Below, one piece after another: positions 1-64,000 of a stretch of DNA of 64,000 nt. The stretch comes from Deltaproteobacteria bacterium. GTDB taxonomy: Bacteria; Myxococcota_A; UBA9042; PHBI01; JACKFB01. The notes under the pieces were generated by a model. The model was not told where the DNA came from and did not search any database. It worked only from the letters and a program-made list of their open reading frames with translations. Each line of letters starts with the position of its first letter. Position 1 is the first letter of the stretch. The position numbers and the translations under genes were made by a program. The stretch spans positions 321,061-385,060 of the forward strand of contig JACKFB010000003.1 in the NCBI GenBank assembly GCA_020632695.1. Direction: 5' to 3'.

Positions 1-1089
1 GCGCGCGCCGCCTCGCCGTTCTGGGCCCGCTTCGCCCTGCGACAGGCCGACCGCGTGGTGCTCCTGGTCGACTCCCGCTCCGACACCCGCGACCTGGAGC
101 TGCTGCCCGAGTTCGCCGAGCGCGCCGTCGCCTTCTACGACCGCCCGCCCGGCGTGGCGAGCTGGCTTCGCCTGGTGGCACCCGCCAGCCACCACTTCAT
201 CGACCCCGGCGCCGACCTCCAGCGCACCGTCGCGCGGATGATGCGCCGGCTGGCCGGGCGCTCGCTGGGCGTGGTGCTCTCGGGTGGGGGCGCCCGCGGG
301 CTCGCGCACATCGGCGTCCTCGAGGCCCTCGAGCAGGCGGGCCTGACCATCGACCGCGTCGCCGGGACCTCGGTCGGCGCGCTCGTCGCCGGCCTGTACG
401 CCACGGGCATCACGCCCTGGGAGATCCGCGACGTCTGCCTGCGCGAGGTGCGGGCCCCCTTCGACGACTTCACCGTGCCCATGGTCGCGCTCTCGCGGGG
501 GCGACGGATGGAGCGCATGCTGCAACGCATCTACGGCGACGCCCTCATCGAGGAGCTATCCATCGACTTCTTCTGCGTCAGCGCCGACCTGGTCAGCGCC
601 CAGGCCGTGGTGCATCGCAGCGGGAGCCTGGCGGCCGCCGTCGCAGCCAGCGCGTCGATCCCCGGGGTGGCCCCACCGCGCGTGCACGAGGGGCGCCTGC
701 TGGTGGACGGCGGCGTCCTGAACAACCTGCCCACCGACATCATGGCCGCCCGCGCCGAGGGCCCCATCATCGCCAGCGACGTGATGAACGACGACGAGGT
801 GGCCCACTCCGGGCGCCCGCATCGCCCCTCGCGCACGATCGCCCAGCGCCTGGTGCGCCGCCTCCCCGCGGTGGACGCGCGCCTGCCCACCATCGTCGAG
901 ACCCTGTCCCGGGCCAGCCTCCTCGGCAGCGTCCACGCGGCCCACGCCCAGCGGGAGCTGGCCGACCTGGTCATCCTCCCCGACGTCGCCGGTTTCCCCT
1001 TCATGGACTTCGGCGCCATCGACCCGCTGATCACCGCAGGCCGCGAGGCCGCCCGGCACGCCCTGGCCACCGCACCCGACCTGGACTGA
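1..1089 (+). CDS. patatin-like phospholipase (5' end outside window)
   Basis: Frame open from nt 1 with no upstream stop. GGGxRG oxyanion motif (SGGGARG) and GxSxG nucleophile motif (GTSVG) present. DGG motif further downstream. Confidence 0.8.
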   Translation, partial: ARAASPFWARFALRQADRVVLLVDSRSDTRDLELLPEFAERAVAFYDRPPGVASWLRLVAPASHHFIDPGADLQRTVARMMRRLAGRSLGVVLSGGGARGLAHIGVLEALEQAGLTIDRVAGTSVGALVAGLYATGITPWEIRDVCLREVRAPFDDFTVPMVALSRGRRMERMLQRIYGDALIEELSIDFFCVSADLVSAQAVVHRSGSLAAAVAASASIPGVAPPRVHEGRLLVDGGVLNNLPTDIMAARAEGPIIASDVMNDDEVAHSGRPHRPSRTIAQRLVRRLPAVDARLPTIVETLSRASLLGSVHAAHAQRELADLVILPDVAGFPFMDFGAIDPLITAGREAARHALATAPDLD

Positions 1090-1359
1090 GCGGGCCCTCG
1101 GGGCGCCCTTCATCTCCGGACCGAGCGAGGCGCCGGGTCATGCCCATCGCGGGTCGCAGCGGCTCGGCGGCCGAGGCCGCCGCCCGGGCGGTGGAGGCCG
1201 GCCGGCCGCTCTGTTCGCCGTCCTCGTCAGCACCCGCTGCGCCCGCGAGTCTCCCCGTTGCGTGCGACCTGGACGCTCGCTAATCTGCCTGGCTGGCGCC
1301 GGGAGGGGGCCGCTCAGGCGACCCGGCCGCGGTCCGTGTCGTTGTCTGCGAGGCGTGCG

Positions 1360-2112
1360 ATGGGGCGGAGCCGGGCGAGACCGTGGTGGGTGGCCGCCGC
1401 GCTGACGTGGGCGCTGCTGCCGGTGCTCACCACCGCCTTGGTGTACCTGCGCCCTGCCGGGTGCTGGTTCTACGACCTCCGCCGCGGCGAGCAGTCGTTC
1501 TCCGAGTGGGCCACCCTGGCGCAGTACGCCCTGGCCTTCGCCCTGCTCGCCCCGCGGGTGCGGCGCGTCCGGGGCGCGCTGCGGGCCGCGCTGACGGTGG
1601 CGCTGGTCGTGATCGCCCTGGTCTTCCTCGAGGAGGCGAACTGGGGGCAGGTGCTCACCGGCCGGGCCCTCTTCTTCGACGGCCAGCAGCGCTCGATCCA
1701 CACCGCGCTCCAGACCACCGACTTCGGCCCCCTCAACGCGCTGGTCGCCGTGGTGAGCGAGCTCCCGCCCCTGGCGCTGCTCTTCCTCACCTCGACCTGG
1801 CTGCCCCTGCTCCTGCTCCATCGCGCCCGCCCCGCCCCCCAGGCCTTCTTCGGGCTGCTGTGCCTGCCGGCGATGACCGCGACGCTCACCATCGCGCTCT
1901 TCCAGTGGGGCGAGGCCCAGACCGGCCTCTCGGCCCGCTGCGCGCCCACCCTGGTCGAGGAGATCGTCGAGCTCACCGACGCCACCCTGGTCGCCTTCCT
2001 GGCGCTGGTCTGGCGCGCCTTCCCCGAGACCTGCGAGTCCGGGCCATCCCTGCCGCCGACCGGCCCGGTCCCCCGCGGCCCGGCCTTGACGCCGCAGGGC
2101 GCCGCGCCATAG
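1360..2112 (+). CDS. hypothetical polytopic membrane protein
   Basis: ORF 1258..2112 has several hydrophobic helices and no recognisable motif. Start chosen at an internal Met; the competing long ORFs on both strands look compositionally spurious (R/P/G-rich). Confidence 0.4.
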   Translation: MGRSRARPWWVAAALTWALLPVLTTALVYLRPAGCWFYDLRRGEQSFSEWATLAQYALAFALLAPRVRRVRGALRAALTVALVVIALVFLEEANWGQVLTGRALFFDGQQRSIHTALQTTDFGPLNALVAVVSELPPLALLFLTSTWLPLLLLHRARPAPQAFFGLLCLPAMTATLTIALFQWGEAQTGLSARCAPTLVEEIVELTDATLVAFLALVWRAFPETCESGPSLPPTGPVPRGPALTPQGAAP

Positions 2113-2141
2113 TCGACGAGCCTGCCGGCCCAGGAGCCCCC

Positions 2142-2708
2142 GTGAGCGCGTCGCCCCCTCCGATCGTCCGTCTCTTCCTGGCCGCGGCGCTGCTGGCCAC
2201 GGCGCTGCTGGCCCCGGGGTGCCGCTCGGGGGACGACCGCGCCGCCGCGGCCGCGCGCGGCGCCGAAGCGCTGCGACCGTTCAAGGCCTCGCTGATGGGT
2301 GCGCTGAAGGCGGGGTTGGCCGAGGGCCCGGTCGCGGCCGTAGAGGCCTGCCACCTGGCCGCGCCCGGCCTCCCAGCGGCTGCCAGCACCGAGGGAGTCA
2401 CCGTCGGCCGGACCAGCAGCAAGCTGCGCAACCCGGCCAACGCGCCCAAGCCGTGGATGAAGCCCCTGCTCGACGAGTACGCGGCCGCGGGACCCGGCGC
2501 GCCGCCCCGCGTCGTGCCCCTCGACGGCGATCGCGTCGGCTACGTCGAGCCCATCGGCGTGCAGCCCATGTGCCTGACCTGCCACGGCGAGTCCCTGGCG
2601 CCGGAGGTGGCCGCGGTCATCGCCGAGCGCTACCCGCGCGACGAGGCGACCGGCTACACCGAGGGCCAGCTCCGGGGGCTCTTCTGGGTGGAGCTCGACG
2701 CGCGCTGA
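2142..2708 (+). CDS. DUF3365-like c-type heme lipoprotein
   Basis: GTG start preceded by AGGAG. Signal peptide ending in lipobox LLAPGC. Single CxxCH (MCLTCHG) near the C-terminus. Only the C-terminal third of ORF 1383..2708 looks protein-like. Confidence 0.65.
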   Translation: MSASPPPIVRLFLAAALLATALLAPGCRSGDDRAAAAARGAEALRPFKASLMGALKAGLAEGPVAAVEACHLAAPGLPAAASTEGVTVGRTSSKLRNPANAPKPWMKPLLDEYAAAGPGAPPRVVPLDGDRVGYVEPIGVQPMCLTCHGESLAPEVAAVIAERYPRDEATGYTEGQLRGLFWVELDAR

Positions 2709-2731
2709 GGGAGGCGCGGGCGCTCGCCCGG

Positions 2732-3796
2732 TCAGGCGCCGAGGGTGTCCTCGACGAAGGCGCGCAGCCGGTGCACCTGGTCGGCGCCCAGCCCCTGACC
2801 GATGAAGGCCGCCCCCGCGATGAACGCGTGCAGGCCGAGCGCCACGGGCGCCGCCCACAGCGCCCAGGGGGGCTCGCCGATCACCCACTGCGCGAGGCCG
2901 TACATCACCCCGCCCAGCCCGCTGAAGGCGACCACGGCGTGCAGGCCCAGGAAGAAGGTCCAGACGTGCGGGTGCGGGCCGATGCGGCCGTGCAGCCGCG
3001 CGCCCTCCTCGGTGTCGGTGAGCATCAGGTCCACCGTCGGCGACCAGGTGGTGCGCTCGTGCGCCGGGATGCCGAGCTGCACGTGCTTCATCGTGGCGGC
3101 GCCGGTCACCGGGCAGCCCGGGTCGGCCAGCGCTCGGCGGAAGCGCGCGACGATGGTCTCGGCGGGCAGCGGCACGGTGAGCTGGAAGCGCGGACGCAGG
3201 CGCGGCGCGTCGTAGCGGGTGGTGCGCCGGGACAGCCAGGTCGCCGTGGGCGCCCGGAAGCCGTAGTCGACCGGCAGGCGCGGCGGCTCGCCCCCGGTCT
3301 GCAGCGCGTGGCGCCAGCGCGACTTGAGCAGGATCGCCTCCACGCGCAGCGGCAGCCACAGGTCCTCACCCTCCGGCGTCGGCGCGGAGTCCCCGGGCAG
3401 TCGGCACTCGAACACCTGCACGGCCTCGGCCACGATGTCCGGAGGCTCCTCTGCGCCCGCGCTGGCCGCGCGCGTCGAGGGCGCCAGGGCGAAGACGCTG
3501 CGTGCCATCCGCTCGGCCGCCGGCCCCGGCGTGCCGAGCACCGCCACGTTGGCCATGAAGGCCGGCGTGTCGGGCACGAAGCTCAGCGTCGCCATCCCGC
3601 TGCGCAGGACGTTGCGCGCCGTGTGGCTGTCGGCGCGGCAGCGCAGCAGCAGCGCGTCGGGGGCCAGGTGGGGCGCCGGGAAGCACAGGCTGTAGGGCGC
3701 CAGGTTGGGTGCCCCGTCCGGCTCGCGCGTGCCCACCAGGACGATCGGCATGGGGAAGAACGACGCGTTCTGGAAGAAGCCGGGCCCGACCGGCAT
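2732..3796 (-). CDS. flavin reductase-like (FMN-binding) domain protein with C-terminal transmembrane helices
   Basis: N-terminal region resembles the flavin reductase-like domain (PMPIVLVGTREPDGAPNLAPYS). The C-terminal ~80 aa form 2-3 hydrophobic helices. Start placed at Met 59 of ORF 2732..3970. Confidence 0.55.
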   Translation of the reverse strand: MPVGPGFFQNASFFPMPIVLVGTREPDGAPNLAPYSLCFPAPHLAPDALLLRCRADSHTARNVLRSGMATLSFVPDTPAFMANVAVLGTPGPAAERMARSVFALAPSTRAASAGAEEPPDIVAEAVQVFECRLPGDSAPTPEGEDLWLPLRVEAILLKSRWRHALQTGGEPPRLPVDYGFRAPTATWLSRRTTRYDAPRLRPRFQLTVPLPAETIVARFRRALADPGCPVTGAATMKHVQLGIPAHERTTWSPTVDLMLTDTEEGARLHGRIGPHPHVWTFFLGLHAVVAFSGLGGVMYGLAQWVIGEPPWALWAAPVALGLHAFIAGAAFIGQGLGADQVHRLRAFVEDTLGA

Positions 3797-3973
3797 CGCC
3801 TCGAAGGCGTCGCCGAGCGGGGAGGGCGCTGACTCGGCCACGATGTCCCCCTGGGAGCGCGCGTCCGACGGTGGTGAAGGTGCAGCCCATGATAGCACCC
3901 GGGGGCGCCGGCTTTCATCTGCGCCGCGCGACCCGAGCTTGCGCCGACCGCTGAACGCACGTACAGTCACGCC

Positions 3974-5338
3974 ATGACGCGACGCACGGGCAGCGCGGAC
4001 TTGCCGCTACACGGCGGGCGGGTGCCAGCCTGGCTGGCCGCGCGCATGGCCCGTCTGGGCGCGCTGATCGCCGAGGCCATCATCCTGCGCTGGGGCACCG
4101 ACGAGCTTCTGCGCCGCCTGGCGCACCCCTTCTGGTTCCAGAGCTTCGGCGCGGTCATGGGGATGGACTGGCACTCGTCGGGCATCACGACCAGCGTGGT
4201 CGGGGCGCTCAAGCGGGGGTTGCGCTCGCGCTCGGACGAGCTGGGCATCTGGGTGTGCGGTGGGCGTGGGCGGCACTCGCGGCGTACGCCCGATGAGCTG
4301 ATGGCGGTGGGCGACGCGACCGGGCAGGACGGGGAGGCCCTGGCCCGGATCAGCCGGCTGGTCGCGAAGGTCGACAGCGCCGCGGTGCAGGACGGCTTCC
4401 AGCTCTACCTGCACAGCTTCGTGCTCAGCGCCGGCGGCGGCTGGGCGGTGGTCCAGCAGGGGATGAACACCGAGACGCGGCAGGCGCGCCGCTACCACTG
4501 GCTGTCCGAGGGCGTCACCAGCTTCGTGGAGGCGCCGCATTCGGCCATCGACGGCATGGGGGCGCCGGCGCTCGGCGACATCCTCAACCTCACCGACGCC
4601 CGGGCCAAGGCGGCGCGGGCGGCCCAGGTCTCCCTGGTGCAGTCGGGGCCGGATCGCGTCGTCGCGCACCTCGAGCGCCTCCGACGCCTGCCGGTGGCCG
4701 CGCCGCGGACGGCGCCGCTGCCGCATCTCGGGCTGCCCGCACACCACGAGGTGCGGCGCGAGGACGTCGTGACGCGGCGCCTCTGGGGGAACCTGGCCGC
4801 GGCGGCCGACCGCGGGCCCCGCGACTTCGCCGAGCTGCTGCTGACGCCCGGCGTGGGCGCCCGCACGGTCGAGGCGCTGGCGCTGGTGGCCGAGGTGGTC
4901 CACGGCGCGCCGGCCCGCTTCAGCGACCCGGCCCGCTTCTCGATGGCCCACGGCGGAAAGGACGGCCACCCCTTCCCGGTGCCCCTGGCCGTGTACGACG
5001 AGACCCTGCGCGTGATGCGCGACGCGGTGTCGCGGGCGCGCCTGGGCGAGGACGACCGCATGGCCGCCCTGGCGCGGCTGGACGCCCAGGCCCGCGCGCT
5101 GGAGGCCCTGGTGGAGGGGCCCTCCTTCGAGGACTACCTCGCCGGCGAGCGAGCGGCCTCCTGGCTCTACGGCGGGATGACCGTCGCCGGCCCAGCCCCT
5201 CCCACGCCCAAGGCCCCGCCGGGCCCCCGCCCGCGCCCGCGCCGAGGCGCCCCCGACGCCCAGCTCCCGCTCCCGGGCCTGGGCGCCGCCGCGGAGCCGA
5301 GCCAGGGTGGCGTGCCCGACGCCGCCGCGGTAGCGTAG
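3974..5338 (+). CDS. DUF763 family protein
   Basis: N-terminal LPLHGG...HPFWFQSFGAVMGMDWHSSGITTSVVGALK stretch is characteristic of DUF763. Low-complexity P/G-rich C-terminal tail. Confidence 0.75.
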   Translation: MTRRTGSADLPLHGGRVPAWLAARMARLGALIAEAIILRWGTDELLRRLAHPFWFQSFGAVMGMDWHSSGITTSVVGALKRGLRSRSDELGIWVCGGRGRHSRRTPDELMAVGDATGQDGEALARISRLVAKVDSAAVQDGFQLYLHSFVLSAGGGWAVVQQGMNTETRQARRYHWLSEGVTSFVEAPHSAIDGMGAPALGDILNLTDARAKAARAAQVSLVQSGPDRVVAHLERLRRLPVAAPRTAPLPHLGLPAHHEVRREDVVTRRLWGNLAAAADRGPRDFAELLLTPGVGARTVEALALVAEVVHGAPARFSDPARFSMAHGGKDGHPFPVPLAVYDETLRVMRDAVSRARLGEDDRMAALARLDAQARALEALVEGPSFEDYLAGERAASWLYGGMTVAGPAPPTPKAPPGPRPRPRRGAPDAQLPLPGLGAAAEPSQGGVPDAAAVA

Positions 5339-5367
5339 GGGCCTCTTCCACGCTCGCCGGAGGCTCC

Positions 5368-5904
5368 ATGCGCGCCGACCCGCCCTTCGCCATCGTCCTC
5401 GCCGCGGCCCTCGCGGCCGCGATGACCTTGCTCTTCCTGCTCCCCGGCTGCGGAGGCGCGAAGGGCCAGACCAAGGGCGAGGTCACTCCCGCCACCCTCG
5501 CCGGGCCGCCGAAGCCCTGGGAGGAGATGGAGCACAAGGAGAAGGCCGAGTACATGCGCGACCACGTCGTGCCGGTGATGAAGCCCCTCTTCGTGGCCTT
5601 CGACGCGACGGAGTACGCCGAGTTCGGCTGCAAGACCTGCCACGGGCCCGACGCGCGCGAGCGCGAGTTCCAGATGCCCAACCCCCACAACGAGGTGCTC
5701 TACCCCACCGGCTCGCCCGAGCAGCTCCGCACCGTCGCCGAGCACCCGGAGGCGGTGCGCTTCATGGTGAACGAGGTCGTGCCGACCATGCAGGCGCTCT
5801 TGGGCATCGAGCCCTACGATGAGGTGCGCGGCACCGGCTTCTCCTGCTTCTACTGCCACCCGGCCGGCCAGGTCACCGCGCCGGTGGTGGTGCCCGGCGG
5901 CTGA
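5368..5904 (+). CDS. diheme c-type cytochrome family lipoprotein
   Basis: Signal peptide with lipobox LLPGC. Two CxxCH motifs (CKTCHG, CFYCHP). Confidence 0.7.
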   Translation: MRADPPFAIVLAAALAAAMTLLFLLPGCGGAKGQTKGEVTPATLAGPPKPWEEMEHKEKAEYMRDHVVPVMKPLFVAFDATEYAEFGCKTCHGPDAREREFQMPNPHNEVLYPTGSPEQLRTVAEHPEAVRFMVNEVVPTMQALLGIEPYDEVRGTGFSCFYCHPAGQVTAPVVVPGG

Positions 5905-6047
5905 TCTCGCGGGGGCGGCGCAGGGAACGCGCACCGATCCGCGACCGCGCGTGACCCGCTGATGCCGCGGGTCTATGCTGCGCGTCGAGTGCGTCCAGGA
6001 CCATTGCCGGGTCCGGGTCTCCGTGCCAACGCCCTCGAAGGAAAGCC

Positions 6048-6587
6048 ATGGGCGTCCCGCGTCCGGCGTCGACCCGCGCGGCCCTCGCCACCGCGCTGCT
6101 GTGGCTGGTCGCGGTCGGCCTGCTCGACCGGGCCACGCCGCCCTTCCTGGGCTTGTCGTACTTCTACCTGCCGGCCGCCGCCTTCGTGACCTGGCACGCC
6201 GGTCGCCGCGCGGGGGCGACGATCGCCCTGGTGGCCACGGTGGTGTGGTACCTCGCCGACGCCGAGGGCGTGGACTTCCCGGGCATCCTGGCCCGCGCCT
6301 GGAACGCCGGCATCCGGCTCGCCTTCTTCCTGACGGTCGTCTACCTGCTGGCTGCCCTGCGCGCCACGCTGCGGCGGCAGGACTCCCTCATCACCGAGCT
6401 GCGCGACGCGCTGGCCGAGGTCCGCACCCTGCGCGGTCTGGTGCCGATCTGCGCCTGGTGCAAGAAGATCCGCGACGACGCGGGCTACTGGAAGTCGGTC
6501 GAGAGCTTCATCGAGGCGCACACCGAGGCGGAGTTCACCCACGGCATGTGCCCCGACTGTCACGAACGGATCAGCTCACAGCGCTGA
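6048..6587 (+). CDS. membrane sensor-domain protein with C-terminal 4-Cys ribbon
   Basis: Four predicted TM helices, then ICAWCKKIRDDAGYWKSVESFIEAHTEAEFTHGMCPDCHE. This CxxC...CxxC tail recurs on many deltaproteobacterial sensor proteins. No kinase or output domain. Confidence 0.6.
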   Translation: MGVPRPASTRAALATALLWLVAVGLLDRATPPFLGLSYFYLPAAAFVTWHAGRRAGATIALVATVVWYLADAEGVDFPGILARAWNAGIRLAFFLTVVYLLAALRATLRRQDSLITELRDALAEVRTLRGLVPICAWCKKIRDDAGYWKSVESFIEAHTEAEFTHGMCPDCHERISSQR

Positions 6588-6597
6588 TCGGCTCCCG

Positions 6598-6981
6598 TCA
6601 GGGCGCGGCCTCGATGGCCTTCGCGTACTTCTCGAAGCGCTCGTGGGCGTCGGGCTTCAGCGCGTAGTCCGGCGAGAGGCCCGAGTGGCACGTCTTGCAC
6701 GTGATCTTCTCGCCCGTGGCCTTCTTCGCGGCGTTGACGAAGCCCTTCATCGCCTTCTTGGCGGCCTTCTGCCCGCCCTCGGTGCAGGCCTTCTTCACGA
6801 TGGCGTGCTTGAACTCCTTGCTCTTGCACGGCGGGGACTCGCCCGGCGCGTCGGCGCCGTCTCCGTCGTCCAGGCGTGCTGCGCCGGGAGCCGGGTCGCC
6901 GAGCGCCATGGCGGGCGCGAACGCCGCGCCGACGGCGAGCATCGCGACGGGCACCAGGAGGTAGAGGACGGAACGCTTCAT
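6598..6981 (-). CDS. small secreted c-type heme protein
   Basis: Start at Met 44 of ORF 6598..7110 (MKRSVLYLLVPVAMLAVGAAFA signal peptide). Single CxxCH (CKTCHS). Lys-rich. Confidence 0.6.
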   Translation of the reverse strand: MKRSVLYLLVPVAMLAVGAAFAPAMALGDPAPGAARLDDGDGADAPGESPPCKSKEFKHAIVKKACTEGGQKAAKKAMKGFVNAAKKATGEKITCKTCHSGLSPDYALKPDAHERFEKYAKAIEAAP

Positions 6982-7214
6982 GGGGACTCCCTGGGGTTCA
7001 TCGAGGGGGCGGGCCGCCCGCGGTCGAGACTCAGTCGTATAGGCGTGGCCTCGCGCCGAGGTCAAACGCCCGGCTGCGGCCAGCACGGCGAGACCGGCTC
7101 GACGGCGCACCGCCGCGGCTATTCAGCGGGCGGGCGGCGTGGACCTCCACCTTGCAGTCGGTCGCGCGCGTGGCCATAGTCCCCGCCGACACTCCAGCGG
7201 GATGGAGAGGGTGC

Positions 7215-7445
7215 ATGGGACGGCAGATGCGGGCAGCGGCCGTGGCGGCGCTCCTGACGGGCGCGATGGTCCTCGGCGGCTGCCAGACGACGCGCTACTA
7301 CGAGCGCGCGCGCCTCGTCGATCGCGCCATGGACTTCGACGGGGGCAGCGGCCTCGTCTACATCCGCAACAAGATCGAAGCGGCGCGAGAGGGCGGCTTC
7401 GGTGGCTTCGGCGCCAGCGCGGCCGGCGGGTGCGGGTGCCAGTAG
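7215..7445 (+). CDS. DUF4266 family lipoprotein
   Basis: 76 aa. Lipobox LGGC. Family-typical YYERARLVDRAMDFDGGSG...CGC ending. Confidence 0.75.
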   Translation: MGRQMRAAAVAALLTGAMVLGGCQTTRYYERARLVDRAMDFDGGSGLVYIRNKIEAAREGGFGGFGASAAGGCGCQ

Positions 7446-8581
7446 GGAGCGCCCCGGGCCTGGCGACGCGCATCGCCGTCGTCGCGTTGCTCCTCTCGGC
7501 CGCCGGGGCCGGCAGGGCGGCGCCAGCGGGCGATCAGCACGTCACCATCGATCTCTACGCCTTCTCGCAGGGCGACGAGCGCGGGAACCCGCTGAAGGCC
7601 GAGGGCTTCGAGTACGGCGCGATGCGGGTCGACATGAAGATGCGCATGACCCCGGCGGTGGCCTTCCGCTTCAACGCCTCCGTGGCCCGGCTGCGCAACG
7701 ACGACCCCCAGCGCGTGCCGGCCAGCATCGAGAACGCCCGCATGACCGCGGCCTCGGCCGAGATCCTCACGCTCGACTCGAGCATCGGGCTGGACATCGA
7801 CCCGAAGGACAGCCCCTGGCACATCCGGCCGTCGGGCTACTACCACCACCAGAACGACTTCGTGTCCTCGGGCGGCGACCTCGCCGTCGAGCGCGAGTTC
7901 GCCGGCGGCGACACCGTGCTCGGCGTGACCTACAGCTTCCGCATCGCCTCGCCGCTGCTCCGTCGCTGGAGCGGTCGCAACGACGGCCGCGACATCTCGG
8001 TGGCCAACAACCTGCTGCTGGGCTGGACCCAGGTCCTGTCGCCCTCGTGGGTGCTGGCCCTGAGCGCGCAGGTGACCCGGCAGTCCGGCTGGCTCGGCGA
8101 GAGCTACAACTTCGTCGCCCTCTTCAACGATGCGGGCGCGCCGGTGAAGCTGGTCGACGAGGTGCTCCCCCGCAAGCGCCACCGCGTGCAGGTCAACGGC
8201 CGCCTCCGCTACACGCCCCGTCAGGGCCTGGTGCTGGGCCTCGACGCCAGCGGCTACCTCGACGACTGGTCGGTGGCCCAGCTCGCCGTCGAGCCCAGCC
8301 TCGAGGTGCCGCTCTCCCGCACCATCCGCTGGCGCTTCTGGTATCGGCTGGCCTGGCAGGGGGCCTCGCGCTACTTCGATTCGCGGCCCCTGGCCGAGAC
8401 GCGCTACCGCACCCAGGACCCCGATCTCGGCAGCTTCCTGATGCACAGCCCGGGCACGATGCTGACGCTGCCCTTCGGCGAGGAGCGGATCTGGCTGACC
8501 CGCCTCGGGCTCTACGGCTTCGTGCGCAACGATGGCATCTACGGCCTCGGCGCCGACCTCAGCCTGGGGATGGAGTGGTGA
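7436..8581 (+). CDS. DUF3570 family outer-membrane (beta-barrel) protein
   Basis: Signal peptide then beta-rich sequence ending in an aromatic residue. GTG start at 7430 or 7436, overlapping the DUF4266 stop. Conserved partner of DUF4266. Confidence 0.7.
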   Translation: MPVGSAPGLATRIAVVALLLSAAGAGRAAPAGDQHVTIDLYAFSQGDERGNPLKAEGFEYGAMRVDMKMRMTPAVAFRFNASVARLRNDDPQRVPASIENARMTAASAEILTLDSSIGLDIDPKDSPWHIRPSGYYHHQNDFVSSGGDLAVEREFAGGDTVLGVTYSFRIASPLLRRWSGRNDGRDISVANNLLLGWTQVLSPSWVLALSAQVTRQSGWLGESYNFVALFNDAGAPVKLVDEVLPRKRHRVQVNGRLRYTPRQGLVLGLDASGYLDDWSVAQLAVEPSLEVPLSRTIRWRFWYRLAWQGASRYFDSRPLAETRYRTQDPDLGSFLMHSPGTMLTLPFGEERIWLTRLGLYGFVRNDGIYGLGADLSLGMEW

Positions 8582-10029
8582 TGCGTGGTCTCTGTCTGGT
8601 CGCCGCGCTGGCGACGCTCGTGGCCTTCGCCCCGGCCTGTGCCCCGGCGGGCCCGTCCCTGCGCGATCCCGCCGCCACCGGTGCGGACGCCACCAGCGCC
8701 CGCCGCCTCGACGGCACGACGGTCGCCTGGGACGACGCGCTGTCGGGGCCGCGCGACAAGCTGCTGGTGTTCATGACGCTCTGGTGCAAGCCCTGCAAGG
8801 CCGAGCAGCCCGCCGTCGAGGCCTGGGCGCGCGCCCACGCCGACAGCTTCGACACCCTGGTGGTCGTCAGCGGCAGCCCGCTCGAGCACGTCCAGCAGAT
8901 GGTGCGCGACCGCCACGTCGCCCTCGACGACGTGACCGTGTGGGTGGACTCCGCGGGAACCGTCGCCGCGCGCTACGGCATCAGCGCCACGCCCACGCTG
9001 CTCTGGACCAGCCCGGACGGACGCGTCCGAGGCACCTGGAACCACATCGACGCGGTCTCGGTCGAGCCCGGGGCGCCCTCGGCCGGTGGGCCTCCGGCCG
9101 AGCCCGTCACCGACAGCGGCCACGAGCTGGGGACCTCCTACGACGTGGTCGTGTGGGCGGACGCCGCCCGGCGCACCGACGTGGAGAGTGACCTCGCGTC
9201 CGGCCGCGCCCTGGTGCACGCGCTGGACGAGCGCCTGTCCGAGTGGCGCCCCGACAGCGAGGTCAGCCGCGTCAACCGCCTCGCCGCCTCCGGCCCGGTG
9301 CCCCTGGCGCCCGACCTCCGCCAGCTCCTGTCCGGGGCGCGCCAGGTCTCGGAGGTCACCGCCGGCGCCTTCGACATCACCTGGCGGCCGCTGGGCGACC
9401 TGTGGCGTGATGCCATGGTGCAGGGCGTCTCGCCCCGCCCCGAGGCCCTGGCCGAGGTGCTCGCCGCCGTCGGCTACCGCCACGTCCACCTCGACGACCG
9501 CGGCGTGGCCTTCGACCACCCGGCCACGCGCATCGGCGTCGCCGGCGTCGCCAAGGGCTGGATCATCGACGCCCTGTGGCGCCACCTGCGGGAACGCGGC
9601 TGGGAGGACCTGATCGTCAACATCGGCGGCGACATCCGCACCAGCGGGCGCCAGGGCGATGGCGCGCCCCAGGTCTTCCGCATCGCCGACCCCTGGCATC
9701 CTGGCGAGGTGGTCACCTCCATCGAGGTCGAGGACACCGCCATCGCCACCTCGGGCAACTACGCCCGGGTGCGCGAGGTGGCCGGCGAGCCCATCGGACA
9801 CATCCTGGACCCGCGGACGGGGCGACCGCCGGCCTTCGACGGCTCGGTCACCGTGCTGACCCGCGACGCGGCGATGGCGGATGCGCTGGCCACGGGGCTC
9901 TTCGTGATGGGTCCCGACGCGGGGCTGGCGCTGGCGCGGCAGACGCCCGGGCTGGAGGTGATCTACGTGACGCGCTCGGCGCTGCGCAGCACGCTCTCCG
10001 AGGTGGACGGCCGGCCGCTGCCGCTCTGA
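8581..10029 (+). CDS. apbE: fusion of TlpA-like periplasmic thioredoxin and ApbE FAD:protein FMN transferase
   Basis: ATG overlaps the DUF3570 stop (TGATG). Signal peptide, WCKPCK thioredoxin active site, then a full ApbE-like domain (about 300 aa) in the same frame. Confidence 0.8.
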   Translation: MRGLCLVAALATLVAFAPACAPAGPSLRDPAATGADATSARRLDGTTVAWDDALSGPRDKLLVFMTLWCKPCKAEQPAVEAWARAHADSFDTLVVVSGSPLEHVQQMVRDRHVALDDVTVWVDSAGTVAARYGISATPTLLWTSPDGRVRGTWNHIDAVSVEPGAPSAGGPPAEPVTDSGHELGTSYDVVVWADAARRTDVESDLASGRALVHALDERLSEWRPDSEVSRVNRLAASGPVPLAPDLRQLLSGARQVSEVTAGAFDITWRPLGDLWRDAMVQGVSPRPEALAEVLAAVGYRHVHLDDRGVAFDHPATRIGVAGVAKGWIIDALWRHLRERGWEDLIVNIGGDIRTSGRQGDGAPQVFRIADPWHPGEVVTSIEVEDTAIATSGNYARVREVAGEPIGHILDPRTGRPPAFDGSVTVLTRDAAMADALATGLFVMGPDAGLALARQTPGLEVIYVTRSALRSTLSEVDGRPLPL

Positions 10030-10120
10030 CGCGGGCTGCCGGTTGGCCTGGCCAGCGCCCGGGCCACGGCGCGCAAGTCCCTGGAAGGAAAGGCGTCAGT
10101 CACCCGGCTGGAGGATGTCG

Positions 10121-10200
10121 GGAAACCGGGTCGCGCTCGGGCCGGGTCGCGCTCGGGCCGGGTAGGCCGGGTCGCGCTCGGGCCGGGTCGCGCTCAGGCG
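10121..10200. repeat. tandem about 17-bp GC-rich repeat (cgggtcgcgctcgggcc)x4-5
   Basis: Direct tandem copies visible by eye, lying between the convergent 3' ends of apbE and the response-regulator gene. Confidence 0.7.
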
Positions 10201-10628
10201 GCGGCACTGTGGCGGCCCTCGGAGGGGCGCGCGCGCCTCGGGCCGCCCAGCGCCTCGGCCACGGCGTCGAGGATGACGGCCAGGCGGAAGGGCTTCTCGA
10301 TGACCTCCATCGTCAGCCCGCGGTCGCGGAGCGCGTCGCGGGCGTCCGCTGCGCGCGCCGACATCAGCAGCATGGGCAGGGAGTGCCAATGCCGCGCGAC
10401 CTGTGACGCCAATGTCACACCATCGACCCGGGGCATGTGCACGTCGGCGAGGACCAGATCGATGGCGTCGTGGTCGGCGGCCAGCCGCTCGAGCGCCTCG
10501 GCGCCGTCGACGGCCTCGAGGACCTCGTAGCCCCCGTGCTCCAGGATGCTGCGGGTGATCCGGCGAACCGAGGGCTCGTCCTCGACGACGAGGACGCGTG
10601 GCTTCGCGGCGATGATGTGAACGGTCAT
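10194..10628 (-). CDS. single-domain response regulator (CheY-like receiver)
   Basis: Start at Met 70 of ORF 10194..10835. PRVLVVEDEP and DLVLADVHMP (phospho-acceptor Asp) motifs. No output domain. Confidence 0.8.
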   Translation of the reverse strand: MTVHIIAAKPRVLVVEDEPSVRRITRSILEHGGYEVLEAVDGAEALERLAADHDAIDLVLADVHMPRVDGVTLASQVARHWHSLPMLLMSARAADARDALRDRGLTMEVIEKPFRLAVILDAVAEALGGPRRARPSEGRHSAAA

Positions 10629-10761
10629 GGGGTTCTCCGAGCGTGCGGGCGGATGGAGTGCCCGCGGGGCCGACAGCTGCGGTACGGGGTCACCTTGCAG
10701 GTGGCGTACCAACCGCCGTCGCCCTCTCATGGCAGGACAGGGCAGAGGAGCAACGCGAGCC

Positions 10762-11244
10762 TCAGTAGGGAATTCCCGCGCGGCGGTAGACGAAGTGGAC
10801 CAGCCAGGCCGGCCCGATGAGGAGAAACTGCACATCCTTGAAGAATGAGGGCTTCTTCCCCTCGATCTTGTGGCCGACGAACTGCACGGCCCAGGACACG
10901 GCGAAGAGCACGACCGAGAGCAGCCACAGCGGGACCGCTTCGGCCTGATCCACCAGCAGGTTCCCCCAGACGATGGCGCCGCAGAGCAGCAGCATCCCGG
11001 GGAAGAGGCGCAGGGACAGGCGGGCGTAGAAGGCCAGGGCCACGAGCATGCCCAGGGTGCCCCAGTTGAGCAGCGGCTCGGCGGCGCCAGGGAGGACGCC
11101 GGCCAGGGGGCCGCGGGGGATCGACCAGAGCAGCCCGATCGTGCTGAAGAAGATCAGCGGCACGCAGATCCAGTGGATGAGCTTGTTCGTGGGGTTCCGG
11201 TGGCTGTCGCCGTACTCGTCGAACCACGCCTGGGCGGTCTTCAT
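10762..11244 (-). CDS. DUF962 (Mpo1-like) membrane protein
   Basis: WFDEYGDSHRNPTNKLIHWICVPLIFFS and FVGHKIEGKKPSF motifs typical of DUF962/YGL010w-like proteins. Confidence 0.75.
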   Translation of the reverse strand: MKTAQAWFDEYGDSHRNPTNKLIHWICVPLIFFSTIGLLWSIPRGPLAGVLPGAAEPLLNWGTLGMLVALAFYARLSLRLFPGMLLLCGAIVWGNLLVDQAEAVPLWLLSVVLFAVSWAVQFVGHKIEGKKPSFFKDVQFLLIGPAWLVHFVYRRAGIPY

Positions 11245-11637
11245 CGCCGCGTCCTCCTGTCACGCCGAGGTGATCGCCACGTGACCCGGAGTGCGTACCG
11301 CATCTGACGCACCGCGTCACGCAAGAAAAGCACCGAGATCGCACGTGATCGATACCGGCGGCGGGCGTGGGTGACCCGCTCGCGTCAGGGCGCGGGGCCG
11401 CGGGCCCGGTGGCCCGGCCGTAGACGAGGTCCCCGAGCGGGGAAGGGCCGATGGTCGCGCTCGGACCGAGGCAGGGGCTCCCGCACGCCGGGCGTGCCGT
11501 GCGGCCCTGGCACGCTCGGGGCGGACTGGCTTGGACGGACGCCTCGCCGGGGTCTATCGTCCGCAGTGGCGGGTCCGAGTGCCTTCCGAGGCCCGGCGCC
11601 GCCCCTCCCCGACGTGACCCAGACCCAGGAGCTCCCC

Positions 11638-12108
11638 ATGAAGATCGACATCGGCATCACCGAGACGGGCCGCCACGCGCTGGTCGAGCCGCTCTCGCGC
11701 CTGCTGGCCGACACCTACACGGTCTATCTCAAGACCCACAACTTCCACTGGAACGTCACCGGGCCGATGTTCACGACCCTGCACAACCTCTTCATGGCGC
11801 AGTACACCGAGCTCTCGCTGGCCGTCGACGAGATCGCCGAGCGCATCCGCGCGCTGGGTGCCCCCGCGCCGGGCTCCTACGCCGACTTCGCCCGCCTCTC
11901 GACCGTGCGCGACGCCGAGGGCGTGCCCCGCGCCCAGGACATGATCACCACCCTGGTGGCCGACCACGGCACCCTGGTGGCCACCGCGCGCGGCGTGGTG
12001 GAGGCGGCCGAGGCCGCCGGCGACATCGTCTCGGTGGACCTGGCCACGCGGCGCACCGACGTCTCGCAGAAGGCGGCCTGGATGCTGCGCAGCCACCTGG
12101 AGGGGTGA
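11638..12108 (+). CDS. dps: Dps family DNA-binding ferritin-like protein
   Basis: 156 aa from Met 90 of ORF 11371..12108. YLKTHNFHWNVTGP and ferroxidase-site residues typical of Dps. Confidence 0.85.
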   Translation: MKIDIGITETGRHALVEPLSRLLADTYTVYLKTHNFHWNVTGPMFTTLHNLFMAQYTELSLAVDEIAERIRALGAPAPGSYADFARLSTVRDAEGVPRAQDMITTLVADHGTLVATARGVVEAAEAAGDIVSVDLATRRTDVSQKAAWMLRSHLEG

Positions 12109-12126
12109 GGGCGCGGCCGCTCCTGG

Positions 12127-12330
12127 TCACGGGTCGGGCGGTTCGCCGTCGTCGCAGCGCACGCACTCCAGCGTGGTGCCGAGGTGCTCGCGCCGCCCGT
12201 CCTCGTCCAGGACCCAGGCGCGGTTCTGGAAGGGCGGCCGGTGGCGCACGTGCTGGCGATGGCCGCACTCCAGCAGCGCGACCGGATCGCCCTCCTCGTC
12301 GACCGAATAACCGATGATGCGCTGCTTCAG
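12127..12330 (-). CDS. DUF3565 domain protein
   Basis: Reverse-strand translation gives ...DEEGDPVALLECGHRQHVRHRPPFQNRAWVLDEDGRREHLGTTLECVRCDDGEPPDP*. No ATG/GTG/TTG start in frame downstream of the upstream stop, so the 5' end is uncertain. Confidence 0.45.
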   Translation of the reverse strand: MKQRIIGYSVDEEGDPVALLECGHRQHVRHRPPFQNRAWVLDEDGRREHLGTTLECVRCDDGEPPDP

Positions 12331-12602
12331 AGGGTGTTTCCGTATTCGGACCGAGCGGGGCGCGCCCGCGATGTCCTCTCAGCGGCTCGAGCGCAGAGGG
12401 CGCTCGCCGCGCTCGAGCGACCGAGGCGCTCGAGCTCCTGGAAGGCCATGAGCCAGCCACGCGACGGGAGAATACGCAAACACCCGCTCATGCCGGCGCG
12501 ACGACAGCGCGATGCGGCGGCCGTGGCACGGGCATCTCGGGGGGCAGAGACCCGCGCGGGAATCTGCTAGGCTCGGGTCATCGACCAGCCGGAGCACCCG
12601 TC

Positions 12603-14552
<1,950 letters not shown>

Positions 14553-14599
14553 CGCGGGCGGCTGGGTGCGGGGCGCCGAGGGCGCGAGGCGGGGTGCAG

Positions 14600-16693
14600 A
14601 TGCGTGGGTTCCTCGTCGGGGTGGCGGTGTCGGTCGCCGGGCTGTGGGCCTGCACGGATCAGCACGTGGAGTATGTGAAGGACAGCGGCGGGCGGGCCGA
14701 CGCGGTGGTGCGGGCGGATCCGGGGGCGGACGCCGGGGCCGAGACCGGGGCCGAGACCGGGGCCGAGACCGGGGCCGAGGCCGGGGCCGAGACCGGGGCC
14801 GAGACCGGGGCGGAGGCCGGGGCCGAGGCCGGGGCCGAGACCGGGGCCGAGACCGAGACCGGGGCCGAGACCGAGACTGGCGGCGAGACCGAGACTGGCG
14901 GCGAGACCGATTCGGGGCCGGGTTGTGACACATCGACGCCCGACCCGGTGGTTTGCGATGACGGAGACCCCTGCACCATCGACGTCGGGACCATCGACCC
15001 GGTCACCTGCGTGCTGAGCTGCGTGTCGACGCCCGTGGCCGATCCCGACGGCGACCCCGACGGGGACGGGCTGGGCACCTGCGCCGAGCTGTCCGATGGC
15101 ACCGACTGGACCGACCCCCTCGTCCACAACGGGCTCATGGCCACCATCGGCCGGGCGCCGGACTTCGCGCTGGTCTGGCAGGGCGGCTGCGAGGCCCTGC
15201 CGGACGATTACGGCGCCCTGGTCGCCGAGGCCTTCGAGGGCTCCGAGCCCTCCATGCCCATCCGCGCCGGCTGGGACTACGAGGCCGCCGCCACGGCCGA
15301 CTACAGCCACCCGAGCTACCCCTTCGACCCGCCCTTCACCTCGGCCGATCAGGTCGGCAGCTACGGCAGCTTCCAGCTCCTGCTCACCGGCGGCTTCAGC
15401 CTGGACGCGCCCGGCCGCGTCTGCCTGTCTGTCGACATCGGCGCTGGCGGCGCCGGCCCCGCCGACATCGCCGGGCGCAAGAACGGCTGCGCCCGCGTCT
15501 ACCTGGACCCCGACCTCGAGCCGGCGCCCCTGGCCGAGACGGGCTACGGCTCGGCAGCCAGCCCCGCCACCGGCTGCGCGACGCTCGAGGCCGGCCCGCA
15601 CGCCGTCGCCTGGGTCATCCGCCACAACGAGGCCTACACCTACGCGCCGCGCTTCCATCCGCGCTGGTGCGTCTCCTCCGGCGCCGACTGCGTCCCCGAC
15701 CAGCCCTTCGCCCAGGCGCAGCTCCGCTCGAGCGGGCTGACCGTCGGCTGCGAGCCGGCGTGCGCGGGCAAGACCTGCGGCCCCGACGGCTGTGGTGGCG
15801 ACTGCGGCACCTGCGAGTCCCCAGCCACCTGCACCGCCGCCGGTACCTGCCAGACCACCTGCGCGCCGGCGTGCCAGGGAAAGGTCTGCGGCCCCGACGG
15901 CTGCGGCGGCGACTGCGGCACCTGCGACGCCGGCGAGACCTGCGACGCCGGCGTCTGCCTGGGTACCGGCCCCGCCGTCTGCGGCGACGGGAAGCTCGGC
16001 GGCGGCGAAGCCTGCGACGACGGGAACACCGCCACCGAGAAGCCCCCCGACGTCGCGTCCCTGCCCGCCGGCGCCTGCATCTCCGACTGCTCCGTCGCCA
16101 TGAAGACCTGCGGCAACGGCAGCTTCGAGCCCGCCCTCGGCGAGGAGTGCGACGACGGCAACGCCATCGACACCGACGCCTGCGACAGCTCCTGCATCAC
16201 CAACACCTTCGACATCGGGTCGGCGTGCACCCAGAGCGTCGGCGAGAACGAGCCGAACTTCACCAGCGGCACCATCACCGGCTGCGACGAGGTCCCCGCC
16301 ACCTTCGGCGGCTGCGCCCGCGGCTGCCTCCGCAGCATCCAGCCACCGCTTGGCGCCGCCTTCGTCAGCAACCCGGGCGGCTACTGCACCCTGGTCGCCA
16401 CCAAGTGCGACGGGTCGGGGGTCATCTGCGGCAGCGCACCGAAGATGGGCGACTTCGCCACCTGCACGGCCTGCCCCGAGGGCTTCGTGCTGAGCGAGAC
16501 GGCCACGGCGGTCGAAGCCATCGGCTTCAAGGCCACGATCACCTCCCGCTCCTGCCTCCGTCCCTGCCAGACGCAGTCGGATTGTCGCTGGCGTCAGTGG
16601 GAGTCGCACTCGGATGTGAAGGCGTGGCGCAGCTATGTCTGCAAGGCGCTCCCGTCCACGGGCACGGCCAGGGTCTGCGTGCCGTCACCATGA
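14600..16693 (+). CDS. secreted Cys-rich repeat lipoprotein
   Basis: Start at Met 513 of ORF 13064..16693. Lipobox GLWAC. (ETGA)n low-complexity linker. Two CAGKTCGPDGCGGDCGTC modules. CGDGxxxxxExCDDGN units (myxococcal Cys-rich repeat type). Confidence 0.7.
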   Translation: MRGFLVGVAVSVAGLWACTDQHVEYVKDSGGRADAVVRADPGADAGAETGAETGAETGAEAGAETGAETGAEAGAEAGAETGAETETGAETETGGETETGGETDSGPGCDTSTPDPVVCDDGDPCTIDVGTIDPVTCVLSCVSTPVADPDGDPDGDGLGTCAELSDGTDWTDPLVHNGLMATIGRAPDFALVWQGGCEALPDDYGALVAEAFEGSEPSMPIRAGWDYEAAATADYSHPSYPFDPPFTSADQVGSYGSFQLLLTGGFSLDAPGRVCLSVDIGAGGAGPADIAGRKNGCARVYLDPDLEPAPLAETGYGSAASPATGCATLEAGPHAVAWVIRHNEAYTYAPRFHPRWCVSSGADCVPDQPFAQAQLRSSGLTVGCEPACAGKTCGPDGCGGDCGTCESPATCTAAGTCQTTCAPACQGKVCGPDGCGGDCGTCDAGETCDAGVCLGTGPAVCGDGKLGGGEACDDGNTATEKPPDVASLPAGACISDCSVAMKTCGNGSFEPALGEECDDGNAIDTDACDSSCITNTFDIGSACTQSVGENEPNFTSGTITGCDEVPATFGGCARGCLRSIQPPLGAAFVSNPGGYCTLVATKCDGSGVICGSAPKMGDFATCTACPEGFVLSETATAVEAIGFKATITSRSCLRPCQTQSDCRWRQWESHSDVKAWRSYVCKALPSTGTARVCVPSP
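14741..14900 (+). repeat. tandem 12-bp coding repeat (gagaccggggcc)n encoding (ETGA)n
   Basis: Perfect or near-perfect 12-bp tandem units inside the lipoprotein gene. Confidence 0.8.
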
Positions 16694-16869
16694 CCACCCG
16701 CGGCACCGTCGGCAGTGACGACCTGCGGCGCCCGACGGGCGGACGCGCTGCGCTCGTGCGCGCGCCTGCCTCGCCTGTCCGCCACGCCACGGCCGCCGGG
16801 TAGGGTCCAGCAACCCAGGGTCCCGCGGGCGTTCGGCGCGGCGCGCGCCCGTCGGGTGAGGAGATCTCC

Positions 16870-17532
16870 ATGTTCGCGGGTCACATCGGGGCGGCGCTCG
16901 TGGTGGGGCGGGCGGAGCGGCGAATCAACCTGGGCGCGCTCGTCCTGGCGGCGCTCTTGCTGGATGTCCTGCTCTGGTTCTTCATCCTCGTCGGCCTGGA
17001 GAGCGTCGTCATCCCGGCCGACTTCGCCCGCACGCACCAGCCGGCCTTCGACTTTCCCTGGTCGCACGGGCTGGTGGCCAGCCTCGTGTGGTCGGCCGGC
17101 GCCTTCGGAGCCGCCTGGATCGCCAGCGGGGCCGACCGGCGCCTCCGCCTGCGCGTCTCCGGCCTCGTCGCCGTGGCCGTATTCTCGCACTGGGTGCTCG
17201 ACTTCCTCGTCCACGCCCCCGAGCTGCCGCTGCTCGGAGACTCCTCGCCCAAGCTGGGCCTCGGCCTCTGGCAGTCCATGCCCGTCGCGCTCGCCGTCGA
17301 GTCTGCGCTCGTCGTCCTCGGTCTCGTCCTCTACCTCCCCCGCGCTGGCCTCAGCCGCGCCCGCTCGGTCGCGCTCGCGGCGCTGACGCTCGCCACCCTC
17401 GGCTTCACCATCGCCGGCATGACCGTCGCCCCGCCTCCCCCCTCGCCCCAGGCGATGGCAGGCAGCTCGCTGGTCACCATCGCCCTGACCGCGGCGCTCA
17501 TCGCGTGGCTGGATCGTCGCGCCAGGAACTGA
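16870..17532 (+). CDS. integral membrane protein (YdjM/DUF457-like membrane-bound hydrolase family, tentative)
   Basis: Six to seven hydrophobic helices. Short N-terminal GH motif as in YdjM-type proteins. Assignment is weak. Confidence 0.5.
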   Translation: MFAGHIGAALVVGRAERRINLGALVLAALLLDVLLWFFILVGLESVVIPADFARTHQPAFDFPWSHGLVASLVWSAGAFGAAWIASGADRRLRLRVSGLVAVAVFSHWVLDFLVHAPELPLLGDSSPKLGLGLWQSMPVALAVESALVVLGLVLYLPRAGLSRARSVALAALTLATLGFTIAGMTVAPPPPSPQAMAGSSLVTIALTAALIAWLDRRARN

Positions 17533-17693
17533 CCCCAACGCCGAAGAGCCGAGACGGTCCAGCAGGTTGGCCAGCAGGGGTGTGACCCTGGGGGAGACCC
17601 ACGAATCGAGCCGCGATCGACGGGATGAGTGCCGCGGTGGCGTCGCTGGGCTGGGACTTCGTCGGTCGCACCGGCAAGAACGGTCTCCGCCGC

Positions 17694-17918
17694 TCACTCC
17701 GCGAGTCGCCGGAACGTCTCGTCCTGTTCATCCATGATCTGCTCGGCGGCCGCCATCAGCCGCTGCTCCGGCGTCTGGCGCTGGGGCCGGATCGTCAGCG
17801 TGTCGCCGTCGGTGGTGATCTCGAGTGGCGTGTCCCGCTCGATCTTGAGCAGGTCGAGGATCGGCTTGTCGATGATGATGCCCAGGCTGTTTCCGATGGC
17901 GCTCAGGGTCTTGACCAT
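17694..17918 (-). CDS. AbrB/MazE/SpoVT-type DNA-binding (antitoxin-like) protein
   Basis: 74 aa from Met 44 of ORF 17694..18047. MVKTLSAIGNSLGIIIDKPILDLL swapped-hairpin beta-barrel signature. No cognate toxin gene adjacent. Confidence 0.6.
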   Translation of the reverse strand: MVKTLSAIGNSLGIIIDKPILDLLKIERDTPLEITTDGDTLTIRPQRQTPEQRLMAAAEQIMDEQDETFRRLAE

Positions 17919-18112
17919 GGGGTGACCTCCGGTCGTCCAATGTTGATACCAATGTATGACGCCGGTATGCCAGGGCACAAGTTCCCGGCTACGCGTCGTT
18001 CCCCCGCGCCAACCCTCGTCGAGTCTCTGTCGCGCGCATTGTCTCACTCCATAGTTGGCGCTACGATGCTTTCGATCTGGAGTACGTTTCCACAGCGGGA
18101 GGTTCCAGGCCG

Positions 18113-18547
18113 ATGACCGTCGCGCTCGAGTATCCCAAGGGGCTGTATGGGCCGTCGCCGCTGGTCGATCTGTCCGACCGGACCGTGCGTGAGCGGTTGG
18201 GTCCGGCGGCGGTCAAGGCCTTCTTCCGCATCATGGAGGCCTGGGGCGTGCGGGACGAGCAGGCGCGGCGTCTCCTGGGCGGCATGTCCAACGGCGCCTT
18301 CTACGCGCTGAAGAAGCAGCCGGAGCGGACGCTGGACGAGGATCGGCTGCGGCGGGTGTCCTTGCTGGTCGGCATCTTCAAGGCGCTCAACATCCTCTAC
18401 GACGAGGCGCTGGCCGACCGCTGGATGCAGCTCCCCAACCGCAACCGCCTGTTCGGCGGCGAGACCCCGCTCGACTACCTGATGTCCGGCGGCCTCCCGG
18501 CCTTCCTGACCCTGCGCCGGCTGCTCGATGCTCGCCGCGCAGGGTGA
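18113..18547 (+). CDS. Xre-like antitoxin with DUF2384 domain (RES-Xre system)
   Basis: 144 aa. C-terminal region typical of MbcA/ParS/Xre DUF2384 antitoxins. Overlaps the downstream RES gene by 20 nt. Confidence 0.7.
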   Translation: MTVALEYPKGLYGPSPLVDLSDRTVRERLGPAAVKAFFRIMEAWGVRDEQARRLLGGMSNGAFYALKKQPERTLDEDRLRRVSLLVGIFKALNILYDEALADRWMQLPNRNRLFGGETPLDYLMSGGLPAFLTLRRLLDARRAG

Positions 18548-19232
18548 GCTGCCGCCGGTCACCCGGCTGAGCCGCGCGGGCACGCACCGCCTGATCCCGT
18601 CGAACTACCTCGACGAGGGCGACAGCGTGCTGACGCGCCTCACCGGCGACGAGGGCGAGCTGGCGCTGCTCTTCGAGCTGGACCAGGCCACCAATGACCG
18701 CGGCGCCGCCGAGAACGGGCGCGCGCCGGCCATCGGCCCCGACGAGCTGGTCTTCGGCGTGCCCTACTACCGCACCGTCAACGCCGCCTTCGTCCATGCC
18801 CACCCGCTGGGCGCCCGCTTCAACGGGCCCGAGCGCGGCGCTTGGTACGCGGCCTTCGAGCTGCGCACCGCCCAGGCCGAGGTCGCCTGGCACAAGTCGG
18901 TCGAGCTGGCCGAGGTGGGCTGGTTCGAGCAGCGCCTGACCTGTGACGAGATGCTGGCCGACTTCGCCGGGCCCTTTCACGACCTCCGCGGCCAGCAAGC
19001 CTTCGCCGACTGCCTGCGCCCCGACAGCTACGAAGCCTCCCAGGCCCTGGCCGAGCGCCTGCTCGAGGCGGGCTCCGGCGGCGTCGTCTACCCGAGCATC
19101 CGTCGCGCCGCCGGCACCTGCCTGGCCTGCCTGCGCCCCGCGCTGGTCTACAACGTCCGCCGCGGCGCGCGCTACGTCTTCACCTGGTCCGGCAACGCCT
19201 CCCCGACCATCCGCCGGGAGAGCGGCGCCTGA
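18528..19232 (+). CDS. RES domain toxin
   Basis: R...E...S signature arrangement (RFNGPERGAWYAAFE ... YEASQALAERL ... VVYPSIRRAAG). Lies immediately downstream of the DUF2384 antitoxin. Confidence 0.75.
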   Translation: MLAAQGELPPVTRLSRAGTHRLIPSNYLDEGDSVLTRLTGDEGELALLFELDQATNDRGAAENGRAPAIGPDELVFGVPYYRTVNAAFVHAHPLGARFNGPERGAWYAAFELRTAQAEVAWHKSVELAEVGWFEQRLTCDEMLADFAGPFHDLRGQQAFADCLRPDSYEASQALAERLLEAGSGGVVYPSIRRAAGTCLACLRPALVYNVRRGARYVFTWSGNASPTIRRESGA

Positions 19233-19249
19233 TCCCGCGGTGGCGCGGG

Positions 19250-20842
19250 CTACTCGAGCCAGCCGCCTGAGATGAGCAGGATCCACTCGGCGCTGCTGGG
19301 GTCGAAGGCGCCGACCGAGCGGGGGTAGCGGAGGACCACCGCGTCGAAGGCGTAGCCGCCTTGCCAGATGGCGGCGGGCAGGGCGGTGGTGCTGACTGTG
19401 GCCAGCGCGGCGGCGACGTCCTCGCCCGAGAGCGAGCCCTCCTGGACCAGATCGAAGCCGCGGGTGGTGCCGAAGCCGCCTGGGGCCTCGCAGCCGGTCG
19501 CCAGATCGCTGATGGGCGCCCAGGCCGTGGGCCAGGTGATGTCGCCGGTGCCGTCCCAGACGATGCTGCCACCGAAGATCGCCAGCCCCGTGTGGGCGCT
19601 GACCACGCCGACGCCGCCGAAGTCGCCCGGCGACTCGTAGAAGACCCAGGCGTCCTCGGGCGTGGGCCCGGAGAGCAGCGTGCCAGTGCCGTAGCCGGTG
19701 ACGCTCTCGGCCTCGGCGCGCGCCGCGCTCTCGTCCAGGCTCTGGTAGGGGCCGGCGACGATGGCGTAGCCGAGCGGCGCCAGGGTGTCGTGGTCCAGGC
19801 GGACCGCGACCGTGAAGGCCTGGGGCTTGGCATAGAGGGTGGCGGCCAGCGCCTGGGTGGCCTCGGCGCAGGCGGCCGAGCTGGCGTCGGTGTCGTTGGC
19901 TGTGTCGTTGGCCGTGTCGTTGGCTGTGTCCGGCGCGGCGTCGGCGCCGGTGTCCGGCCCGGCGTCCGAGGCGTCATCCGACGCGTCGGGGCAGCCGGGG
20001 ATGAAGCAGGCGTCGGTGGCGTAGCAGGCCCAGCTCCCGCCCGAGCAGGAGCAGTGGAGGCTCGGGTAGCACTTGCCGCAGCAGCACTCCTGGCCGAAAT
20101 CGCACTGCAGGCCCTCCGACGTGCAGCCGTCCTCGAAGGAGGGTGCCTTGGCCGGGCAGGTGGCGGCGTCGGGCGCGTCCGCGTCCGTGTCGGCGACGTC
20201 CGGGGCGGGATCGGGCGCGTCGGGCGCGTCGGCGGTGTCCGGCGTGTCGCCCGTGTCGAGCGCATCGGCAGTGTCGGAGCAGCCGGGGAGGAAACAGGCG
20301 TCGGTGGCGTAGCAGGCCCAGCCGCCGCCCGAGCACGAGCAGTGGAGGCTCGGGTAGCACGCGCCGCAGCAGCACTCCTGGCCGAAGTCGCACTCGAGGC
20401 CCTCGGCGCTGCAGGTGGCGTCGAAGCCGGGCTCGGTGGCCGGGCACATCGCGACGTCGGGAATCTCCGCGTCGGCGACGTCTGCGTCGGCGACATCCAC
20501 GTCGTGAGTCGCGTCCGCGTCCGGGTCCGTCGCGTCGACGACGTCGGGGCAGCCGGGGAGCAGGCAGGCGTCGGTGGCCATGCAGGCCCACTCCCCGCCG
20601 ACGCAGGTGCAGGTCTGGCTGGGGTAGCAGGCGCCGCAGCAGCACTCCTGCCCGATGTTCTTGATGGCGCCGTCGGTCGGGCACGAGTCTCCCGCGTCCA
20701 GCGAGACCTCCACGTCGCCGCCGTCGCTGAGCGTCACGACGTCGACGTCAGCGTCCGCCGGGCCCTCGTCCGTCCCGTCGCAGGAGCCGAGTGAGCCGAG
20801 TGAGACTGCGAGGACTGAGGCCACCAGGATGAAGTTCTTCAT
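19250..20842 (-). CDS. secreted lipoprotein with three 12-Cys modules
   Basis: Start at Met 6 (lipobox LGSC). Three copies of a roughly 60-80-aa module CP..P.F...C..EGL.CDFGQECCCG.CYPS..C.C.GG.WAC.ATDAC..PGC separated by D/A/P/T linkers. Cys-free C-terminal domain of about 200 aa. Confidence 0.7.
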   Translation of the reverse strand: MKNFILVASVLAVSLGSLGSCDGTDEGPADADVDVVTLSDGGDVEVSLDAGDSCPTDGAIKNIGQECCCGACYPSQTCTCVGGEWACMATDACLLPGCPDVVDATDPDADATHDVDVADADVADAEIPDVAMCPATEPGFDATCSAEGLECDFGQECCCGACYPSLHCSCSGGGWACYATDACFLPGCSDTADALDTGDTPDTADAPDAPDPAPDVADTDADAPDAATCPAKAPSFEDGCTSEGLQCDFGQECCCGKCYPSLHCSCSGGSWACYATDACFIPGCPDASDDASDAGPDTGADAAPDTANDTANDTANDTDASSAACAEATQALAATLYAKPQAFTVAVRLDHDTLAPLGYAIVAGPYQSLDESAARAEAESVTGYGTGTLLSGPTPEDAWVFYESPGDFGGVGVVSAHTGLAIFGGSIVWDGTGDITWPTAWAPISDLATGCEAPGGFGTTRGFDLVQEGSLSGEDVAAALATVSTTALPAAIWQGGYAFDAVVLRYPRSVGAFDPSSAEWILLISGGWLE

Positions 20843-20953
20843 GCGCCCATGATACACCCCCAGGGACGCCCGGGGCCACGCGTGAGCCGGTGCGACTCGA
20901 CTGCGGCGAGGCGTTGCCCGACGTCCTCGCCGGTGGGGAGGCTTGCGTCTACC

Positions 20954-22741
20954 TCAATCCGTCGGAAACGGCGTCGGGTAGTCCGGCGTGATCTTCGGGC
21001 CGCCGTCGGTACCAGTGGTGGGGGTGACCTCGCCGCTGGGCCAGTGCAGCGTGCCGACGTCCCACAGCTCGCGGTCTTCCAGCGTCACGCCGTTGAGCTC
21101 CGCCTGCAGCGCTCCGTGGACGTAGACGCGCACGGTCGCGGTGGAGGGCCCGAAGTCGTGGTCGCTCCAGTAGTGGACACCGAGCCGATAGTTCTTCCCC
21201 TCTTCGGGCTGTGCCAGGTTGATGATCTCGGGTCCGGCGCCGTCGGTGTCGTCGCGGTCGACGTGCGGGTTGTCATCGATAGCCGGGTCGAGGTCTCCCC
21301 AGTTCGGATCCGCGTTGTACCAGTAGGAGTCGTGAGGCATGCCGAACCACGGTTCGGTGCCGGCCGTCGGGTCGAGACGATCGGGCGCCGACAGCGCGAA
21401 GTGCAGATCCAGGTCAGCGCCGGCCTCGGGGCCCTCGTCGCTCTGGTCGGGGTCGCCCGGCGTGTCCCAGAGCAGCTCGATGTGCACGGCGGCGTCGGGG
21501 GTGACCTGGACCTGGGCGACCGCGTCCCCGCAAGACGGGTTGTCCTGTGCGTCGAAGACCCGCAAACGAACGAGGTACTCGCCCGCCACGTTGGCCTCGA
21601 AGGTAGGTTGGGGGGCCCGGAAGGACGGCAGGAACCCGGAGACCGAGCCGTCCGGCTGTTCGACGCTCCACTCGAATCGCTTCAAGGAGCTGCCCACTGG
21701 GATGCTTTGGAGTCCGTCGAGGTGCAGCCGGGTCTGGGGCGGGACCTCCGCGCCTTCTTGTATCCGGATGACCGCGATCGGGCACTCCGATGCCACGCCG
21801 AAGCCGCGGAGCGGCACATCGCGATTGGCGATACCGGCGTCGGTCACCACCCTCAGCGTTCCCAGATCCGGTACGAGCTCGCCCGTGGCGTCGGTGGCGC
21901 TCAGGGTGGTGGGCTGGTAGCGGACCACCACCACGCCCGACACGCCGGGCGCCAGGACGACGGGCGCCTCGGCGCTCGGTGCAGCCCCTCCGCCGGGCGT
22001 GAGCCCTGCGGCATCGACGGAGAACCCGGGCGCCGCGCCGGGCAGCAGGCTCACGCTCGAGATGGTCAGCGGCAGGTCCTCGCTGCAGTTCGAGAGCTCG
22101 AGCTCCCGCTCGACCTGCGTCCCCACCACCGCGCCGCCGAGTTCGAGCGACGCCGGCGAGAGGGTGATGCACGGTCCGCCCAGGTTGCCGCGCAGCTCGA
22201 CCACCCCCTCGGGATCGCCCGATGAGCCCGCGGTCAGGAACCGCAGCGTCCCCTGCGCGCCGTCCGGCGTGTGCGGATGGAACCCGACGCGAAATTCGTC
22301 GGTGGACTCCCCCGGCGCGAGGGCTACCGGCAGGTGCAGTTCGACCGGCTTCGCGGTGGTAGGGCTGGCGTTGCGCTCGGTCCGCGCTCCGTCGGTGTCC
22401 ACGCGGATGAGCGTGAAAGCGCTGCTGCCAGTGAGCGTGTAGCTGGTGACCGTTATCGGCTGGCCGCCCGCATTGCGCAGCACCAGCGGCACCTCGGACG
22501 CGCTCTCGGGTGCGAGGAAGCCGAAATCCACCGGGTTCGGGGAGACCACCAGCAGCCCGGGCCCGACCGCGTCGTCTGCGGCATCGGTCCCGTCGGGCAC
22601 GTCCGCGGCTTCCGCGACATCCGAGGCGTCTGCCTCAGCGTCCCCGCCGCTGCAACCGACGCCCAGCCACACGCAGGCGCAGAGCCCCAGCGCGAGCCGC
22701 TGAGCTCTGCCCCGACCGCCCGATCGCTGCCTGCCGTGCAT
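20954..22741 (-). CDS. secreted lipoprotein with repeated beta-sandwich-like domains
   Basis: Start at Met 25 of ORF 20954..22813 (lipobox VGCSGG). Acidic linker then several roughly 100-aa beta-rich segments. No catalytic motif recognised. Confidence 0.65.
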   Translation of the reverse strand: MHGRQRSGGRGRAQRLALGLCACVWLGVGCSGGDAEADASDVAEAADVPDGTDAADDAVGPGLLVVSPNPVDFGFLAPESASEVPLVLRNAGGQPITVTSYTLTGSSAFTLIRVDTDGARTERNASPTTAKPVELHLPVALAPGESTDEFRVGFHPHTPDGAQGTLRFLTAGSSGDPEGVVELRGNLGGPCITLSPASLELGGAVVGTQVERELELSNCSEDLPLTISSVSLLPGAAPGFSVDAAGLTPGGGAAPSAEAPVVLAPGVSGVVVVRYQPTTLSATDATGELVPDLGTLRVVTDAGIANRDVPLRGFGVASECPIAVIRIQEGAEVPPQTRLHLDGLQSIPVGSSLKRFEWSVEQPDGSVSGFLPSFRAPQPTFEANVAGEYLVRLRVFDAQDNPSCGDAVAQVQVTPDAAVHIELLWDTPGDPDQSDEGPEAGADLDLHFALSAPDRLDPTAGTEPWFGMPHDSYWYNADPNWGDLDPAIDDNPHVDRDDTDGAGPEIINLAQPEEGKNYRLGVHYWSDHDFGPSTATVRVYVHGALQAELNGVTLEDRELWDVGTLHWPSGEVTPTTGTDGGPKITPDYPTPFPTD

Positions 22742-22873
22742 CTCCACTCCCGCGAGCGCTTCGTCCGCGCGCCGCCGCGGCGCGGTGGACGAGCGCAACC
22801 CGCAGTGTAGCACCCTGGGCAGCGGGCTCCACGGTGTCGGGCGCGCGGCCCGACACCGTGGAGGGTCGCCGAC

Positions 22874-24232
22874 CTACTGCTCGCACTCGCAGACGGACAT
22901 CTTGCCCTGCACGGTGGTCCACCACTGGCCCGTCCAGCGGGCCGGCGCGGCGCACACCTTCGGGCACTTCTTCTTCGCGTCGCCCTGGTTCCAGATGGGC
23001 CCCGCCTCGACGGCCTGCTTCACCGGCACCGGCGTCACGCACTCGCAGACCGACATCTTGCCGGCCACCGTCGTCCACCACTGCCCGTTCCACTTCGAGG
23101 GCGCCGTGCAGACCTTCGGGCACTTCTTCTTCGCGTCGCCCTGGTTCCAGATGGGGCCGGCCTTCCGCGCCTCCTTCGTCTCGGCCGGCGCGGGCTGCGG
23201 CGGAGCCTCGACGACCACCGGCGGCGGCTCGGGCTCGGGCTCGGGCGTGACGACGACCACCGGCGGCGGCGCCCCCACCTCGCACTCACACACCGACATC
23301 TTGCCCTGCACGGTGGTCCACCACTGCCCGGTCCAGCGCGCCGGACCGCGGCACACCCTCGGGCACTTCTTCTTGGCGTCGCCCTGGTTCCAGATGGGCC
23401 CGGCTTCGCGCGCCTCCTTGAAGACGACCGGCGTCGCGCACTCGCACACCGACATCTTGCCCTGGACCGTGGTCCACCACTGGCCGGTCCACCGCGACGG
23501 CGCGCTGCACACGCTCGGGCACTTCTTCTGGGCGTCGCCCTGGTTCCAGATGGGGCCCGCCTCGCGCGCCTCCTTCGTCTCCGCCGGGGCCGCCGAGACC
23601 GGAGCGGGCGCGGGCTCCTCGGCCGCCTCGCTGATGCGCCAGAGCTGGTTCCGGTTGCCCGACGCCTTCTTCGGGTACGCGATGATGCGCGCCAGCGGCT
23701 CGGGGCTGCCGCCGTCGATGTCGAGGACGAAGCCGTTGAGCTTGCTCTCGATGAAGAACCAGCCGGGGACCGGCGAGCGCACCCGGCGCCAGAGCTGGTT
23801 GTCGGTGCCCTCCGCCTTCTTCGGGTAGGCGATGATGCCGGTGGCCGGCGCGGGGTTGGCGCCGTCGATGTCGAGGACGAAGCCATTGAGCTTGCTCTCG
23901 ATGAAGAACCAGCCGCGCTGGGGCGCCGGCACCATGCGCCAGAGCTGGTTGTCGGCGCCCTCGGCCTTCTTCGGGTAGGAGATGACGTGCGCGGCCGGCG
24001 CGTTGCTGCCGCCCTCGATGTCCATCACGAAGCCGTTGAGGCGGCTCTCGATGTAGCCGAAGTCGCCGCGATCGCCGTGCGGGGCGCGGCGCGCCTGAGC
24101 CGTGCCCGCCGATGCGGTGACGGCGAGGGCGACGGTCAGCGCGAGACCTCGCAGCCTGAGCGCCGGAGGCCGGGCGCTGCGCGGGTCGGGCGGCGGGGCG
24201 GCGACGGGAAGACGGGGCGGTGTGGTGATCAT
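22874..24232 (-). CDS. secreted lectin-like protein: three ricin-B (QxW) repeats plus four small 4-Cys lectin-like repeats
   Basis: Signal peptide. Three beta-trefoil-type LNGFVLDIDG...AYPKK...DNQLWR repeats. Then four copies of AGPIWNQGDAKKKCP.VC..P.RWTGQWWTTV.GKMSVCEC, resembling the family NCBI names mannan-binding family protein. Confidence 0.7.
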   Translation of the reverse strand: MITTPPRLPVAAPPPDPRSARPPALRLRGLALTVALAVTASAGTAQARRAPHGDRGDFGYIESRLNGFVMDIEGGSNAPAAHVISYPKKAEGADNQLWRMVPAPQRGWFFIESKLNGFVLDIDGANPAPATGIIAYPKKAEGTDNQLWRRVRSPVPGWFFIESKLNGFVLDIDGGSPEPLARIIAYPKKASGNRNQLWRISEAAEEPAPAPVSAAPAETKEAREAGPIWNQGDAQKKCPSVCSAPSRWTGQWWTTVQGKMSVCECATPVVFKEAREAGPIWNQGDAKKKCPRVCRGPARWTGQWWTTVQGKMSVCECEVGAPPPVVVVTPEPEPEPPPVVVEAPPQPAPAETKEARKAGPIWNQGDAKKKCPKVCTAPSKWNGQWWTTVAGKMSVCECVTPVPVKQAVEAGPIWNQGDAKKKCPKVCAAPARWTGQWWTTVQGKMSVCECEQ

Positions 24233-24365
24233 GGCGACTCCTCGGGGGCGGACCGCCGGCAAGCCTCGACGAGGGCGCCGCCACCCATACCGGCGGGCAG
24301 CGGCGGGTCGTCGACCGGCGATGTCGGGAACGAGGCGGCGACGCTACACCAGCCGAGGAATTCAA

Positions 24366-25028
24366 TCACTCGGCGGCGGACCCGGCGGCGGCGGGGAGTG
24401 CTCCCAGCGGGAAGCGGCCGGCGGGTCGCCAGCGAGCATCGCCCGAGCCGCGGATGTCCACGGTCCAGAGGAAGCGCCCGGGGCCGGTACGGCGCAGCAC
24501 GGCGCGGCGGGTCGAGGCCTCGGGGCCCGGCGCGTAGAGGGTGACTGCCAGGGGCCGGGTGCGCACCGAGGCGCCGGCGCCGGTCGACGGGTCGAGGCCG
24601 CTGGCCAGCGCTTCGGCGGTGAAGCCCGGCGGGAGGGCGCGCGCGGCGCGCAGCAGCTCGCTCATGGCCAGGCGGTCGATCCAGGCGGCGTCGGCGACGC
24701 CGGAGCGCTCCAGCCAGGCGGCCAGGTCGGCGCCGCCTCGCAGCTCGGTGACGGCCCCGCCGGAGTAGATGAAGCGATGGGTCTCGACGGCCGCGGCGCC
24801 GGGCAATAGAAGGGTCACGCGCCAGAAACCGGGCAGCAGCTCCTGGCACGAGGCGAGCTCGGCGGCGGGGCGGCCCAGGCGCGAGGCCGCCGCGCGGCAG
24901 TCGAAGGCTCCCGGCGCCGGCTCGGGTGTTGAGGCGGACTGGCGCGGACAGCGCGCGATCGCCGTGGTCGCGCCGAAGGTCAGCGCCGTCGCGAGGGCCG
25001 GGGCCAGCAGGAATCCGATGGAGCGCAT
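24366..25028 (-). CDS. hypothetical secreted protein
   Basis: Start at Met 99 of ORF 24366..25322, giving a signal peptide MRSIGFLLAPALATALTFGATTAIA. No recognisable domain. Confidence 0.5.
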   Translation of the reverse strand: MRSIGFLLAPALATALTFGATTAIARCPRQSASTPEPAPGAFDCRAAASRLGRPAAELASCQELLPGFWRVTLLLPGAAAVETHRFIYSGGAVTELRGGADLAAWLERSGVADAAWIDRLAMSELLRAARALPPGFTAEALASGLDPSTGAGASVRTRPLAVTLYAPGPEASTRRAVLRRTGPGRFLWTVDIRGSGDARWRPAGRFPLGALPAAAGSAAE

Positions 25029-25191
25029 GGGACTCTGCGTGTAGCATCTCGGGCCGCTCCCCGCCCATCCCGTCGTTGACAAGCGCGCCTCAGCCGCTAC
25101 AGTTGGCGATAGCGGACCTCTGGGGTCCGGTTTCGCTCCGGCGCCCGCCCCCACAGGGCGCGCACCCCCGGAGTGACGAGGCAGGACGACC

Positions 25192-26637
<1,446 letters not shown>

Positions 26638-26720
26638 GCTCGGCCCCTGCGCGCCGCGTCACCGCCGTCGCGAGCGGGCTCGCTCGCCATCTCGACGGAA
26701 ACCAAGTCGGAGTCCTGCTG

Positions 26721-27473
<753 letters not shown>

Positions 27474-27489
27474 TGCGCGGGGGCGGCCG

Positions 27490-28833
27490 ATGAACGCGAT
27501 GCACCTCATGGCGGCGGAGCTGGCCGGGGCCAGCGGGCGCGCCGGTGAGCCGGACTGGCTGCGCGAGCGGCGCGGCGAGGGGCGGGCGCGCTTCGAGGCG
27601 CTGGGGTGGCCGACGCGCGCCGACGAGGCGTGGCGCTATGTGAAGATGCGTGAGCTGGTGCGCTGGGGCGAGGCCTCGGCGCCGCCGCCGGACGCCGCCG
27701 CGGTGGAGCGGGCGATGGCCCGGGCGGGTACGGCGCTCGACGGCGTGGCGGCGCGCGTGGTGATGGTCGACGGGGTGGTGCGGGCCGAGGCCACGACGCG
27801 CGACGGGTCGGCGCCCGAGGTGTCGGTGCTGCCGCTGGGCGAGGCGCTGAGCGTGGTCGGGGACCACCTGCGGTCGAGCCTTGGAAGGATCGCGAGCCTG
27901 ACGGGCGACGGCGTGGCGGCGCTGGCGCTGGCCGAGCTGGGCGACGCGCTGGTGGTGCACGTGCCGCGGGGCGCTGCGCTGTCGGGGGCGCTGGAGATCG
28001 TGCACGTGGCGACCGGCGGCGAGGCCGGGCTGCGCTTCCCCCGGGTCTTCGTGGCCGTGGACGCCACCGGGGAGCTGACCCTCATCGAGCGCTTCATCGG
28101 CGTGCCCGAGGAGGCGGGCTTCACCGCCGCGACGACCGAGATCCTGGTCGGCGGCGACGCGACGGTGCGCCACGTGCGCCTGGTCGACCTGCCCGAGGCG
28201 GCCCTGCACAACGGGCACGTGGGCGTGCGCGTGGGGCGCGGCGGCAGCTTCACCTCGTACGTGCTGTCGCTGGGCGGGCGGCTGGGGCGCACCGAGCTGA
28301 CCGTCGACCTGGCCGAGCCGGGCGCGAGCTGCCAGCTCGACGGCCTGTACGTGGCGTCGGGGGACAGCCACTTCGACCACGCGACCACCATCGCGCACAC
28401 GTCGCCGCACACCACCAGCGGGGAGACCTACAAGGGCGTCATCGGCGACGCGGCGACGGGGACCTTCTTCGGGCGCGTGCTGATCCGCGAGGGCGCGGTG
28501 AAGAGCGACACGCGCCAGCTCAACCACAACCTGCTGCTCTCGACCGAGGCGCGGGTGCACACGCGTCCGCAGCTCGAGATCGACAACGACGACGTCAAGG
28601 CGGCGCACGGCTCGACCGTGGGGCAGCTCGACGAGATGGCTGTCTTCTACCTGCGCTCGCGGGGGATCGACGAGCGCAGCGCGCGGGGGCTCCTGACCTG
28701 GGCCTTCGCCGAGGAGATGGTCGTGCGGCTGCCCGTGCCGGCGCTGGTGCGCGAGCTGGGCCGCGTGCTGGCGGCGCGCCTGGCCAGCGACGCGTCGCCC
28801 GTGGCGGCCGCGGCGATCGAGGAGGCCCTGTGA
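27490..28833 (+). CDS. sufD: Fe-S cluster assembly protein SufD
   Basis: 447 aa. C-terminal SufBD beta-helix region conserved. Position after sufC. Confidence 0.9.
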   Translation: MNAMHLMAAELAGASGRAGEPDWLRERRGEGRARFEALGWPTRADEAWRYVKMRELVRWGEASAPPPDAAAVERAMARAGTALDGVAARVVMVDGVVRAEATTRDGSAPEVSVLPLGEALSVVGDHLRSSLGRIASLTGDGVAALALAELGDALVVHVPRGAALSGALEIVHVATGGEAGLRFPRVFVAVDATGELTLIERFIGVPEEAGFTAATTEILVGGDATVRHVRLVDLPEAALHNGHVGVRVGRGGSFTSYVLSLGGRLGRTELTVDLAEPGASCQLDGLYVASGDSHFDHATTIAHTSPHTTSGETYKGVIGDAATGTFFGRVLIREGAVKSDTRQLNHNLLLSTEARVHTRPQLEIDNDDVKAAHGSTVGQLDEMAVFYLRSRGIDERSARGLLTWAFAEEMVVRLPVPALVRELGRVLAARLASDASPVAAAAIEEAL

Positions 28834-30089
28834 TCGAGGCCCCGCGAGACGACCGCGAGGCGGCGGCGCTGGCCTACGACGTGGCTCTGGTGCGCGCCGA
28901 CTTCCCGGGCCTGAACCAGCAGATCCACGACAAGCCGCTCTGCTATCTGGACAACGCGGCGACGGCTCAGAAGCCGCAGGCGGTCCTGGACGCCATCGCC
29001 CACGCCTACACCTGGGACTGCGCCAACGTGCACCGCGGCGTGCACGTGCTCTCGGTGCGGGCCACCCAGGCCCAGGAGGCCGCGCGCGAGTCGGCGCGGC
29101 GCTTCCTCGGCGCCGGCCACGCAGACGAGGTGCTCTTCACCGGCGGCACGACGGCCGGCATCAACCTGGTCGCGCAGACCTGGGGCCGGGCGAATCTCGG
29201 CGCTGGCGACGAGATCCTCATCACCTGGATGGAGCACCACTCGAACATCGTGCCGTGGCAGCTCCTGTGCCAGCAGACCGGCGCGCGGCTGGTGGTGGCC
29301 GAGGTGGACGACGAGGGTCGGCTCCGCCTCGACGACTTCGAGCGCAAGCTGAGCCCGCGCACGAAGCTGGTCTCGGTGGTGCACATCTCGAACGCCCTGG
29401 GGACCATCAACCCGGTGGCCGAGATCGTCGCGATGGCGCAGGCCGTCGGCGCGCGGGTGCTGGTCGACGGGGCGCAATCGGCGCCTCACGGCGGCGTCGA
29501 CGTGCGGGCGCTGGGGTGTGACTTCTTCGCCTGCTCGGGCCACAAGATCTACGGGCCGACCGGCATCGGGCTGCTCTACGGCAAGGCTGAGCTGCTGGCC
29601 GAGATGCCGCCCTGGATGGGCGGCGGCGACATGATCGAGACGGTGAGCTTCGAGGGGACCACCTTCGCCAGGCCGCCGGCGCGCTTCGAGGCCGGGACGC
29701 CCCACATCGCCGGGGCCATCGGGCTGGGCGCGGCGTTGGAGTATGTGATGGCGCGCGGACCGCAGGCGATCGCCGCCCACGAGCGGGCGCTGCACGCCTA
29801 CGGCGTCGACGCGCTGGGCGAGGTGCCCGGGCTGCGCCTCATCGGCCCCCGGACCGACAACGGCGGCGTGCTGTCCTTCGTGCTGGACGGCGTGCACCCC
29901 CACGACGCCGGCACCGTGCTGGACCACGAGGGCATCGCCGTGCGCGTCGGGCACCACTGCACGCAGCCGCTCATGAAGCGCTTCGGCGTTCCGGCGACCA
30001 TCCGCGCCAGCCTGGCGATGTACAGCACGCGCGACGACGTCGACCGGCTGGCCCAGGGCCTGCGCAAGGTCGTCGAGTTCTTCGCGTAG
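28830..30089 (+). CDS. sufS: cysteine desulfurase SufS
   Basis: 419 aa. PLP-lysine motif SGHK. Class II desulfurase architecture. Overlaps the sufD stop. Confidence 0.95.
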   Translation: MIEAPRDDREAAALAYDVALVRADFPGLNQQIHDKPLCYLDNAATAQKPQAVLDAIAHAYTWDCANVHRGVHVLSVRATQAQEAARESARRFLGAGHADEVLFTGGTTAGINLVAQTWGRANLGAGDEILITWMEHHSNIVPWQLLCQQTGARLVVAEVDDEGRLRLDDFERKLSPRTKLVSVVHISNALGTINPVAEIVAMAQAVGARVLVDGAQSAPHGGVDVRALGCDFFACSGHKIYGPTGIGLLYGKAELLAEMPPWMGGGDMIETVSFEGTTFARPPARFEAGTPHIAGAIGLGAALEYVMARGPQAIAAHERALHAYGVDALGEVPGLRLIGPRTDNGGVLSFVLDGVHPHDAGTVLDHEGIAVRVGHHCTQPLMKRFGVPATIRASLAMYSTRDDVDRLAQGLRKVVEFFA

Positions 30090-30692
30090 ATGACCGGCGT
30101 GGCGCGCGCCTGCTGCCTGCTCGCGCTGTGGGCGCTGGGCGCCTGCGGGACCGACGCCGCCGCTGGAGCCGACGCCCGGACGGACGCTCTCACCGACGCC
30201 CTGACCGAGGTGGCGCCTGACGCCGAGGCGTCGACCGCGACCCCGCTCTGTCAGCCGGTCCCCTACGACGGCGCCGCCACCGAGGCGTGCACCTTCTACG
30301 CCTGCGCCGACGCGCTCATCGCCGGCGGCACCTGCGCGCCCACCGACTACGTGATGGGCTTCGCCTGCAAGTACGCCGACCGCTACCTCTCCCAGGTGCA
30401 CCCCGAGCTCAGCCCCGCCGGCCAGGCCTTCCTCGAGGGCGTCTTCGTCTGCCTCCAGGAAGCCCTCGTGCCCTTCGTGGCCGACGCGGCCGCCGCCCAG
30501 GCCGCCACCTGCCCGGCCGTCGCCGAGGCCGGCTTCGGCGCCCACGTCCCCTGCTACCTGCAGAACGGCTTCTGTGACCTGCCGACCGCCGACATCGCCA
30601 GCATCGCCCTCGCCATCGACCAGCCCGACCTGGAAAACCCCCTCCAACAGTCCGCCACCGCCGAGATCCTGACCCTCTGCTCGGAGCGCTAG
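30090..30692 (+). CDS. hypothetical Cys-rich lipoprotein (inside suf cluster)
   Basis: Lipobox LGAC. About 12 Cys. No recognisable domain. ATG abuts the sufS stop. Confidence 0.55.
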   Translation: MTGVARACCLLALWALGACGTDAAAGADARTDALTDALTEVAPDAEASTATPLCQPVPYDGAATEACTFYACADALIAGGTCAPTDYVMGFACKYADRYLSQVHPELSPAGQAFLEGVFVCLQEALVPFVADAAAAQAATCPAVAEAGFGAHVPCYLQNGFCDLPTADIASIALAIDQPDLENPLQQSATAEILTLCSER

Positions 30693-30856
30693 GGGCGTGT
30701 AGCGGATGAGGGATTCAGGTGGATCCGAGGAGCTTTCGAGGCGATTCGGCGGGGCGTGGCGAAGCGAAGCCGTTTCCAGAACCCGAGGCAAACCAAGGGG
30801 TTTGCCGCAGCGGTCGTGGGACGCCGGGGTGCCCGAGAGCGCCCGAAGCCGACGAA

Positions 30857-31621
30857 TCATCCATCCGCCATACGCTCCTGGACGGGCAGCAGCGGGAAGG
30901 TGTGGCGGCAGAGGTGGCCGCGGGCGTCGGTGGGGAACCAGGCGGCGGCGTCGGGGGTGGGGAGGCGCTCGGGGACGAGGCGGCAGGCGGCGTCGAAGAG
31001 GTGGGTGACGAGGGTGCGGCGGGGCGCTGCGCTGCTGTTGGCGTGGCTGCCGTGGGCGGTGAGGCAGAGGTGTATCGAGACGTCGCCGGGGGCGAGCTCC
31101 AGGGTGCGGACGGTGCCTCGGGCGGCCTCGCGGGCGAGGGCGGCATCCTCCTCGGGGTGGAGCGTGTCGCCGAGCAGCGGTCGGGCGCCGCTCGCCGCGT
31201 GGCGGTGGCTGCCCTCGAGGACGCGGAGGGCCCCGCTGGCGAGCGTCTCGTGGTCAAGCGCCAGGCGCACCGAGAGCGCGCGGGGGGCGTCCAGGAAGGC
31301 CAGATGGGTGTAGTCCCGGTGCCAGGCGATCTCTGAGCCCTGGCGGCCCGGTGGCTTGAGCACCAGCGCGTCCTGCAGGAGCTGGACCTCGGCCGCATCC
31401 AAGGCCTCACGCGCGATGGCCCCCAGCGCCGCCGAGCAGGTCCAGGCGGCGACCGCGGGGCTGTGCAGCCGCGGCGCCGGTCGCTGCAGCACGCCCGCTG
31501 GTCCCGATGCCGGGTCGAGCAGCGCGTCGAAGGCCTGGCGCAGCGCCGCCACGCTCCGGGGCGTCGCCGCGCCCCGGATGATGGCCCACCCGCGCTCTGG
31601 CAGTCGCTGCATGCGGGCCAC
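30857..31621 (-). CDS. phytanoyl-CoA dioxygenase (PhyH) family protein
   Basis: WHRDY...H.D 2-His-1-carboxylate style motif (AWHRDYTHLAFLD) and a PhyH-like fold signature. Confidence 0.65.
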   Translation of the reverse strand: MARMQRLPERGWAIIRGAATPRSVAALRQAFDALLDPASGPAGVLQRPAPRLHSPAVAAWTCSAALGAIAREALDAAEVQLLQDALVLKPPGRQGSEIAWHRDYTHLAFLDAPRALSVRLALDHETLASGALRVLEGSHRHAASGARPLLGDTLHPEEDAALAREAARGTVRTLELAPGDVSIHLCLTAHGSHANSSAAPRRTLVTHLFDAACRLVPERLPTPDAAAWFPTDARGHLCRHTFPLLPVQERMADG

Positions 31622-31716
31622 TCTACCCGCAGGCGCCCCCGGCGCACACGGGACCTCGACACGGGCGGCCCGCGGTGCGCATCATCCGCGCGCCTGCCCG
31701 GGCGCCCGAGGAGACG

Positions 31717-32166
31717 ATGACCGACCGCTTGCGAACGCTCTACCGCGACCTGGTGCTCGACCACGGCCGCCGCCCGCGCCACCGGGCGACCATGGCCGGG
31801 GCGGATCGCGTGGGCGAGGGCCACAACCCGCTGTGCGGCGATCGGGTCCGGGTGATGCTGCGGCTGGGGCCCCAGGGCGTCGTCGCGGCGGCTCAGTTCA
31901 CCGGCGAGGGCTGCGCCATCTCGACCGCGTCCGCCTCGGTGCTGACCGAGCTGGTCAGCGGCCTCACGCTCGAGCAGGCGGGGGCGCTCGCCTCCCGCTT
32001 CGAGGCGGCGCTCTCCGGCGAGCCCGCGCCCGACCTCCCCGAGGCGCTGGAGGCACTGACCGGCGTGGTCGCCTGGCCGGCGAGGGTGCGCTGCGCGAGG
32101 CTTCCGTGGGTGGCGCTGGGCCAGGCCCTGTCGGACGAGTCGGAGGTCGCGACCTCCGAGCCGTGA
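31717..32166 (+). CDS. SufU/NifU-N-like Fe-S scaffold or sulfur-transfer protein
   Basis: Start at Met 15 of ORF 31675..32166. GHNPLCGDRV and GEGCAIS Cys motifs of the IscU/SufU fold. Confidence 0.7.
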   Translation: MTDRLRTLYRDLVLDHGRRPRHRATMAGADRVGEGHNPLCGDRVRVMLRLGPQGVVAAAQFTGEGCAISTASASVLTELVSGLTLEQAGALASRFEAALSGEPAPDLPEALEALTGVVAWPARVRCARLPWVALGQALSDESEVATSEP

Positions 32167-32176
32167 GGGGGGCGGC

Positions 32177-33187
32177 TCACTCGTACTGGCGCAGCTTCCG
32201 CCAGAGCGTGGTGCGGGCGATGCCCAGCACGTCGGCCGCCTCCGACTGCGCGCCGCCGCAGGCGTCCAGCACCCGCAGGATGTGGGCGCGTTCGACCTCG
32301 GCCAGCGTCGCCAGCCCGGGCGCGCCCGCCGCACTCACGTCGCCCGCGGGCTGCGCGAAGCTGCCGCCGCTCGTCAGCTCCTCGGGCAGGTCGTCTGTGC
32401 CGATGGCCGGCCCCTGGGCCAGCGCCGCGCCGTGCTTGACCACGTTCTGCAGCTCGCGCACGTTGCCCGGCCACGCGTACTCGAGCATGAGCTGCTGCGC
32501 CGCGTCGGTGAAGGTGCAGGCCTCGGTCTTCTCGTCGGTGAGGAAGTAGAGCGCCAGCGCCAGCACGTCGGTGCCGCGGTCGCGAAGCGGCGGCACGGTG
32601 AGGCTGAGCACCTTCACGCGGTAGTAGAGATCCTCGCGGAACTGGCCCTCGCGCACGCGCTCGGCCAGGTCGCGGTGGGTCGCGCACACCACGCGCACGT
32701 CCACGGCGAAGGTCGCGTTCTCGCCGACCCGGCGCACCTCCCCGTCCTGCAGCACGCGCAGGAGCTTCGCCTGGAGCGCCAGCGGCATCTCGCCTATCTC
32801 GTCGAGGAAGAGCGTCCCGCCGTTCGCCGCCTCGAAGAGCCCGCGACGGGCGTTGGCTGCGCCGGTGAAGGCGCCCTTGCCGTGCCCGAAGAGCTCCGAC
32901 TCCAGCAGCTCGGCCGGCAGGGCCGCCACGTTCACCGCGACGAAGGGCTTGTCGGCGCGCGGCGAGTTGGCGTGCAGCACCCGGGCGACCACCTCCTTGC
33001 CGGTGCCCGTCTCGCCCATCACCGTCACCGGCGCGTCGCTCGGCGCGAAGCGGCCGGCCCGCTTGAGCAGCGCCTGCATCGCCGGGCTGCGTCCGACCAC
33101 CAGCGTCGAGCCGCCCACCCGGGAGACCATCGGCACGAGCCCGCACACACCGCACGCACGTCGCTGGGGTTGTTCCATGTGATGCAT
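32177..33187 (-). CDS. sigma-54-dependent transcriptional activator lacking a sensory domain (PspF-like)
   Basis: AAA+ sigma-54 interaction domain (GETGTGKE Walker A, GAFTGA loop, Walker B LFLDEIGEM) plus a C-terminal Fis-type HTH. Only about 30 aa precede the AAA+ domain. Confidence 0.85.
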   Translation of the reverse strand: MHHMEQPQRRACGVCGLVPMVSRVGGSTLVVGRSPAMQALLKRAGRFAPSDAPVTVMGETGTGKEVVARVLHANSPRADKPFVAVNVAALPAELLESELFGHGKGAFTGAANARRGLFEAANGGTLFLDEIGEMPLALQAKLLRVLQDGEVRRVGENATFAVDVRVVCATHRDLAERVREGQFREDLYYRVKVLSLTVPPLRDRGTDVLALALYFLTDEKTEACTFTDAAQQLMLEYAWPGNVRELQNVVKHGAALAQGPAIGTDDLPEELTSGGSFAQPAGDVSAAGAPGLATLAEVERAHILRVLDACGGAQSEAADVLGIARTTLWRKLRQYE

Positions 33188-33271
33188 CTTGCAACGCCAG
33201 GCTGCGTCGCGTCCAGCCCTCGGCCGCCGCCCTCCCCCAGCAATCGCGGGCGCCGCGCCCGACCGGCACCG

Positions 33272-33288
33272 TTGGCACGGCTCGTGCT
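33272..33288 (+). promoter_or_regulatory. candidate sigma-54 (-24/-12) promoter upstream of ric
   Basis: TGGCACGgctcgTGCT matches the TGGCAC-N5-TTGCW consensus with one mismatch. Sits about 30 nt upstream of the ric start codon, divergent from the sigma-54 activator gene. Confidence 0.3.
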
Positions 33289-33318
33289 CTGTGTTCCAGC
33301 CAACCCGGAGGTCTCCCC

Positions 33319-33999
33319 GTGCTCGATCGCCATCAATCCGTCGCCAACGTCGTCCTCGACCACTCTGAATGCGCCGAGGTGTTCCAGCGCCACCGCATCG
33401 ACTTCTGCTGCCGTGGCCAGCTCAGCGTCGAAGCCGCCGCCCAGGCCCGCGGCCTCGACGTCGACTCGCTGGTCGCCGACCTGACCCGCGCCATCGCCGG
33501 CCGCGACGGCGCGCCCGCCGAGGACCCGCGCACCCTGTCCACCCCCTGGCTGGTCGCCCACATCGTCGCGACCCACCACGCCTACCTGCGCCGCGCGCTG
33601 CCCTTCATCACGACCCTGGCCGCCAAGGTCGCCCGCGTCCACGGCGACCACAATCCGGCCCTGCGCGAGCTGGACCAGGCCGTCGCCGAGCTGGCGGCCG
33701 CCCTCATCCCCCACCTCGACGAGGAGGAGGAGGTGCTCTTCCCGGCGATGATGGCCCGCCACGCCGACGCCCGCGCGCTCGCGCCCGGGCTCGAGGCCAT
33801 GACCGATGACCACCACGCCGTCGCCCGGCTGCTCGAGCGCATCCGCAAGGCCGCCGACGACTTCACGCTGCCCGACTGGGCCTGCACCAGCTACCGCACC
33901 CTCTTCGCCGAGCTGCAGAAGCTCGAGGCGGACACCTTCACCCACGTCCACCTCGAGAACCACGTGCTGCAGCCTCGCTTTTCGGCGGACGCGCGGTAG
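33319..33999 (+). CDS. ric: iron-sulfur cluster repair di-iron protein (ScdA/YtfE/RIC family)
   Basis: N-terminal ScdA_N motif (DFCCRG) and C-terminal hemerythrin-like H...E...H motifs. Confidence 0.8.
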   Translation: MLDRHQSVANVVLDHSECAEVFQRHRIDFCCRGQLSVEAAAQARGLDVDSLVADLTRAIAGRDGAPAEDPRTLSTPWLVAHIVATHHAYLRRALPFITTLAAKVARVHGDHNPALRELDQAVAELAAALIPHLDEEEEVLFPAMMARHADARALAPGLEAMTDDHHAVARLLERIRKAADDFTLPDWACTSYRTLFAELQKLEADTFTHVHLENHVLQPRFSADAR

Positions 34000-34008
34000 C
34001 CTGCGGCG

Positions 34009-34515
34009 ATGCATCTGCTCTACCTGGTCTCCGTCTGGCTGCACATCCTGGCCGCCACCGTGTGGGTCGGCGGGATGTTCTTCCTGGTCCTGGTCGTCGT
34101 GCCCTGGCTGCGCACGGGCGACCGGGACCTGGCGGGCAAGTTCCTTCGCGAGACCGGCGAGCGCTTCCGGTCGGTGGGTTGGGTCTGCTTCGGCGTCGTG
34201 CTGGTGACCGGCAGCTTCAACCTGTGGGTGCGCGGCGTGCGCTGGTCGAGCTTCGTCGATCCGCGCTGGCTCGGCTCCGACACCGGCAAGGCGGTGCTGG
34301 CCAAGCTCACGCTCTTCGCCGCGGTGCTCATCGCCAGCGCCGTGCACGACTTCGGCATCGGGCCCCGCGCGGCGCGCGCCATCGAGCGCGATCCCCGCGC
34401 GCCGGTCGCCGAGCAGCTACGGCGGCGCGCCTCGGTGCTGGGCCGCGTGAACGCCATGCTGGGGCTGGCGCTGGTGGCCGTCGGCGTGATGATCGTGCGC
34501 GGCTGCCCAGGCTGA
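34009..34515 (+). CDS. small integral membrane protein (CopD/DUF4149-like)
   Basis: Four predicted TM helices. Family assignment tentative. Confidence 0.5.
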   Translation: MHLLYLVSVWLHILAATVWVGGMFFLVLVVVPWLRTGDRDLAGKFLRETGERFRSVGWVCFGVVLVTGSFNLWVRGVRWSSFVDPRWLGSDTGKAVLAKLTLFAAVLIASAVHDFGIGPRAARAIERDPRAPVAEQLRRRASVLGRVNAMLGLALVAVGVMIVRGCPG

Positions 34516-34585
34516 CGGGCTGGACGTGTCGCGGCCGGCGCGCTCCAATGGAGCCGTCGCCGCGTCCCTGCCCCCGGAGTCGACG

Positions 34586-35167
34586 ATGAGCGCCACCCTT
34601 CGCGCCGCAGCCCTGGCGTCGACCTGCCTGCTCGCGGCCTGCGCCAGCCGCGGGGCCGCCGGCCCGGGCGTGTGGGTGTCCGCCTCGCCCGAGGCGCAGG
34701 CAGGCCAGCTCGCCGGGACCACCTGGGCGATGCGGCTCGAGTTCCGGGTGGAGGCCCGGCCCGTCCCCATCGGCGACGCCTGGGGCCTGGCGCTGCGCGT
34801 GACAGCCAAGAACCCCGTCGACGGCCTCTTCGAGATCGCCGGCCACCCGCCGCTGCGCCTGACCGGCCACCAGACGACCCGCGCCGGCGAGGAGATCTCC
34901 TTCGACGACGGCTGCGGCGGCACCCGCCCCGACCCCATCGTGCTGCGCGGCGGCGACCGCGTCCGCTGGAAGCGAAGCTACGGCCACGGCACCGACGAGG
35001 CGCTCCGCAGCGGCGAGCGCGTCACCCTCGACCTCGCGGTCTGCCACGTGAAGACCCCCGCCGGCGACAGCGTGCGCTCCATGCCCGTGGCCCAGGTGGT
35101 CATGGTCGCCGGCCCCACCGGCGATCCGCTCGTCACCATCTCCGAGCCCCAACCGCCCAAGCCCTGA
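34586..35167 (+). CDS. hypothetical lipoprotein
   Basis: Start at Met 21 of ORF 34526..35167. Lipobox LLAAC. No domain recognised. Confidence 0.5.
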   Translation: MSATLRAAALASTCLLAACASRGAAGPGVWVSASPEAQAGQLAGTTWAMRLEFRVEARPVPIGDAWGLALRVTAKNPVDGLFEIAGHPPLRLTGHQTTRAGEEISFDDGCGGTRPDPIVLRGGDRVRWKRSYGHGTDEALRSGERVTLDLAVCHVKTPAGDSVRSMPVAQVVMVAGPTGDPLVTISEPQPPKP

Positions 35168-35237
35168 CGCCACACCCCGCCGCGGCTCGCCTCCGGCCGG
35201 CTGGCGCCTCGGTGGGCCCCGCTCTATCCTCCGCGCC

Positions 35238-36902
35238 GTGAACCCGCCCGCCGAGCCCCCTGACCCCCAGCCCCCGCTGCCCGCCCGCCCGCCGCGCGCG
35301 CTGGCCTGGCTGCTCTGGTGCGGGGTGCTGGCCCTGGCGCTGTCCCGCCGCTTCGTCCTCGACGACGCATTCATCTCGTTCCGCTACGCGCAGAACCTGG
35401 CCGAGGGCCACGGGCTGGTCTGGAACCTGGGCGAGCGGGTGGAGGGCTACACCAACTTCCTCTGGACGCTGCTGATGACGCCGGCCTTCTGGCTCGGCAT
35501 CGATCCGGTGCCCTGGTCCCAGCTCCTGGGCCTTCTCTCCTTCGCCGGAGCCCTCGCCGCGACCGTCGCCGCCACCCGGCGCCTGCTCGGACCCTGGCCG
35601 GCCCTGGTCGCCCTGCTGCTGCTGGGCACCTTCCCGACGTTTTCCGCCTACGCCACCAGCGGCCTCGAGACGGCCATGGAGACCTGCTGGCTCGCCACCG
35701 CCGCCGCCCTGGCCCTGGGCGCTCGCGACGGCTCCGGCCCGCTCCGCGCCGCCGCCATCTCGCTGACCCTGGCGCTCGCCGTGCTCACTCGCCTGGACGC
35801 CACCCTCATCGGCGTCGTCGTCGGCCTCGGCGCCTTGACCCAGGTCCTGCGCCTGCCCCCCGGCCGCCGCCCCGCCTCCCTCGCGGCGCTCTTGCTGCCG
35901 GCCCTCGCGCTGCTCGGCGCGTGGATGGCCTGGAAGTGGAGCTACTACGGCGCGCTCCTGCCCAACACCTTCTACGCCAAGGTGGGCGGTCCCGGTCAGC
36001 TCCGCCAGGGCCTCCGCTACCTCTTCACCTTCGCCACATCCTACTGGCTGTGGCCCGCCCTGGCCCTGGTGCTGGCCTGCCTCCCCCGCCTCTTCGCCCC
36101 GCGCGCCCGGCCGGCCCTCTGGGCCCTCGCCGCCGTCGCCCTCCACGCCGCCTACGTCGCCAAGGTCGGCGGCGACTTCATGGAGTTCCGCTTCCTGGTG
36201 CCCGCGCTCCCCTTCGCCACCGTGGCGCTGTGCTGGTGCCTCTTCGAGGTCATCGGCTCGCGCGGGCTGCGCGCCGCGGTCCTGGTCAGCCTGCTGGCTG
36301 GCGGGCTCCACCACACCCTGACCTTCCGCTTCACCCACGACGTCGAGTCCATCGACGAGCTGGCCGCCCACCTCGACGCCCCTCCCCAGGACTGGCTCGG
36401 CATCGGCCAGATGCTCCACGTCACGCTCGCCCGCCACAGCCCCGACCTCGCCGCCGCGCCCCGCGTCGCCACCACCGCCGCCGGCGCCATCCCCTTCGTC
36501 TCGGAGCTCCCGGCCCTGGACCAGCTCGGCCTCACCGACGCCTGGATCGCCCACCACGGCCTGCCCTTCGGTGCCCAGCTCGGGCACCAGCGCATCGCGC
36601 CGGTCTCCTATCTGGTGGAGCGCCGCGTCCAGCTCGTGCTGGGGCAGCCCTGGCTCATCCGCCCCTCGCCCGCGTCGCGCCGCGCCTACGACTTCCGCGA
36701 GCTGCGCGAGCTGCGCGTCTTCCCCGGCGCCCGCCCCCAGGACTTCCCGGCCCAGAGCTCGGTGCTCGAGATGCCGCTCGACGCCCACCGCAGCCTGGTC
36801 GCCCTCTACCTGGTTCCCCACCCCGAGGTGGACGCCGCCATCGCGCGCTACCACTGGCGCCGCTTCCCCATCCGCGTGCCCGGCCCCGACGTCGTCCTGT
36901 GA
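35238..36902 (+). CDS. GT-C fold membrane glycosyltransferase-like protein
   Basis: About 10 TM helices. Conserved DDAFISFRYAQNLAEGHGLVWN...EGYTNFLW N-terminal loop typical of polyprenyl-phosphate-dependent GT-C enzymes. Family not pinned down. Confidence 0.55.
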   Translation: MNPPAEPPDPQPPLPARPPRALAWLLWCGVLALALSRRFVLDDAFISFRYAQNLAEGHGLVWNLGERVEGYTNFLWTLLMTPAFWLGIDPVPWSQLLGLLSFAGALAATVAATRRLLGPWPALVALLLLGTFPTFSAYATSGLETAMETCWLATAAALALGARDGSGPLRAAAISLTLALAVLTRLDATLIGVVVGLGALTQVLRLPPGRRPASLAALLLPALALLGAWMAWKWSYYGALLPNTFYAKVGGPGQLRQGLRYLFTFATSYWLWPALALVLACLPRLFAPRARPALWALAAVALHAAYVAKVGGDFMEFRFLVPALPFATVALCWCLFEVIGSRGLRAAVLVSLLAGGLHHTLTFRFTHDVESIDELAAHLDAPPQDWLGIGQMLHVTLARHSPDLAAAPRVATTAAGAIPFVSELPALDQLGLTDAWIAHHGLPFGAQLGHQRIAPVSYLVERRVQLVLGQPWLIRPSPASRRAYDFRELRELRVFPGARPQDFPAQSSVLEMPLDAHRSLVALYLVPHPEVDAAIARYHWRRFPIRVPGPDVVL

Positions 36903-36911
36903 GCCACGCGC

Positions 36912-37904
36912 CTACAGCGTGAAGAGCGCCATCACCGTCACGTCGGCCTGGTCCCCCGCCCGTCCCGGCCACAGGTCGAAGCTGGTGACCAGACCCAGCG
37001 CCAGGAAGTGCACGCCGACGTTGAAGCGCGCCCCGACGCGCGAGTCCTCGCCGAGCTGGACCGGCAGCCCGACGCCAGCGACGAAGGACATCGGCACGAA
37101 GACCAGCGTCGGCGTCGAGGCCTCGAGCTGCGGCGCCAGGACGTTGCGGCCGTGGAAGTCGCTGTCGAAGGCCAGGCTCATCAGCGCCCAGCTCGACGCG
37201 CCGGCCTCCACCCCCAGTCGCAGCGTGAAGCGGCCGTCGTCGCCGGTGGTAGCACCCAGGCCCACCATGGGGCCGCCGAAGTGCAGCGGGGCGGCGGGGC
37301 GGCGCAGCTCGACGCGCTCAGGCCGCCGCTGACCCGGCTCGCCCGGGCCGGTGAAGGTCTCGCCGCGCAGCACGCCGGTGGTCTCGAGCTGCACGCCCAG
37401 GTCGTAGGTGTCGGTGCGGGCGGCGGCGGGGAGCACGTCGAAGGTGAAGCGCGCCGCCTTGCGGCCGACGTGGCAGGCCAGGTGCCGCGCCTGCACGGCC
37501 GGCATGACCCAGCCCTCGCGCGCCTCGACGCCGGCCTCGGCGACGCCGGTCAGCTCGATGGTGGCCGGCGCGCTGCCGGGTGACAGGGTGAGGCGCCCGT
37601 CCGGGTCCAGCGTCGCAGGCTGGCCGTCCACGGTGACGCGGTCGATGGCCAGGGCCGGCGAGGTGTCCAGGGTCACCCGGGTCGGCCGGTCGGCGGCGCG
37701 CAGGCGCAAGAACCGCGCGGCCACGGTGCAGACGCCCAGGTGGCCGCCGCTGCAGGTGAGCGTCCAGGCGTCGGAGACCGCGCTCTCGGGCAGCTCGGAC
37801 GCGGGCGGCGCCAGCGGGGCCGGGGGCACGGGCGGGCGCATGGCCTGGGCCGGCCAGGCCAGGAGCAGGGCGGCCGCCAGGGGCAGGATGTACCGGGCTC
37901 TCAT
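36912..37904 (-). CDS. hypothetical secreted protein
   Basis: Signal peptide MRARYILPLAAALLLAWPAQA. No domain recognised. Confidence 0.5.
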   Translation of the reverse strand: MRARYILPLAAALLLAWPAQAMRPPVPPAPLAPPASELPESAVSDAWTLTCSGGHLGVCTVAARFLRLRAADRPTRVTLDTSPALAIDRVTVDGQPATLDPDGRLTLSPGSAPATIELTGVAEAGVEAREGWVMPAVQARHLACHVGRKAARFTFDVLPAAARTDTYDLGVQLETTGVLRGETFTGPGEPGQRRPERVELRRPAAPLHFGGPMVGLGATTGDDGRFTLRLGVEAGASSWALMSLAFDSDFHGRNVLAPQLEASTPTLVFVPMSFVAGVGLPVQLGEDSRVGARFNVGVHFLALGLVTSFDLWPGRAGDQADVTVMALFTL

Positions 37905-37916
37905 GGTCCCGGCAGA

Positions 37917-39485
37917 TTACGTCCGTCGCCGCCGCGGCGCCAGGAGCGCACCCATGACCAGGCCCAGGGCGGCGCCGCTGGCGTGGCCGAGGAAGCTGAC
38001 CTCGGGGGTGCTGAGGTCGAAGGCGGTGGAGGCGACGAAGAGCAGACCCAGATAGAGGAGCTCGCGCCGCGCGCCCAGGCTGCGGTGGGCGCGCCAGCGG
38101 ATGAACATGATCGACGCGATGGCGCCGAAGAGCGCCATGATGCCGCCCGAGGCGCCGGCGACCGGGTAGGGCGACTCGTTGGCCGGCGTCAGCAGGGTGA
38201 TGAGGGCCATCGAGCCTGGGGCGCAGATGGCGTAGAGCAGCGCCATGCGGGCGCGGCCGAGCACCGACTCGACGAAGCGGCCGAAGATCCAGAGGCCGAA
38301 CATGTTGAGCGTCAGGTGCAGCACGCCGACGTGGAGGAAGGCCGAGGTCACCACGCGCCACCACTCGCCCTCGAGGTAGGCGGCCGGAGCGACCAGGGCG
38401 CCCATGCGCAGGAGGTTGCGGACGTCGGTGGTGCCGCCGGGGATCTCCAGGGCGAAGACGGCCAGGTTCAGGGCGATGAGGGTGGCGGTGACCGCCGGGA
38501 AGGGGCCGCGACCGGGGGCGGCGAGGGTGGTCTGGGCGTCGGGCGGGCCCTCGGCGGCCAGGACGGTGTCGAGCAGGCGCGGCTGTCCGTGGGCGGCCAG
38601 GTCGAAGGTGGGGACCGGCTCGGCCAGGCGGCGTCGAGCCGGGCCGGCGACCAGCGGGTCCTGGCCCAGCGCCAGCGGCACCAGCACGGCCTCAGCGGCC
38701 TGGAGGTCGCCCCGGGCCTGGAGCGCGGTCCCCGTCCAGAAGGCGACGAGGCTGGGGGTGAGCTGGAGGAAGGGGCCTGCCTGGAGCGCGGCGATGGCGT
38801 CGGGCTGGCCGGTGAAGGCGGCATAGACCAGGCGGTTGTTGGCCAGCCAGCCGGGGCCCTGGGCGCGGCCCAGGCGCTCGATGACGCCCTGGTGGACCTC
38901 GGCGAGCCGCGCGGTCTGGCCCAGCTCGCCCAGGGCGCGGACGTAGTTGGAGGCGACCTCCGGCTGCATCAGCAGCTTCTGTCGCTCCGGGGAGGCGTCG
39001 ACCCAGGCGATGAGGTCATGCCAGCGCGTGTCCATGCGCAAGAGCAGCAGCCAGGCCTCCCGCGCGGCGCGGCCGCTGCCCCGGGCCAGGGCCTCGAGGG
39101 CGGCGCGGGCCTCGTCGCGGTGCCCCCGCTCGATGAGCCCCTGGGCGCGCAGCAGCTCCGGCACGGCGGTCCAGCCGTCGAAGGGGTGCAGCACCGCCGC
39201 GACCTGCGCCGCCACCCGGGCCCGGTCGAAGCGGCGTCGCGCGATGAAGCGCGCGGCGGCTCGGTTGGCCAGCGACGGCAGCAACACCATCGGCACGAAC
39301 ACGATGGCCCCGAGCAGCCCCGCGTGCGCCGGCACCACCAGCCAAGCCAGCCCCAACACGACCAACACCAGCCCGTGAGCGAAGAGCCAGCCTGGATAGC
39401 TGCGCCCGTACCGCCGCAGGATCGACACGAAGCCCAGCAGCGACGACGCGCCGACGAACCAGGCGAGAAGGGGTTCCAGCTCCAT
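37917..39485 (-). CDS. rhomboid family intramembrane serine protease with N-terminal helical/TPR-like region
   Basis: C-terminal HLTLNMFGLWIFG and GASGGIMALFGA (GxSG) motifs within six TM helices. Two N-terminal TM helices plus a soluble helical region. Confidence 0.8.
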   Translation of the reverse strand: MELEPLLAWFVGASSLLGFVSILRRYGRSYPGWLFAHGLVLVVLGLAWLVVPAHAGLLGAIVFVPMVLLPSLANRAAARFIARRRFDRARVAAQVAAVLHPFDGWTAVPELLRAQGLIERGHRDEARAALEALARGSGRAAREAWLLLLRMDTRWHDLIAWVDASPERQKLLMQPEVASNYVRALGELGQTARLAEVHQGVIERLGRAQGPGWLANNRLVYAAFTGQPDAIAALQAGPFLQLTPSLVAFWTGTALQARGDLQAAEAVLVPLALGQDPLVAGPARRRLAEPVPTFDLAAHGQPRLLDTVLAAEGPPDAQTTLAAPGRGPFPAVTATLIALNLAVFALEIPGGTTDVRNLLRMGALVAPAAYLEGEWWRVVTSAFLHVGVLHLTLNMFGLWIFGRFVESVLGRARMALLYAICAPGSMALITLLTPANESPYPVAGASGGIMALFGAIASIMFIRWRAHRSLGARRELLYLGLLFVASTAFDLSTPEVSFLGHASGAALGLVMGALLAPRRRRT

Positions 39486-39640
39486 CGCCGCGGGACGCTA
39501 CGTCCCCCCGAGCCGCGCCGCAAGTGTAGCGTCGGTGGCCGGGGCGGCGGCTACGAGCCTCGCTGGCGGCGTCGCTCCCTCGGGTCAGGCCTGCGACGGG
39601 CCTGGGGCCCGACTCGGCCTGCCCTCGCTCACTCCTACCC

Positions 39641-39830
39641 CACGGCGCCCTCGCTCGCCGCTGACGGCGCCTCGGTCAGTGGCGGGGTTGGAGCGTTCGG
39701 CTCGGCCGGGGCCTTCGGCTCGGCCTCGGCTGCGGGGTCGGACTCGGTCTCGGCTTCGGTCTCGGTCTCGGTCTCGGTCTCCGCCTCGGTCCCGGTCTCG
39801 GCCTCGGTCCCGCGGGAGTTCCTGAGCCCC
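39641..39830. repeat. about 190-bp GC-rich repeat element, copy A (ends in (gcctcggtctcg)n)
   Basis: First about 90 bp are near-identical to 40443..40530, then it degenerates into 9-12-bp GC-rich tandem units. Confidence 0.65.
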
Positions 39831-39915
39831 GCACTCTGAACGCACCCAGCGCTTGGAGCCGCGCATCACGTTCCGTACACTCCGCTTGCCAACGCTTGGC
39901 CGTGGGTACTGGACG

Positions 39916-40152
39916 ATGACGACCGCTGCGCAAATCAAGAGTGACTTCACCAAGTTGCCGGTTGGCGAACAGATCGAGCTGCTCTGCGAACTCTGGAACG
40001 ACCTGGCCCGGGAGCCCGGTGCCGTCGCGCTGAGCGATGATCAGAAGCGCGCGTTGGAACGCCGCTACGAACGCCATCTCCAGCATCCGGAGGAGGCCAT
40101 TCCTTGGGAGGAGGTCCGGGACAGCATCCGGAGCAGACGCAGGGAGTCGTGA
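39916..40152 (+). CDS. addiction-module antitoxin (TIGR02574-like putative addiction module component)
   Basis: 78 aa from Met 22 of ORF 39853..40152. LPVGEQIELLCELWNDL motif. Its TGA overlaps the GTG of the downstream toxin. Confidence 0.65.
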   Translation: MTTAAQIKSDFTKLPVGEQIELLCELWNDLAREPGAVALSDDQKRALERRYERHLQHPEEAIPWEEVRDSIRSRRRES

Positions 40153-40442
40153 TCCGCTTCCGACCTGAAGCGCGGTCCGATGCACAGTCGGCGTATGATT
40201 GGTATGAGGACAAGGAGAGCGGGCTCGGTGATCGATTGGTGGACGCCATCGATGCCCTGATGGACCGCGTCGACGCGAACCCCCGCCTCTTTCCAAAGGC
40301 CCATCAAGAGTTTCGGCGCGCAGTACTCTCCCAATTCCTATACTGCGTGTACTTCGTCGTTGAGCCGGCCTGCGTCCTCGTCGTCGGCGTTCTCCACGGT
40401 CGCCAGGACCTGCGTCGACTGTTGGAGCGCCTTCGTCGGTGA
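40149..40442 (+). CDS. type II toxin, ParE/RelE superfamily
   Basis: 97 aa. VIRFRPEARSDAQSAYDWYE...FPKAHQEFRRAVLSQFLYCVYFVVE is ParE-like. GTG start overlapping the antitoxin stop. Confidence 0.7.
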   Translation: MIRFRPEARSDAQSAYDWYEDKESGLGDRLVDAIDALMDRVDANPRLFPKAHQEFRRAVLSQFLYCVYFVVEPACVLVVGVLHGRQDLRRLLERLRR

Positions 40443-40680
40443 GTGCGCCCTCGCTCGCCGCTGCCGGCGCCTCGGACGGGGCGGGTTGGGAGTGTTCGGC
40501 TCGGCCGGGGCCTTCGGCCTGGCCTCGATTGCGGCCCCGGAGGCGGTCTCGGCCCCGGTCTCGGAGGCGGTCTCGGCCTCGGAGGCGGTCTCGGCCTCGG
40601 AGGCGGTCCCGGCCTGGGAGGCGGTCTCGGCTTCGCCTCGGCCCCGGCTCCGGCCTCGGGCCTCGGACGCCCTCTCGGTC
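40443..40680. repeat. about 190-bp GC-rich repeat element, copy B
   Basis: Homologous to copy A, beginning right after the toxin stop. Confidence 0.65.
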
Positions 40681-40749
40681 CCGGCGTCCGTGCTCGCGCC
40701 GAGGGCCTTCCGCTTGACCTTTGCGGTCGGCCTGCCAGATCCTCTGCTC

Positions 40750-41055
40750 ATGAACAGCACTTACGACACTGCCCGACGGCTCGCTCGCTTGCACCGGGTC
40801 GAGGATCCCGACACCCGGCAGGTCTACTTCTTCGACGCCCCCAACGAGGTACGCCTCCTCGAGATCTCCGACGCCGTCGGGTACACGGGAGAGGTCCTGC
40901 CCTTCCGATTCGGCGCGAGGCCCGACGTGGGCATCGACTACCCGTCCGTCGTCATCCTGTTGACTCCACAGGAACTTGATGAGCTGCGCGACGGCACGCT
41001 CTCGCTGCCTGATGCCTGGGGGGACCTCGACGCCTCGCGCTTGCTGGACGAATAG
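40750..41055 (+). CDS. hypothetical 101-aa protein (first gene of uncharacterized two-gene module)
   Basis: Start at Met 131 of ORF 40360..41055. No motif recognised. A 4-nt gap to the next gene suggests an operon. Confidence 0.5.
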   Translation: MNSTYDTARRLARLHRVEDPDTRQVYFFDAPNEVRLLEISDAVGYTGEVLPFRFGARPDVGIDYPSVVILLTPQELDELRDGTLSLPDAWGDLDASRLLDE

Positions 41056-41058
41056 GGG

Positions 41059-41550
41059 ATGCCACGTCACCGCGATTGGGCGGACGCGTACCTGGCTCAG
41101 GCGCGAGCAGACCTCGAAGGCGCGAGGAACCTCACTGGCGCAGTGCCTTCCGTCTTCGCCATGCTCCTGCAGATGGCCTTCGAGAAGATGGCCAAAGCGG
41201 CGCTTCTTCGGTCCGAGGCGGTCCCGCTCGATTGGGTGAGAACCTCCCACAGGGCTGCCTCCCGGATGACGCAGATGATGCGTCGACAGCGTGGCCTGCT
41301 CGGACCGCTTGGCGGGCCCTGGCGTTGGGAGGGGATCCTGCAGGTCATCAACGCTCTCGAGGGAGCCCATCCGCAGGTGGCTCGCGCGGGACCTCATCTC
41401 GAGTACCCGTGGGAGGGTCTCGATGGCCGCATCCTCTGGCCCGAAGAGCACCTCCAGATAGCCGGCAAGCTCGGCCAGTCCAGACAAGCGGCAGATGTCC
41501 TGAAGTTCGCCACGTTGGTCGAGCGGAACTTCGACGAGATCTTCCCCTGA
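41059..41550 (+). CDS. HEPN-like helical protein (tentative)
   Basis: 163 aa. N-terminal helix pattern [10 protein letters not shown]...[19 protein letters not shown] resembles HEPN. The R-x(n)-H motif is not canonical. Confidence 0.45.
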
Positions 41551-41575
41551 GATTCGCGGGAGCGGGACCGCCGTC

Positions 41576-41700
41576 GCTGATGACGCCGTTGAAGCCGGGC
41601 TGCTCGTCGCGGACACGCTCGACCTCGCGCAGGTTCGACGCCTCCGAGCGGTTCTGGATGATGTGTCCCTCGTGCACCCGGGCGCCGACCATCGCGTCCA
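41576..41700 (-). pseudogene. 120-bp internal fragment of a ygiQ-like radical SAM gene
   Basis: About 90% identical to 51221..51340 inside the intact ygiQ, in the same orientation. The translated fragment reads [34 protein letters not shown]. Confidence 0.6.
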
Positions 41701-41818
41701 AGAATGGGCCCGGCGGGCGTTGTGCGGCCGCCCGGGGCCCGCTAATATCGCCCGACCGTGACACCCCTTGCCCACCCTCCCGGCGTCAACAACGCATGAG
41801 GACCATTCGAGGAGATTC

Positions 41819-42649
41819 ATGATGACGACCACTGTCGAGAGCTTCGTAGCCCTGTTCGTCACCCCCACGCGCCGCCGCATCTTCGCGTGCACCGAGTGCG
41901 CGAAGGCGGCCGAGGCGCGCGGCCTCAACGACCTGGCAGAGCGCGCGATGGCCGCGGTGCGGGCCGATGAGGCCGTCCTGGAGCTGGAGCGGGCCCGCCG
42001 CGCGCCGCCACGTGCGGCCCAGCACGCGGAGACCGCGCCGGAGCGGGACGCCCGCATCGACCACGCCCTGACCGCCATCGACCAGACGCTGGCCCACATC
42101 GCGCGCGTCTTCGGTGAGGAGAGCGAGCGCGGCCAGAGGGCCACCGCGCTGCGAGGGAAGATCTTCCCCCTGGGGGTCACCGGCGTCACCGCGCTGCCCT
42201 ATGTCGAGCAGTACGGCGAGGTGAAGAGCCTCCTCGCCAAGCTCCAGGGCGAGTGGGCCGCCGATGTCGATGCCACCATGATCGCGCCCTTCATCGCGCA
42301 GCTCGCCGAGCTGAACCCGGGCTACGGCGCCATCCTGAACCCCGCCCCGGACGCCCGCCCCACCGCCGACGAGGTCCGCGCCGAGAACGCCAAGGGCCAA
42401 CGCCGCCTGCTGGCGCTGGTCGCGACCATCCTCGGCCGCTTCCCCGACGACACCGACACCGACATCGCCGCCCGCGACGCCCTCCTCGGCCCGATCGCCC
42501 GCCAGAACGACGCCCTGCGCGAGCTGCGGCGCGCTCGCGGCGGCGGCGGCGACCCCGCCACCCTTGACCTGCCCGATCCCGACGCGGCGCCGGTCGCCGA
42601 CTCCATGACGGCGAGCGCCGACGCGACGAGCGAGGCCCCTGCCCTCTGA
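41819..42649 (+). CDS. hypothetical 276-aa helical protein
   Basis: ATG preceded by GAGGAG. High GC. No motif recognised. Acidic low-complexity C-terminus. Confidence 0.55.
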   Translation: MMTTTVESFVALFVTPTRRRIFACTECAKAAEARGLNDLAERAMAAVRADEAVLELERARRAPPRAAQHAETAPERDARIDHALTAIDQTLAHIARVFGEESERGQRATALRGKIFPLGVTGVTALPYVEQYGEVKSLLAKLQGEWAADVDATMIAPFIAQLAELNPGYGAILNPAPDARPTADEVRAENAKGQRRLLALVATILGRFPDDTDTDIAARDALLGPIARQNDALRELRRARGGGGDPATLDLPDPDAAPVADSMTASADATSEAPAL

Positions 42650-43167
42650 CGCGCCCCTCCCCGGACCGGTCGAGCACGCCCTGCACGCCCCAGGATTCGC
42701 TCGACCGGACCGGACCACCGCCGCCCGGATCTAACGCAGGCCCCCGCAACCGATGACGACCGCCCTCCGCAACGCCATCCAGGCCAGGCGACGACCACCC
42801 CACCGCCCCGCCTGGTTCCTCCGACCCCCGACGACGACCAGCCCACCGCCCGGGCCAGCCCCTCCGAGGCCCCCGCTGGACCAGTCAACTCCCCCGCCGA
42901 GCGTCTCTGAGGCGCCCCGAGCAGCAGTCGACTGCGCCGCCCAGGGCCTCCGAGACACTCACGAGACCACCGACCCGTCGCGAGCCCCCGCGGATGCAGC
43001 GCCGCCTGAGCTGCGCGATGCATCCCCACTGTGGGATTCCTGCACCAATGGCCGGACGGGCCACGCTCTTCGAGCTATGCTGACGCCGCGCGCGCCGTCC
43101 GGCACGTCCGCACACCGGGACTCCTGCGGGCGGCATCCCCTCGCGACCGCTTCCTCAGAGGACATCG

Positions 43168-46100
43168 ATGACTTCCGAACGCCACCTGGAAGAGTCGTTC
43201 ATCGCCAAGCTCGTCAGCCTCAAGTACGAGTATTGTGAAGACATCGATGATCGGGACAGCCTCGAAACCAACTTCCGCCAGAAGTTCCAAGCGCTCAACC
43301 AGGTCAAGCTGACCGACGGCGAGTTCAAGCGACTCCTCGACGAGATCGTCACGCCGGACGTCTATGAAGCCGCGCGCGCCCTGCGAAATCGGGAGGCGTT
43401 CATCCGCGATGACGGCACCCCGCTCAACTACACGCTTGTCAACATCAAGGACTGGTGCAAGAACAGCTTCCAGGTCATCAACCAGCCGAGCATCAACACG
43501 GACAACAGCCGTCACCGCTACGATGTCCTGCTCCTGATCAATGGCGTCCCTGTGGTCCAGGTCGAGCTCAAGACGCTCGGAATCAGCCCCCGGCGAGCGA
43601 TGGAGCAGATCGTCGCGTACAAGAACGACCCCGGGAACGGCTACTCGAAGACGCTGCTCTGCTTCATCCAGCTCTTCATCGTCAGCAACCGCACGGACAC
43701 TTGGTACTTCGCGAACAACAACGCGCGGCATTTCGCCTTCGACGCCGACGAGCGCTTCCTTCCCATCTACCAGTTCGCCACCGACGACAACACGAAGGTC
43801 ACCCACCTCGATGACTTCGCCGAGGCCTTCCTGGCCAAGTGCACGCTCGGGCACATGATCAGCAAGTACATGGTTCTCATCGCCAGCGAGCAGAAGCTGA
43901 TGATGATGCGGCCGTATCAGATCTACGCCGTGAAGGCCATCGTCGACTCCATCGACCAGGACTGCGGCAACGGTTACATCTGGCATACGACCGGCTCCGG
44001 CAAGACGCTGACCTCCTTCAAGGCCTCGACGCTCCTCAAGACCAACGAGCGCATCCACAAGTGTCTCTTCGTCGTGGACCGCAAGGACCTCGACCGCCAG
44101 ACCCGCGAGGAGTTCAACCGCTTCCAAGAGGGTTGCGTCGAAGAAAACACCAACACCGCGACGCTCGTCGACCGCCTTCTGTCCGATGACTACGCCGACA
44201 AGGTCATCGTCACCACCATCCAGAAGCTCGGCCTGGCCCTCGACCAGAACAGCAAGCAGAGCAAGCAGCACGTCGCTCGGGGCCGGAACACCTACAAGCA
44301 GCGGCTGGAGTCCCTGCGCGACAAGCGCATGGTGTTCATCTTCGACGAGTGCCACCGCTCCCAGTTCGGCGAGAACCACAAGGCCATCAAGGAGTTCTTC
44401 CCCAACTCCCAGCTCTTCGGCTTCACCGGCACGCCGATCTTCAAGGACAACGCCACCGTGAAGCAGGTGGAAGGCGACAAGGCCACGCTGCGTACCACGC
44501 AGGACCTGTTCCAGAAGCAGCTCCACGCCTACACGATCACCCACGCCATCGAGGACCGCAACGTCCTCCGCTTCCACGTCGACTACTACAAGCCCAAGGA
44601 CGCCGCGGTCCCCCCGCCGGGCGAGACGTTGACGAAGAAGGCCGTCGCCCAGGCCATCCTCGACAAGCACGATGCGGCGACAGGAGCCCGGCGCTTCAAC
44701 GCGCTGCTCGCCACCGCTTCCATCAACGACGCCATCGAGTACCACGGCGTCTTCAAGAAGCTGCAAGCCGAGCGCCTGGCGGCAGACCCCGGCTTCGTGC
44801 CCCTGAAGATCGCAGCGGTGTTCTCCCCCCCGGCGGCGGGCAACAGGGACGTCCAGCAGCTCCAAGAGGACCTGCCCCAAGAGAAGGAGGACAACCGCCA
44901 GGATCCCGAGGGAAAGAAGGCCGCGCTCGAGGCCATCATCACCGACTACAACCAGCGGTACGGCACCAACCACGACATCAACAATTTCGACCTCTACTAC
45001 CAGGACGTCCAGCAGCGCATCAAGTACCAGCAGTTCCCCAACCGCGACCTGCCCCAGAAGGGCGCCGAGAAGATCGACATCACCATCGTGGTCGACATGC
45101 TGCTCACCGGCTTCGACGCCCGGTTCCTGAACACGCTCTACGTGGACAAGAATCTCAAGCACCACGGCCTGATCCAGGCCTTCTCGCGCACCAACCGTGT
45201 CCTCAACGCGACGAAGCCCTACGGCCACATCCTCGACTTCCGCCAGCAGCAGAAGAGCGTCGACGCCGCGATCACGCTCTTCTCCGGCGCACAGGCCGAC
45301 CGGGCCCGCGAGATCTGGCTGGTCGACAAGGCCCCCGTCGTCATCGAGAATCTCGAACAGGCCGTCGCCGACCTCGGCGCGTTCATGAAGTCCCAAGGCC
45401 TCGAAGCCAGACCAGAACAGGTGAACAACCTGAAGGGCGACGCCGCCCGAGCGCAGTTCATCAAGCGATTTCGGGAGGTCCAGCGCCTCCAGACGCAGCT
45501 CGACCAGTACACCGACCTCACCGAGGAGCAGCGGGAGCAGATCGAGCAGGCCCTTCCCAAAGACGATCTCCGTGCCTTCCGCGGCGTCTACCTCGAGACG
45601 GCCAAGCGCCTGAGGGAGCAGCAAGCCGTCGCGGGCACTGGCGAAGCGCCGGTCGACCCCGAGCTCGACCAGCTCGACTTCGAGTTCATCCTCTTCGCCT
45701 CCGCGGACATCGACTACGACTACATCATGAAGCTGATCGCGAAGTACTCGGGCCTGGACCCGGAGCGAAGCGAGAAGACCCGCCAGCAGCTCATCGGCAT
45801 GATCCAGTCCGACGCCAAGTTCCTGGACGAGCGCGAGTCGATCACCGAGTACGTCCGCTCGCTTCCGGTGGGCGAGGCGCTCGACGAGTCCGCCGTCCAC
45901 TCCGGGTACGAGAAGTTCAAGGCCGCGCGGCAGGCCAAGGAGCTCGAACGCCTCGCCGAGGCCCATGGCCTGACGAAGGAGTCCCTCTCGGCCTTCGTCG
46001 ACACCATCCTCCAGCGCATGGTGTTCGACGGCGAGCTGCTCACCGACCTGATGGCGCCCCTCGATCTGGGCTGGCGCGAACGCCGCGAGCGAGAGCTCGC

Positions 46101-46194
46101 CCTTATGACGCAGCTCGTCCCGCTCCTGAACAAGAGGGCCCACGGCCGGGAGATCTCAGGCCTGAATGCGTACGAGCATGGGGGAGGCCGGTGA
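43168..46194 (+). CDS. hsdR: type I restriction enzyme R subunit
   Basis: 1008 aa. DEAD/DEAH helicase motifs (TGSGKT, DECHRSQ), an N-terminal restriction domain and the C-terminal HsdR helical domain. GC markedly lower than flanking DNA. Confidence 0.95.
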   Translation: MTSERHLEESFIAKLVSLKYEYCEDIDDRDSLETNFRQKFQALNQVKLTDGEFKRLLDEIVTPDVYEAARALRNREAFIRDDGTPLNYTLVNIKDWCKNSFQVINQPSINTDNSRHRYDVLLLINGVPVVQVELKTLGISPRRAMEQIVAYKNDPGNGYSKTLLCFIQLFIVSNRTDTWYFANNNARHFAFDADERFLPIYQFATDDNTKVTHLDDFAEAFLAKCTLGHMISKYMVLIASEQKLMMMRPYQIYAVKAIVDSIDQDCGNGYIWHTTGSGKTLTSFKASTLLKTNERIHKCLFVVDRKDLDRQTREEFNRFQEGCVEENTNTATLVDRLLSDDYADKVIVTTIQKLGLALDQNSKQSKQHVARGRNTYKQRLESLRDKRMVFIFDECHRSQFGENHKAIKEFFPNSQLFGFTGTPIFKDNATVKQVEGDKATLRTTQDLFQKQLHAYTITHAIEDRNVLRFHVDYYKPKDAAVPPPGETLTKKAVAQAILDKHDAATGARRFNALLATASINDAIEYHGVFKKLQAERLAADPGFVPLKIAAVFSPPAAGNRDVQQLQEDLPQEKEDNRQDPEGKKAALEAIITDYNQRYGTNHDINNFDLYYQDVQQRIKYQQFPNRDLPQKGAEKIDITIVVDMLLTGFDARFLNTLYVDKNLKHHGLIQAFSRTNRVLNATKPYGHILDFRQQQKSVDAAITLFSGAQADRAREIWLVDKAPVVIENLEQAVADLGAFMKSQGLEARPEQVNNLKGDAARAQFIKRFREVQRLQTQLDQYTDLTEEQREQIEQALPKDDLRAFRGVYLETAKRLREQQAVAGTGEAPVDPELDQLDFEFILFASADIDYDYIMKLIAKYSGLDPERSEKTRQQLIGMIQSDAKFLDERESITEYVRSLPVGEALDESAVHSGYEKFKAARQAKELERLAEAHGLTKESLSAFVDTILQRMVFDGELLTDLMAPLDLGWRERRERELALMTQLVPLLNKRAHGREISGLNAYEHGGGR

Positions 46195-47453
46195 TGGCCG
46201 GATCGCCCCCTTCAACCGTACCAAAGCTTCGGTTCCCAGAGTTCCGGGAAGCGCCCGGGTGGGCACGCGATCAAATCGGCAATGTTGCAAGTATTACCAA
46301 AGGAAGGGGTGTCTCAAAGTCGGATGTGACGGAGGCGGGTGCAACTCCCTGCATCAGGTATGCAGAACTGTATACTTGCTATGGCGAGGTGATTCGTCAC
46401 GTGGTATCTCGCACGAACATCTCGCCCGATGAGTTGGTATTCAGCGAACCCGAGGATGTGATTGTGCCCGCGTCAGGAGAGACGCGAGCAGACATCGCGA
46501 GGGCTGCCTGCGTTGTCGACGGAGGCGTCGCACTAGGCAGTGATCTGAATGTCCTGCGGTCGCAGCTTAGCGGTCGGTTTTTCAGCTACGTGCTGAACAG
46601 TCCGCTTCGCCATACGATCGCACTACTCGCACAGGGCGATACGGTTGCTCACCTGTATCCCGCTCAGCTATCGCGTGTTTCGCTGGCTTACCCATCGCGG
46701 CGAGAGCAGCAGAAGATCGCCGACTGCCTCGGCTCGCTGGACGACCTGATTGCCGCCGAGGGCCGGAAGCTGGACACTCTGCGGCAGCACAAGCAAGGGC
46801 TGATGCAGGATCTCTTTCCTCGCATCGATGAGAGCCAGCCCAGAATGCGATTCCCTGAATATGCTCGTGCTCCTGCGTGGAAACCACGGAAGATCTCAGA
46901 TCTTCTCAAGAAGGCGTCCATCCAGGTCATCGTGGAGCCGGATACCAAGTATCAAGAAATCGGCGTGAGATCCCACGGAAATGGCGTGTTTCACAAGACG
47001 CCTGCGCTCGGGTCTCGTCTCGGTGCGAAGCGCGTCTTCGAGGTTGTCGAACAAGCCCTGGTCTTCAATACCGTCTTCGCCTGGGAACGCGCAGTCGCCA
47101 CGACTTCACGCGCGGAAGCAGGCATGATCGCTTCGCACCGATTCCCCATGTATCTCCCTAAGTTCGGGACGTGTGATGTTCGCTTCATGAAGTACGCATT
47201 CCTTACTCAGCGCGGTGCGCAGCTCCTGCACGTGGCATCCCCCGGGGGCGCGGGGCGGAACCGCACCCTCGGTCAAGCAGAACTCGGGGCGCTCGTGATG
47301 ACCGTGCCCAGTCTGGACGAGCAAGTCGCGATTGCGAGTATGATAGACGCAGCCTCGAATCTCATCGAGCTCCAAGCCGCCAATTGGGAACTGATAAAGC
47401 AGTATAAGGCCGGTCTTCTGCAACAGCTCTTCCCATCGCCCGGAGGCCACTGA
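46194..47453 (+). CDS. hsdS: type I restriction-modification specificity subunit
   Basis: 419 aa. Two target-recognition domains separated by conserved coiled regions. ATG overlaps the hsdR stop (TGATG). Confidence 0.85.
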   Translation: MAGSPPSTVPKLRFPEFREAPGWARDQIGNVASITKGRGVSKSDVTEAGATPCIRYAELYTCYGEVIRHVVSRTNISPDELVFSEPEDVIVPASGETRADIARAACVVDGGVALGSDLNVLRSQLSGRFFSYVLNSPLRHTIALLAQGDTVAHLYPAQLSRVSLAYPSRREQQKIADCLGSLDDLIAAEGRKLDTLRQHKQGLMQDLFPRIDESQPRMRFPEYARAPAWKPRKISDLLKKASIQVIVEPDTKYQEIGVRSHGNGVFHKTPALGSRLGAKRVFEVVEQALVFNTVFAWERAVATTSRAEAGMIASHRFPMYLPKFGTCDVRFMKYAFLTQRGAQLLHVASPGGAGRNRTLGQAELGALVMTVPSLDEQVAIASMIDAASNLIELQAANWELIKQYKAGLLQQLFPSPGGH

Positions 47454-47456
47454 ACG

Positions 47457-48635
47457 ATGCGGGACGCGCCAAAGATCCATCTGTACAGAAGCCTGACCAC
47501 GCTCGCAACCAGGCTGCGCAGTGATCTTAGAGACTTCCACAGCGTGCTCCTCTATGCCTATAATAGAACCGGGAAGACACGCCTTTCGATGGAGTTCAAG
47601 AAGCTAGGGAAGCGGAAAGGCAATGGCACCGCTGACACACTATACTTCAATGCATATACCGAGGACCTCTTCATCTGGGAGAATGACCTCGATTCCGACT
47701 GCGACCGCCATCTCCAACTCAATTCCAAGTCGGCGTTTCTGAAGTTACTCGCCGAGTTGGCCCTTGACCTGAGTATTGCTGAATATTTGTCGCGCTACGC
47801 CGATTTCGAATTTGACATCGACTACACCAGTTGGAAGGTGACGTTTCGGAAGGGCGATGAAGAACAGATCAAGATATCTCGAGGCGAGCAGAACATCTTC
47901 ATCTGGTGCATCTTCATGGCGATATGCGAGCAGGTTATCGCGGGACACTTGTCTTATCAATGGGTCAAGTATCTCTACATCGATGATCCCATTTCGTCGC
48001 TGGACGACAACAACGCTATCGCAGTTGCATGCGACCTCGCGGGCTTGCTTCGGAAGGCGGCCGCGAGGCGTGATATGGCGGGTAGTCCTGACCCGCTGCG
48101 AACGGTGATTTCCTCGCATCACGCGCTGTTTTTCAACGTGATGTGTAACGAGTTGAGCAGGAGACCCGAAGGACAGAACAAGGTAGATCACAAGCGATAC
48201 TTCTTGCAGCAGCCCACCGGCGAACGTGTCTACACGCTTCGCGCGACGGACGACACACCCTACTTCCACCACATCGCCACGCTTGCCGAATTGGACCGTT
48301 GCGCGAAGCGGACACGCTCTATACGTACCACTTCAATGCGCTGCGAAGTGTGCTGGAGAAGACGGCCAGCTTCTTCGGCCAGGAACTTCTCCGCCTGCAT
48401 TTTGCTTGCATAGATGAAGACGGGGGTTGAAGGATGAGGCTCTGTCTGCAATCTCGCACTGAACCTGCTGAGTCACGGCAGCTACGCCATCATGAGCCCA
48501 GTCGAGATGGTAGAGGACAACAAGAAGCTGTTTCGGCAAATCCTGGACGATTTCTTGAGCAAGTTTGAGTTCTTGCTTCCAGAGATCCTTCCATTGCCCA
48601 AGGCGAAGCGCCGATGCGAAATGACTGAACACTGA
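47457..48635 (+). pseudogene. ABC-type (AAA_15/AAA_21-like) ATPase gene, interrupted
   Basis: Walker A AYNRTGKT, ABC signature ISRGEQ, Walker B/D-loop LYIDDPISSLD, H-loop SSHH. After about 48.28 kb the plausible reading continues in the +1 frame and returns to the original frame at about 48.44 kb (ending ...KAKRRCEMTEH*). Confidence 0.5.
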
Positions 48636-50234
48636 CCAGCAGAAGCTCGGCAAGACGCTCTGGGCCATCGCCGATCAGCTCCGCGGGGCGATGAACGCGG
48701 ACGACTTTCGCGACTACATGCTCGCGTTCCTGTTCCTCCGCTACCTGTCGGACAACTACGAGCAGGCCGCGAAGAAGGAACTCGGGCGTGACTACCCGGA
48801 TCCAAAGGCGATCGGCAACGGCGGGCGGTCCGCTCTGTCCGTGTGGTACGGACAGAACCGGACGATGTGACGGCATTCGAGAAGCAGATGCGCCTCAAGG
48901 CGCACTATGTGATCCTCCCCAAGTACCTGTGGGCCAGCGTTTCCCACATGGCCCGCACTCAGGACGAGCAGCTTCTGAACACCCTCCAGGCCGGCTTCAA
49001 GTACATCGAGAACGAGTCGTTCGAGAGCACCTTCTCGGGCCTGTTCTCGGAGATCAACCTCGGCTCGGACAAGCTCGGCAAGAACTACTCCGCCCGCAAT
49101 ACGAAGCTCTGCACGATCATCGGCGAGATCGCGAAGGGGCTCGCCGATTTCTCCACCGACAGCGACACGCTGGGAGACGCCTACGAGTACCTGATCGGCC
49201 AGTTCGCCGCAGGCTCGGGCAAGAAGGCGGGCGAGTTCTACACGCCGCAGCGGATCTCGGACATCCTCTCCGGCATCGTCACGCTCGACAGCCAGGAGCC
49301 GGGGGCAGGGACGCGCGAGCGGCTCGGCAGCGTGATGGACTTCGCCTGCGGGTCGGGCTCGTTGCTGCTGAACGTCCGAAAGCGCATGGGGGCGCACGGC
49401 ATCGGGAGGATCTTCGGGCAGGAGAAGAACATCACGACCTACAATCTGGCGCGGATGAACATGCTGCTACATGGGGTGAAGGACTCAGAGTTCGAGATCT
49501 ACCATGGCGACACGCTGACCAACGACTGGGACATGCTCCGCGAGACCAACCCGGCGAAGAAGCCGTACTTCGACGCCGTGGTCGCCAATCCGCCGTTCAG
49601 CTACCGCTGGGACCCGAGTGACGCCTCGGCCGAGGATGTGCGCTTCAAGAACTACGGGCTGGCGCCGAAGTCTGCCGCGGACTTCGCGTTCTTGCTCCAC
49701 GGCTTCCACTACCTCAAAGACGACGGCGTGATGGCCATCATCCTGCCGCATGGGGTGCTGTTCCGCGGCGGTGCTGAGGCGAAGATACGCGCGAAGCTGC
49801 TCGAAGATGGCAACATCGACACCATCATCGGGCTGCCCGCGAACCTGTTCTACTCGACGGGGATCCCGGTCTGCATCCTGGTGCTCAAGAAGTGCAAGAA
49901 GCCCGATGACGTGTTGTTCATCAACGCCGTCGAGCATTTCGACAAGGGCAAGCGGCAGAACGTCCTCAGCGACGAGCACATCGCGAAGATCGTCAGAACC
50001 TACAAGCATCGCAAGGAGGAGACGCGGTACTCGCGGCGGGTGGAGATGGCCGAGATCCAGGCGAACGAGTACAACCTGAACATCTCGCGCTATGTGAGCA
50101 CGGCCAAGCCGGAGGTCGAGATCGACTTGGCGGCGACGCAAGAGGAGCTGGTGCGGATCGAGGACGAGATCCGCAAGGCGAAGGATCTGCACAACGGCTT
50201 CCTCGAGCAGCTCGGTCTGAAACCTCTGCCCTGA
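48621..50234 (+). pseudogene. hsdM: type I R-M N6-adenine DNA methyltransferase subunit, frameshifted
   Basis: ATG 48621 gives MTEH then a stop. The HsdM N-domain (DQQKLGKTLWAIADQLRG...FLFLRYLSD) is read in the +1 frame 48625..48870. The catalytic body with the ANPPF motif is in the original frame from 48843. Confidence 0.75.
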
Positions 50235-50300
50235 GGTGCGTTCGGGCCGCCTCTGGAAAGGGTGAGTCTCCCGAGCCGGAGGCCGTCGATCCCGATGTCG

Positions 50301-50346
50301 GTCTCGCCCCGGCCCCGGCCCCGGCCTCGGCCCCGGCCTCGGCGCG
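50301..50346. repeat. (gccccg)n-type simple repeat
   Basis: Hexamer tandem tract between the convergent ends of hsdM and ygiQ. Confidence 0.6.
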
Positions 50347-52563
<2,217 letters not shown>

Positions 52564-52586
52564 GGCGACGCTGTTACCACCGCGCG

Positions 52587-55500
52587 TCAGCCGAGTCGAT
52601 GAAGGCGGCGCCCCGCCGCCAGCTCGTGTCGCTCGCGTCGCCGCGTCCAGGCCCAGCCGAGGAGCAGCGCGGCGAGCCACGCGCCGCCGTCGCCCGTGGT
52701 GCCGGTGCAGCCTCCGCCTCCGCTGCCTCCGTCGCCTCCGCCGCCCGCGCGGTCGGTCTCCGGCTCGGCGCCGACGTCGTCCGGCGACGCGTCGCCGCTG
52801 GCGTCGGGGGGCGCGCCCGCGTCTTCCCGGTCCGCCACGTCGTCGAGCCCCGCGTCGTCCGGCGGCAGTGCCACGCAGAGGCCGGCCTCCGATCGTGTGC
52901 CGGCGGGGCAGCAACCGTCCACGTCAGCGCAGGCGCCGGGCTCGCACTCGGTCCGCTGCAGCTCCTCGCCGCAGCCGCTGGTCTCCACCCACACGTCGCC
53001 GGCGCAGGCTGCGGTCGACGGCAGCTCGCCGCAGTTGCAGGTCCCCGAGTCGGGCAGGCAGCGCCGTGCGCCGACAGCCCCGGACTTGCAGGAGTAGCCG
53101 CTCGGGCAGGCGTCGGCCAGGCCGCAGGGGACCACGCAGAACGCGCCCGTCGGCATCTGGAGGCAGGTGCCGACGAGGCACTCGGTCGTGTCGCACGGAG
53201 CGCAGGCGACTGGCTCGCAGACGCCGTCCGCGCAGGCGGAGCCGAGCTCGCAGGTCAGGGGCGTGCCTGCGCACTCTCCGGCGGAGCAGGTGTCGCCTTG
53301 GGTGCACGGGTCGCCGTCGTCGCAGCTCGCGGTGTTGTCCTGGTGGACGCAGCCGGAGACCGGGTCGCAGGCGTCGGTGGTGCAGGGGTCGCCGTCGTCG
53401 CAGGCGACCGACGTGTGGGTGCAGCCGGAGGCGGGGTCGCAGGCGTCGGCGGTGCAGGCGTCGCCGTCGTCGCAGGCGATGGCGGCGTGGGTGCAGCCGG
53501 AGGCGGGGTCGCAGGCGTCGGTGGTGCAGGCGTCGGCGTCGTCGCAGGCGATGGCGGTGTGGGTGCAGCCGGAGGCGGGGTCGCAGGCGTCGAAGGTGCA
53601 GGCGTCGGCGTCGCTGCAGGGGACCGGGGCGTGGGTGCAGCCGGTCGCCGGGGCGCAGGCGTCGGTGGTGCAGGGGTTGGCGTCGTCACAAGCGACGCTG
53701 GTGTGGGTACACCCGGACGCCGGGGTGCAGGCATCCGAGGTGCAGGCGTTGGTGTCGTCGCAGTCGCGCGCCGCGTGCGTGCAGCCGAGCTTCGGGTCGC
53801 AGGCGTCGGTGGTGCAGGGGTCCGAGTCGTCGCAGGTGACGGCCGAGTGCCCGCAGCCGGTCTTGGGGTCGCAGGTGTCCTGGGTGCAGGCGTCGCCGTC
53901 GTTGCAGGTGGTGGCGGAGTGCACGCAGCCCGAGGCCGGGTCGCAGGCGTCGGTCGTGCATACGTTCGCGTCGTCGCAGTTCACGGGCGCGCTCACGCAG
54001 CCGCTCTTCGGCTTGCAGGTGTTCGCGGTGCAGGCGTCGGCGTCGTCGCAGTCGACGGCGGCGTGCGCGCAGCCGGAGGCCGGGTCGCAGGTGTCCGCGG
54101 TGCAGGCGTTGGCGTCGTCGCAGCTCAGGGGCACGGACACGCACCCGGCGACGGGGTCGCAGGTGTCTGCGGTGCAGGCGTTCCCGTCATCGCAGCCGAT
54201 GGCCGTGTGGACGCACCCGGTCGCGTGGTCGCAGGTGTCGACGGTGCACACGTTGGCGTCGTCGCAGTCGAGGGACGGGTGGGCGCAGCCGGTGGCGGGG
54301 TCGCAGGTGTCTGCGGTGCAGGCGTCCGCGTCGTCGCAGTCCACCAGATCGGTGACGCATCCCGCCGCGGGGTCACAGGTCTCGGTGGTGCAGACGTCCA
54401 GATCCTCGCAGGACACGAGCTGGTGGGTGCAGCCCTCATCCGCGTCGCAGGCGTCGGTGGTGCAGGCGTCACCGTCGTCGCAGTCCACGGGGTCGTGGGT
54501 GCAGCCGGTGGCGGGGTCGCAGCCGTCGGCGGTGCAGGCGTCGCCGTCGTCGCACGGGTTGGGCGTGAAGAGGCAGGCGCCCGAGCTGTCGCAGCCATCA
54601 TCGGTGCACGGGTCACCGTCATCGCAGGCCTGGGCCACGTGGGTGCAGCCCGTCGCCGGGTCGCAGGCGTCGACGGTGCACGCGAGCGCGTCGTCGCAGT
54701 CGACCGCCGTGGTGGCGCAGCCGGTGAGCGGGTCGCAGATGTCGGTGGTGCAAGCGTTCGCGTCGTCGCAGTCGACCAGGTCGGTGACACAGCCCAGCGC
54801 CGGGTCGCAGGTGTCGGTGGTGCAGGCGTCGTCGTCGTCGCAGTCGACGCTGGCGTGCCCGCACCCGGTGGCGGAGTCGCAGGAGTCGACGGTGCAGGCG
54901 TTCGCGTCGTCACAGTCGACGGCGGCGTGCCCGCAGCCGGCGAGCGGGTCGCAGGTGTCGGTGGTGCAGGCGTCGCCGTCGTCGCAGCCGACGCTGGCGT
55001 GGCCACAGCCGGTGGCGGGGTCACAGGTGTCGTTGGTGCAGGCGTCCGCGTCGTCGCAGTCGACGCTGGTGTGCTCGCAGCCGGCGAGCGGGTCGCAGGT
55101 GTCGTTGGTGCAGGCGTCGTCGTCGTCGCAGCCGACGCTGGCGTGGCCACAGCCGGTGGCGGAGTCGCAAGTGTCGTTGGTGCAGGCGTCCGCGTCGTCG
55201 CAGTCGATGGCGGCGTGCCCGCAGCCGGTGGCGGAGTCGCAAGTGTCGTTGGTGCAGGCGTCCGCGTCGTCGCAGTCGACGGCGGCGTGCTCGCAGCCGG
55301 CGGCGGAGTCGCAAGTGTCGTCGGTGCAGGCGTCCGCGTCGTCGCAGTCGACCAGGTCGGTGACGCACCCTGCCGCCGGGTTGCAAGTCTCGTTGGTGCA
55401 GGCGTCCGCGTCGTCGCAGTCGATGGCGGCGTGCTCGCAGCCGGTGGCGGAGTTGCAGGAGTCGGCGGTGCAGGCGTCCGCGTCGTCGCAGTCGACGTTC

Positions 55501-57785
55501 GCGTGCTCGCAGCCGGTCACCGGGTCGCAGGTGTCGACGGTGCAGGCATCGCCGTCGTCGCAGGAGTGGGGCGCGAAGGTGCAGTCGCCCGAGCTGTCGC
55601 AGCCGTCGTCGGTGCACGGGTTGCCATCGTCGCACTGCTGCGCCACATGGGTGCAGCCAGTCCCCGGGTCGCACGCGTCGACCGTGCACGGGAGCGCATC
55701 GTCGCAGTCGATCCCGGCGTGCGCGCAGCCGGTGCCGGGCTCGCAGGTGTCTGCGGTGCAGGCGTCGGCGTCGTCGCAGTCGACCGCGGCGTTGGCGCAG
55801 CCTGTGGCGGGGTCGCAGGTGTCCGCGGTGCAGGCGTCGGCGTCGTCGCAGTCGACGGCGGTGTTCACGCAGCCCGACGCCGGGTTGCAGCTGTCGGTGG
55901 TGCAGGCGTCGGCGTCGTCGCAGTCGGTCCCCGCGTGGGCGCAGCCGGTGGTCGAGTCGCAGGTGTCTGCGGTGCATGCGTCCGCGTCGTCACAGTCGAT
56001 GGTGGCGTTGACGCATCCCGACGCCGGATCGCAGCTGTCGGTCGTGCATGCGTCGGCGTCGTCGCAGTCGACGGTGCGGCGTGGCCGCAGCCGGTGGTCG
56101 AGTCGCAGGTGTCGTTGGTGCAGGCGTCCGCGTCGTCGCAGGTCGCAGGTGTCGTTGGTGCAGGCGTCGGCGTCGTCGCAGTCGACGGCGGCGTGGGCGC
56201 AGCCGGTGGTCGAGTCGCAGGTGTCGTTGGTGCAGGCGTCCGCGTCGTCGCAGTCGACGGCGGCGTTGACGCATCCCGACGCCGGATCGCAGCTGTCGGT
56301 CGTGCATGCGTCGGCGTCGTCGCAGTCGACGGTGGCGTGGCCGCAGCCGGTGGTCGAGTCGCAGGTGTCCGCGGTACAGGCGTCCGCGTCGTCGCACTCG
56401 ACGGCATCGTTCACGCATCCCGAAGCGGAGTCGCAGCTGTCGGAGGTGCAGGCGTCGGCGTCATCACAGTCGACCGCGGTGTGGCCGCATCCGGTGGTCG
56501 AGTCGCAGCTATCGGTGGTGCAGGCGTCAGCGTCGTCGCAGTCGACGGCATCGTTGACGCATCCCGAAGCCGGGTCGCAGCTGTCGGAGGTGCAGGCGTC
56601 GACGTCATCACAGTCGACGGCGGCGTGGCCGCATCCGGTCGTCGGGTCGCAGCTATCGGTGGTGCAGGCGTCGGCGTCGTCGCAGTCGACGGCGGCGTGC
56701 TCGCAGCCGGTGGTCGGGTCGCAGCTATCGGTGGTGCAAGCGTCCGCGTCGTCGCAGTCGACGGCGGCGTGCTCGCAGCCGGTCACCGGGTCGCAGGTGT
56801 CGACGGTGCAAGCATCGCCGTCGTCGCAGGAGTGAGGCTCGAAAGCGCAATCGCCCGAGCTGTCGCAGCCGTCGTCGGTACACGGGTTGCCGTCGTCGCA
56901 CTGCTGAGCCACATGGGTGCAGCCCGTCCCCGGATCGCACGCGTCGACCGTGCACGGGAGCGCATCGTCGCAGTCGATCCCGGCGTGCGCGCACCCGGTG
57001 ACGGGATCGCAGGTGTCTGCGGTGCAAGCGTCCGAGTCGTCGCAGTCGACCGCGGCGTTGGCGCAGCCTGTGGCGGGGTCGCAGGTGTCCGCGGTGCAGG
57101 CGTCGGCGTCGTCACAGTCGACGGCGGCGTTCACGCATCCCGACGCCGGGTTGCAACTGTCGGTGGTGCAGGCGTCGGCGTCGTCGCAGCTCACCGCGGC
57201 GTTGGCGCAGCCCGTGGTGGGGTCGCAGGTGTCTGCGGTGCAGGCGTCGGCGTCGTCACAGTCGAGGGCGGCGTGCTCGCATCCCGAGGCAGAGTCGCAG
57301 CCATCGGTGGTGCAGGCGTCGGCGTCGTCGCAGTCGACCGCGGCGTGCCCGCAGCCGGTTGTCGGGTCGCAGGTGTCGGTGGTGCAGGCGTTGGCGTCGC
57401 CGCAGTCGATCGCGGCGTTGGCGCAGCCGGTAGTGGAGTCGCAGGTGTCTGCGGTGCAGGCATCGGCGTCGTCGCAATCGACGCGCGCGTGGGCGCAGCC
57501 GGTGTGGGGTCGCAGGTGTCTGTGGTGCAGGCGTCGGCGTCGTCGCAGTCGACTGCCGTGTTGACGCACCCCGAGGCGGGGTCGCAGCTGTCGGTGGTGC
57601 AGGCGTCTGCGTCGTCGCAGCTCACCGCCTCGTTGGCGCAGCCTGTGGTGGGGTCGCAGGTGTCTGCGGTGCAGGCGTCGGCGTCGTCGCAGTCGACTGC
57701 CGTGTTGACGCATCCCGATGCCGCGTTGCAGCTGTCGGTGGTGCATGCGTCGGCGTCGTCGCAATCGACGCTCGCGTGGGCGCAC
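52587..57785 (-). CDS. C-terminal portion of giant secreted protein: tandem 24-aa Cys-rich repeats plus MYXO-CTERM-like sorting signal
   Basis: In-frame [19 protein letters not shown] units throughout. Ends with a Cys/Gly-rich stretch, a hydrophobic helix and an Arg cluster ([33 protein letters not shown]). Joined to the upstream portion by a frameshift near 57.49 kb. Confidence 0.75.
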
Positions 57786-58860
57786 CCGGTGCTCGAGTCG
57801 CAGCTGTCGGTGGTGCAGGCGTCCGCGTCGTCACAGTCGAGGGCGGTGTTGACGCACCCCGAGGCGGGGTCGCAGCTGTCGGTGGTGCAGGCGTCGGCGT
57901 CGTCGCAGCTCACCGCGTCGTTGACGCACCCCGAGGCGGGGTCGCAGCTGTCGGTGGTGCAGGCGTCCGCGTCGTCGCAGTCGAGGGCGTCGTTGACGCA
58001 CCCCGAGGCGGGGTCGCAGCTGTCGGTGGTGCAGGCGTCCGCGTCGTCGCAGCTCACCGCGTCGTTGACGCACCCCGAGGCGGGGTCGCAGCTGTCGGTG
58101 GTGCATGCGTCTGCGTCGTCGCAGCTCACGGCGTCGTTGGCGCAGCCTGTGGTGGGGTCGCAGGTGTCTGCGGTGCAGGCGTCGGCGTCGTCGCAGTCGA
58201 CTGCCGTGTTGACGCATCCCGACGCCGCGTTGCAGCTGTCGGTGGTGCATGCGTCTGCGTCGTCGCAATCGACGCTCGCGTGGGCGCACCCGGTGCTCGA
58301 GTCGCAGCTGTCGGTGGTGCAGGCGTCTGCGTCGTCGCAGCTCACCGCGGCGTTGACGCACCCGGAGGCGGGGTCGCAGCTGTCGGTGGTGCAGGCGTCG
58401 GCGTCGTCGCAGCTCACGCCGGTGTGGATGCAGCCCGCGGCCGCGTTGCAGGTGTCCGCGGTGCACGCGTCCGCGTCGTCGCAGTCGACCGCCGCGGTGA
58501 CGCACCCCGTCGCCGGCTCGCAGGTGTCCGCGGTGCACGCGTCCGCGTCGTCGCAGTCGACCGCGGCGTTGACGCAGCCGGTCGCAGGGTCGCAGCTGTC
58601 GACGGTGCAGGCGTCCGCGTCGTCGCAGCTCACGCCGGTGTGGACGCAGCCCACGGCCGGGCTGCATGTGTCATCGGTGCACGCGTTGGCGTCGTCGCAG
58701 TCCACGGCCGCTCGCACGCACCCGCTGCCCGAGTCGCAGACATCGCTGGTGCACGCGTCGTCGTCGTCGCAGTCGACCGGCACCACCACGCACGTGCCCG
58801 CGGCTCCGCAGCTCGTCTCGGTGCAGGCGTCTCCGTCCTCGCACGCCGCGTCGCTCAGCA
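53285..58860 (-). repeat. array of about 72-bp coding tandem repeats (roughly 75-80 units, estimated from length not counted)
   Basis: Unit CDD(A/G)DACT.D.CDP..GC.H..V(D/S) with 4 Cys per 24 aa. Very high nucleotide-level similarity between units. Confidence 0.8.
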
Positions 58861-60901
58861 CGCAGCCCACACAGCACGGCGCCGACTCGCCCCCGTCGCA
58901 CTGCTCACCAGGCTCGACCGTCCCGTTCCCACAGGTCGCCACGATCGCCGCCACCGCCGACGGCGCGATGATCAGCCCGGCGCCCCACACATCGCTCGGC
59001 CCTCCCGCGCCGGTGGTCGTCGTGAGCGCCGTCCGCACCTCCGCCGGAGACAGCGCCGGGTTCACCTGCAGCATCAACGCCACGACCCCCGCGGCCGCCG
59101 GCGCGGCCATGCTGGTGCCGCGCAACGCCGCGTACTCCGCGGGACCGCTGCCATCGAGATACAGGCCGTCGCTGTCGACGATGTAGTACGTCTCCAACGG
59201 GGCCAACGGGTTTCGCGCCGAGATCGTCGCCGCGCCGGGCGCCGCCAGCGTGGGCATGGCGGCGCCGTCGATCCGCGGGCCGTGACTGCTGAAGGTCGCC
59301 ATCTGCCCGTTGGCGTCCTCGGGGAAGCTCCACGACTGCCCGAAATAGTCCGTCCAGGACCGGGCGTGGACGAGCGCCCCGACCGAGATGGCGAGATCCG
59401 CAAGCGCCGGACTGGCGATCGTGTACCCCGCGTCCGCGCCGCCGAAGCTCGCCTCGAGCTCCCACGCGTAGAGATGAACCAACGCCGCAGGCCCCGCCGA
59501 GCCGTCGCGGGTGACCGTCAGCGTGTAGGTGCGCGTGGTCCCCGACGGGACGGCCGGGTGCAGCTCGTAGGTGCGCGCGCGGGTTCCTCGCACGCTCGTG
59601 TCGTCGTAGATGGACGCGAACGACTCTCCCACCGTGAGGCCCCCGGCGACCGCGACCGCCTCCGCGGAGCCGCCCGCGTCGGGGCGCCACACCAGGTTCA
59701 CCCGGATGGACGCGCCCGCGTCCAAGGTGCCGAACCGATTGTCGACCGTCAGCGCGAAGACCCGCGACTCGCTCGGGTTCAACGAGGCCGACGCGTGCCG
59801 GGCGGCGTCTGCGTCGTTGCCCGCCGCGATGACGACGGTCACCCCCGCCGCGACCGCCGCATCCACCGCCTGGCTCTTGGCGTCGCTGCCGTCCGGGAAG
59901 ACGGCCTGCCCGCCGTAGCTCATCGAGAACACCCCGCAGCCCACCTGGGAGGACCGGGTGACCGCCTTCACGATGTCGGCGTCGCTGGACGTCGCGTCGA
60001 CGTCGTTGCCGATCTTGAAGAAGCGCAGTGACGCCCCCGGCGCCACCCCCGCGTACTTGCCGTACGAGCGCGCCCCGGTGCCGACCACCGTGCCGGTCAC
60101 GTGGGTGCCGTGGGTCGAGACCGTGCTCGAGACCGCCGTGCTCCAGTCGCTCGGGTCCAGGCCGTCGGTCACGTCCCGGGCCTCGACGAGGTTCGGGAAG
60201 TCGCCATGGAACACGTAGAGCTCGGAGTCCGCGACACACACCGACACCCCCGCCCCGTTGGCCGCCGGAACGCCGTTCCCGCTCCACACCGACGGCACGG
60301 CCATCGCCCCCCGCGCGTTCTGGTTCGTCGGGCGGTTGACCCCCTCGGCCGATCGCACGGCCACCACGCCCGGATATCGCGCCAGCGCCGCCAGCGACGC
60401 GTAGGGGACCTCCATCAGGTGGAAGCCGTAGGGATGATGGCCGGGCACCGCGGGCACGAAGATGCTGTGGCTGACGCGGATCCCCTGCGCTTCGAGCTCG
60501 GCCAGCTCCTCATCGGAGAGGCGCTCGCGCACGTACACCGCGCAGCTCTCGCGGTCGGCGTGGGACGGATCCAGGCCCGCGCGACGCAGGGTCCGCTCCC
60601 GCGACCCTTCGGGCATCCCCGCCACCTCGTCGCGCAGCCGCCGGTGGTAGTCGATCATCCCGCCGATGAGCGCGGCGCTCTCCCTGGGCGGCGACGGGTC
60701 CGCTGGCGACGCGGCGGGCGCCGGCTGCAGCGAAGGCAGCGCGCTCGCATGAAGGTCCGTATCCTGACCCGCGGCGGCGGCCGGCGGGTGCGCGCCGTCG
60801 AGCTCGCCGGGTCGCTCGCCCCCCGAGCAGGCGGCGAGCAGCAGTCCCGACAACAAGCTCCGCACGAAACGGGCCGCCAAAGGCCTGACGCAAGATGGCA
60901 T
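57191..60901 (-). CDS. N-terminal portion of giant secreted protein: lipoprotein signal plus S8 subtilisin-like peptidase plus start of Cys-rich repeat array
   Basis: Lipobox LLAAC. S8 His motif HGTHVTGTVVG, Asn motif AAGNDAD, Ser motif GTSMAAPAAAGVVAL. Repeats begin near 58.86 kb. The last about 100 codons of this ORF are an out-of-frame read-through. Confidence 0.8.
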   Translation of the reverse strand: MPSCVRPLAARFVRSLLSGLLLAACSGGERPGELDGAHPPAAAAGQDTDLHASALPSLQPAPAASPADPSPPRESAALIGGMIDYHRRLRDEVAGMPEGSRERTLRRAGLDPSHADRESCAVYVRERLSDEELAELEAQGIRVSHSIFVPAVPGHHPYGFHLMEVPYASLAALARYPGVVAVRSAEGVNRPTNQNARGAMAVPSVWSGNGVPAANGAGVSVCVADSELYVFHGDFPNLVEARDVTDGLDPSDWSTAVSSTVSTHGTHVTGTVVGTGARSYGKYAGVAPGASLRFFKIGNDVDATSSDADIVKAVTRSSQVGCGVFSMSYGGQAVFPDGSDAKSQAVDAAVAAGVTVVIAAGNDADAARHASASLNPSESRVFALTVDNRFGTLDAGASIRVNLVWRPDAGGSAEAVAVAGGLTVGESFASIYDDTSVRGTRARTYELHPAVPSGTTRTYTLTVTRDGSAGPAALVHLYAWELEASFGGADAGYTIASPALADLAISVGALVHARSWTDYFGQSWSFPEDANGQMATFSSHGPRIDGAAMPTLAAPGAATISARNPLAPLETYYIVDSDGLYLDGSGPAEYAALRGTSMAAPAAAGVVALMLQVNPALSPAEVRTALTTTTGAGGPSDVWGAGLIIAPSAVAAIVATCGNGTVEPGEQCDGGESAPCCVGCVLSDAACEDGDACTETSCGAAGTCVVVPVDCDDDDACTSDVCDSGSGCVRAAVDCDDANACTDDTCSPAVGCVHTGVSCDDADACTVDSCDPATGCVNAAVDCDDADACTADTCEPATGCVTAAVDCDDADACTADTCNAAAGCIHTGVSCDDADACTTDSCDPASGCVNAAVSCDDADACTTDSCDSSTGCAHASVDCDDADACTTDSCNAASGCVNTAVDCDDADACTADTCDPTTGCANDAVSCDDADACTTDSCDPASGCVNDAVSCDDADACTTDSCDPASGCVNDALDCDDADACTTDSCDPASGCVNDAVSCDDADACTTDSCDPASGCVNTALDCDDADACTTDSCDSSTGCAHASVDCDDADACTTDSCNAASGCVNTAVDCDDADACTADTCDPTTGCANEAVSCDDADACTTDSCDPASGCVNTAVDCDDADACTTDTCDPTPAAPTRASIATTPMPAPQTPATPLPAAPTPRSTAATPTPAPPTPATRQPAAGTPRSTATTPTPAPPMAATLPRDASTPPSTVTTPTPAPQTPATPPRAAPTPR

Positions 60902-61316
60902 CGAGTCTCCATGTCGTCCGACCGGGCGACCCACGGGAGCGAAGTTTTCCGGGACAGGACCTTCTAGCCATGCGCCCGCACGCGGTCAATGAGCAGTCCA
61001 CTCTCGCTCGGAACCCGCTCCGAGCCGGAGGCGACCCCGCCGCTGGGCGCTCCCCGCCGCCGAGCAGGGCCCGGCCGCCACCGGAAAGCTGCCCGGGCGA
61101 CCGAGTGGCTGGACCTGCGCGGAATCAGACCGCATAGTGTCGCCCACGATCGCTTCAGCCGCGGAGCGTGCGAGGCCTCTCCGGAGACTACCGGCCGCGG
61201 TCCGGCAGCGGTCCCCGACACCCATGCCAGAATCAGCCAGTCCCGCCGCGGCGGGACGCGTCAGCGGGCAGCCCATCGCGGCCGCGCGAGGGCGCCGCAC
61301 GACCAGAGGAGCCTCC

Positions 61317-62261
61317 ATGCGACGATCGTTGGTGCTCGCGGCTACGGCGTTCCTGCTCTGCCTGGGCGGCGGCGCGGCGATGTCGGCCGAGCCGGGGACG
61401 GTCGAGGGGCCGGAGCAGGTCTACAACCAGGCGATGGAAGCCTACTCGGCCGGCCGCTTCGCCGAGGCGGCCAAGGGCTTCGAGGCCGCCTACGGGATGA
61501 TCTCCGACGCCGCGCTGCTGTGGAACATCGGCCGCTCCTGGGAGCAGGCCGGCGAGCTGGAGCGGGCGCGCGACGCCTACCGCAACTTCCTGGGCCACCA
61601 CGACGTGGACGCCGAGCTGCGGGTCAAGGTGGCGGACGCGCTGGTGCGCGTGGGCGGCAAGATCCAGGCGCGCCTGGACGCGACGACCCAAGCCGCGCGC
61701 ATCGAGCAGCTCCGGAGGGAGATCCGCGAGGCCGAGACCGAGCGGAACGCCGAGCTGATCCGGAAGCTCGAGGCGCAGCTCCAGCGGGAGGAGGCGCAGC
61801 GCGAGGCCGAGGCACCGCCTCCGGTGGTGACGCCCGAGCCGGTGGTGACGCCCGAGCCGGTGGTGACGCCCGAGCCGACCTTGCACCAGAGCGCGGAGCT
61901 GCCCGCACGGGGGCCGCACCCGATGAGCTGGGTCGCCCTGGGCGTCGGCGTGGCGGCGGCCGGCGTGGGCGTGTGGATGCTGGTCAGCGCCGGCGACAAG
62001 CGCGACACGGTGAACGCGGCCATCGACGGCGCCCAGCAGGGCTTCGTCACGCAGATGTCGCGGTCCGAGGCGCTGCAGTTCGAGAGCGACGCGAACCGCA
62101 ACGCGACCATCGGCGTCGCGATGCTGGGCGTGGGCGGAGCGCTCACCGTGACGGGGGTCATCCTGGCCGTCACGACGCGACGCAAGGGCGGGCCGGCGGT
62201 GTCCTTCGGGGCGATCCCGGGCCGCGAGACCACGATGCTGACCGCCAGCGGTCGGTTCTGA
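61317..62261 (+). CDS. TPR-repeat protein with signal peptide and C-terminal TM anchor
   Basis: Start at Met 61 of ORF 61137..62261. TPR-like helices (AMEAYSAGRFAEAAKGFEAAYG). Three repeats of VVTPEP. A hydrophobic helix near the C-terminus. Confidence 0.65.
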   Translation: MRRSLVLAATAFLLCLGGGAAMSAEPGTVEGPEQVYNQAMEAYSAGRFAEAAKGFEAAYGMISDAALLWNIGRSWEQAGELERARDAYRNFLGHHDVDAELRVKVADALVRVGGKIQARLDATTQAARIEQLRREIREAETERNAELIRKLEAQLQREEAQREAEAPPPVVTPEPVVTPEPVVTPEPTLHQSAELPARGPHPMSWVALGVGVAAAGVGVWMLVSAGDKRDTVNAAIDGAQQGFVTQMSRSEALQFESDANRNATIGVAMLGVGGALTVTGVILAVTTRRKGGPAVSFGAIPGRETTMLTASGRF

Positions 62262-62299
62262 GCGGGCGCGAGATGGCATACCCACACCGAGGCCACGAC

Positions 62300-62803
62300 A
62301 TGCGCGAGCGAACGATCCACCACCCAGCCGCTGGCCCACGCGCCAGCGCCCTCCTGATGGCGGCCTGGCTCATGTGCGCCGCGCTCGCCAGCGCCGGCTG
62401 CCAGGAGTCGCTCCACATCGACGACTCCGACGTCCGGTGGCTGTGCCAGACCGACGCGCACTGCGGCAGCGGGTACCGATGCGGGCCGAACAACGTGTGC
62501 GTGCCAGAGGCCGGCGCGCCCGACGTCACCGTCGACACCACCGTCGACACCACCGCCGACACGGCGGTCGACACGACCGTGGACACCACGCCGATCAATC
62601 GCACCCGCGACTGCGGCTCGGTCTGCGCGCACCTGCAGGATCTGGGCGGATGCCCGAGCACGGCGCTGCGAAGCCTCACCTGCCAGCTCACCTGCGGCTT
62701 CGTGGTCTCGGGAGACGCCTGCTTCGACTGCTTGCTGGAGACCACGGGCTGCGACCAGGTGGACACCTGCCTGCAGGCGTCGTGCGGACTCACGCCGGAG
62801 TGA
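62300..62803 (+). CDS. small Cys-rich lipoprotein
   Basis: 167 aa. Lipobox ASAGC. (VDTT)n tandem coding repeat. About 14 Cys. Confidence 0.6.
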   Translation: MRERTIHHPAAGPRASALLMAAWLMCAALASAGCQESLHIDDSDVRWLCQTDAHCGSGYRCGPNNVCVPEAGAPDVTVDTTVDTTADTAVDTTVDTTPINRTRDCGSVCAHLQDLGGCPSTALRSLTCQLTCGFVVSGDACFDCLLETTGCDQVDTCLQASCGLTPE

Positions 62804-62925
62804 GCGCCCCGGTGTGAGCCTCCGCGCCGGTCCGCACGCGGCGCTCGCCGCGGCCGCCGTGTTGGGCGCGGTCGGGGCGGGCATCCTCATGTCCAGAGGT
62901 GTCCAGGCAGCCGGCCGCAGCTCCC

Positions 62926-63981
62926 TCAACGCGTGACCTCGAGTACCTGGAACTTCCGGTTGGTCGCCACCACGCGGCAGCGGCCGAAGCTCCGCCGGAG
63001 CACGCTGGGGTAGCCGAGGTGGGCGTTGGCGACCACGCGCATCCGGCCGCCGGGGCGCAGCGCGCGGTGGGCGTCGGCGAACATCTGCCGCGCCACGGCC
63101 TCGCCGACCGTGTGCCCCTGGTGGAAGGGCGGGTTGCAGAGCACCAGGTCCACCGACTCGGGCGCCTGGCCCTCGTAGCAGTGGGTCCACACGCAGCGCG
63201 GCTCGTCGGGGAAGTAGCGGGCGTGGCTGGCCTGGGCGCTGCAGAGCGCCATCCAGGACTCGTCGGCGAAGACGACCTGCGACGCGGGGCTCTGGAGCCT
63301 GGCGGCGATGCCCAGCGCCCCGTCGCCGCACCCCAGGTCCAGGACGCAGGGGAAGTCGCCGCGCGGGAGGTTCGCCAGCAGAAAGCGCGTGCCGATGTCG
63401 AGCTTCTCGCGGCTGAAGAGGTTGGAGTGGTGGACGAAGGGGTGGGCGAAGCCGTCGAGGGGCACGTCCTGGGGGTAGGGCGACGGCGTCGGGCTGCGCG
63501 TGAGCTCGGCGAAGATGAGGCGCGCCTTCTTGTGCGCCAGGCTGGTCCGCGTGGGGCCGATGAGCCGGTCGAGCAGCTCGAAGCTGCCCCTGGCCTGATG
63601 CTTGACCATGAAGGCGCAGACGACGGCAGCGCCCGGCGCCAGGAGCTGGCTCAGGTGGCAGAGCTGGTCCTCGAAGAAGGCCAGGTTCTTCGGGATCCGC
63701 AGCACGGCGAGGTCGAAGGGGCCTGTGAGCTCGTCGAGGGAGCCCACCGGCCGGAGGCGCCCGCCGCTGTTGAGCGCCATGGCCCGGCTGCTCACGTAGG
63801 AGTCCGAATACGAGGTCAGGTCCAGGCCCGCGAGCGCGCAGCCCAGCGCCCCGAAGCCGTCGTTCAGCAGCGCGATGCGCTCGGTCGTGAGACCCAGCCC
63901 GCCCATGTGTTCGAGCAAGAGCGCGTCGGCGGCATCCCACGCCTGGAGGAGGTCGCCAGCCATGCGCGGATAGCGCTGCAA
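62926..63981 (-). CDS. class I SAM-dependent rRNA methyltransferase (RsmC/RlmG family)
   Basis: 351 aa. VLDLGCGDGALG SAM-binding motif and NPPFH catalytic motif in the C-terminal MTS domain. N-terminal duplicated non-catalytic domain. Confidence 0.75.
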   Translation of the reverse strand: MQRYPRMAGDLLQAWDAADALLLEHMGGLGLTTERIALLNDGFGALGCALAGLDLTSYSDSYVSSRAMALNSGGRLRPVGSLDELTGPFDLAVLRIPKNLAFFEDQLCHLSQLLAPGAAVVCAFMVKHQARGSFELLDRLIGPTRTSLAHKKARLIFAELTRSPTPSPYPQDVPLDGFAHPFVHHSNLFSREKLDIGTRFLLANLPRGDFPCVLDLGCGDGALGIAARLQSPASQVVFADESWMALCSAQASHARYFPDEPRCVWTHCYEGQAPESVDLVLCNPPFHQGHTVGEAVARQMFADAHRALRPGGRMRVVANAHLGYPSVLRRSFGRCRVVATNRKFQVLEVTR

Positions 63982-64000
63982 CGCCGGATCGATGGCGAAA

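Follow-up and report, generated by a model that had tools for sequence, protein, structure and literature searches.

Gene Content of the Defence Cassette

The stretch of DNA analysed here (64,000 nt, hereafter the window) carries a standard four-gene defence cassette, hsdR-hsdS-prrC-hsdM, which is a type IC (EcoR124/EcoprrI-like) restriction-modification (R-M) system together with PrrC, a predicted latent tRNA anticodon nuclease. The gene order was kept in 69 of 69 complete related loci, and the arrangement was uniform and widespread across phyla in our survey of such loci. At the DNA level, hsdR and hsdM were 83–89% identical across phyla and hsdS and prrC were variable. Mosaic recombination was frequent in this cassette family, with loci that differ in hsdS having hsdR and prrC-hsdM blocks in common.

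The restriction subunit gene hsdR (43168–46194, forward strand; NCBI MCB9727865.1) is intact and encodes 1008 aa with HSDR_N, SWI2_SNF2/ResIII, T1R_D3-like and EcoR124_C domains (Pfam). The protein scored 1110 bits against the PADLOC REase_I model, its nearest solved structure was the HsdR of EcoR124I/II (E about 1e-120), and its relatives were 80–83% identical in alignments spanning residues 1–1008. The start of hsdS (46194–47453, forward strand) overlaps the hsdR stop. This specificity subunit gene is likewise intact (419 aa, Pfam Methylase_S; NCBI MCB9727866.1, named restriction endonuclease subunit S) and is 100% identical to the copies on two short-read contigs, L001 and L002. HsdR and HsdS both have the features of a type IC enzyme, and the window holds no single open reading frame for a full-length HsdM. 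NCBI protein records exist for hsdR and hsdS and for neither prrC nor hsdM.

The gene between hsdS and hsdM (47457–48624, forward strand) had been taken for a generic AAA_15/AAA_21 ABC ATPase in an earlier, sequence-only reading of this DNA. The ATPase motifs described there are intact, but the family assignment gives way to another: by homology the gene is prrC, for the anticodon nuclease kept silent by type IC R-M enzymes. The PADLOC PrrC model matched the first 280 residues of the window protein (E=1.1e-97, covering model positions 18–260) and an intact, 95%-identical homologue (E=1.6e-128), and Pfam assigned AAA_13. Homologues (n=7,959) were typically 382 aa long and several are named ‘anticodon nuclease’ by NCBI; an NCBIfam search of the window protein gave no match to a PrrC model, and no sequence match to solved structures was found for it. 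The unbroken part of the gene (47457–48307, forward strand) comprises the ABC-type NTPase domain and the start of the C-domain. Here residues 1–217 are identical to an intact protein (P0001) and only four residues differ in 218–283, and the Walker A (NRTGKT), signature (ISRGEQ), Walker B/D-loop (LYIDDPISSLD) and His switch (SSHH) motifs are present. The gene is linked to a type IC R-M operon, and prrC is always R-M linked (PMC3458546). The nuclease triad of E. coli PrrC is Arg320-Glu324-His356 (PMC1484252); in the window, the corresponding Arg-Glu-His triad does not lie in one frame. Judged from sequence, descent of the window gene from prrC appears clear, its nuclease domain being recognisable and intact in the near-identical L001, and the product as written would be without nuclease activity. 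By the PADLOC match and the NCBI names, the damage falls in the toxic C-terminal nuclease domain. Gene identity alters the stakes, as the damage would strike the toxic domain of a nuclease that acts in abortive infection and is silenced by the neighbouring R-M enzyme. In the E. coli prototype, PrrC is silenced by the R-M complex until a phage anti-restriction factor unleashes it, and translation then stops in the infected cell.

Frame Breaks in prrC and hsdM

Compared with intact relatives, the cassette has at least seven indels within 549 nt (48308–48856), five of them in prrC and two in the first 240 nt of hsdM. Clustering of seven indels to this degree in a cassette of 7,067 nt has a probability of about 1.4e-6 under a uniform model, and no lesion was found in hsdR (3 kb), hsdS or the hsdM body (1.4 kb). 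Alignment with L001 and with relatives bore out that both genes are frame-broken at about the places named in the sequence-only reading, including a break in the upstream gene at about 48.3–48.45 kb. The two compensating pairs proposed there did not survive, since there are at least seven events (five in the upstream gene, where a simple pair had been seen) with in-frame stops, and no frame reads through. Stops close every shifted stretch (TGA at 48633, 48428, 48415, 48460 and 48868).

Lesions in prrC were called against the 98%-identical short-read contig L001, and all five indel events lie in the 3' third of the gene, on the forward strand as given here. One base is missing at 48308–48309 (window GCGAAG-CGGAC vs. 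L001 TCGAAATCCGAC), moving the reading from frame 0 to frame 2, and the codons for the catalytic Arg (48344–48346) and Glu (48356–48358) of FNALRSVLEK are now in frame 2. A scrambled stretch at 48385–48420 aligns to L001 with 17 extra bases (about 48395–48420), best read as insertions of five bases (CTGCA) and 12 bases (CATAGATGAAGA); the 12-base insertion contains a TGA (48415–48417) in the local frame, and in this stretch another residue takes the place of the conserved Asp in the EDLR motif. Another two bases (48445–48446) were inserted alongside adjacent substitutions (48445–48454 in the alignment with L001), and the invariant Tyr and Arg of YNRALNLLSHG are changed to Cys and Leu. The catalytic His codon (48474–48476, LLSHG) is in frame 0 and lies 130 nt from the Arg codon, as opposed to 111 nt, so that 19 extra bases and in-frame stops separate it from the Arg and Glu codons. 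The triad spacing is fixed in 116 of 120 homologues, as a 43-residue FNALR...LLSHG block. Because stops stand at 48428 in frame 2 and at 48435 in frame 0, frame 2 cannot pass straight into frame 0 here and passage through frame 1 is forced. Alignment with L001 and relatives places a net gain of one base in the variable C-terminal tail (48609–48620), so a frame-0 reading misses the ATGA stop. The presumed ancestral stop of prrC is the TGA at 48622–48624, which overlaps the hsdM ATG, and the same ATGA overlap is present in relatives. As read, prrC extends over 47457–48413 (318 aa) and terminates at a TAG (48411–48413); the net change up to the ancestral stop is +16 nt and the register is not regained.

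A frame-corrected PrrC showed three window-specific deviations at conserved columns, all inside the scrambled micro-regions beside indels. A search of both strands of the window with up to three mismatches found no template for the 12-nt and 5-nt insertions, and duplication, inversion or within-window gene conversion were rejected as their source for want of a second copy in the window. Among 162 related loci, prrC was an unbroken single frame in 159 and frame-split in none; two of the exceptions were truncated where their contig stops and one (L025) was without the N-terminal 27 residues.

The methyltransferase subunit gene hsdM (48621–50234, forward strand; Pfam HsdM_N and N6_Mtase, TIGR00497) is broken twice. 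As read from the ATG at 48621, it is four codons long (MTEH) and stops at TGA 48633–48635. The HsdM_N domain (E=1.3e-14; DQQKLGKTLWAIADQLRG...FLFLRYLSD) lies in the +1 frame at 48634–48858, and N6_Mtase (E=3e-104), including ANPPF, is in the first frame again from about 48858. These ORFs and Pfam matches confirm what the sequence-only reading had said of hsdM, namely an MTEH-stop, an N-domain in the +1 frame and a methyltransferase body back in the first frame. It was also right in placing a gain of one base near the start and a loss of one about 200 nt on. Aligned at the DNA level with L001 and 10 intact relatives, the window has one extra base (48628–48633) that follows codon 3–4 and precedes GACCAG, creating the TGA (lesion interval 48628–48635), and it lacks one C (48858–48859) from a C-run at 48856–48860 (AACCGG vs. 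AACCCCG or AACCCGG in relatives). Beyond the latter site, frame 1 ends at TGA 48868–48870. A start at CTG 48625 was considered and rejected, as it would remove the first frameshift and not the second, and all relatives align at the ATG at 48621. The frame-corrected HsdM (537 aa) aligned without gaps to intact homologues of 537–545 aa at 86–88% identity and, against a set of 153 homologues, showed zero deviations at the 262 columns with conservation of 97% or more. Organisms from other phyla have an hsdM 5' end of about 89% DNA identity. Leaving aside copies truncated by the edge of a contig, 115 of 124 gave a single full-length match to hsdM, and hsdM of four relatives had a single frame split; three of these are metagenome-assembled genomes (MAGs), one of them nanopore-derived by name. 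No intact full-length hsdM of the window sequence is on record.

As a control on host genes, seven-state GC3 frame segmentation was run over the whole window, with a stop/start check at same-strand frame switches. An assembly-wide indel problem was rejected on this basis, because outside the cassette there were normal gene boundaries and one repeat gene. That highly repetitive (tandem-repeat) gene holds the sole other frame breaks in the window. It is another spot where placing short reads is hard.

Short-Read Copies and a Divergent Patch

Exact look-ups of two host proteins of the MAG returned Logan short-read contigs from SRR12358675 and SRR12358676 only. These contigs aligned to the window with zero gaps, at 100% over 1,093 nt and 99.6% over 2,464 nt, and the nine scattered SNPs in the longer one represent strain microdiversity in the population. 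L001, from SRR12358676, is 100% identical to the window over 1,988 nt (46119–48106) that include the hsdR end, hsdS and the 5' part of prrC. It encodes an intact 382-aa PrrC and ends at 48673, within the lesion-bearing stretch. All 75 differing columns of the alignment between the window and L001 fall in a divergent patch at 48107–48628. Within 48105–48385, the change was synonymous in 11 of 15 differing codons (P about 1e-4), and Ks was about 0.16. In the 1.9 kb before it Ks was zero; at the rate of the patch, about 76 synonymous differences should have been present there. At two positions the window has the family-consensus residues (H271 and A274) and L001 has a rare D and N; SNPs of the window allele include CAC at 48267 and GCC at 48276. 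The differences run GC-ward in the window by 17:3, and the host is 73% GC.

A patch made of L001 plus random errors was rejected on account of the synonymous bias and of the consensus residues held by the window where L001 is derived. Given the same bias and the consensus His271 and Ala274, a genuinely different allele lies beneath the patch, and this allele could itself be dead. Import from another known clade was rejected, as the nearest relative of the patch is still L001 (90%) and all others stand at about 70%. The idea of a native, GC-ameliorated patch found no support, since composition breaks at the hsdR/hsdS and prrC/hsdM junctions and not at 48107. Exact searches found no record of the truncated PrrC (318 aa), of three candidate ORFs for a truncated HsdM or of five HsdM variants with corrected frames. 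Among GTDB species representatives and JGI metagenomes, the closest PrrC was 74% identical, and two HsdM protein searches returned nothing above 88%.

Origin of the Lesions

On balance, it seems probable that the seven indels are not biological and represent local consensus errors at a strain-variable, hard-to-assemble stretch of the MAG. Assembly error had been one of several options in the sequence-only reading and is now the leading explanation. The clustering of the seven indels calls for one local cause. At this junction the strain-variable prrC C-domain adjoins an hsdM 5' end that is nearly unchanged across many organisms, and because the latter is about 89% identical across phyla, graph tangles and cross-mapping are to be expected. 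Placing high-accuracy short reads is hard in a stretch of this kind, and a lower-accuracy long-read consensus may have been retained over the lesions. Several findings are consistent with this: the window is, by exact protein look-ups, a MAG consensus (NCBI, locus tags H6746_*), the samples with the host proteins contain an intact prrC beside an hsdS 100% identical to that of the window, and the lesions are compact, with no diffuse decay outside. Other findings stand against it. The 5- and 12-nt insertions and the multi-base scrambles are unlike classic nanopore homopolymer errors, the C-run loss at 48858 alone resembles a typical nanopore consensus error, and the window is not plain L001 plus noise. 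We infer which sequencing and assembly technology was used, and hence that the organism carries intact, working prrC and hsdM genes. The accession dates and the two consecutive short-read runs may fit one activated-sludge hybrid study, which combined nanopore reads of 86.7% accuracy, Flye, per-bin Unicycler re-assembly and two Illumina libraries (PMC8518188); its supplements make no mention of SRR12358675, SRR12358676 or the locus-tag prefix, and a literature search by run accessions found no paper. Residual indel errors of long-read and hybrid metagenomes resemble the present case in that small indels are confined to unpolishable stretches with perfect flanks and intact genes elsewhere, and further breaks occur in the window’s tandem-repeat gene. 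They differ in that read noise alone explains neither the insertions of 5 and 12 nt nor the real SNPs with their synonymous bias.

We give some credence, short of thinking it probable, to the lesions being real, in a strain-specific dead cassette where a recombination tract from a decayed allele, or an error-prone repair tract, replaced about 48.1–48.9 kb, one event destroying the PrrC nuclease domain and the hsdM start jointly. True allelic divergence in the patch with a razor-sharp boundary is a recombination signature, mosaic recombination is common in the cassette family, strain microdiversity is present (nine SNPs in 2.46 kb), a GC-ward bias of 17:3 is expected of sequence resident in a 73% GC host, and insertions of 5 and 12 nt suit mutation better than consensus noise. 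PrrC is moreover kept silent by its R-M partner and can be cytotoxic once free (PMC3458546, PMC1484252). Since free PrrC would be harmful without the silencing R-M enzyme, loss of hsdM would be tolerated only if prrC were disabled earlier or simultaneously, and joint loss, if the lesions are real, would be the expected safe route to losing the system. However, a tract old enough to have gathered seven indels should show diffuse decay, and none was seen: not one of the 262 conserved hsdM columns deviates, conserved residues of the prrC C-domain are affected only within the scrambles, and hsdR, hsdS and the hsdM body are free of lesions. The lack of a prrC frame split among the 162 related loci, the intact state of the dominant short-read allele in the organism’s samples and the origin of the sequence in a MAG consensus also speak against real lesions. 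Were they real, they might have arisen in one step, through a short mutagenic repair or gene-conversion tract in one strain with other members intact, which we consider unlikely. If true, this would illustrate in nature the ‘addiction’ logic of PrrC, whereby the R-M partner is lost only with the toxin, and would also be a case of localised hypermutation that spares its flanks. It is quite unlikely that the causes are mixed, with the prrC C-domain truly decayed and the two hsdM indels being consensus errors, or vice versa. The prrC lesions are complex (scrambles, +5, +12) and those of hsdM are single-base changes in an otherwise perfect gene, one in a C-run, as such a mixture would have it; but two independent causes would have to abut within 550 nt. 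With prrC alone dead the R-M system would still work, and with hsdM alone dead PrrC would be unsilenced.

Regulatory breaks, in which a phase-variable switch, programmed ribosomal frameshifting or second-site compensation yields full-length or near full-length proteins, are scarcely credible here. Phase variation of type I systems occurs in other bacteria, and hsdM does regain its original frame 225 nt on. The hsdM ‘pairing’ carries no signal, since half the time the frame would be restored by two random one-base indels of opposite sign. The phase-variable switch suggested in the sequence-only reading fails because no lesion lies in a homopolymer or simple-sequence repeat (the longest run is CC) and no inverted hsdS repeats were found in 39–53 kb. 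Programmed frameshifting sits poorly with relatives in which a single ORF encodes prrC (159 of 162 loci) or hsdM (115 of the 124 copies uncut by a contig end) and with stops that close every shifted stretch within a few codons. The second-site partial rescue also suggested there is contradicted by the intervening stops, and prrC, at net +16 nt, does not regain its register.

Type I enzymes have the stoichiometry R2M2S1, and HsdR requires HsdM to cut. The sequence-only reading had argued from this requirement that the cassette is non-functional as a restriction system, and as written it indeed encodes neither restriction nor modification activity. Its verdict that the system is ‘probably inactive’ is not established, because the sequence is a MAG consensus and the short reads contain an intact prrC on an identical hsdS background. 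More generally, a cluster of frameshifts in a MAG defence cassette, taken without read support, should not be equated with inactivation, phase variation or compensatory evolution.

Comparison With Known Systems

The E. coli prr locus (EcoprrI prrA, prrB and prrD with PrrC) is similar to the window cassette in that prrC sits beside hsdS inside a type IC hsd operon and its product has an ABC-type NTPase N-domain followed by a nuclease domain with Arg-x3-Glu...His. The Arg-to-His distance is 37 residues in the window’s PrrC family and 36 in EcoPrrC, and the family length of 382 aa is similar to the 396 aa of EcoPrrC. In contrast to the E. coli locus, whose order is hsdM-hsdS-prrC-hsdR with prrC between hsdS and hsdR, the window cassette is arranged hsdR-hsdS-prrC-hsdM, the stop of prrC overlaps the start of hsdM, and its prrC copy is frame-broken. 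A published description has prrC embedded in the prrABD operon, with the order not further stated (PMC3874165).

Similarity to EcoR124I/II extends from HsdR, with its EcoR124_C domain and E of about 1e-120, to the frame-corrected HsdM, which matched the EcoR124II M protein over almost its full length (E=2e-86). EcoR124 differs in having no embedded prrC, and its hsdS target-recognition domains are, as usual, unrelated to those of the window. RloC, a Rad50-like, wobble-nucleotide-excising anticodon nuclease, is distantly homologous and likewise joins an ABC ATPase to an anticodon nuclease (PMC3458546, PMC2610378), but it is far longer, carries an insert with a coiled-coil and a zinc hook and is seldom R-M linked. 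The family length of 382 aa, the lack of a coiled-coil/zinc-hook insert and the R-M linkage identify the window protein as PrrC and not RloC.

Gene Content and Identity of the Cassette

GC content is ~73% across the window, compared with 55-65% in the 43.1-50.25 kb stretch, within which lie four plus-strand genes: an intact hsdR (43168-46194, 1008 aa), an intact hsdS (46194-47453, 419 aa), an ATPase gene (prrC, 47457 to ~48624) and hsdM (48621-50234), the last two frame-broken. HsdR and HsdS have NCBI protein records (MCB9727865.1 and MCB9727866.1), and exact look-ups returned none for prrC or hsdM (source MAG locus tags H6746_*). The intact part of the ATPase (residues 1-280) matched the PADLOC PrrC model (E=1.1e-97), as did P0001, an intact homologue 95% identical to it (E=1.6e-128). 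Its Pfam match was AAA_13, and a database search recovered 7,959 homologues with a typical size of 382 aa, several of them labelled "anticodon nuclease" by NCBI. By sequence similarity, the ATPase is PrrC. HsdR carries an EcoR124_C domain and matches the EcoR124I/II HsdR in the PDB (E ~1e-120), HsdM matches the EcoR124II M protein (E=2e-86), and on these similarities both belong to the EcoR124 type (type IC). GC3 was uneven inside the cassette (43168-50234), at 0.90-0.92 in hsdR and hsdM and 0.65-0.76 in hsdS and prrC.

The cassette represents the same known partnership of PrrC with a type IC system as E. coli PrrC/EcoprrI, where PrrC is kept latent by EcoprrI, is switched on by the T4 anti-restriction peptide Stp and, once activated, cuts tRNA-Lys (triad Arg320-Glu324-His356), prrC being always linked to a silencing R-M locus (PMC1484252, PMC3458546, PMC3874165). 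All 69 complete loci recovered from species-representative genomes, which span many phyla, have the order hsdR-hsdS-prrC-hsdM, and in the relatives aligned the prrC stop and hsdM start overlap as ATGA or GTGA. Of 162 related loci, 159 have prrC as one uninterrupted reading frame, and the remaining three show no frame split. hsdM lies in two frames in four related cassettes (L028, L036, L044 and L067), three of them MAGs; L067 is a nanopore bin, judging from its name. Across phyla, DNA identity is 83-89% for hsdR and hsdM and ~70-75% for prrC, and hsdS diverges freely.

Frame Disruption of prrC and hsdM

The sequence-only reading held that hsdM opens with MTEH and a stop, with its N-domain in the +1 frame and its body in the original frame. 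Three-frame translation and Pfam searches confirmed this, the stop being TGA, the N-domain (HsdM_N) occupying 48634-48858 in the +1 frame and the methyltransferase body (N6_Mtase, E=3e-104) lying again in the first frame. Part of the ATPase gene had likewise been described as out of frame, and prrC indeed leaves frame 0 near 48308, with homologous sequence in frame 0 again only from 48447. The proposal of paired, compensating frameshifts held in that the breaks are present in the record, but the two genes contain at least seven indel events and no frame reads through. Alignment to L001, a 2,535-nt Logan short-read contig (SRR12358676) with the hsdS-prrC part of the cassette, and to ten further relatives placed five of these in prrC (-1 at 48308; +5 at ~48395-48399; +12 with an in-frame TGA at 48409-48420; +2 at 48445-48446; net +1 in the tail at 48609-48620) and two in hsdM (+1 after codon 3-4 at ~48628-48633; -1 in a C-run at 48858-48859). 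Since stops occur at 48428 (frame 2) and 48435 (frame 0), no single shift can bridge mid-prrC. The spacing from the catalytic Arg/Glu to His is constant in 116 of 120 homologues, and in the window this interval is 19 bases longer. All seven events fall within 549 nt of the 7,067-nt cassette (P ~1.4e-6, uniform model).

L001 encodes an intact PrrC of 382 aa. It agrees with the window at 100% identity in two blocks, 46119-48106 and 48629-48673, and the 75 alignment columns that differ all lie inside 48107-48628. In the 48105-48385 part of this patch, synonymous changes account for 11 of the 15 codons that differ (P ~1e-4), and the pattern resembles that of genuinely divergent alleles kept under purifying selection. 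At residues 271 and 274 the PrrC of the window follows the family consensus (His271 and Ala274); L001 carries Asp and Asn, which are rare there. Ks is ~0.16 in 48105-48385, and the identical 1.9-kb flank has 0 synonymous differences against ~76 expected at that Ks; therefore the 48106/48107 boundary is a real mosaic edge. Differences from L001 run GC-ward by 17:3. Beyond 48385 they form compact scrambles, adjacent mismatched bases beside or around indels, between L001-identical runs.

Short-read contigs matching two host proteins of the MAG exactly came from SRR12358675 and SRR12358676 only, the runs that yielded L001 and its counterpart L002, so the short-read data of the only samples returned for this organism hold the identical hypervariable hsdS with an intact prrC. 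Identity between these host contigs and the window is 100% over 1,093 nt and 99.6% over 2,464 nt. The latter (36554-39017) shows nine scattered SNPs and no indels, which indicates, at the level of sequence, that strains ~0.4% apart co-exist in the population. Both L001 and L002 begin at 46119, 75 nt ahead of the hsdR stop, and L001 ends 53 nt inside hsdM, at the edges of conserved hsdR/hsdM sequence, as expected if other members of the community share the k-mers of those genes.

Aligning the frame-corrected HsdM to homologues, as had been suggested, gave no deviation at 262 columns conserved at >=97% among 153 sequences. In frame-corrected PrrC, three conserved columns carried a residue peculiar to the window (Asp to Leu, Tyr to Cys, Arg to Leu), and each of them fell inside a scramble. 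No lesions were found in hsdR, hsdS or the hsdM body, nor scattered substitutions at conserved sites; by these alignments there is no diffuse decay of prrC or hsdM. A frame scan of the window (GC3-based segmentation with a stop/start check at each same-strand switch) found only normal gene boundaries and no stray frame switch in ordinary host genes, and the assembly is not generally poor across the window. The sole exception was a giant Cys-rich tandem-repeat gene of 21-aa units (52587-60985, minus strand) with three frame breaks: a one-base loss near 57490 (ACCACC to ACACC), and a pair near 56150 from an out-of-register junction at CTGCGAC microhomology that drops ~32 nt of the 63-nt repeat unit.

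Origin of the Lesions

A real, long-dead pseudogene would be expected to carry scattered substitutions at conserved sites and further lesions in hsdR, hsdS and the hsdM body. Such decay is absent, so one local cause has to account for all seven lesions. Of the options raised by the sequence-only reading, assembly error is the one we favor, and we consider the lesions somewhat likely to be an artefact, in which a lower-accuracy consensus stretch would have been kept in the MAG at a site to which short reads could not be assigned. This is favored because the sequence comes from a MAG whose contigs are very long (here 433,437 nt), the stretch joins a strain bubble (48107-48628) with the hsdM start (~89% DNA identity across phyla), L001 stops inside the lesion stretch at 48673, the tandem-repeat gene holds all the remaining frame breaks of the window, and the dominant short-read allele is intact. 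The accession dates and the pair of consecutive short-read runs may link the MAG to a published activated-sludge hybrid study. That putative source combined nanopore reads of 86.7% accuracy, Flye, and per-bin Unicycler hybrid re-assembly with two Illumina libraries (PMC8518188). Against an artefact, insertions of 5 and 12 nt are not typical of consensus noise, and a distinct allele, clearly real from its substitution pattern, underlies the patch. A genuine strain-specific inactivation of prrC and hsdM is a serious but doubtful candidate; a one-step biological event, by import of a decayed tract or by an error-prone repair tract, could also supply the single local cause, and is less favored than a MAG consensus stretch. 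A mixed case, part real and part artefact, seems improbable. Phase variation, programmed frameshifting or rescue, also raised by the sequence-only reading, is most improbable, because lesion sites lack repeats, a stop follows every shift and relatives have single ORFs.

HsdR requires the M2S core to act. If the lesions are real, the cassette would therefore provide neither restriction nor modification, its PrrC would be left without a nuclease, and the locus would still rank as a commonplace pseudogenised example of a known system. PrrC freed from its R-M partner is potentially cytotoxic (PMC3458546), so that joint loss of the prrC 3' end and hsdM 5' end in one tract would be the safe route, and such a history is biologically reasonable.

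Repeats and Neighboring Genes

A 111-nt fragment (41565-41675) is 90% identical to 51218-51331, internal to the intact radical-SAM gene ygiQ (50347-52602, minus strand; TIGR03904, E=5e-254). Relative to the ygiQ copy it is 9.65 kb upstream and in direct orientation. Between the two copies lies the R-M/PrrC island together with a few ORFs, a layout that may have been left behind by an insertion or a partial duplication. Short GC-rich repeat families (CGGCCTCGG...-like, periods 12 and 18 nt, read as PR/GR/SE runs) occur at 39640-39830, 40460-40690 and 50310-50342, one copy lying directly 3' of the hsdM stop at the right edge of the island. Elsewhere, the product of 18528-19232 (plus strand) is named a RES family NAD+ phosphorylase by NCBI and is overlapped by an upstream ORF (17960-18547), an arrangement that suggests a RES-type toxin-antitoxin pair.

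Follow-up and report, generated by a model that had tools for sequence, protein, structure and literature searches.

Layout of the locus and its protease head

The window analysed is a 64,000-nt stretch whose source, judging from its sequence, is an uncultured Myxococcota lineage. A locus on its minus strand (52587..60934) has coordinates that fit a GTG at 60934 and a TGA stop at 52587-52589, with an ATG at 60901 as the likelier start. The first-pass annotation described one ~8.3-kb gene here; as assembled, however, the frame is broken: the region's length of 8348 nt leaves a remainder on division by 3, and two overlapping ORFs span it, ORF A (57191..60934) and ORF B (52587..57785). The ATG of ygiQ lies 23 nt downstream of the end of the protease-stalk gene, and this neighbouring YgiQ is 85% identical to proteins of Myxococcota MAGs. 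The features of the locus are as follows.

60827..60901, minus: start codon, signal peptide, and lipobox up to Cys25 (ATG 60899-60901, alternative GTG 60932-60934; from the translation and the lipobox pattern)
60344..60682, minus: N-terminal prodomain, with two helices, a beta-alpha-beta-beta-alpha-beta unit (60350..60553), and a low-confidence linker (secondary structure of the AF2 head model)
58928..60322, minus: S8 subtilase catalytic domain (PF00082; residue-level alignment to 3afg/9ues; Foldseek to CspB 4i0w)
60227-60229, 60110-60112, 59816-59818, and 59111-59113, minus: S8 catalytic residues Asp, His, oxyanion Asn, and Ser, respectively
59441..59797, minus: all-beta insert of ~120 aa, lying between the Asn and the Ser region of the S8 domain (AF2 strands E296-E414)
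58844..58933, minus: Cys-rich linker CGNGTVEPGEQCDGG..., a motif common to many Myxococcota and Binatia proteins
57548..58843, minus: Dicty_CTDC units 1-18, 72 nt each, in the protease frame (Pfam PF00526, E=8e-64 on 9 units)
57477..57547, minus: unit 19, 71 nt, with a 1-nt deletion (~57503; unit-by-unit comparison)
57191..57476, minus: out-of-frame 3' tail of ORF A, Pro/Ala/Thr-rich, with its stop at 57191 (the same DNA as units 20-23 in the repeat frame)
56181..57476, minus: Dicty_CTDC units 20-37, in frame with ORF B (unit comparison)
56067..56180, minus: 114 nt of anomalous sequence, made up of a partial unit of 40 nt and then a 74-nt unit with a 2-nt insertion (unit comparison)
53403..56066, minus: Dicty_CTDC units 39-75, all four Cys codons intact in each
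53253..53402, minus: degenerate units 76-77
52854..53252, minus: non-repeat Cys-rich C-terminal domain of ~133 aa (translation)
52722..52853, minus: acidic, Gly-rich, low-complexity linker, presumably disordered (translation)
52629..52721, minus: MYXO-CTERM-like tag, comprising GGGGC, 8 residues, a hydrophobic helix, and RRRER (TIGR03382/TIGR03901 scores)
52587..52628, minus: 13-residue tail past the Arg cluster and TGA stop (translation)

The N-terminal signal is predicted to be of the lipoprotein type, and its lipobox, SLLSGLLLAAC, matches a PROSITE-style pattern; numbered from the ATG, the lipobox Cys is Cys25. The domain behind it matched Pfam Peptidase_S8 (PF00082) with E=6e-41, and its Asp (VCVADSE), His (HGTHV), Asn (AAGN), and Ser (GTSMAAP) aligned with the catalytic residues of Tk-SP (3afg). 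The lipobox and the complete S8 catalytic set proposed in the first-pass annotation were thus both borne out. The AF2 model of the head (pLDDT 83.5) showed a prodomain topology and the beta insert; the prodomain region was conserved in the homologs P0001-P0011, and its fold matches included the pro-subtilases 3afg, 3whi, and CspB. For the head as a whole, the closest folds were the clostridial CspB (4i0w; Foldseek E=8e-23, TM 0.57/0.74), CspC (6mw4), and CspA (9pr9), together with pro-Tk-SP, and the Csp subtilases were the best structural relatives of the insert-bearing head. Csp subtilases have a comparable insert, and their prodomain remains bound after cleavage. Their sequence identity with the head is, however, only ~17%, and they are spore germination proteases of Firmicutes without a stalk or anchor. 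NCBIfam gave a weak CspBA match for the head, and its sequence relatives (P0001-P0011, 41-46% identity) bear T9SS or other C-terminal modules. By sequence and model, the head is predicted to be a Csp-like S8 serine protease whose catalytic triad is complete and whose domain is interrupted by a beta insert.

Repeat array and C-terminal tag

When the frame is repaired, the array consists of 75 contiguous units of exactly 24 aa and 2 degenerate units, and the protein contains 340 Cys in 2768 aa; tandem repeat analysis (TRF) reported a 72-nt period across 53343..58779. The unit, left unnamed in the first-pass annotation, is Pfam PF00526 (Dicty_CTDC), a family extremely widespread in bacteria, with >10,000 cluster representatives in prokaryotes, fusions to many unrelated heads, and giant members reaching 7241 aa. 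None of the NCBIfam repeat models, including TIGR04201, matched the repeats at E<=0.1. In the 24-residue consensus, C1, D3, C7, T8, C12, and C18 are invariant, and Asp is conserved at positions 2, 3, 5, 10, 13, and 24. An AF2 model of six units (pLDDT 95.4) showed one hairpin per unit, and each unit is accordingly modelled as a 24-aa beta-hairpin with four Cys. The array makes up 65% of the protein and is extremely acidic (net charge -416), and its uninterrupted run of 75 exact-length units compares with at most 21 strict units in 311 relatives.

The high nucleotide identity ascribed to the repeats at first proved overstated: the mean pairwise identity between units was 74%, the best blocks reached ~93% over 300-420 nt, and exact repeats extended to 89 nt at most, with none >=100 nt. 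Block paralogs occurred at offsets of 7 and 17 units in an ordered divergence gradient, with dS of 0.1-0.2 and dN/dS of 0.05-0.29. These values indicate that the array is under selection and not very recent, and they lend little weight to the recent expansion or concerted evolution suggested previously.

Beyond the array, Pfam and NCBIfam searches of the ~133-aa Cys-rich domain found no family except PF00526 at its start, and its similarity to P0195 was not significant. The tag scored 16.3-22.5 bits against TIGR03382 (cutoff 15.85) and 14.6-20.2 bits against TIGR03901 (cutoff 20), both depending on context, and it reached the latter cutoff only when excised. In its natural context it failed TIGR03901, which the control tails passed; this is half of what the first-pass annotation had said would tell against a MYXO-CTERM end. 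The Cys, hydrophobic helix, and Arg cluster of that end are present, but its scores are borderline for the MYXO-CTERM models, which were the only sorting-signal models to match. Its hydrophobic stretch is short and is followed by 13 residues past the Arg cluster; P0202 likewise has a short tail there, yet passes TIGR03901. We regard the element as a borderline candidate for a divergent MYXO-CTERM-type tripartite tag. With both a lipobox and a C-terminal lipid tag, the protein would be tethered by each of its ends unless its prodomain is released. The window ORFs scanned included no identified myxosortase, T2SS, or Dsb gene. With this qualification for the tag, the earlier domain reading was upheld, including its ~75-80 tandem four-Cys units and its several hundred Cys.

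The frame break and its possible explanations

Unit 19 reads CCCACACCGGC where its sister units read CCCACCACCGGC, with one base missing, and inserting one C there yields a single 2783-codon ORF. As assembled, ORF A exits the repeat frame within unit 19 and stops after ~107 out-of-frame Pro/Ala/Thr-rich codons, so that its product would be a protease with 18 units and without the anchor, and ORF B has neither its own start codon nor a signal peptide. At the second anomaly (56067..56180, covered by a period-112 TRF row at 56029..56253), the +40 and +2 nt jointly restore the frame, leaving 25 scrambled, Arg-rich codons without Cys. No two units of the array are more alike than 37 and 38, which flank this stretch (98.6%), and the array contains all three anomalies. 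The deletion in unit 19 may be an assembly or polishing error in the array or, with about the same likelihood, a real frameshift of very recent date, and the full-length surface protein exists only in the former case. On balance, we think that the locus encodes, or encoded until very recently, one modular cell-surface protein of ~2760 aa and 272 kDa.

A smaller but appreciable probability attaches to a genuine, very recent pseudogene or truncation, in which the deletion is real and the locus yields no more than a protease with lipobox, S8 domain, 18 repeats, and a meaningless Pro/Ala/Thr tail. This product would have no C-terminal anchor and would be secreted after prodomain cleavage, and the downstream 4.9 kb would be untranslated. 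The deletion is present in the sequence as given, and it lies outside long homopolymers, where long-read errors concentrate. The remaining window also looks base-accurate: among the ~40 other ORFs scanned, no other split gene was seen, and those with family matches had full-length domain coverage, indicating that indel errors are not general. Moreover, a lineage-specific gene without a conserved ortholog is of a kind often gained and lost, and the second indel event marks the locus as mutationally active. On the other hand, no decay is seen in the array past the break: all 300 of its 300 Cys codons are intact, including 224 of 224 in the 56 later units, and the 4.9 kb downstream contains no stop. 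The dN/dS between blocks on either side of the break is well below 1, and the +40/+2 disturbance is exactly compensated, as expected if the downstream frame matters, although chance alone would achieve this in 1 of 3 cases. Furthermore, polishing errors concentrate in repeat arrays.

It is rather doubtful that the array itself is the functional part, as in a matrix or adhesin protein like Dictyostelium EcmA/EcmB and the spore-coat proteins, crosslinked by disulfides or Ca2+ into an extracellular matrix or spore coat, with the S8 domain serving self-maturation or matrix remodelling rather than being displayed at a distance. The repeats do share their Pfam family with the Dictyostelium 24-aa-repeat proteins (PMC4406040; PMC3068167), and the dominance of the array, its extreme acidity, its invariant Asp, and the purifying selection on the units themselves are consistent with such a role, as is the occurrence of PF00526 arrays on many unrelated heads, which suggests a generic extracellular module. 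However, varied enzymatic or binding heads with membrane tags fit a spacer role at least equally, no binding or crosslinking motif was identified besides Cys and Asp, and the tag predicts tethering to the cell rather than release into a matrix. The literature searched holds no experimental data on bacterial PF00526 proteins.

Misassembly of near-identical 72-nt units, which would make the copy number, the indels, or both artefactual and the true gene shorter or longer, appears improbable. Both disturbed stretches do fall inside the array, the second between its two most similar units, and the public relatives retrieved reach no more than 21 strict units in a row. Many of these relatives come from metagenome assemblies that are probably biased against long repeat arrays, so the 75 units may be due either to biology or to assembly methods that differ. 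However, the units are differentiated well enough to give a unique path through the array, resolvable by reads of moderate length; the ordered gradient with block paralogs at fixed offsets is unlike random collapse or expansion; and all units apart from the two anomalies are exactly 72 nt long. That the sequence as it is gives functional products through a programmed -1 ribosomal frameshift, or as two genes, can be considered highly improbable: around the break, both frame 0 and frame 2 stay open over 638 nt, so that a shift would fuse both parts, but the overlap contains neither an X_XXY_YYZ slippery heptamer nor a homopolymer >=5 nt, at the break itself or elsewhere, the break is exactly one missing base in an otherwise canonical unit, and the in-frame part of ORF B begins mid-repeat without a signal peptide and is therefore not exportable.

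Known relatives and proposed function of the stalk

A surface protease on a Cys-rich stalk was initially thought unusual, but the layout is known from TraA (PMC3325183), from P0158, and from the NCBI myxosortase-dependent hydrolase families. TraA (MXAN_4924) of Myxococcus xanthus, from the same phylum as the present source, has a PA14 head, Cys-rich tandem repeats proposed as a rigid stalk, and a MYXO-CTERM tag of Cys, TM helix, and Arg (PMC3325183); myxosortase processes this tag, and export is through the T2SS (PMC3325183, PMC11980579). It differs from the protein described here in its PA14 lectin head rather than an S8 protease, in its type I rather than lipoprotein-type signal, and in its TIGR03901 tag, for which the tag here is borderline. 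Its repeats are TIGR04201, which its authors found to resemble Pfam00526, and number nine, five of them tandem, in the legend of its figure S6 (PMC3325183), compared with ~75 PF00526-matching units here.

Closer in composition are P0158 (758 aa), with S8, PF00526 repeats, and MYXO-CTERM, and P0202, a giant of 4747 aa with PF00526 repeats and MYXO-CTERM. The S8 domain of P0158 is, however, of another subfamily, with the Ser region alone aligning (40% over 68 aa), and its ~20 repeats are of two unit types in alternation; a long run of strict periodicity is absent from both proteins, and their tags pass TIGR03901 at 28-30 bits, unlike the present one. With the NCBI-curated M36 metallopeptidase (NF038112) and phytase-like (NF045638) families, proteins combining a hydrolase or other head with Dicty_CTDC-type repeats and MYXO-CTERM form an established class of anchored hydrolases.

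The founding members of PF00526, Dictyostelium EcmA/EcmB and spore-coat proteins, are likewise secreted and consist mostly of highly similar 24-aa Cys-rich repeats (PMC4406040; spore-coat PMC3068167), but they are eukaryotic extracellular-matrix proteins with neither an enzyme head nor a membrane tag. The sole significant solved-structure match of the repeat model was the Gal/GalNAc lectin heavy chain (HgL) from Entamoeba histolytica (9gjf and related; E=9e-5, prob 1.0), which is described as having a region rich in Cys and an elongated arm that disulphide bonds between domains make rigid (PMC12948311). The TM-score was only 0.27 and the identity 16-18%, and this eukaryotic adhesin has irregular pseudo-domains rather than a periodic array.

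No orthologs were found in 5.8 billion proteins, GTDB representative genomes, and JGI metagenomes; the linker motif CGNGTVEPGEQCDGG was the sole part matched by the genome and metagenome scans, and the two closest relatives lack the protease-stalk gene beside ygiQ. All parts are known building blocks, the stalk is unusual in its length and regularity, and the gene is an extreme, lineage-specific form of a known architecture.

Taking TraA and the model published for MYXO-CTERM proteins as a guide (PMC3325183, PMC11980579), we infer that the full-length protein would be exported by Sec and form its disulfides in the periplasm, with the C-terminal tag retaining it in the inner membrane until its Cys is lipidated. 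A myxosortase-type CPBP protease would then cut off the tag helix, a type II secretion system would carry the protein to the cell surface, and autoprocessing of the prodomain may release the protease from its N-terminal lipid. The active protease would then be borne on the end of a stalk that is predicted to be long, stiff, strongly acidic, and stapled by disulfides, that may bind Ca2+, and that, at a rough estimate, may measure tens to >100 nm, the disulfide connectivity likewise being a matter of prediction. If this mechanism is true, the stalk would carry the protease out past the layer of slime or polysaccharide, within possible reach of prey or substrates.

Reading frame of the giant coding region

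The minus-strand region 52587..60934 starts with GTG at 60934 or, more plausibly, with ATG at 60901, and stops with TGA at 52587–52589. The first-pass annotation described it as an about 8.3-kb giant gene; it is indeed a gene-sized coding region, but its frame is broken as assembled and it is not a single uninterrupted gene, which that annotation had missed. The length of the region, 8348 nt, is not a multiple of three, and the ORF list contains two overlapping ORFs in different frames, with the following translated content:

57191..60934, minus strand: ORF A, 1247 aa; signal, protease and 18 repeats, then an out-of-frame Pro/Ala/Thr-rich tail
52587..57785, minus strand: ORF B, 1732 aa; an out-of-frame start, then repeats up to the end

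The motif positions in each frame placed the break between gene positions 3387 and 3458. Within the array of four-Cys repeats (one unit being 24 aa, or 72 nt), unit 19 has 71 nt instead of 72 and reads CCCACACCGGC, whereas its sister units read CCCACCACCGGC or similar; the missing base is a C at approximately 57503 (the form with this C is CCCACCACCGG), and a single ORF is obtained when one base is inserted. A second anomaly, also seen as a period-112 row in the TRF output, lies at 56067..56180, where a 40-nt partial unit precedes a unit of 74 nt, two bases too long. The two changes sum to +42 nt and thereby restore the frame, after a stretch of 25 scrambled codons that contain no Cys. A compensated +40/+2 pair of this kind is as expected under selection on the downstream frame, and by chance compensation is expected in 1 in 3 cases.

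Judging from the nucleotide sequence, an assembly artefact and a real, very recent mutation are roughly equally likely explanations of the frameshift in unit 19. All three indels lie inside the array, other family-matching ORFs of the window have full-length domain coverage, and consensus and polishing errors concentrate in repeat arrays, as would fit an artefact; so would the undecayed downstream sequence, in which the later units keep 224/224 Cys codons and no stop codon occurs. The otherwise clean window, the location of the deletion outside any long homopolymer, the lineage-specific nature of the gene, and the second, structurally complex indel event in the same array point instead to a real mutation. 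When approximately 40 other ORFs in the window were scanned for split domains as a measure of general assembly quality, none was split. Programmed frameshifting is unsupported because there is no slippery heptamer around the break, and two separate genes are rejected because ORF B lacks both a signal peptide and an in-frame start.

Two antisense ORFs, at 52599..59186 (plus strand, 2195 aa) and 53167..56835 (plus strand, 1222 aa), span the array and could mislead gene callers. Their GC3 is as high as that of the sense strand (0.94), and the GC-rich periodic sequence produces them as a by-product.

Protease head, repeat array, and C-terminal tag

The modules follow one another as a lipobox, an S8 protease head, the Cys-rich repeat array, and a MYXO-CTERM-like tag. 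The lipobox, SLLSGLLLAAC with Cys25 counted from the ATG and Arg at positions 6, 11, and 14, conformed to the pattern [LVI][ASTVI][GAS]C in a PROSITE-style pattern match alone, in agreement with the lipoprotein signal proposed earlier. The complete S8 catalytic set was confirmed by the match to Peptidase_S8 (PF00082; 141.1 bits against a cutoff of 21.8, E=6e-41) and by an alignment to solved subtilases, in which D236, H275, N373, and S608 (numbered from the GTG) aligned with the catalytic positions of 3afg/9ues and subtilisin BPN'. These residues lie in the motifs VCVADSE (Asp), HGTHV (His), AAGN (oxyanion Asn), and GTSMAAP (Ser), and all four are invariant in a 29-sequence family alignment (28 homologs). 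An AlphaFold2 model of residues 85–697 (pLDDT 83.5) showed a predicted prodomain of beta-alpha-beta-beta-alpha-beta topology, a weakly modeled linker, the catalytic core, and, inside the S8 domain between its Asn and Ser regions, an all-beta insert of approximately 120 aa; its best structural relatives were the clostridial Csp subtilases and pro-Tk-SP.

The tandem 24-aa four-Cys array claimed in the first-pass annotation was recovered, after repair, as 75 contiguous exact units and two degenerate ones. The spacing C-x5-C-x4-C-x5-C-x6, with a 24-residue period, fitted 75/75 units with 300/300 Cys present, and the repaired protein contains 340 Cys in total. The Pfam check that had been suggested assigned the unit to a named family, PF00526 (Dicty_CTDC, described as a repeat of the slime mold Dictyostelium), with E=8e-64 and 211.4 bits against a cutoff of 27 when nine units were submitted (nine stretches, profile positions 1–21/24), and the homologs retrieved with the array carry precomputed PF00526. 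An NCBIfam scan of nine units returned no family at E<=0.1, TIGR04201 (the TraA repeat) included. C1, D3, C7, T8, C12, and C18 are invariant within the unit and Asp dominates at positions 2, 5, 10, 13, and 24; the array alone thus contains 405 Asp, and its net charge is about -416. In a six-unit model, for which the array's own windows served as the alignment, one beta-hairpin per unit was predicted (pLDDT 95.4). A sequence search of the repeat against the PDB gave nothing significant; by fold, the only solved structure that significantly matched the model was the heavy chain (HgL) of the Gal/GalNAc lectin from Entamoeba histolytica, a match known at chain level. The paper on the HgL structure reports a region rich in Cys and an elongated arm that interdomain disulfides make rigid (PMC12948311). 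A variant unit pair recurs three times (units 27–28, 44–45, and 58–59, at intervals of 17 and 14 units) and may be a hinge, a specialised site, or simply a marker of block duplication.

The first-pass annotation had also proposed recent expansion or ongoing concerted evolution of the array. Pairwise identity between units averages 74%, the best blocks (at offsets of 7 and 17 units) are approximately 93% identical over 300–420 nt, and the longest exact repeat in the array is 89 nt. Third codon positions are the most diverged (identity 0.69), followed by first (0.74) and second (0.79) positions; block paralogs gave dS of 0.10–0.22 and dN/dS of 0.05–0.29, and dN/dS pooled over 203 unit pairs was 0.29. 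These values indicate that the central array grew by block duplication, not very recently, and was then maintained as protein by purifying selection. Ongoing concerted evolution is not required to explain them. The most diverged part is the C-terminal third (units 55–75).

The C-terminus has the tripartite layout defined for MYXO-CTERM (PMC3325183, PMC11980579), namely a signature Cys, a transmembrane hydrophobic helix, and a cluster rich in Arg, here arranged as GGGGC, 8 residues, the helix with the Arg cluster, and then 13 residues. It is atypical in its short hydrophobic stretch and in the 13 residues after the Arg cluster (6 in P0202, a repeat relative that still passes). Although the layout proposed earlier held, the HMM scores were borderline and dependent on context. 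TIGR03901.2 (cutoff 20 bits) did not match in the 330-aa or 69-aa contexts; excised tags including the Cys scored 14.6 and 16.3 bits, and the helix and Arg fragment without the Cys signature scored 20.2 bits. TIGR03382.1 (cutoff 15.85) gave 16.6 (last 330 aa), 16.3, and 22.5 bits (helix and Arg fragment alone) in three contexts, 7.9 bits in a fourth, and none in two others. No MYXO-CTERM model matched the last 69 aa of the giant protein, while the corresponding control tails of P0158 (an S8-repeat relative) and P0202 scored 29.8 and 27.7 bits on TIGR03901. The tag is therefore best described as MYXO-CTERM-like and divergent, with borderline HMM support. Because Myxococcota lineages differ in the myxosortase that they use (MrtX, MrtC, or MrtP; bioRxiv 10.1101/2023.06.07.544157), divergence of the tag is no surprise in a lineage with poor sampling. 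A C-terminal Cys-rich domain shared with another retrieved protein, P0195, looked plausible by eye and was not significant by BLASTP (E=0.04).

A GlyGly-CTERM signal was considered on two grounds, a "GG" ahead of the helix and a rhomboid gene at a distance of 13 kb:

37917..39485, minus strand: rhomboid-family protein, 522 aa, with a long N-terminal extension (TIGR03902, 53 bits; cutoff 84)

Rhombosortase TIGR03902 was the best NCBIfam match of this protein, slightly above GlpG, at a score below its cutoff; other sorting-signal models, including GlyGly-CTERM TIGR03501, did not match the tag in any context, and the GlyGly-CTERM/rhombosortase assignment was rejected. On its sequence the rhomboid protein may be a lineage-specific sorting protease, and no link between it and the tag of the giant gene was found.

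Relatives and genomic surroundings

The repeat is common. Of 1.84 billion cluster representatives scanned, 10,058 matched at E<=1e-3 and, at the stricter E<=1e-30, 1767; the longest protein had 7241 aa, and 4220 of 8000 scored candidates matched the C-terminal query. Named sources included Myxococcales, Deltaproteobacteria, CPR phyla, Phycisphaerae, and amoebozoans, and the modules fused to the repeats included T9SS tails, FGE-sulfatase, DNRLRE, VWA, and S8. For example, P0158 combines S8, the repeats, and MYXO-CTERM; its S8 domain belongs to a different subfamily, and S8-repeat fusions therefore arose more than once. P0202 is a 4747-aa repeat protein with MYXO-CTERM, and P0166 is a 5357-aa lipoprotein among the repeat relatives. 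TraA has the same architecture (a head, a Cys-rich stalk, and MYXO-CTERM), and its repeats have been proposed to form a rigid stalk and already compared with Pfam00526 (PMC3325183).

What distinguishes the present array is its regularity: the longest uninterrupted exact 24-aa run is 75 units against 21 among 311 retrieved relatives (77 against 44 with a loose unit definition), a contrast that is partly technical, since metagenome assemblies, the source of many relatives, probably underrepresent long repeat arrays. Moreover, no ortholog of the S8 head was found among 5.8 billion proteins (best identity 46%, none with PF00526), and searches of GTDB representative genomes and JGI metagenome contigs returned no ortholog, their matches being a short CGNG..GEQCD motif or distant S8 domains. 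The giant gene belongs to a known class of modular Myxococcota surface proteins, as an extreme and orphan variant. The earlier interpretation was broadly right, resting on a real but incompletely described observation, and its claim of novelty was overstated.

The downstream gene encodes a YgiQ-type radical SAM protein, the closest relatives of which (85% identical) come from MAGs named "Myxococcota bacterium", and this neighbor supports placement in Myxococcota at the phylum level. The ygiQ ATG lies 23 nt after the stop codon of the giant gene on the same strand (52566..52589); the gap leaves little room for a terminator or promoter, and both genes may be transcribed together. Upstream and divergently oriented are genes for a TPR protein and an RlmG-like methyltransferase. 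The two nearest ygiQ loci (85% identity) lack the giant gene. On the contig of the closest relative (JGI metagenome 3300056626, L021:10339-15240), ygiQ is followed by a convergent gene for a 1633-aa Cys-rich lipoprotein with scattered Dicty_CTDC-like units. This weak PF00526 neighbor was rejected as a counterpart: it is an unrelated Cys-rich lipoprotein with no protease, periodic array, or MYXO-CTERM, and the gene beside it is non-homologous. The ygiQ locus seems to be one where Cys-rich surface proteins turn over.

Elsewhere, the window (GC 72–75%) contains the following features:

17960..19232, plus strand: Xre-family antitoxin and RES-domain toxin pair
22874..24343, minus strand: lectin-like protein combining four mannan-binding MVL repeats with a ricin-B beta-trefoil domain
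25177..32166: Suf-type Fe-S assembly cluster (SufB, SufD, NifU-like, and a SufS-like class-V aminotransferase at 28830..30089)
43168..50234: Type I restriction-modification island, GC 57–68% against 72–75% elsewhere (dip at 43–50 kb)
43168..46194, plus strand: HsdR of the island
47457..48413, plus strand: AAA_13-like protein of the island
48843..50234, plus strand: HsdM N6-methylase of the island

The Xre/RES pair was checked because its overlapping ORFs resembled a split gene at 17960/18510, and it proved to be a normal two-gene toxin-antitoxin module. Two largely unannotated same-frame ORFs (19250..22873) precede the lectin-like gene, and a sigma-54 activator and a ScdA/hemerythrin protein lie near the Suf cluster. 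No specificity subunit was identified in the Type I island outside 46.2–47.4 kb. Among the ORFs scanned in the window, none was identified as a CPBP protease (PF02517), T2SS, or Dsb gene.

Proposed surface display and its implications

If it behaves like TraA and follows the published sorting model, the protein would be exported by Sec, after which its disulfides would form in the periplasm. The tag helix would retain it in the inner membrane until the signature Cys is lipidated, a myxosortase cleaves, and T2SS-dependent delivery to the surface follows. Autoprocessing of the predicted prodomain would uncouple the mature enzyme from the N-terminal lipid, leaving the protease displayed on a long, stiff, polyanionic stalk. 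A back-of-envelope calculation puts the stalk length at roughly 70–190 nm, according to the way in which the hairpins pack, and we hypothesize that the conserved Asp residues bind Ca2+. The main functional rival to this tethered protease is that the array itself serves as a matrix or adhesive element, as in Dictyostelium EcmA/EcmB, with the protease as an accessory (PMC4406040).

In its fullest form, namely that the missing base is an assembly error and that a record periodic array holds a predicted active subtilase far outside the envelope as an acidic rod, the proposal is unlikely, but it would have several consequences. Among the retrieved relatives, no strictly periodic Dicty_CTDC array would be longer: this one is 3.6 times the longest run in the 311, and its 75 disulfide-stapled hairpins would form a rod of perhaps 100 nm, perhaps stiffened by Ca2+. 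Such a long-reach tethered protease could serve contact-dependent predation or matrix penetration, and it could carry lipid at both ends, a topology undescribed for MYXO-CTERM proteins in the literature searched. The compensated +40/+2 pair would then be direct evidence of selection for the downstream anchor.

Current understanding is not overturned, as all modules and the overall architecture are known; the main interest lies in the record-length, perfectly periodic stalk, and its significance hinges on one base in unit 19. With giant repeat genes, a full-length product should be inferred only once the integrity of the frame has been checked. Public genomes and metagenomes contain very many proteins, a large share of bacterial origin, in which the so-called Dictyostelium repeat serves as an extracellular spacer for many different heads. 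If the gene is intact, it would provide an extreme and very regular natural disulfide-rich beta-hairpin stalk, which would help to work out the structure (still unsolved) and mechanics of the PF00526 repeat and would allow us to ask how, in predatory or social Myxococcota, the reach of surface enzymes is tuned by the length of their stalks.
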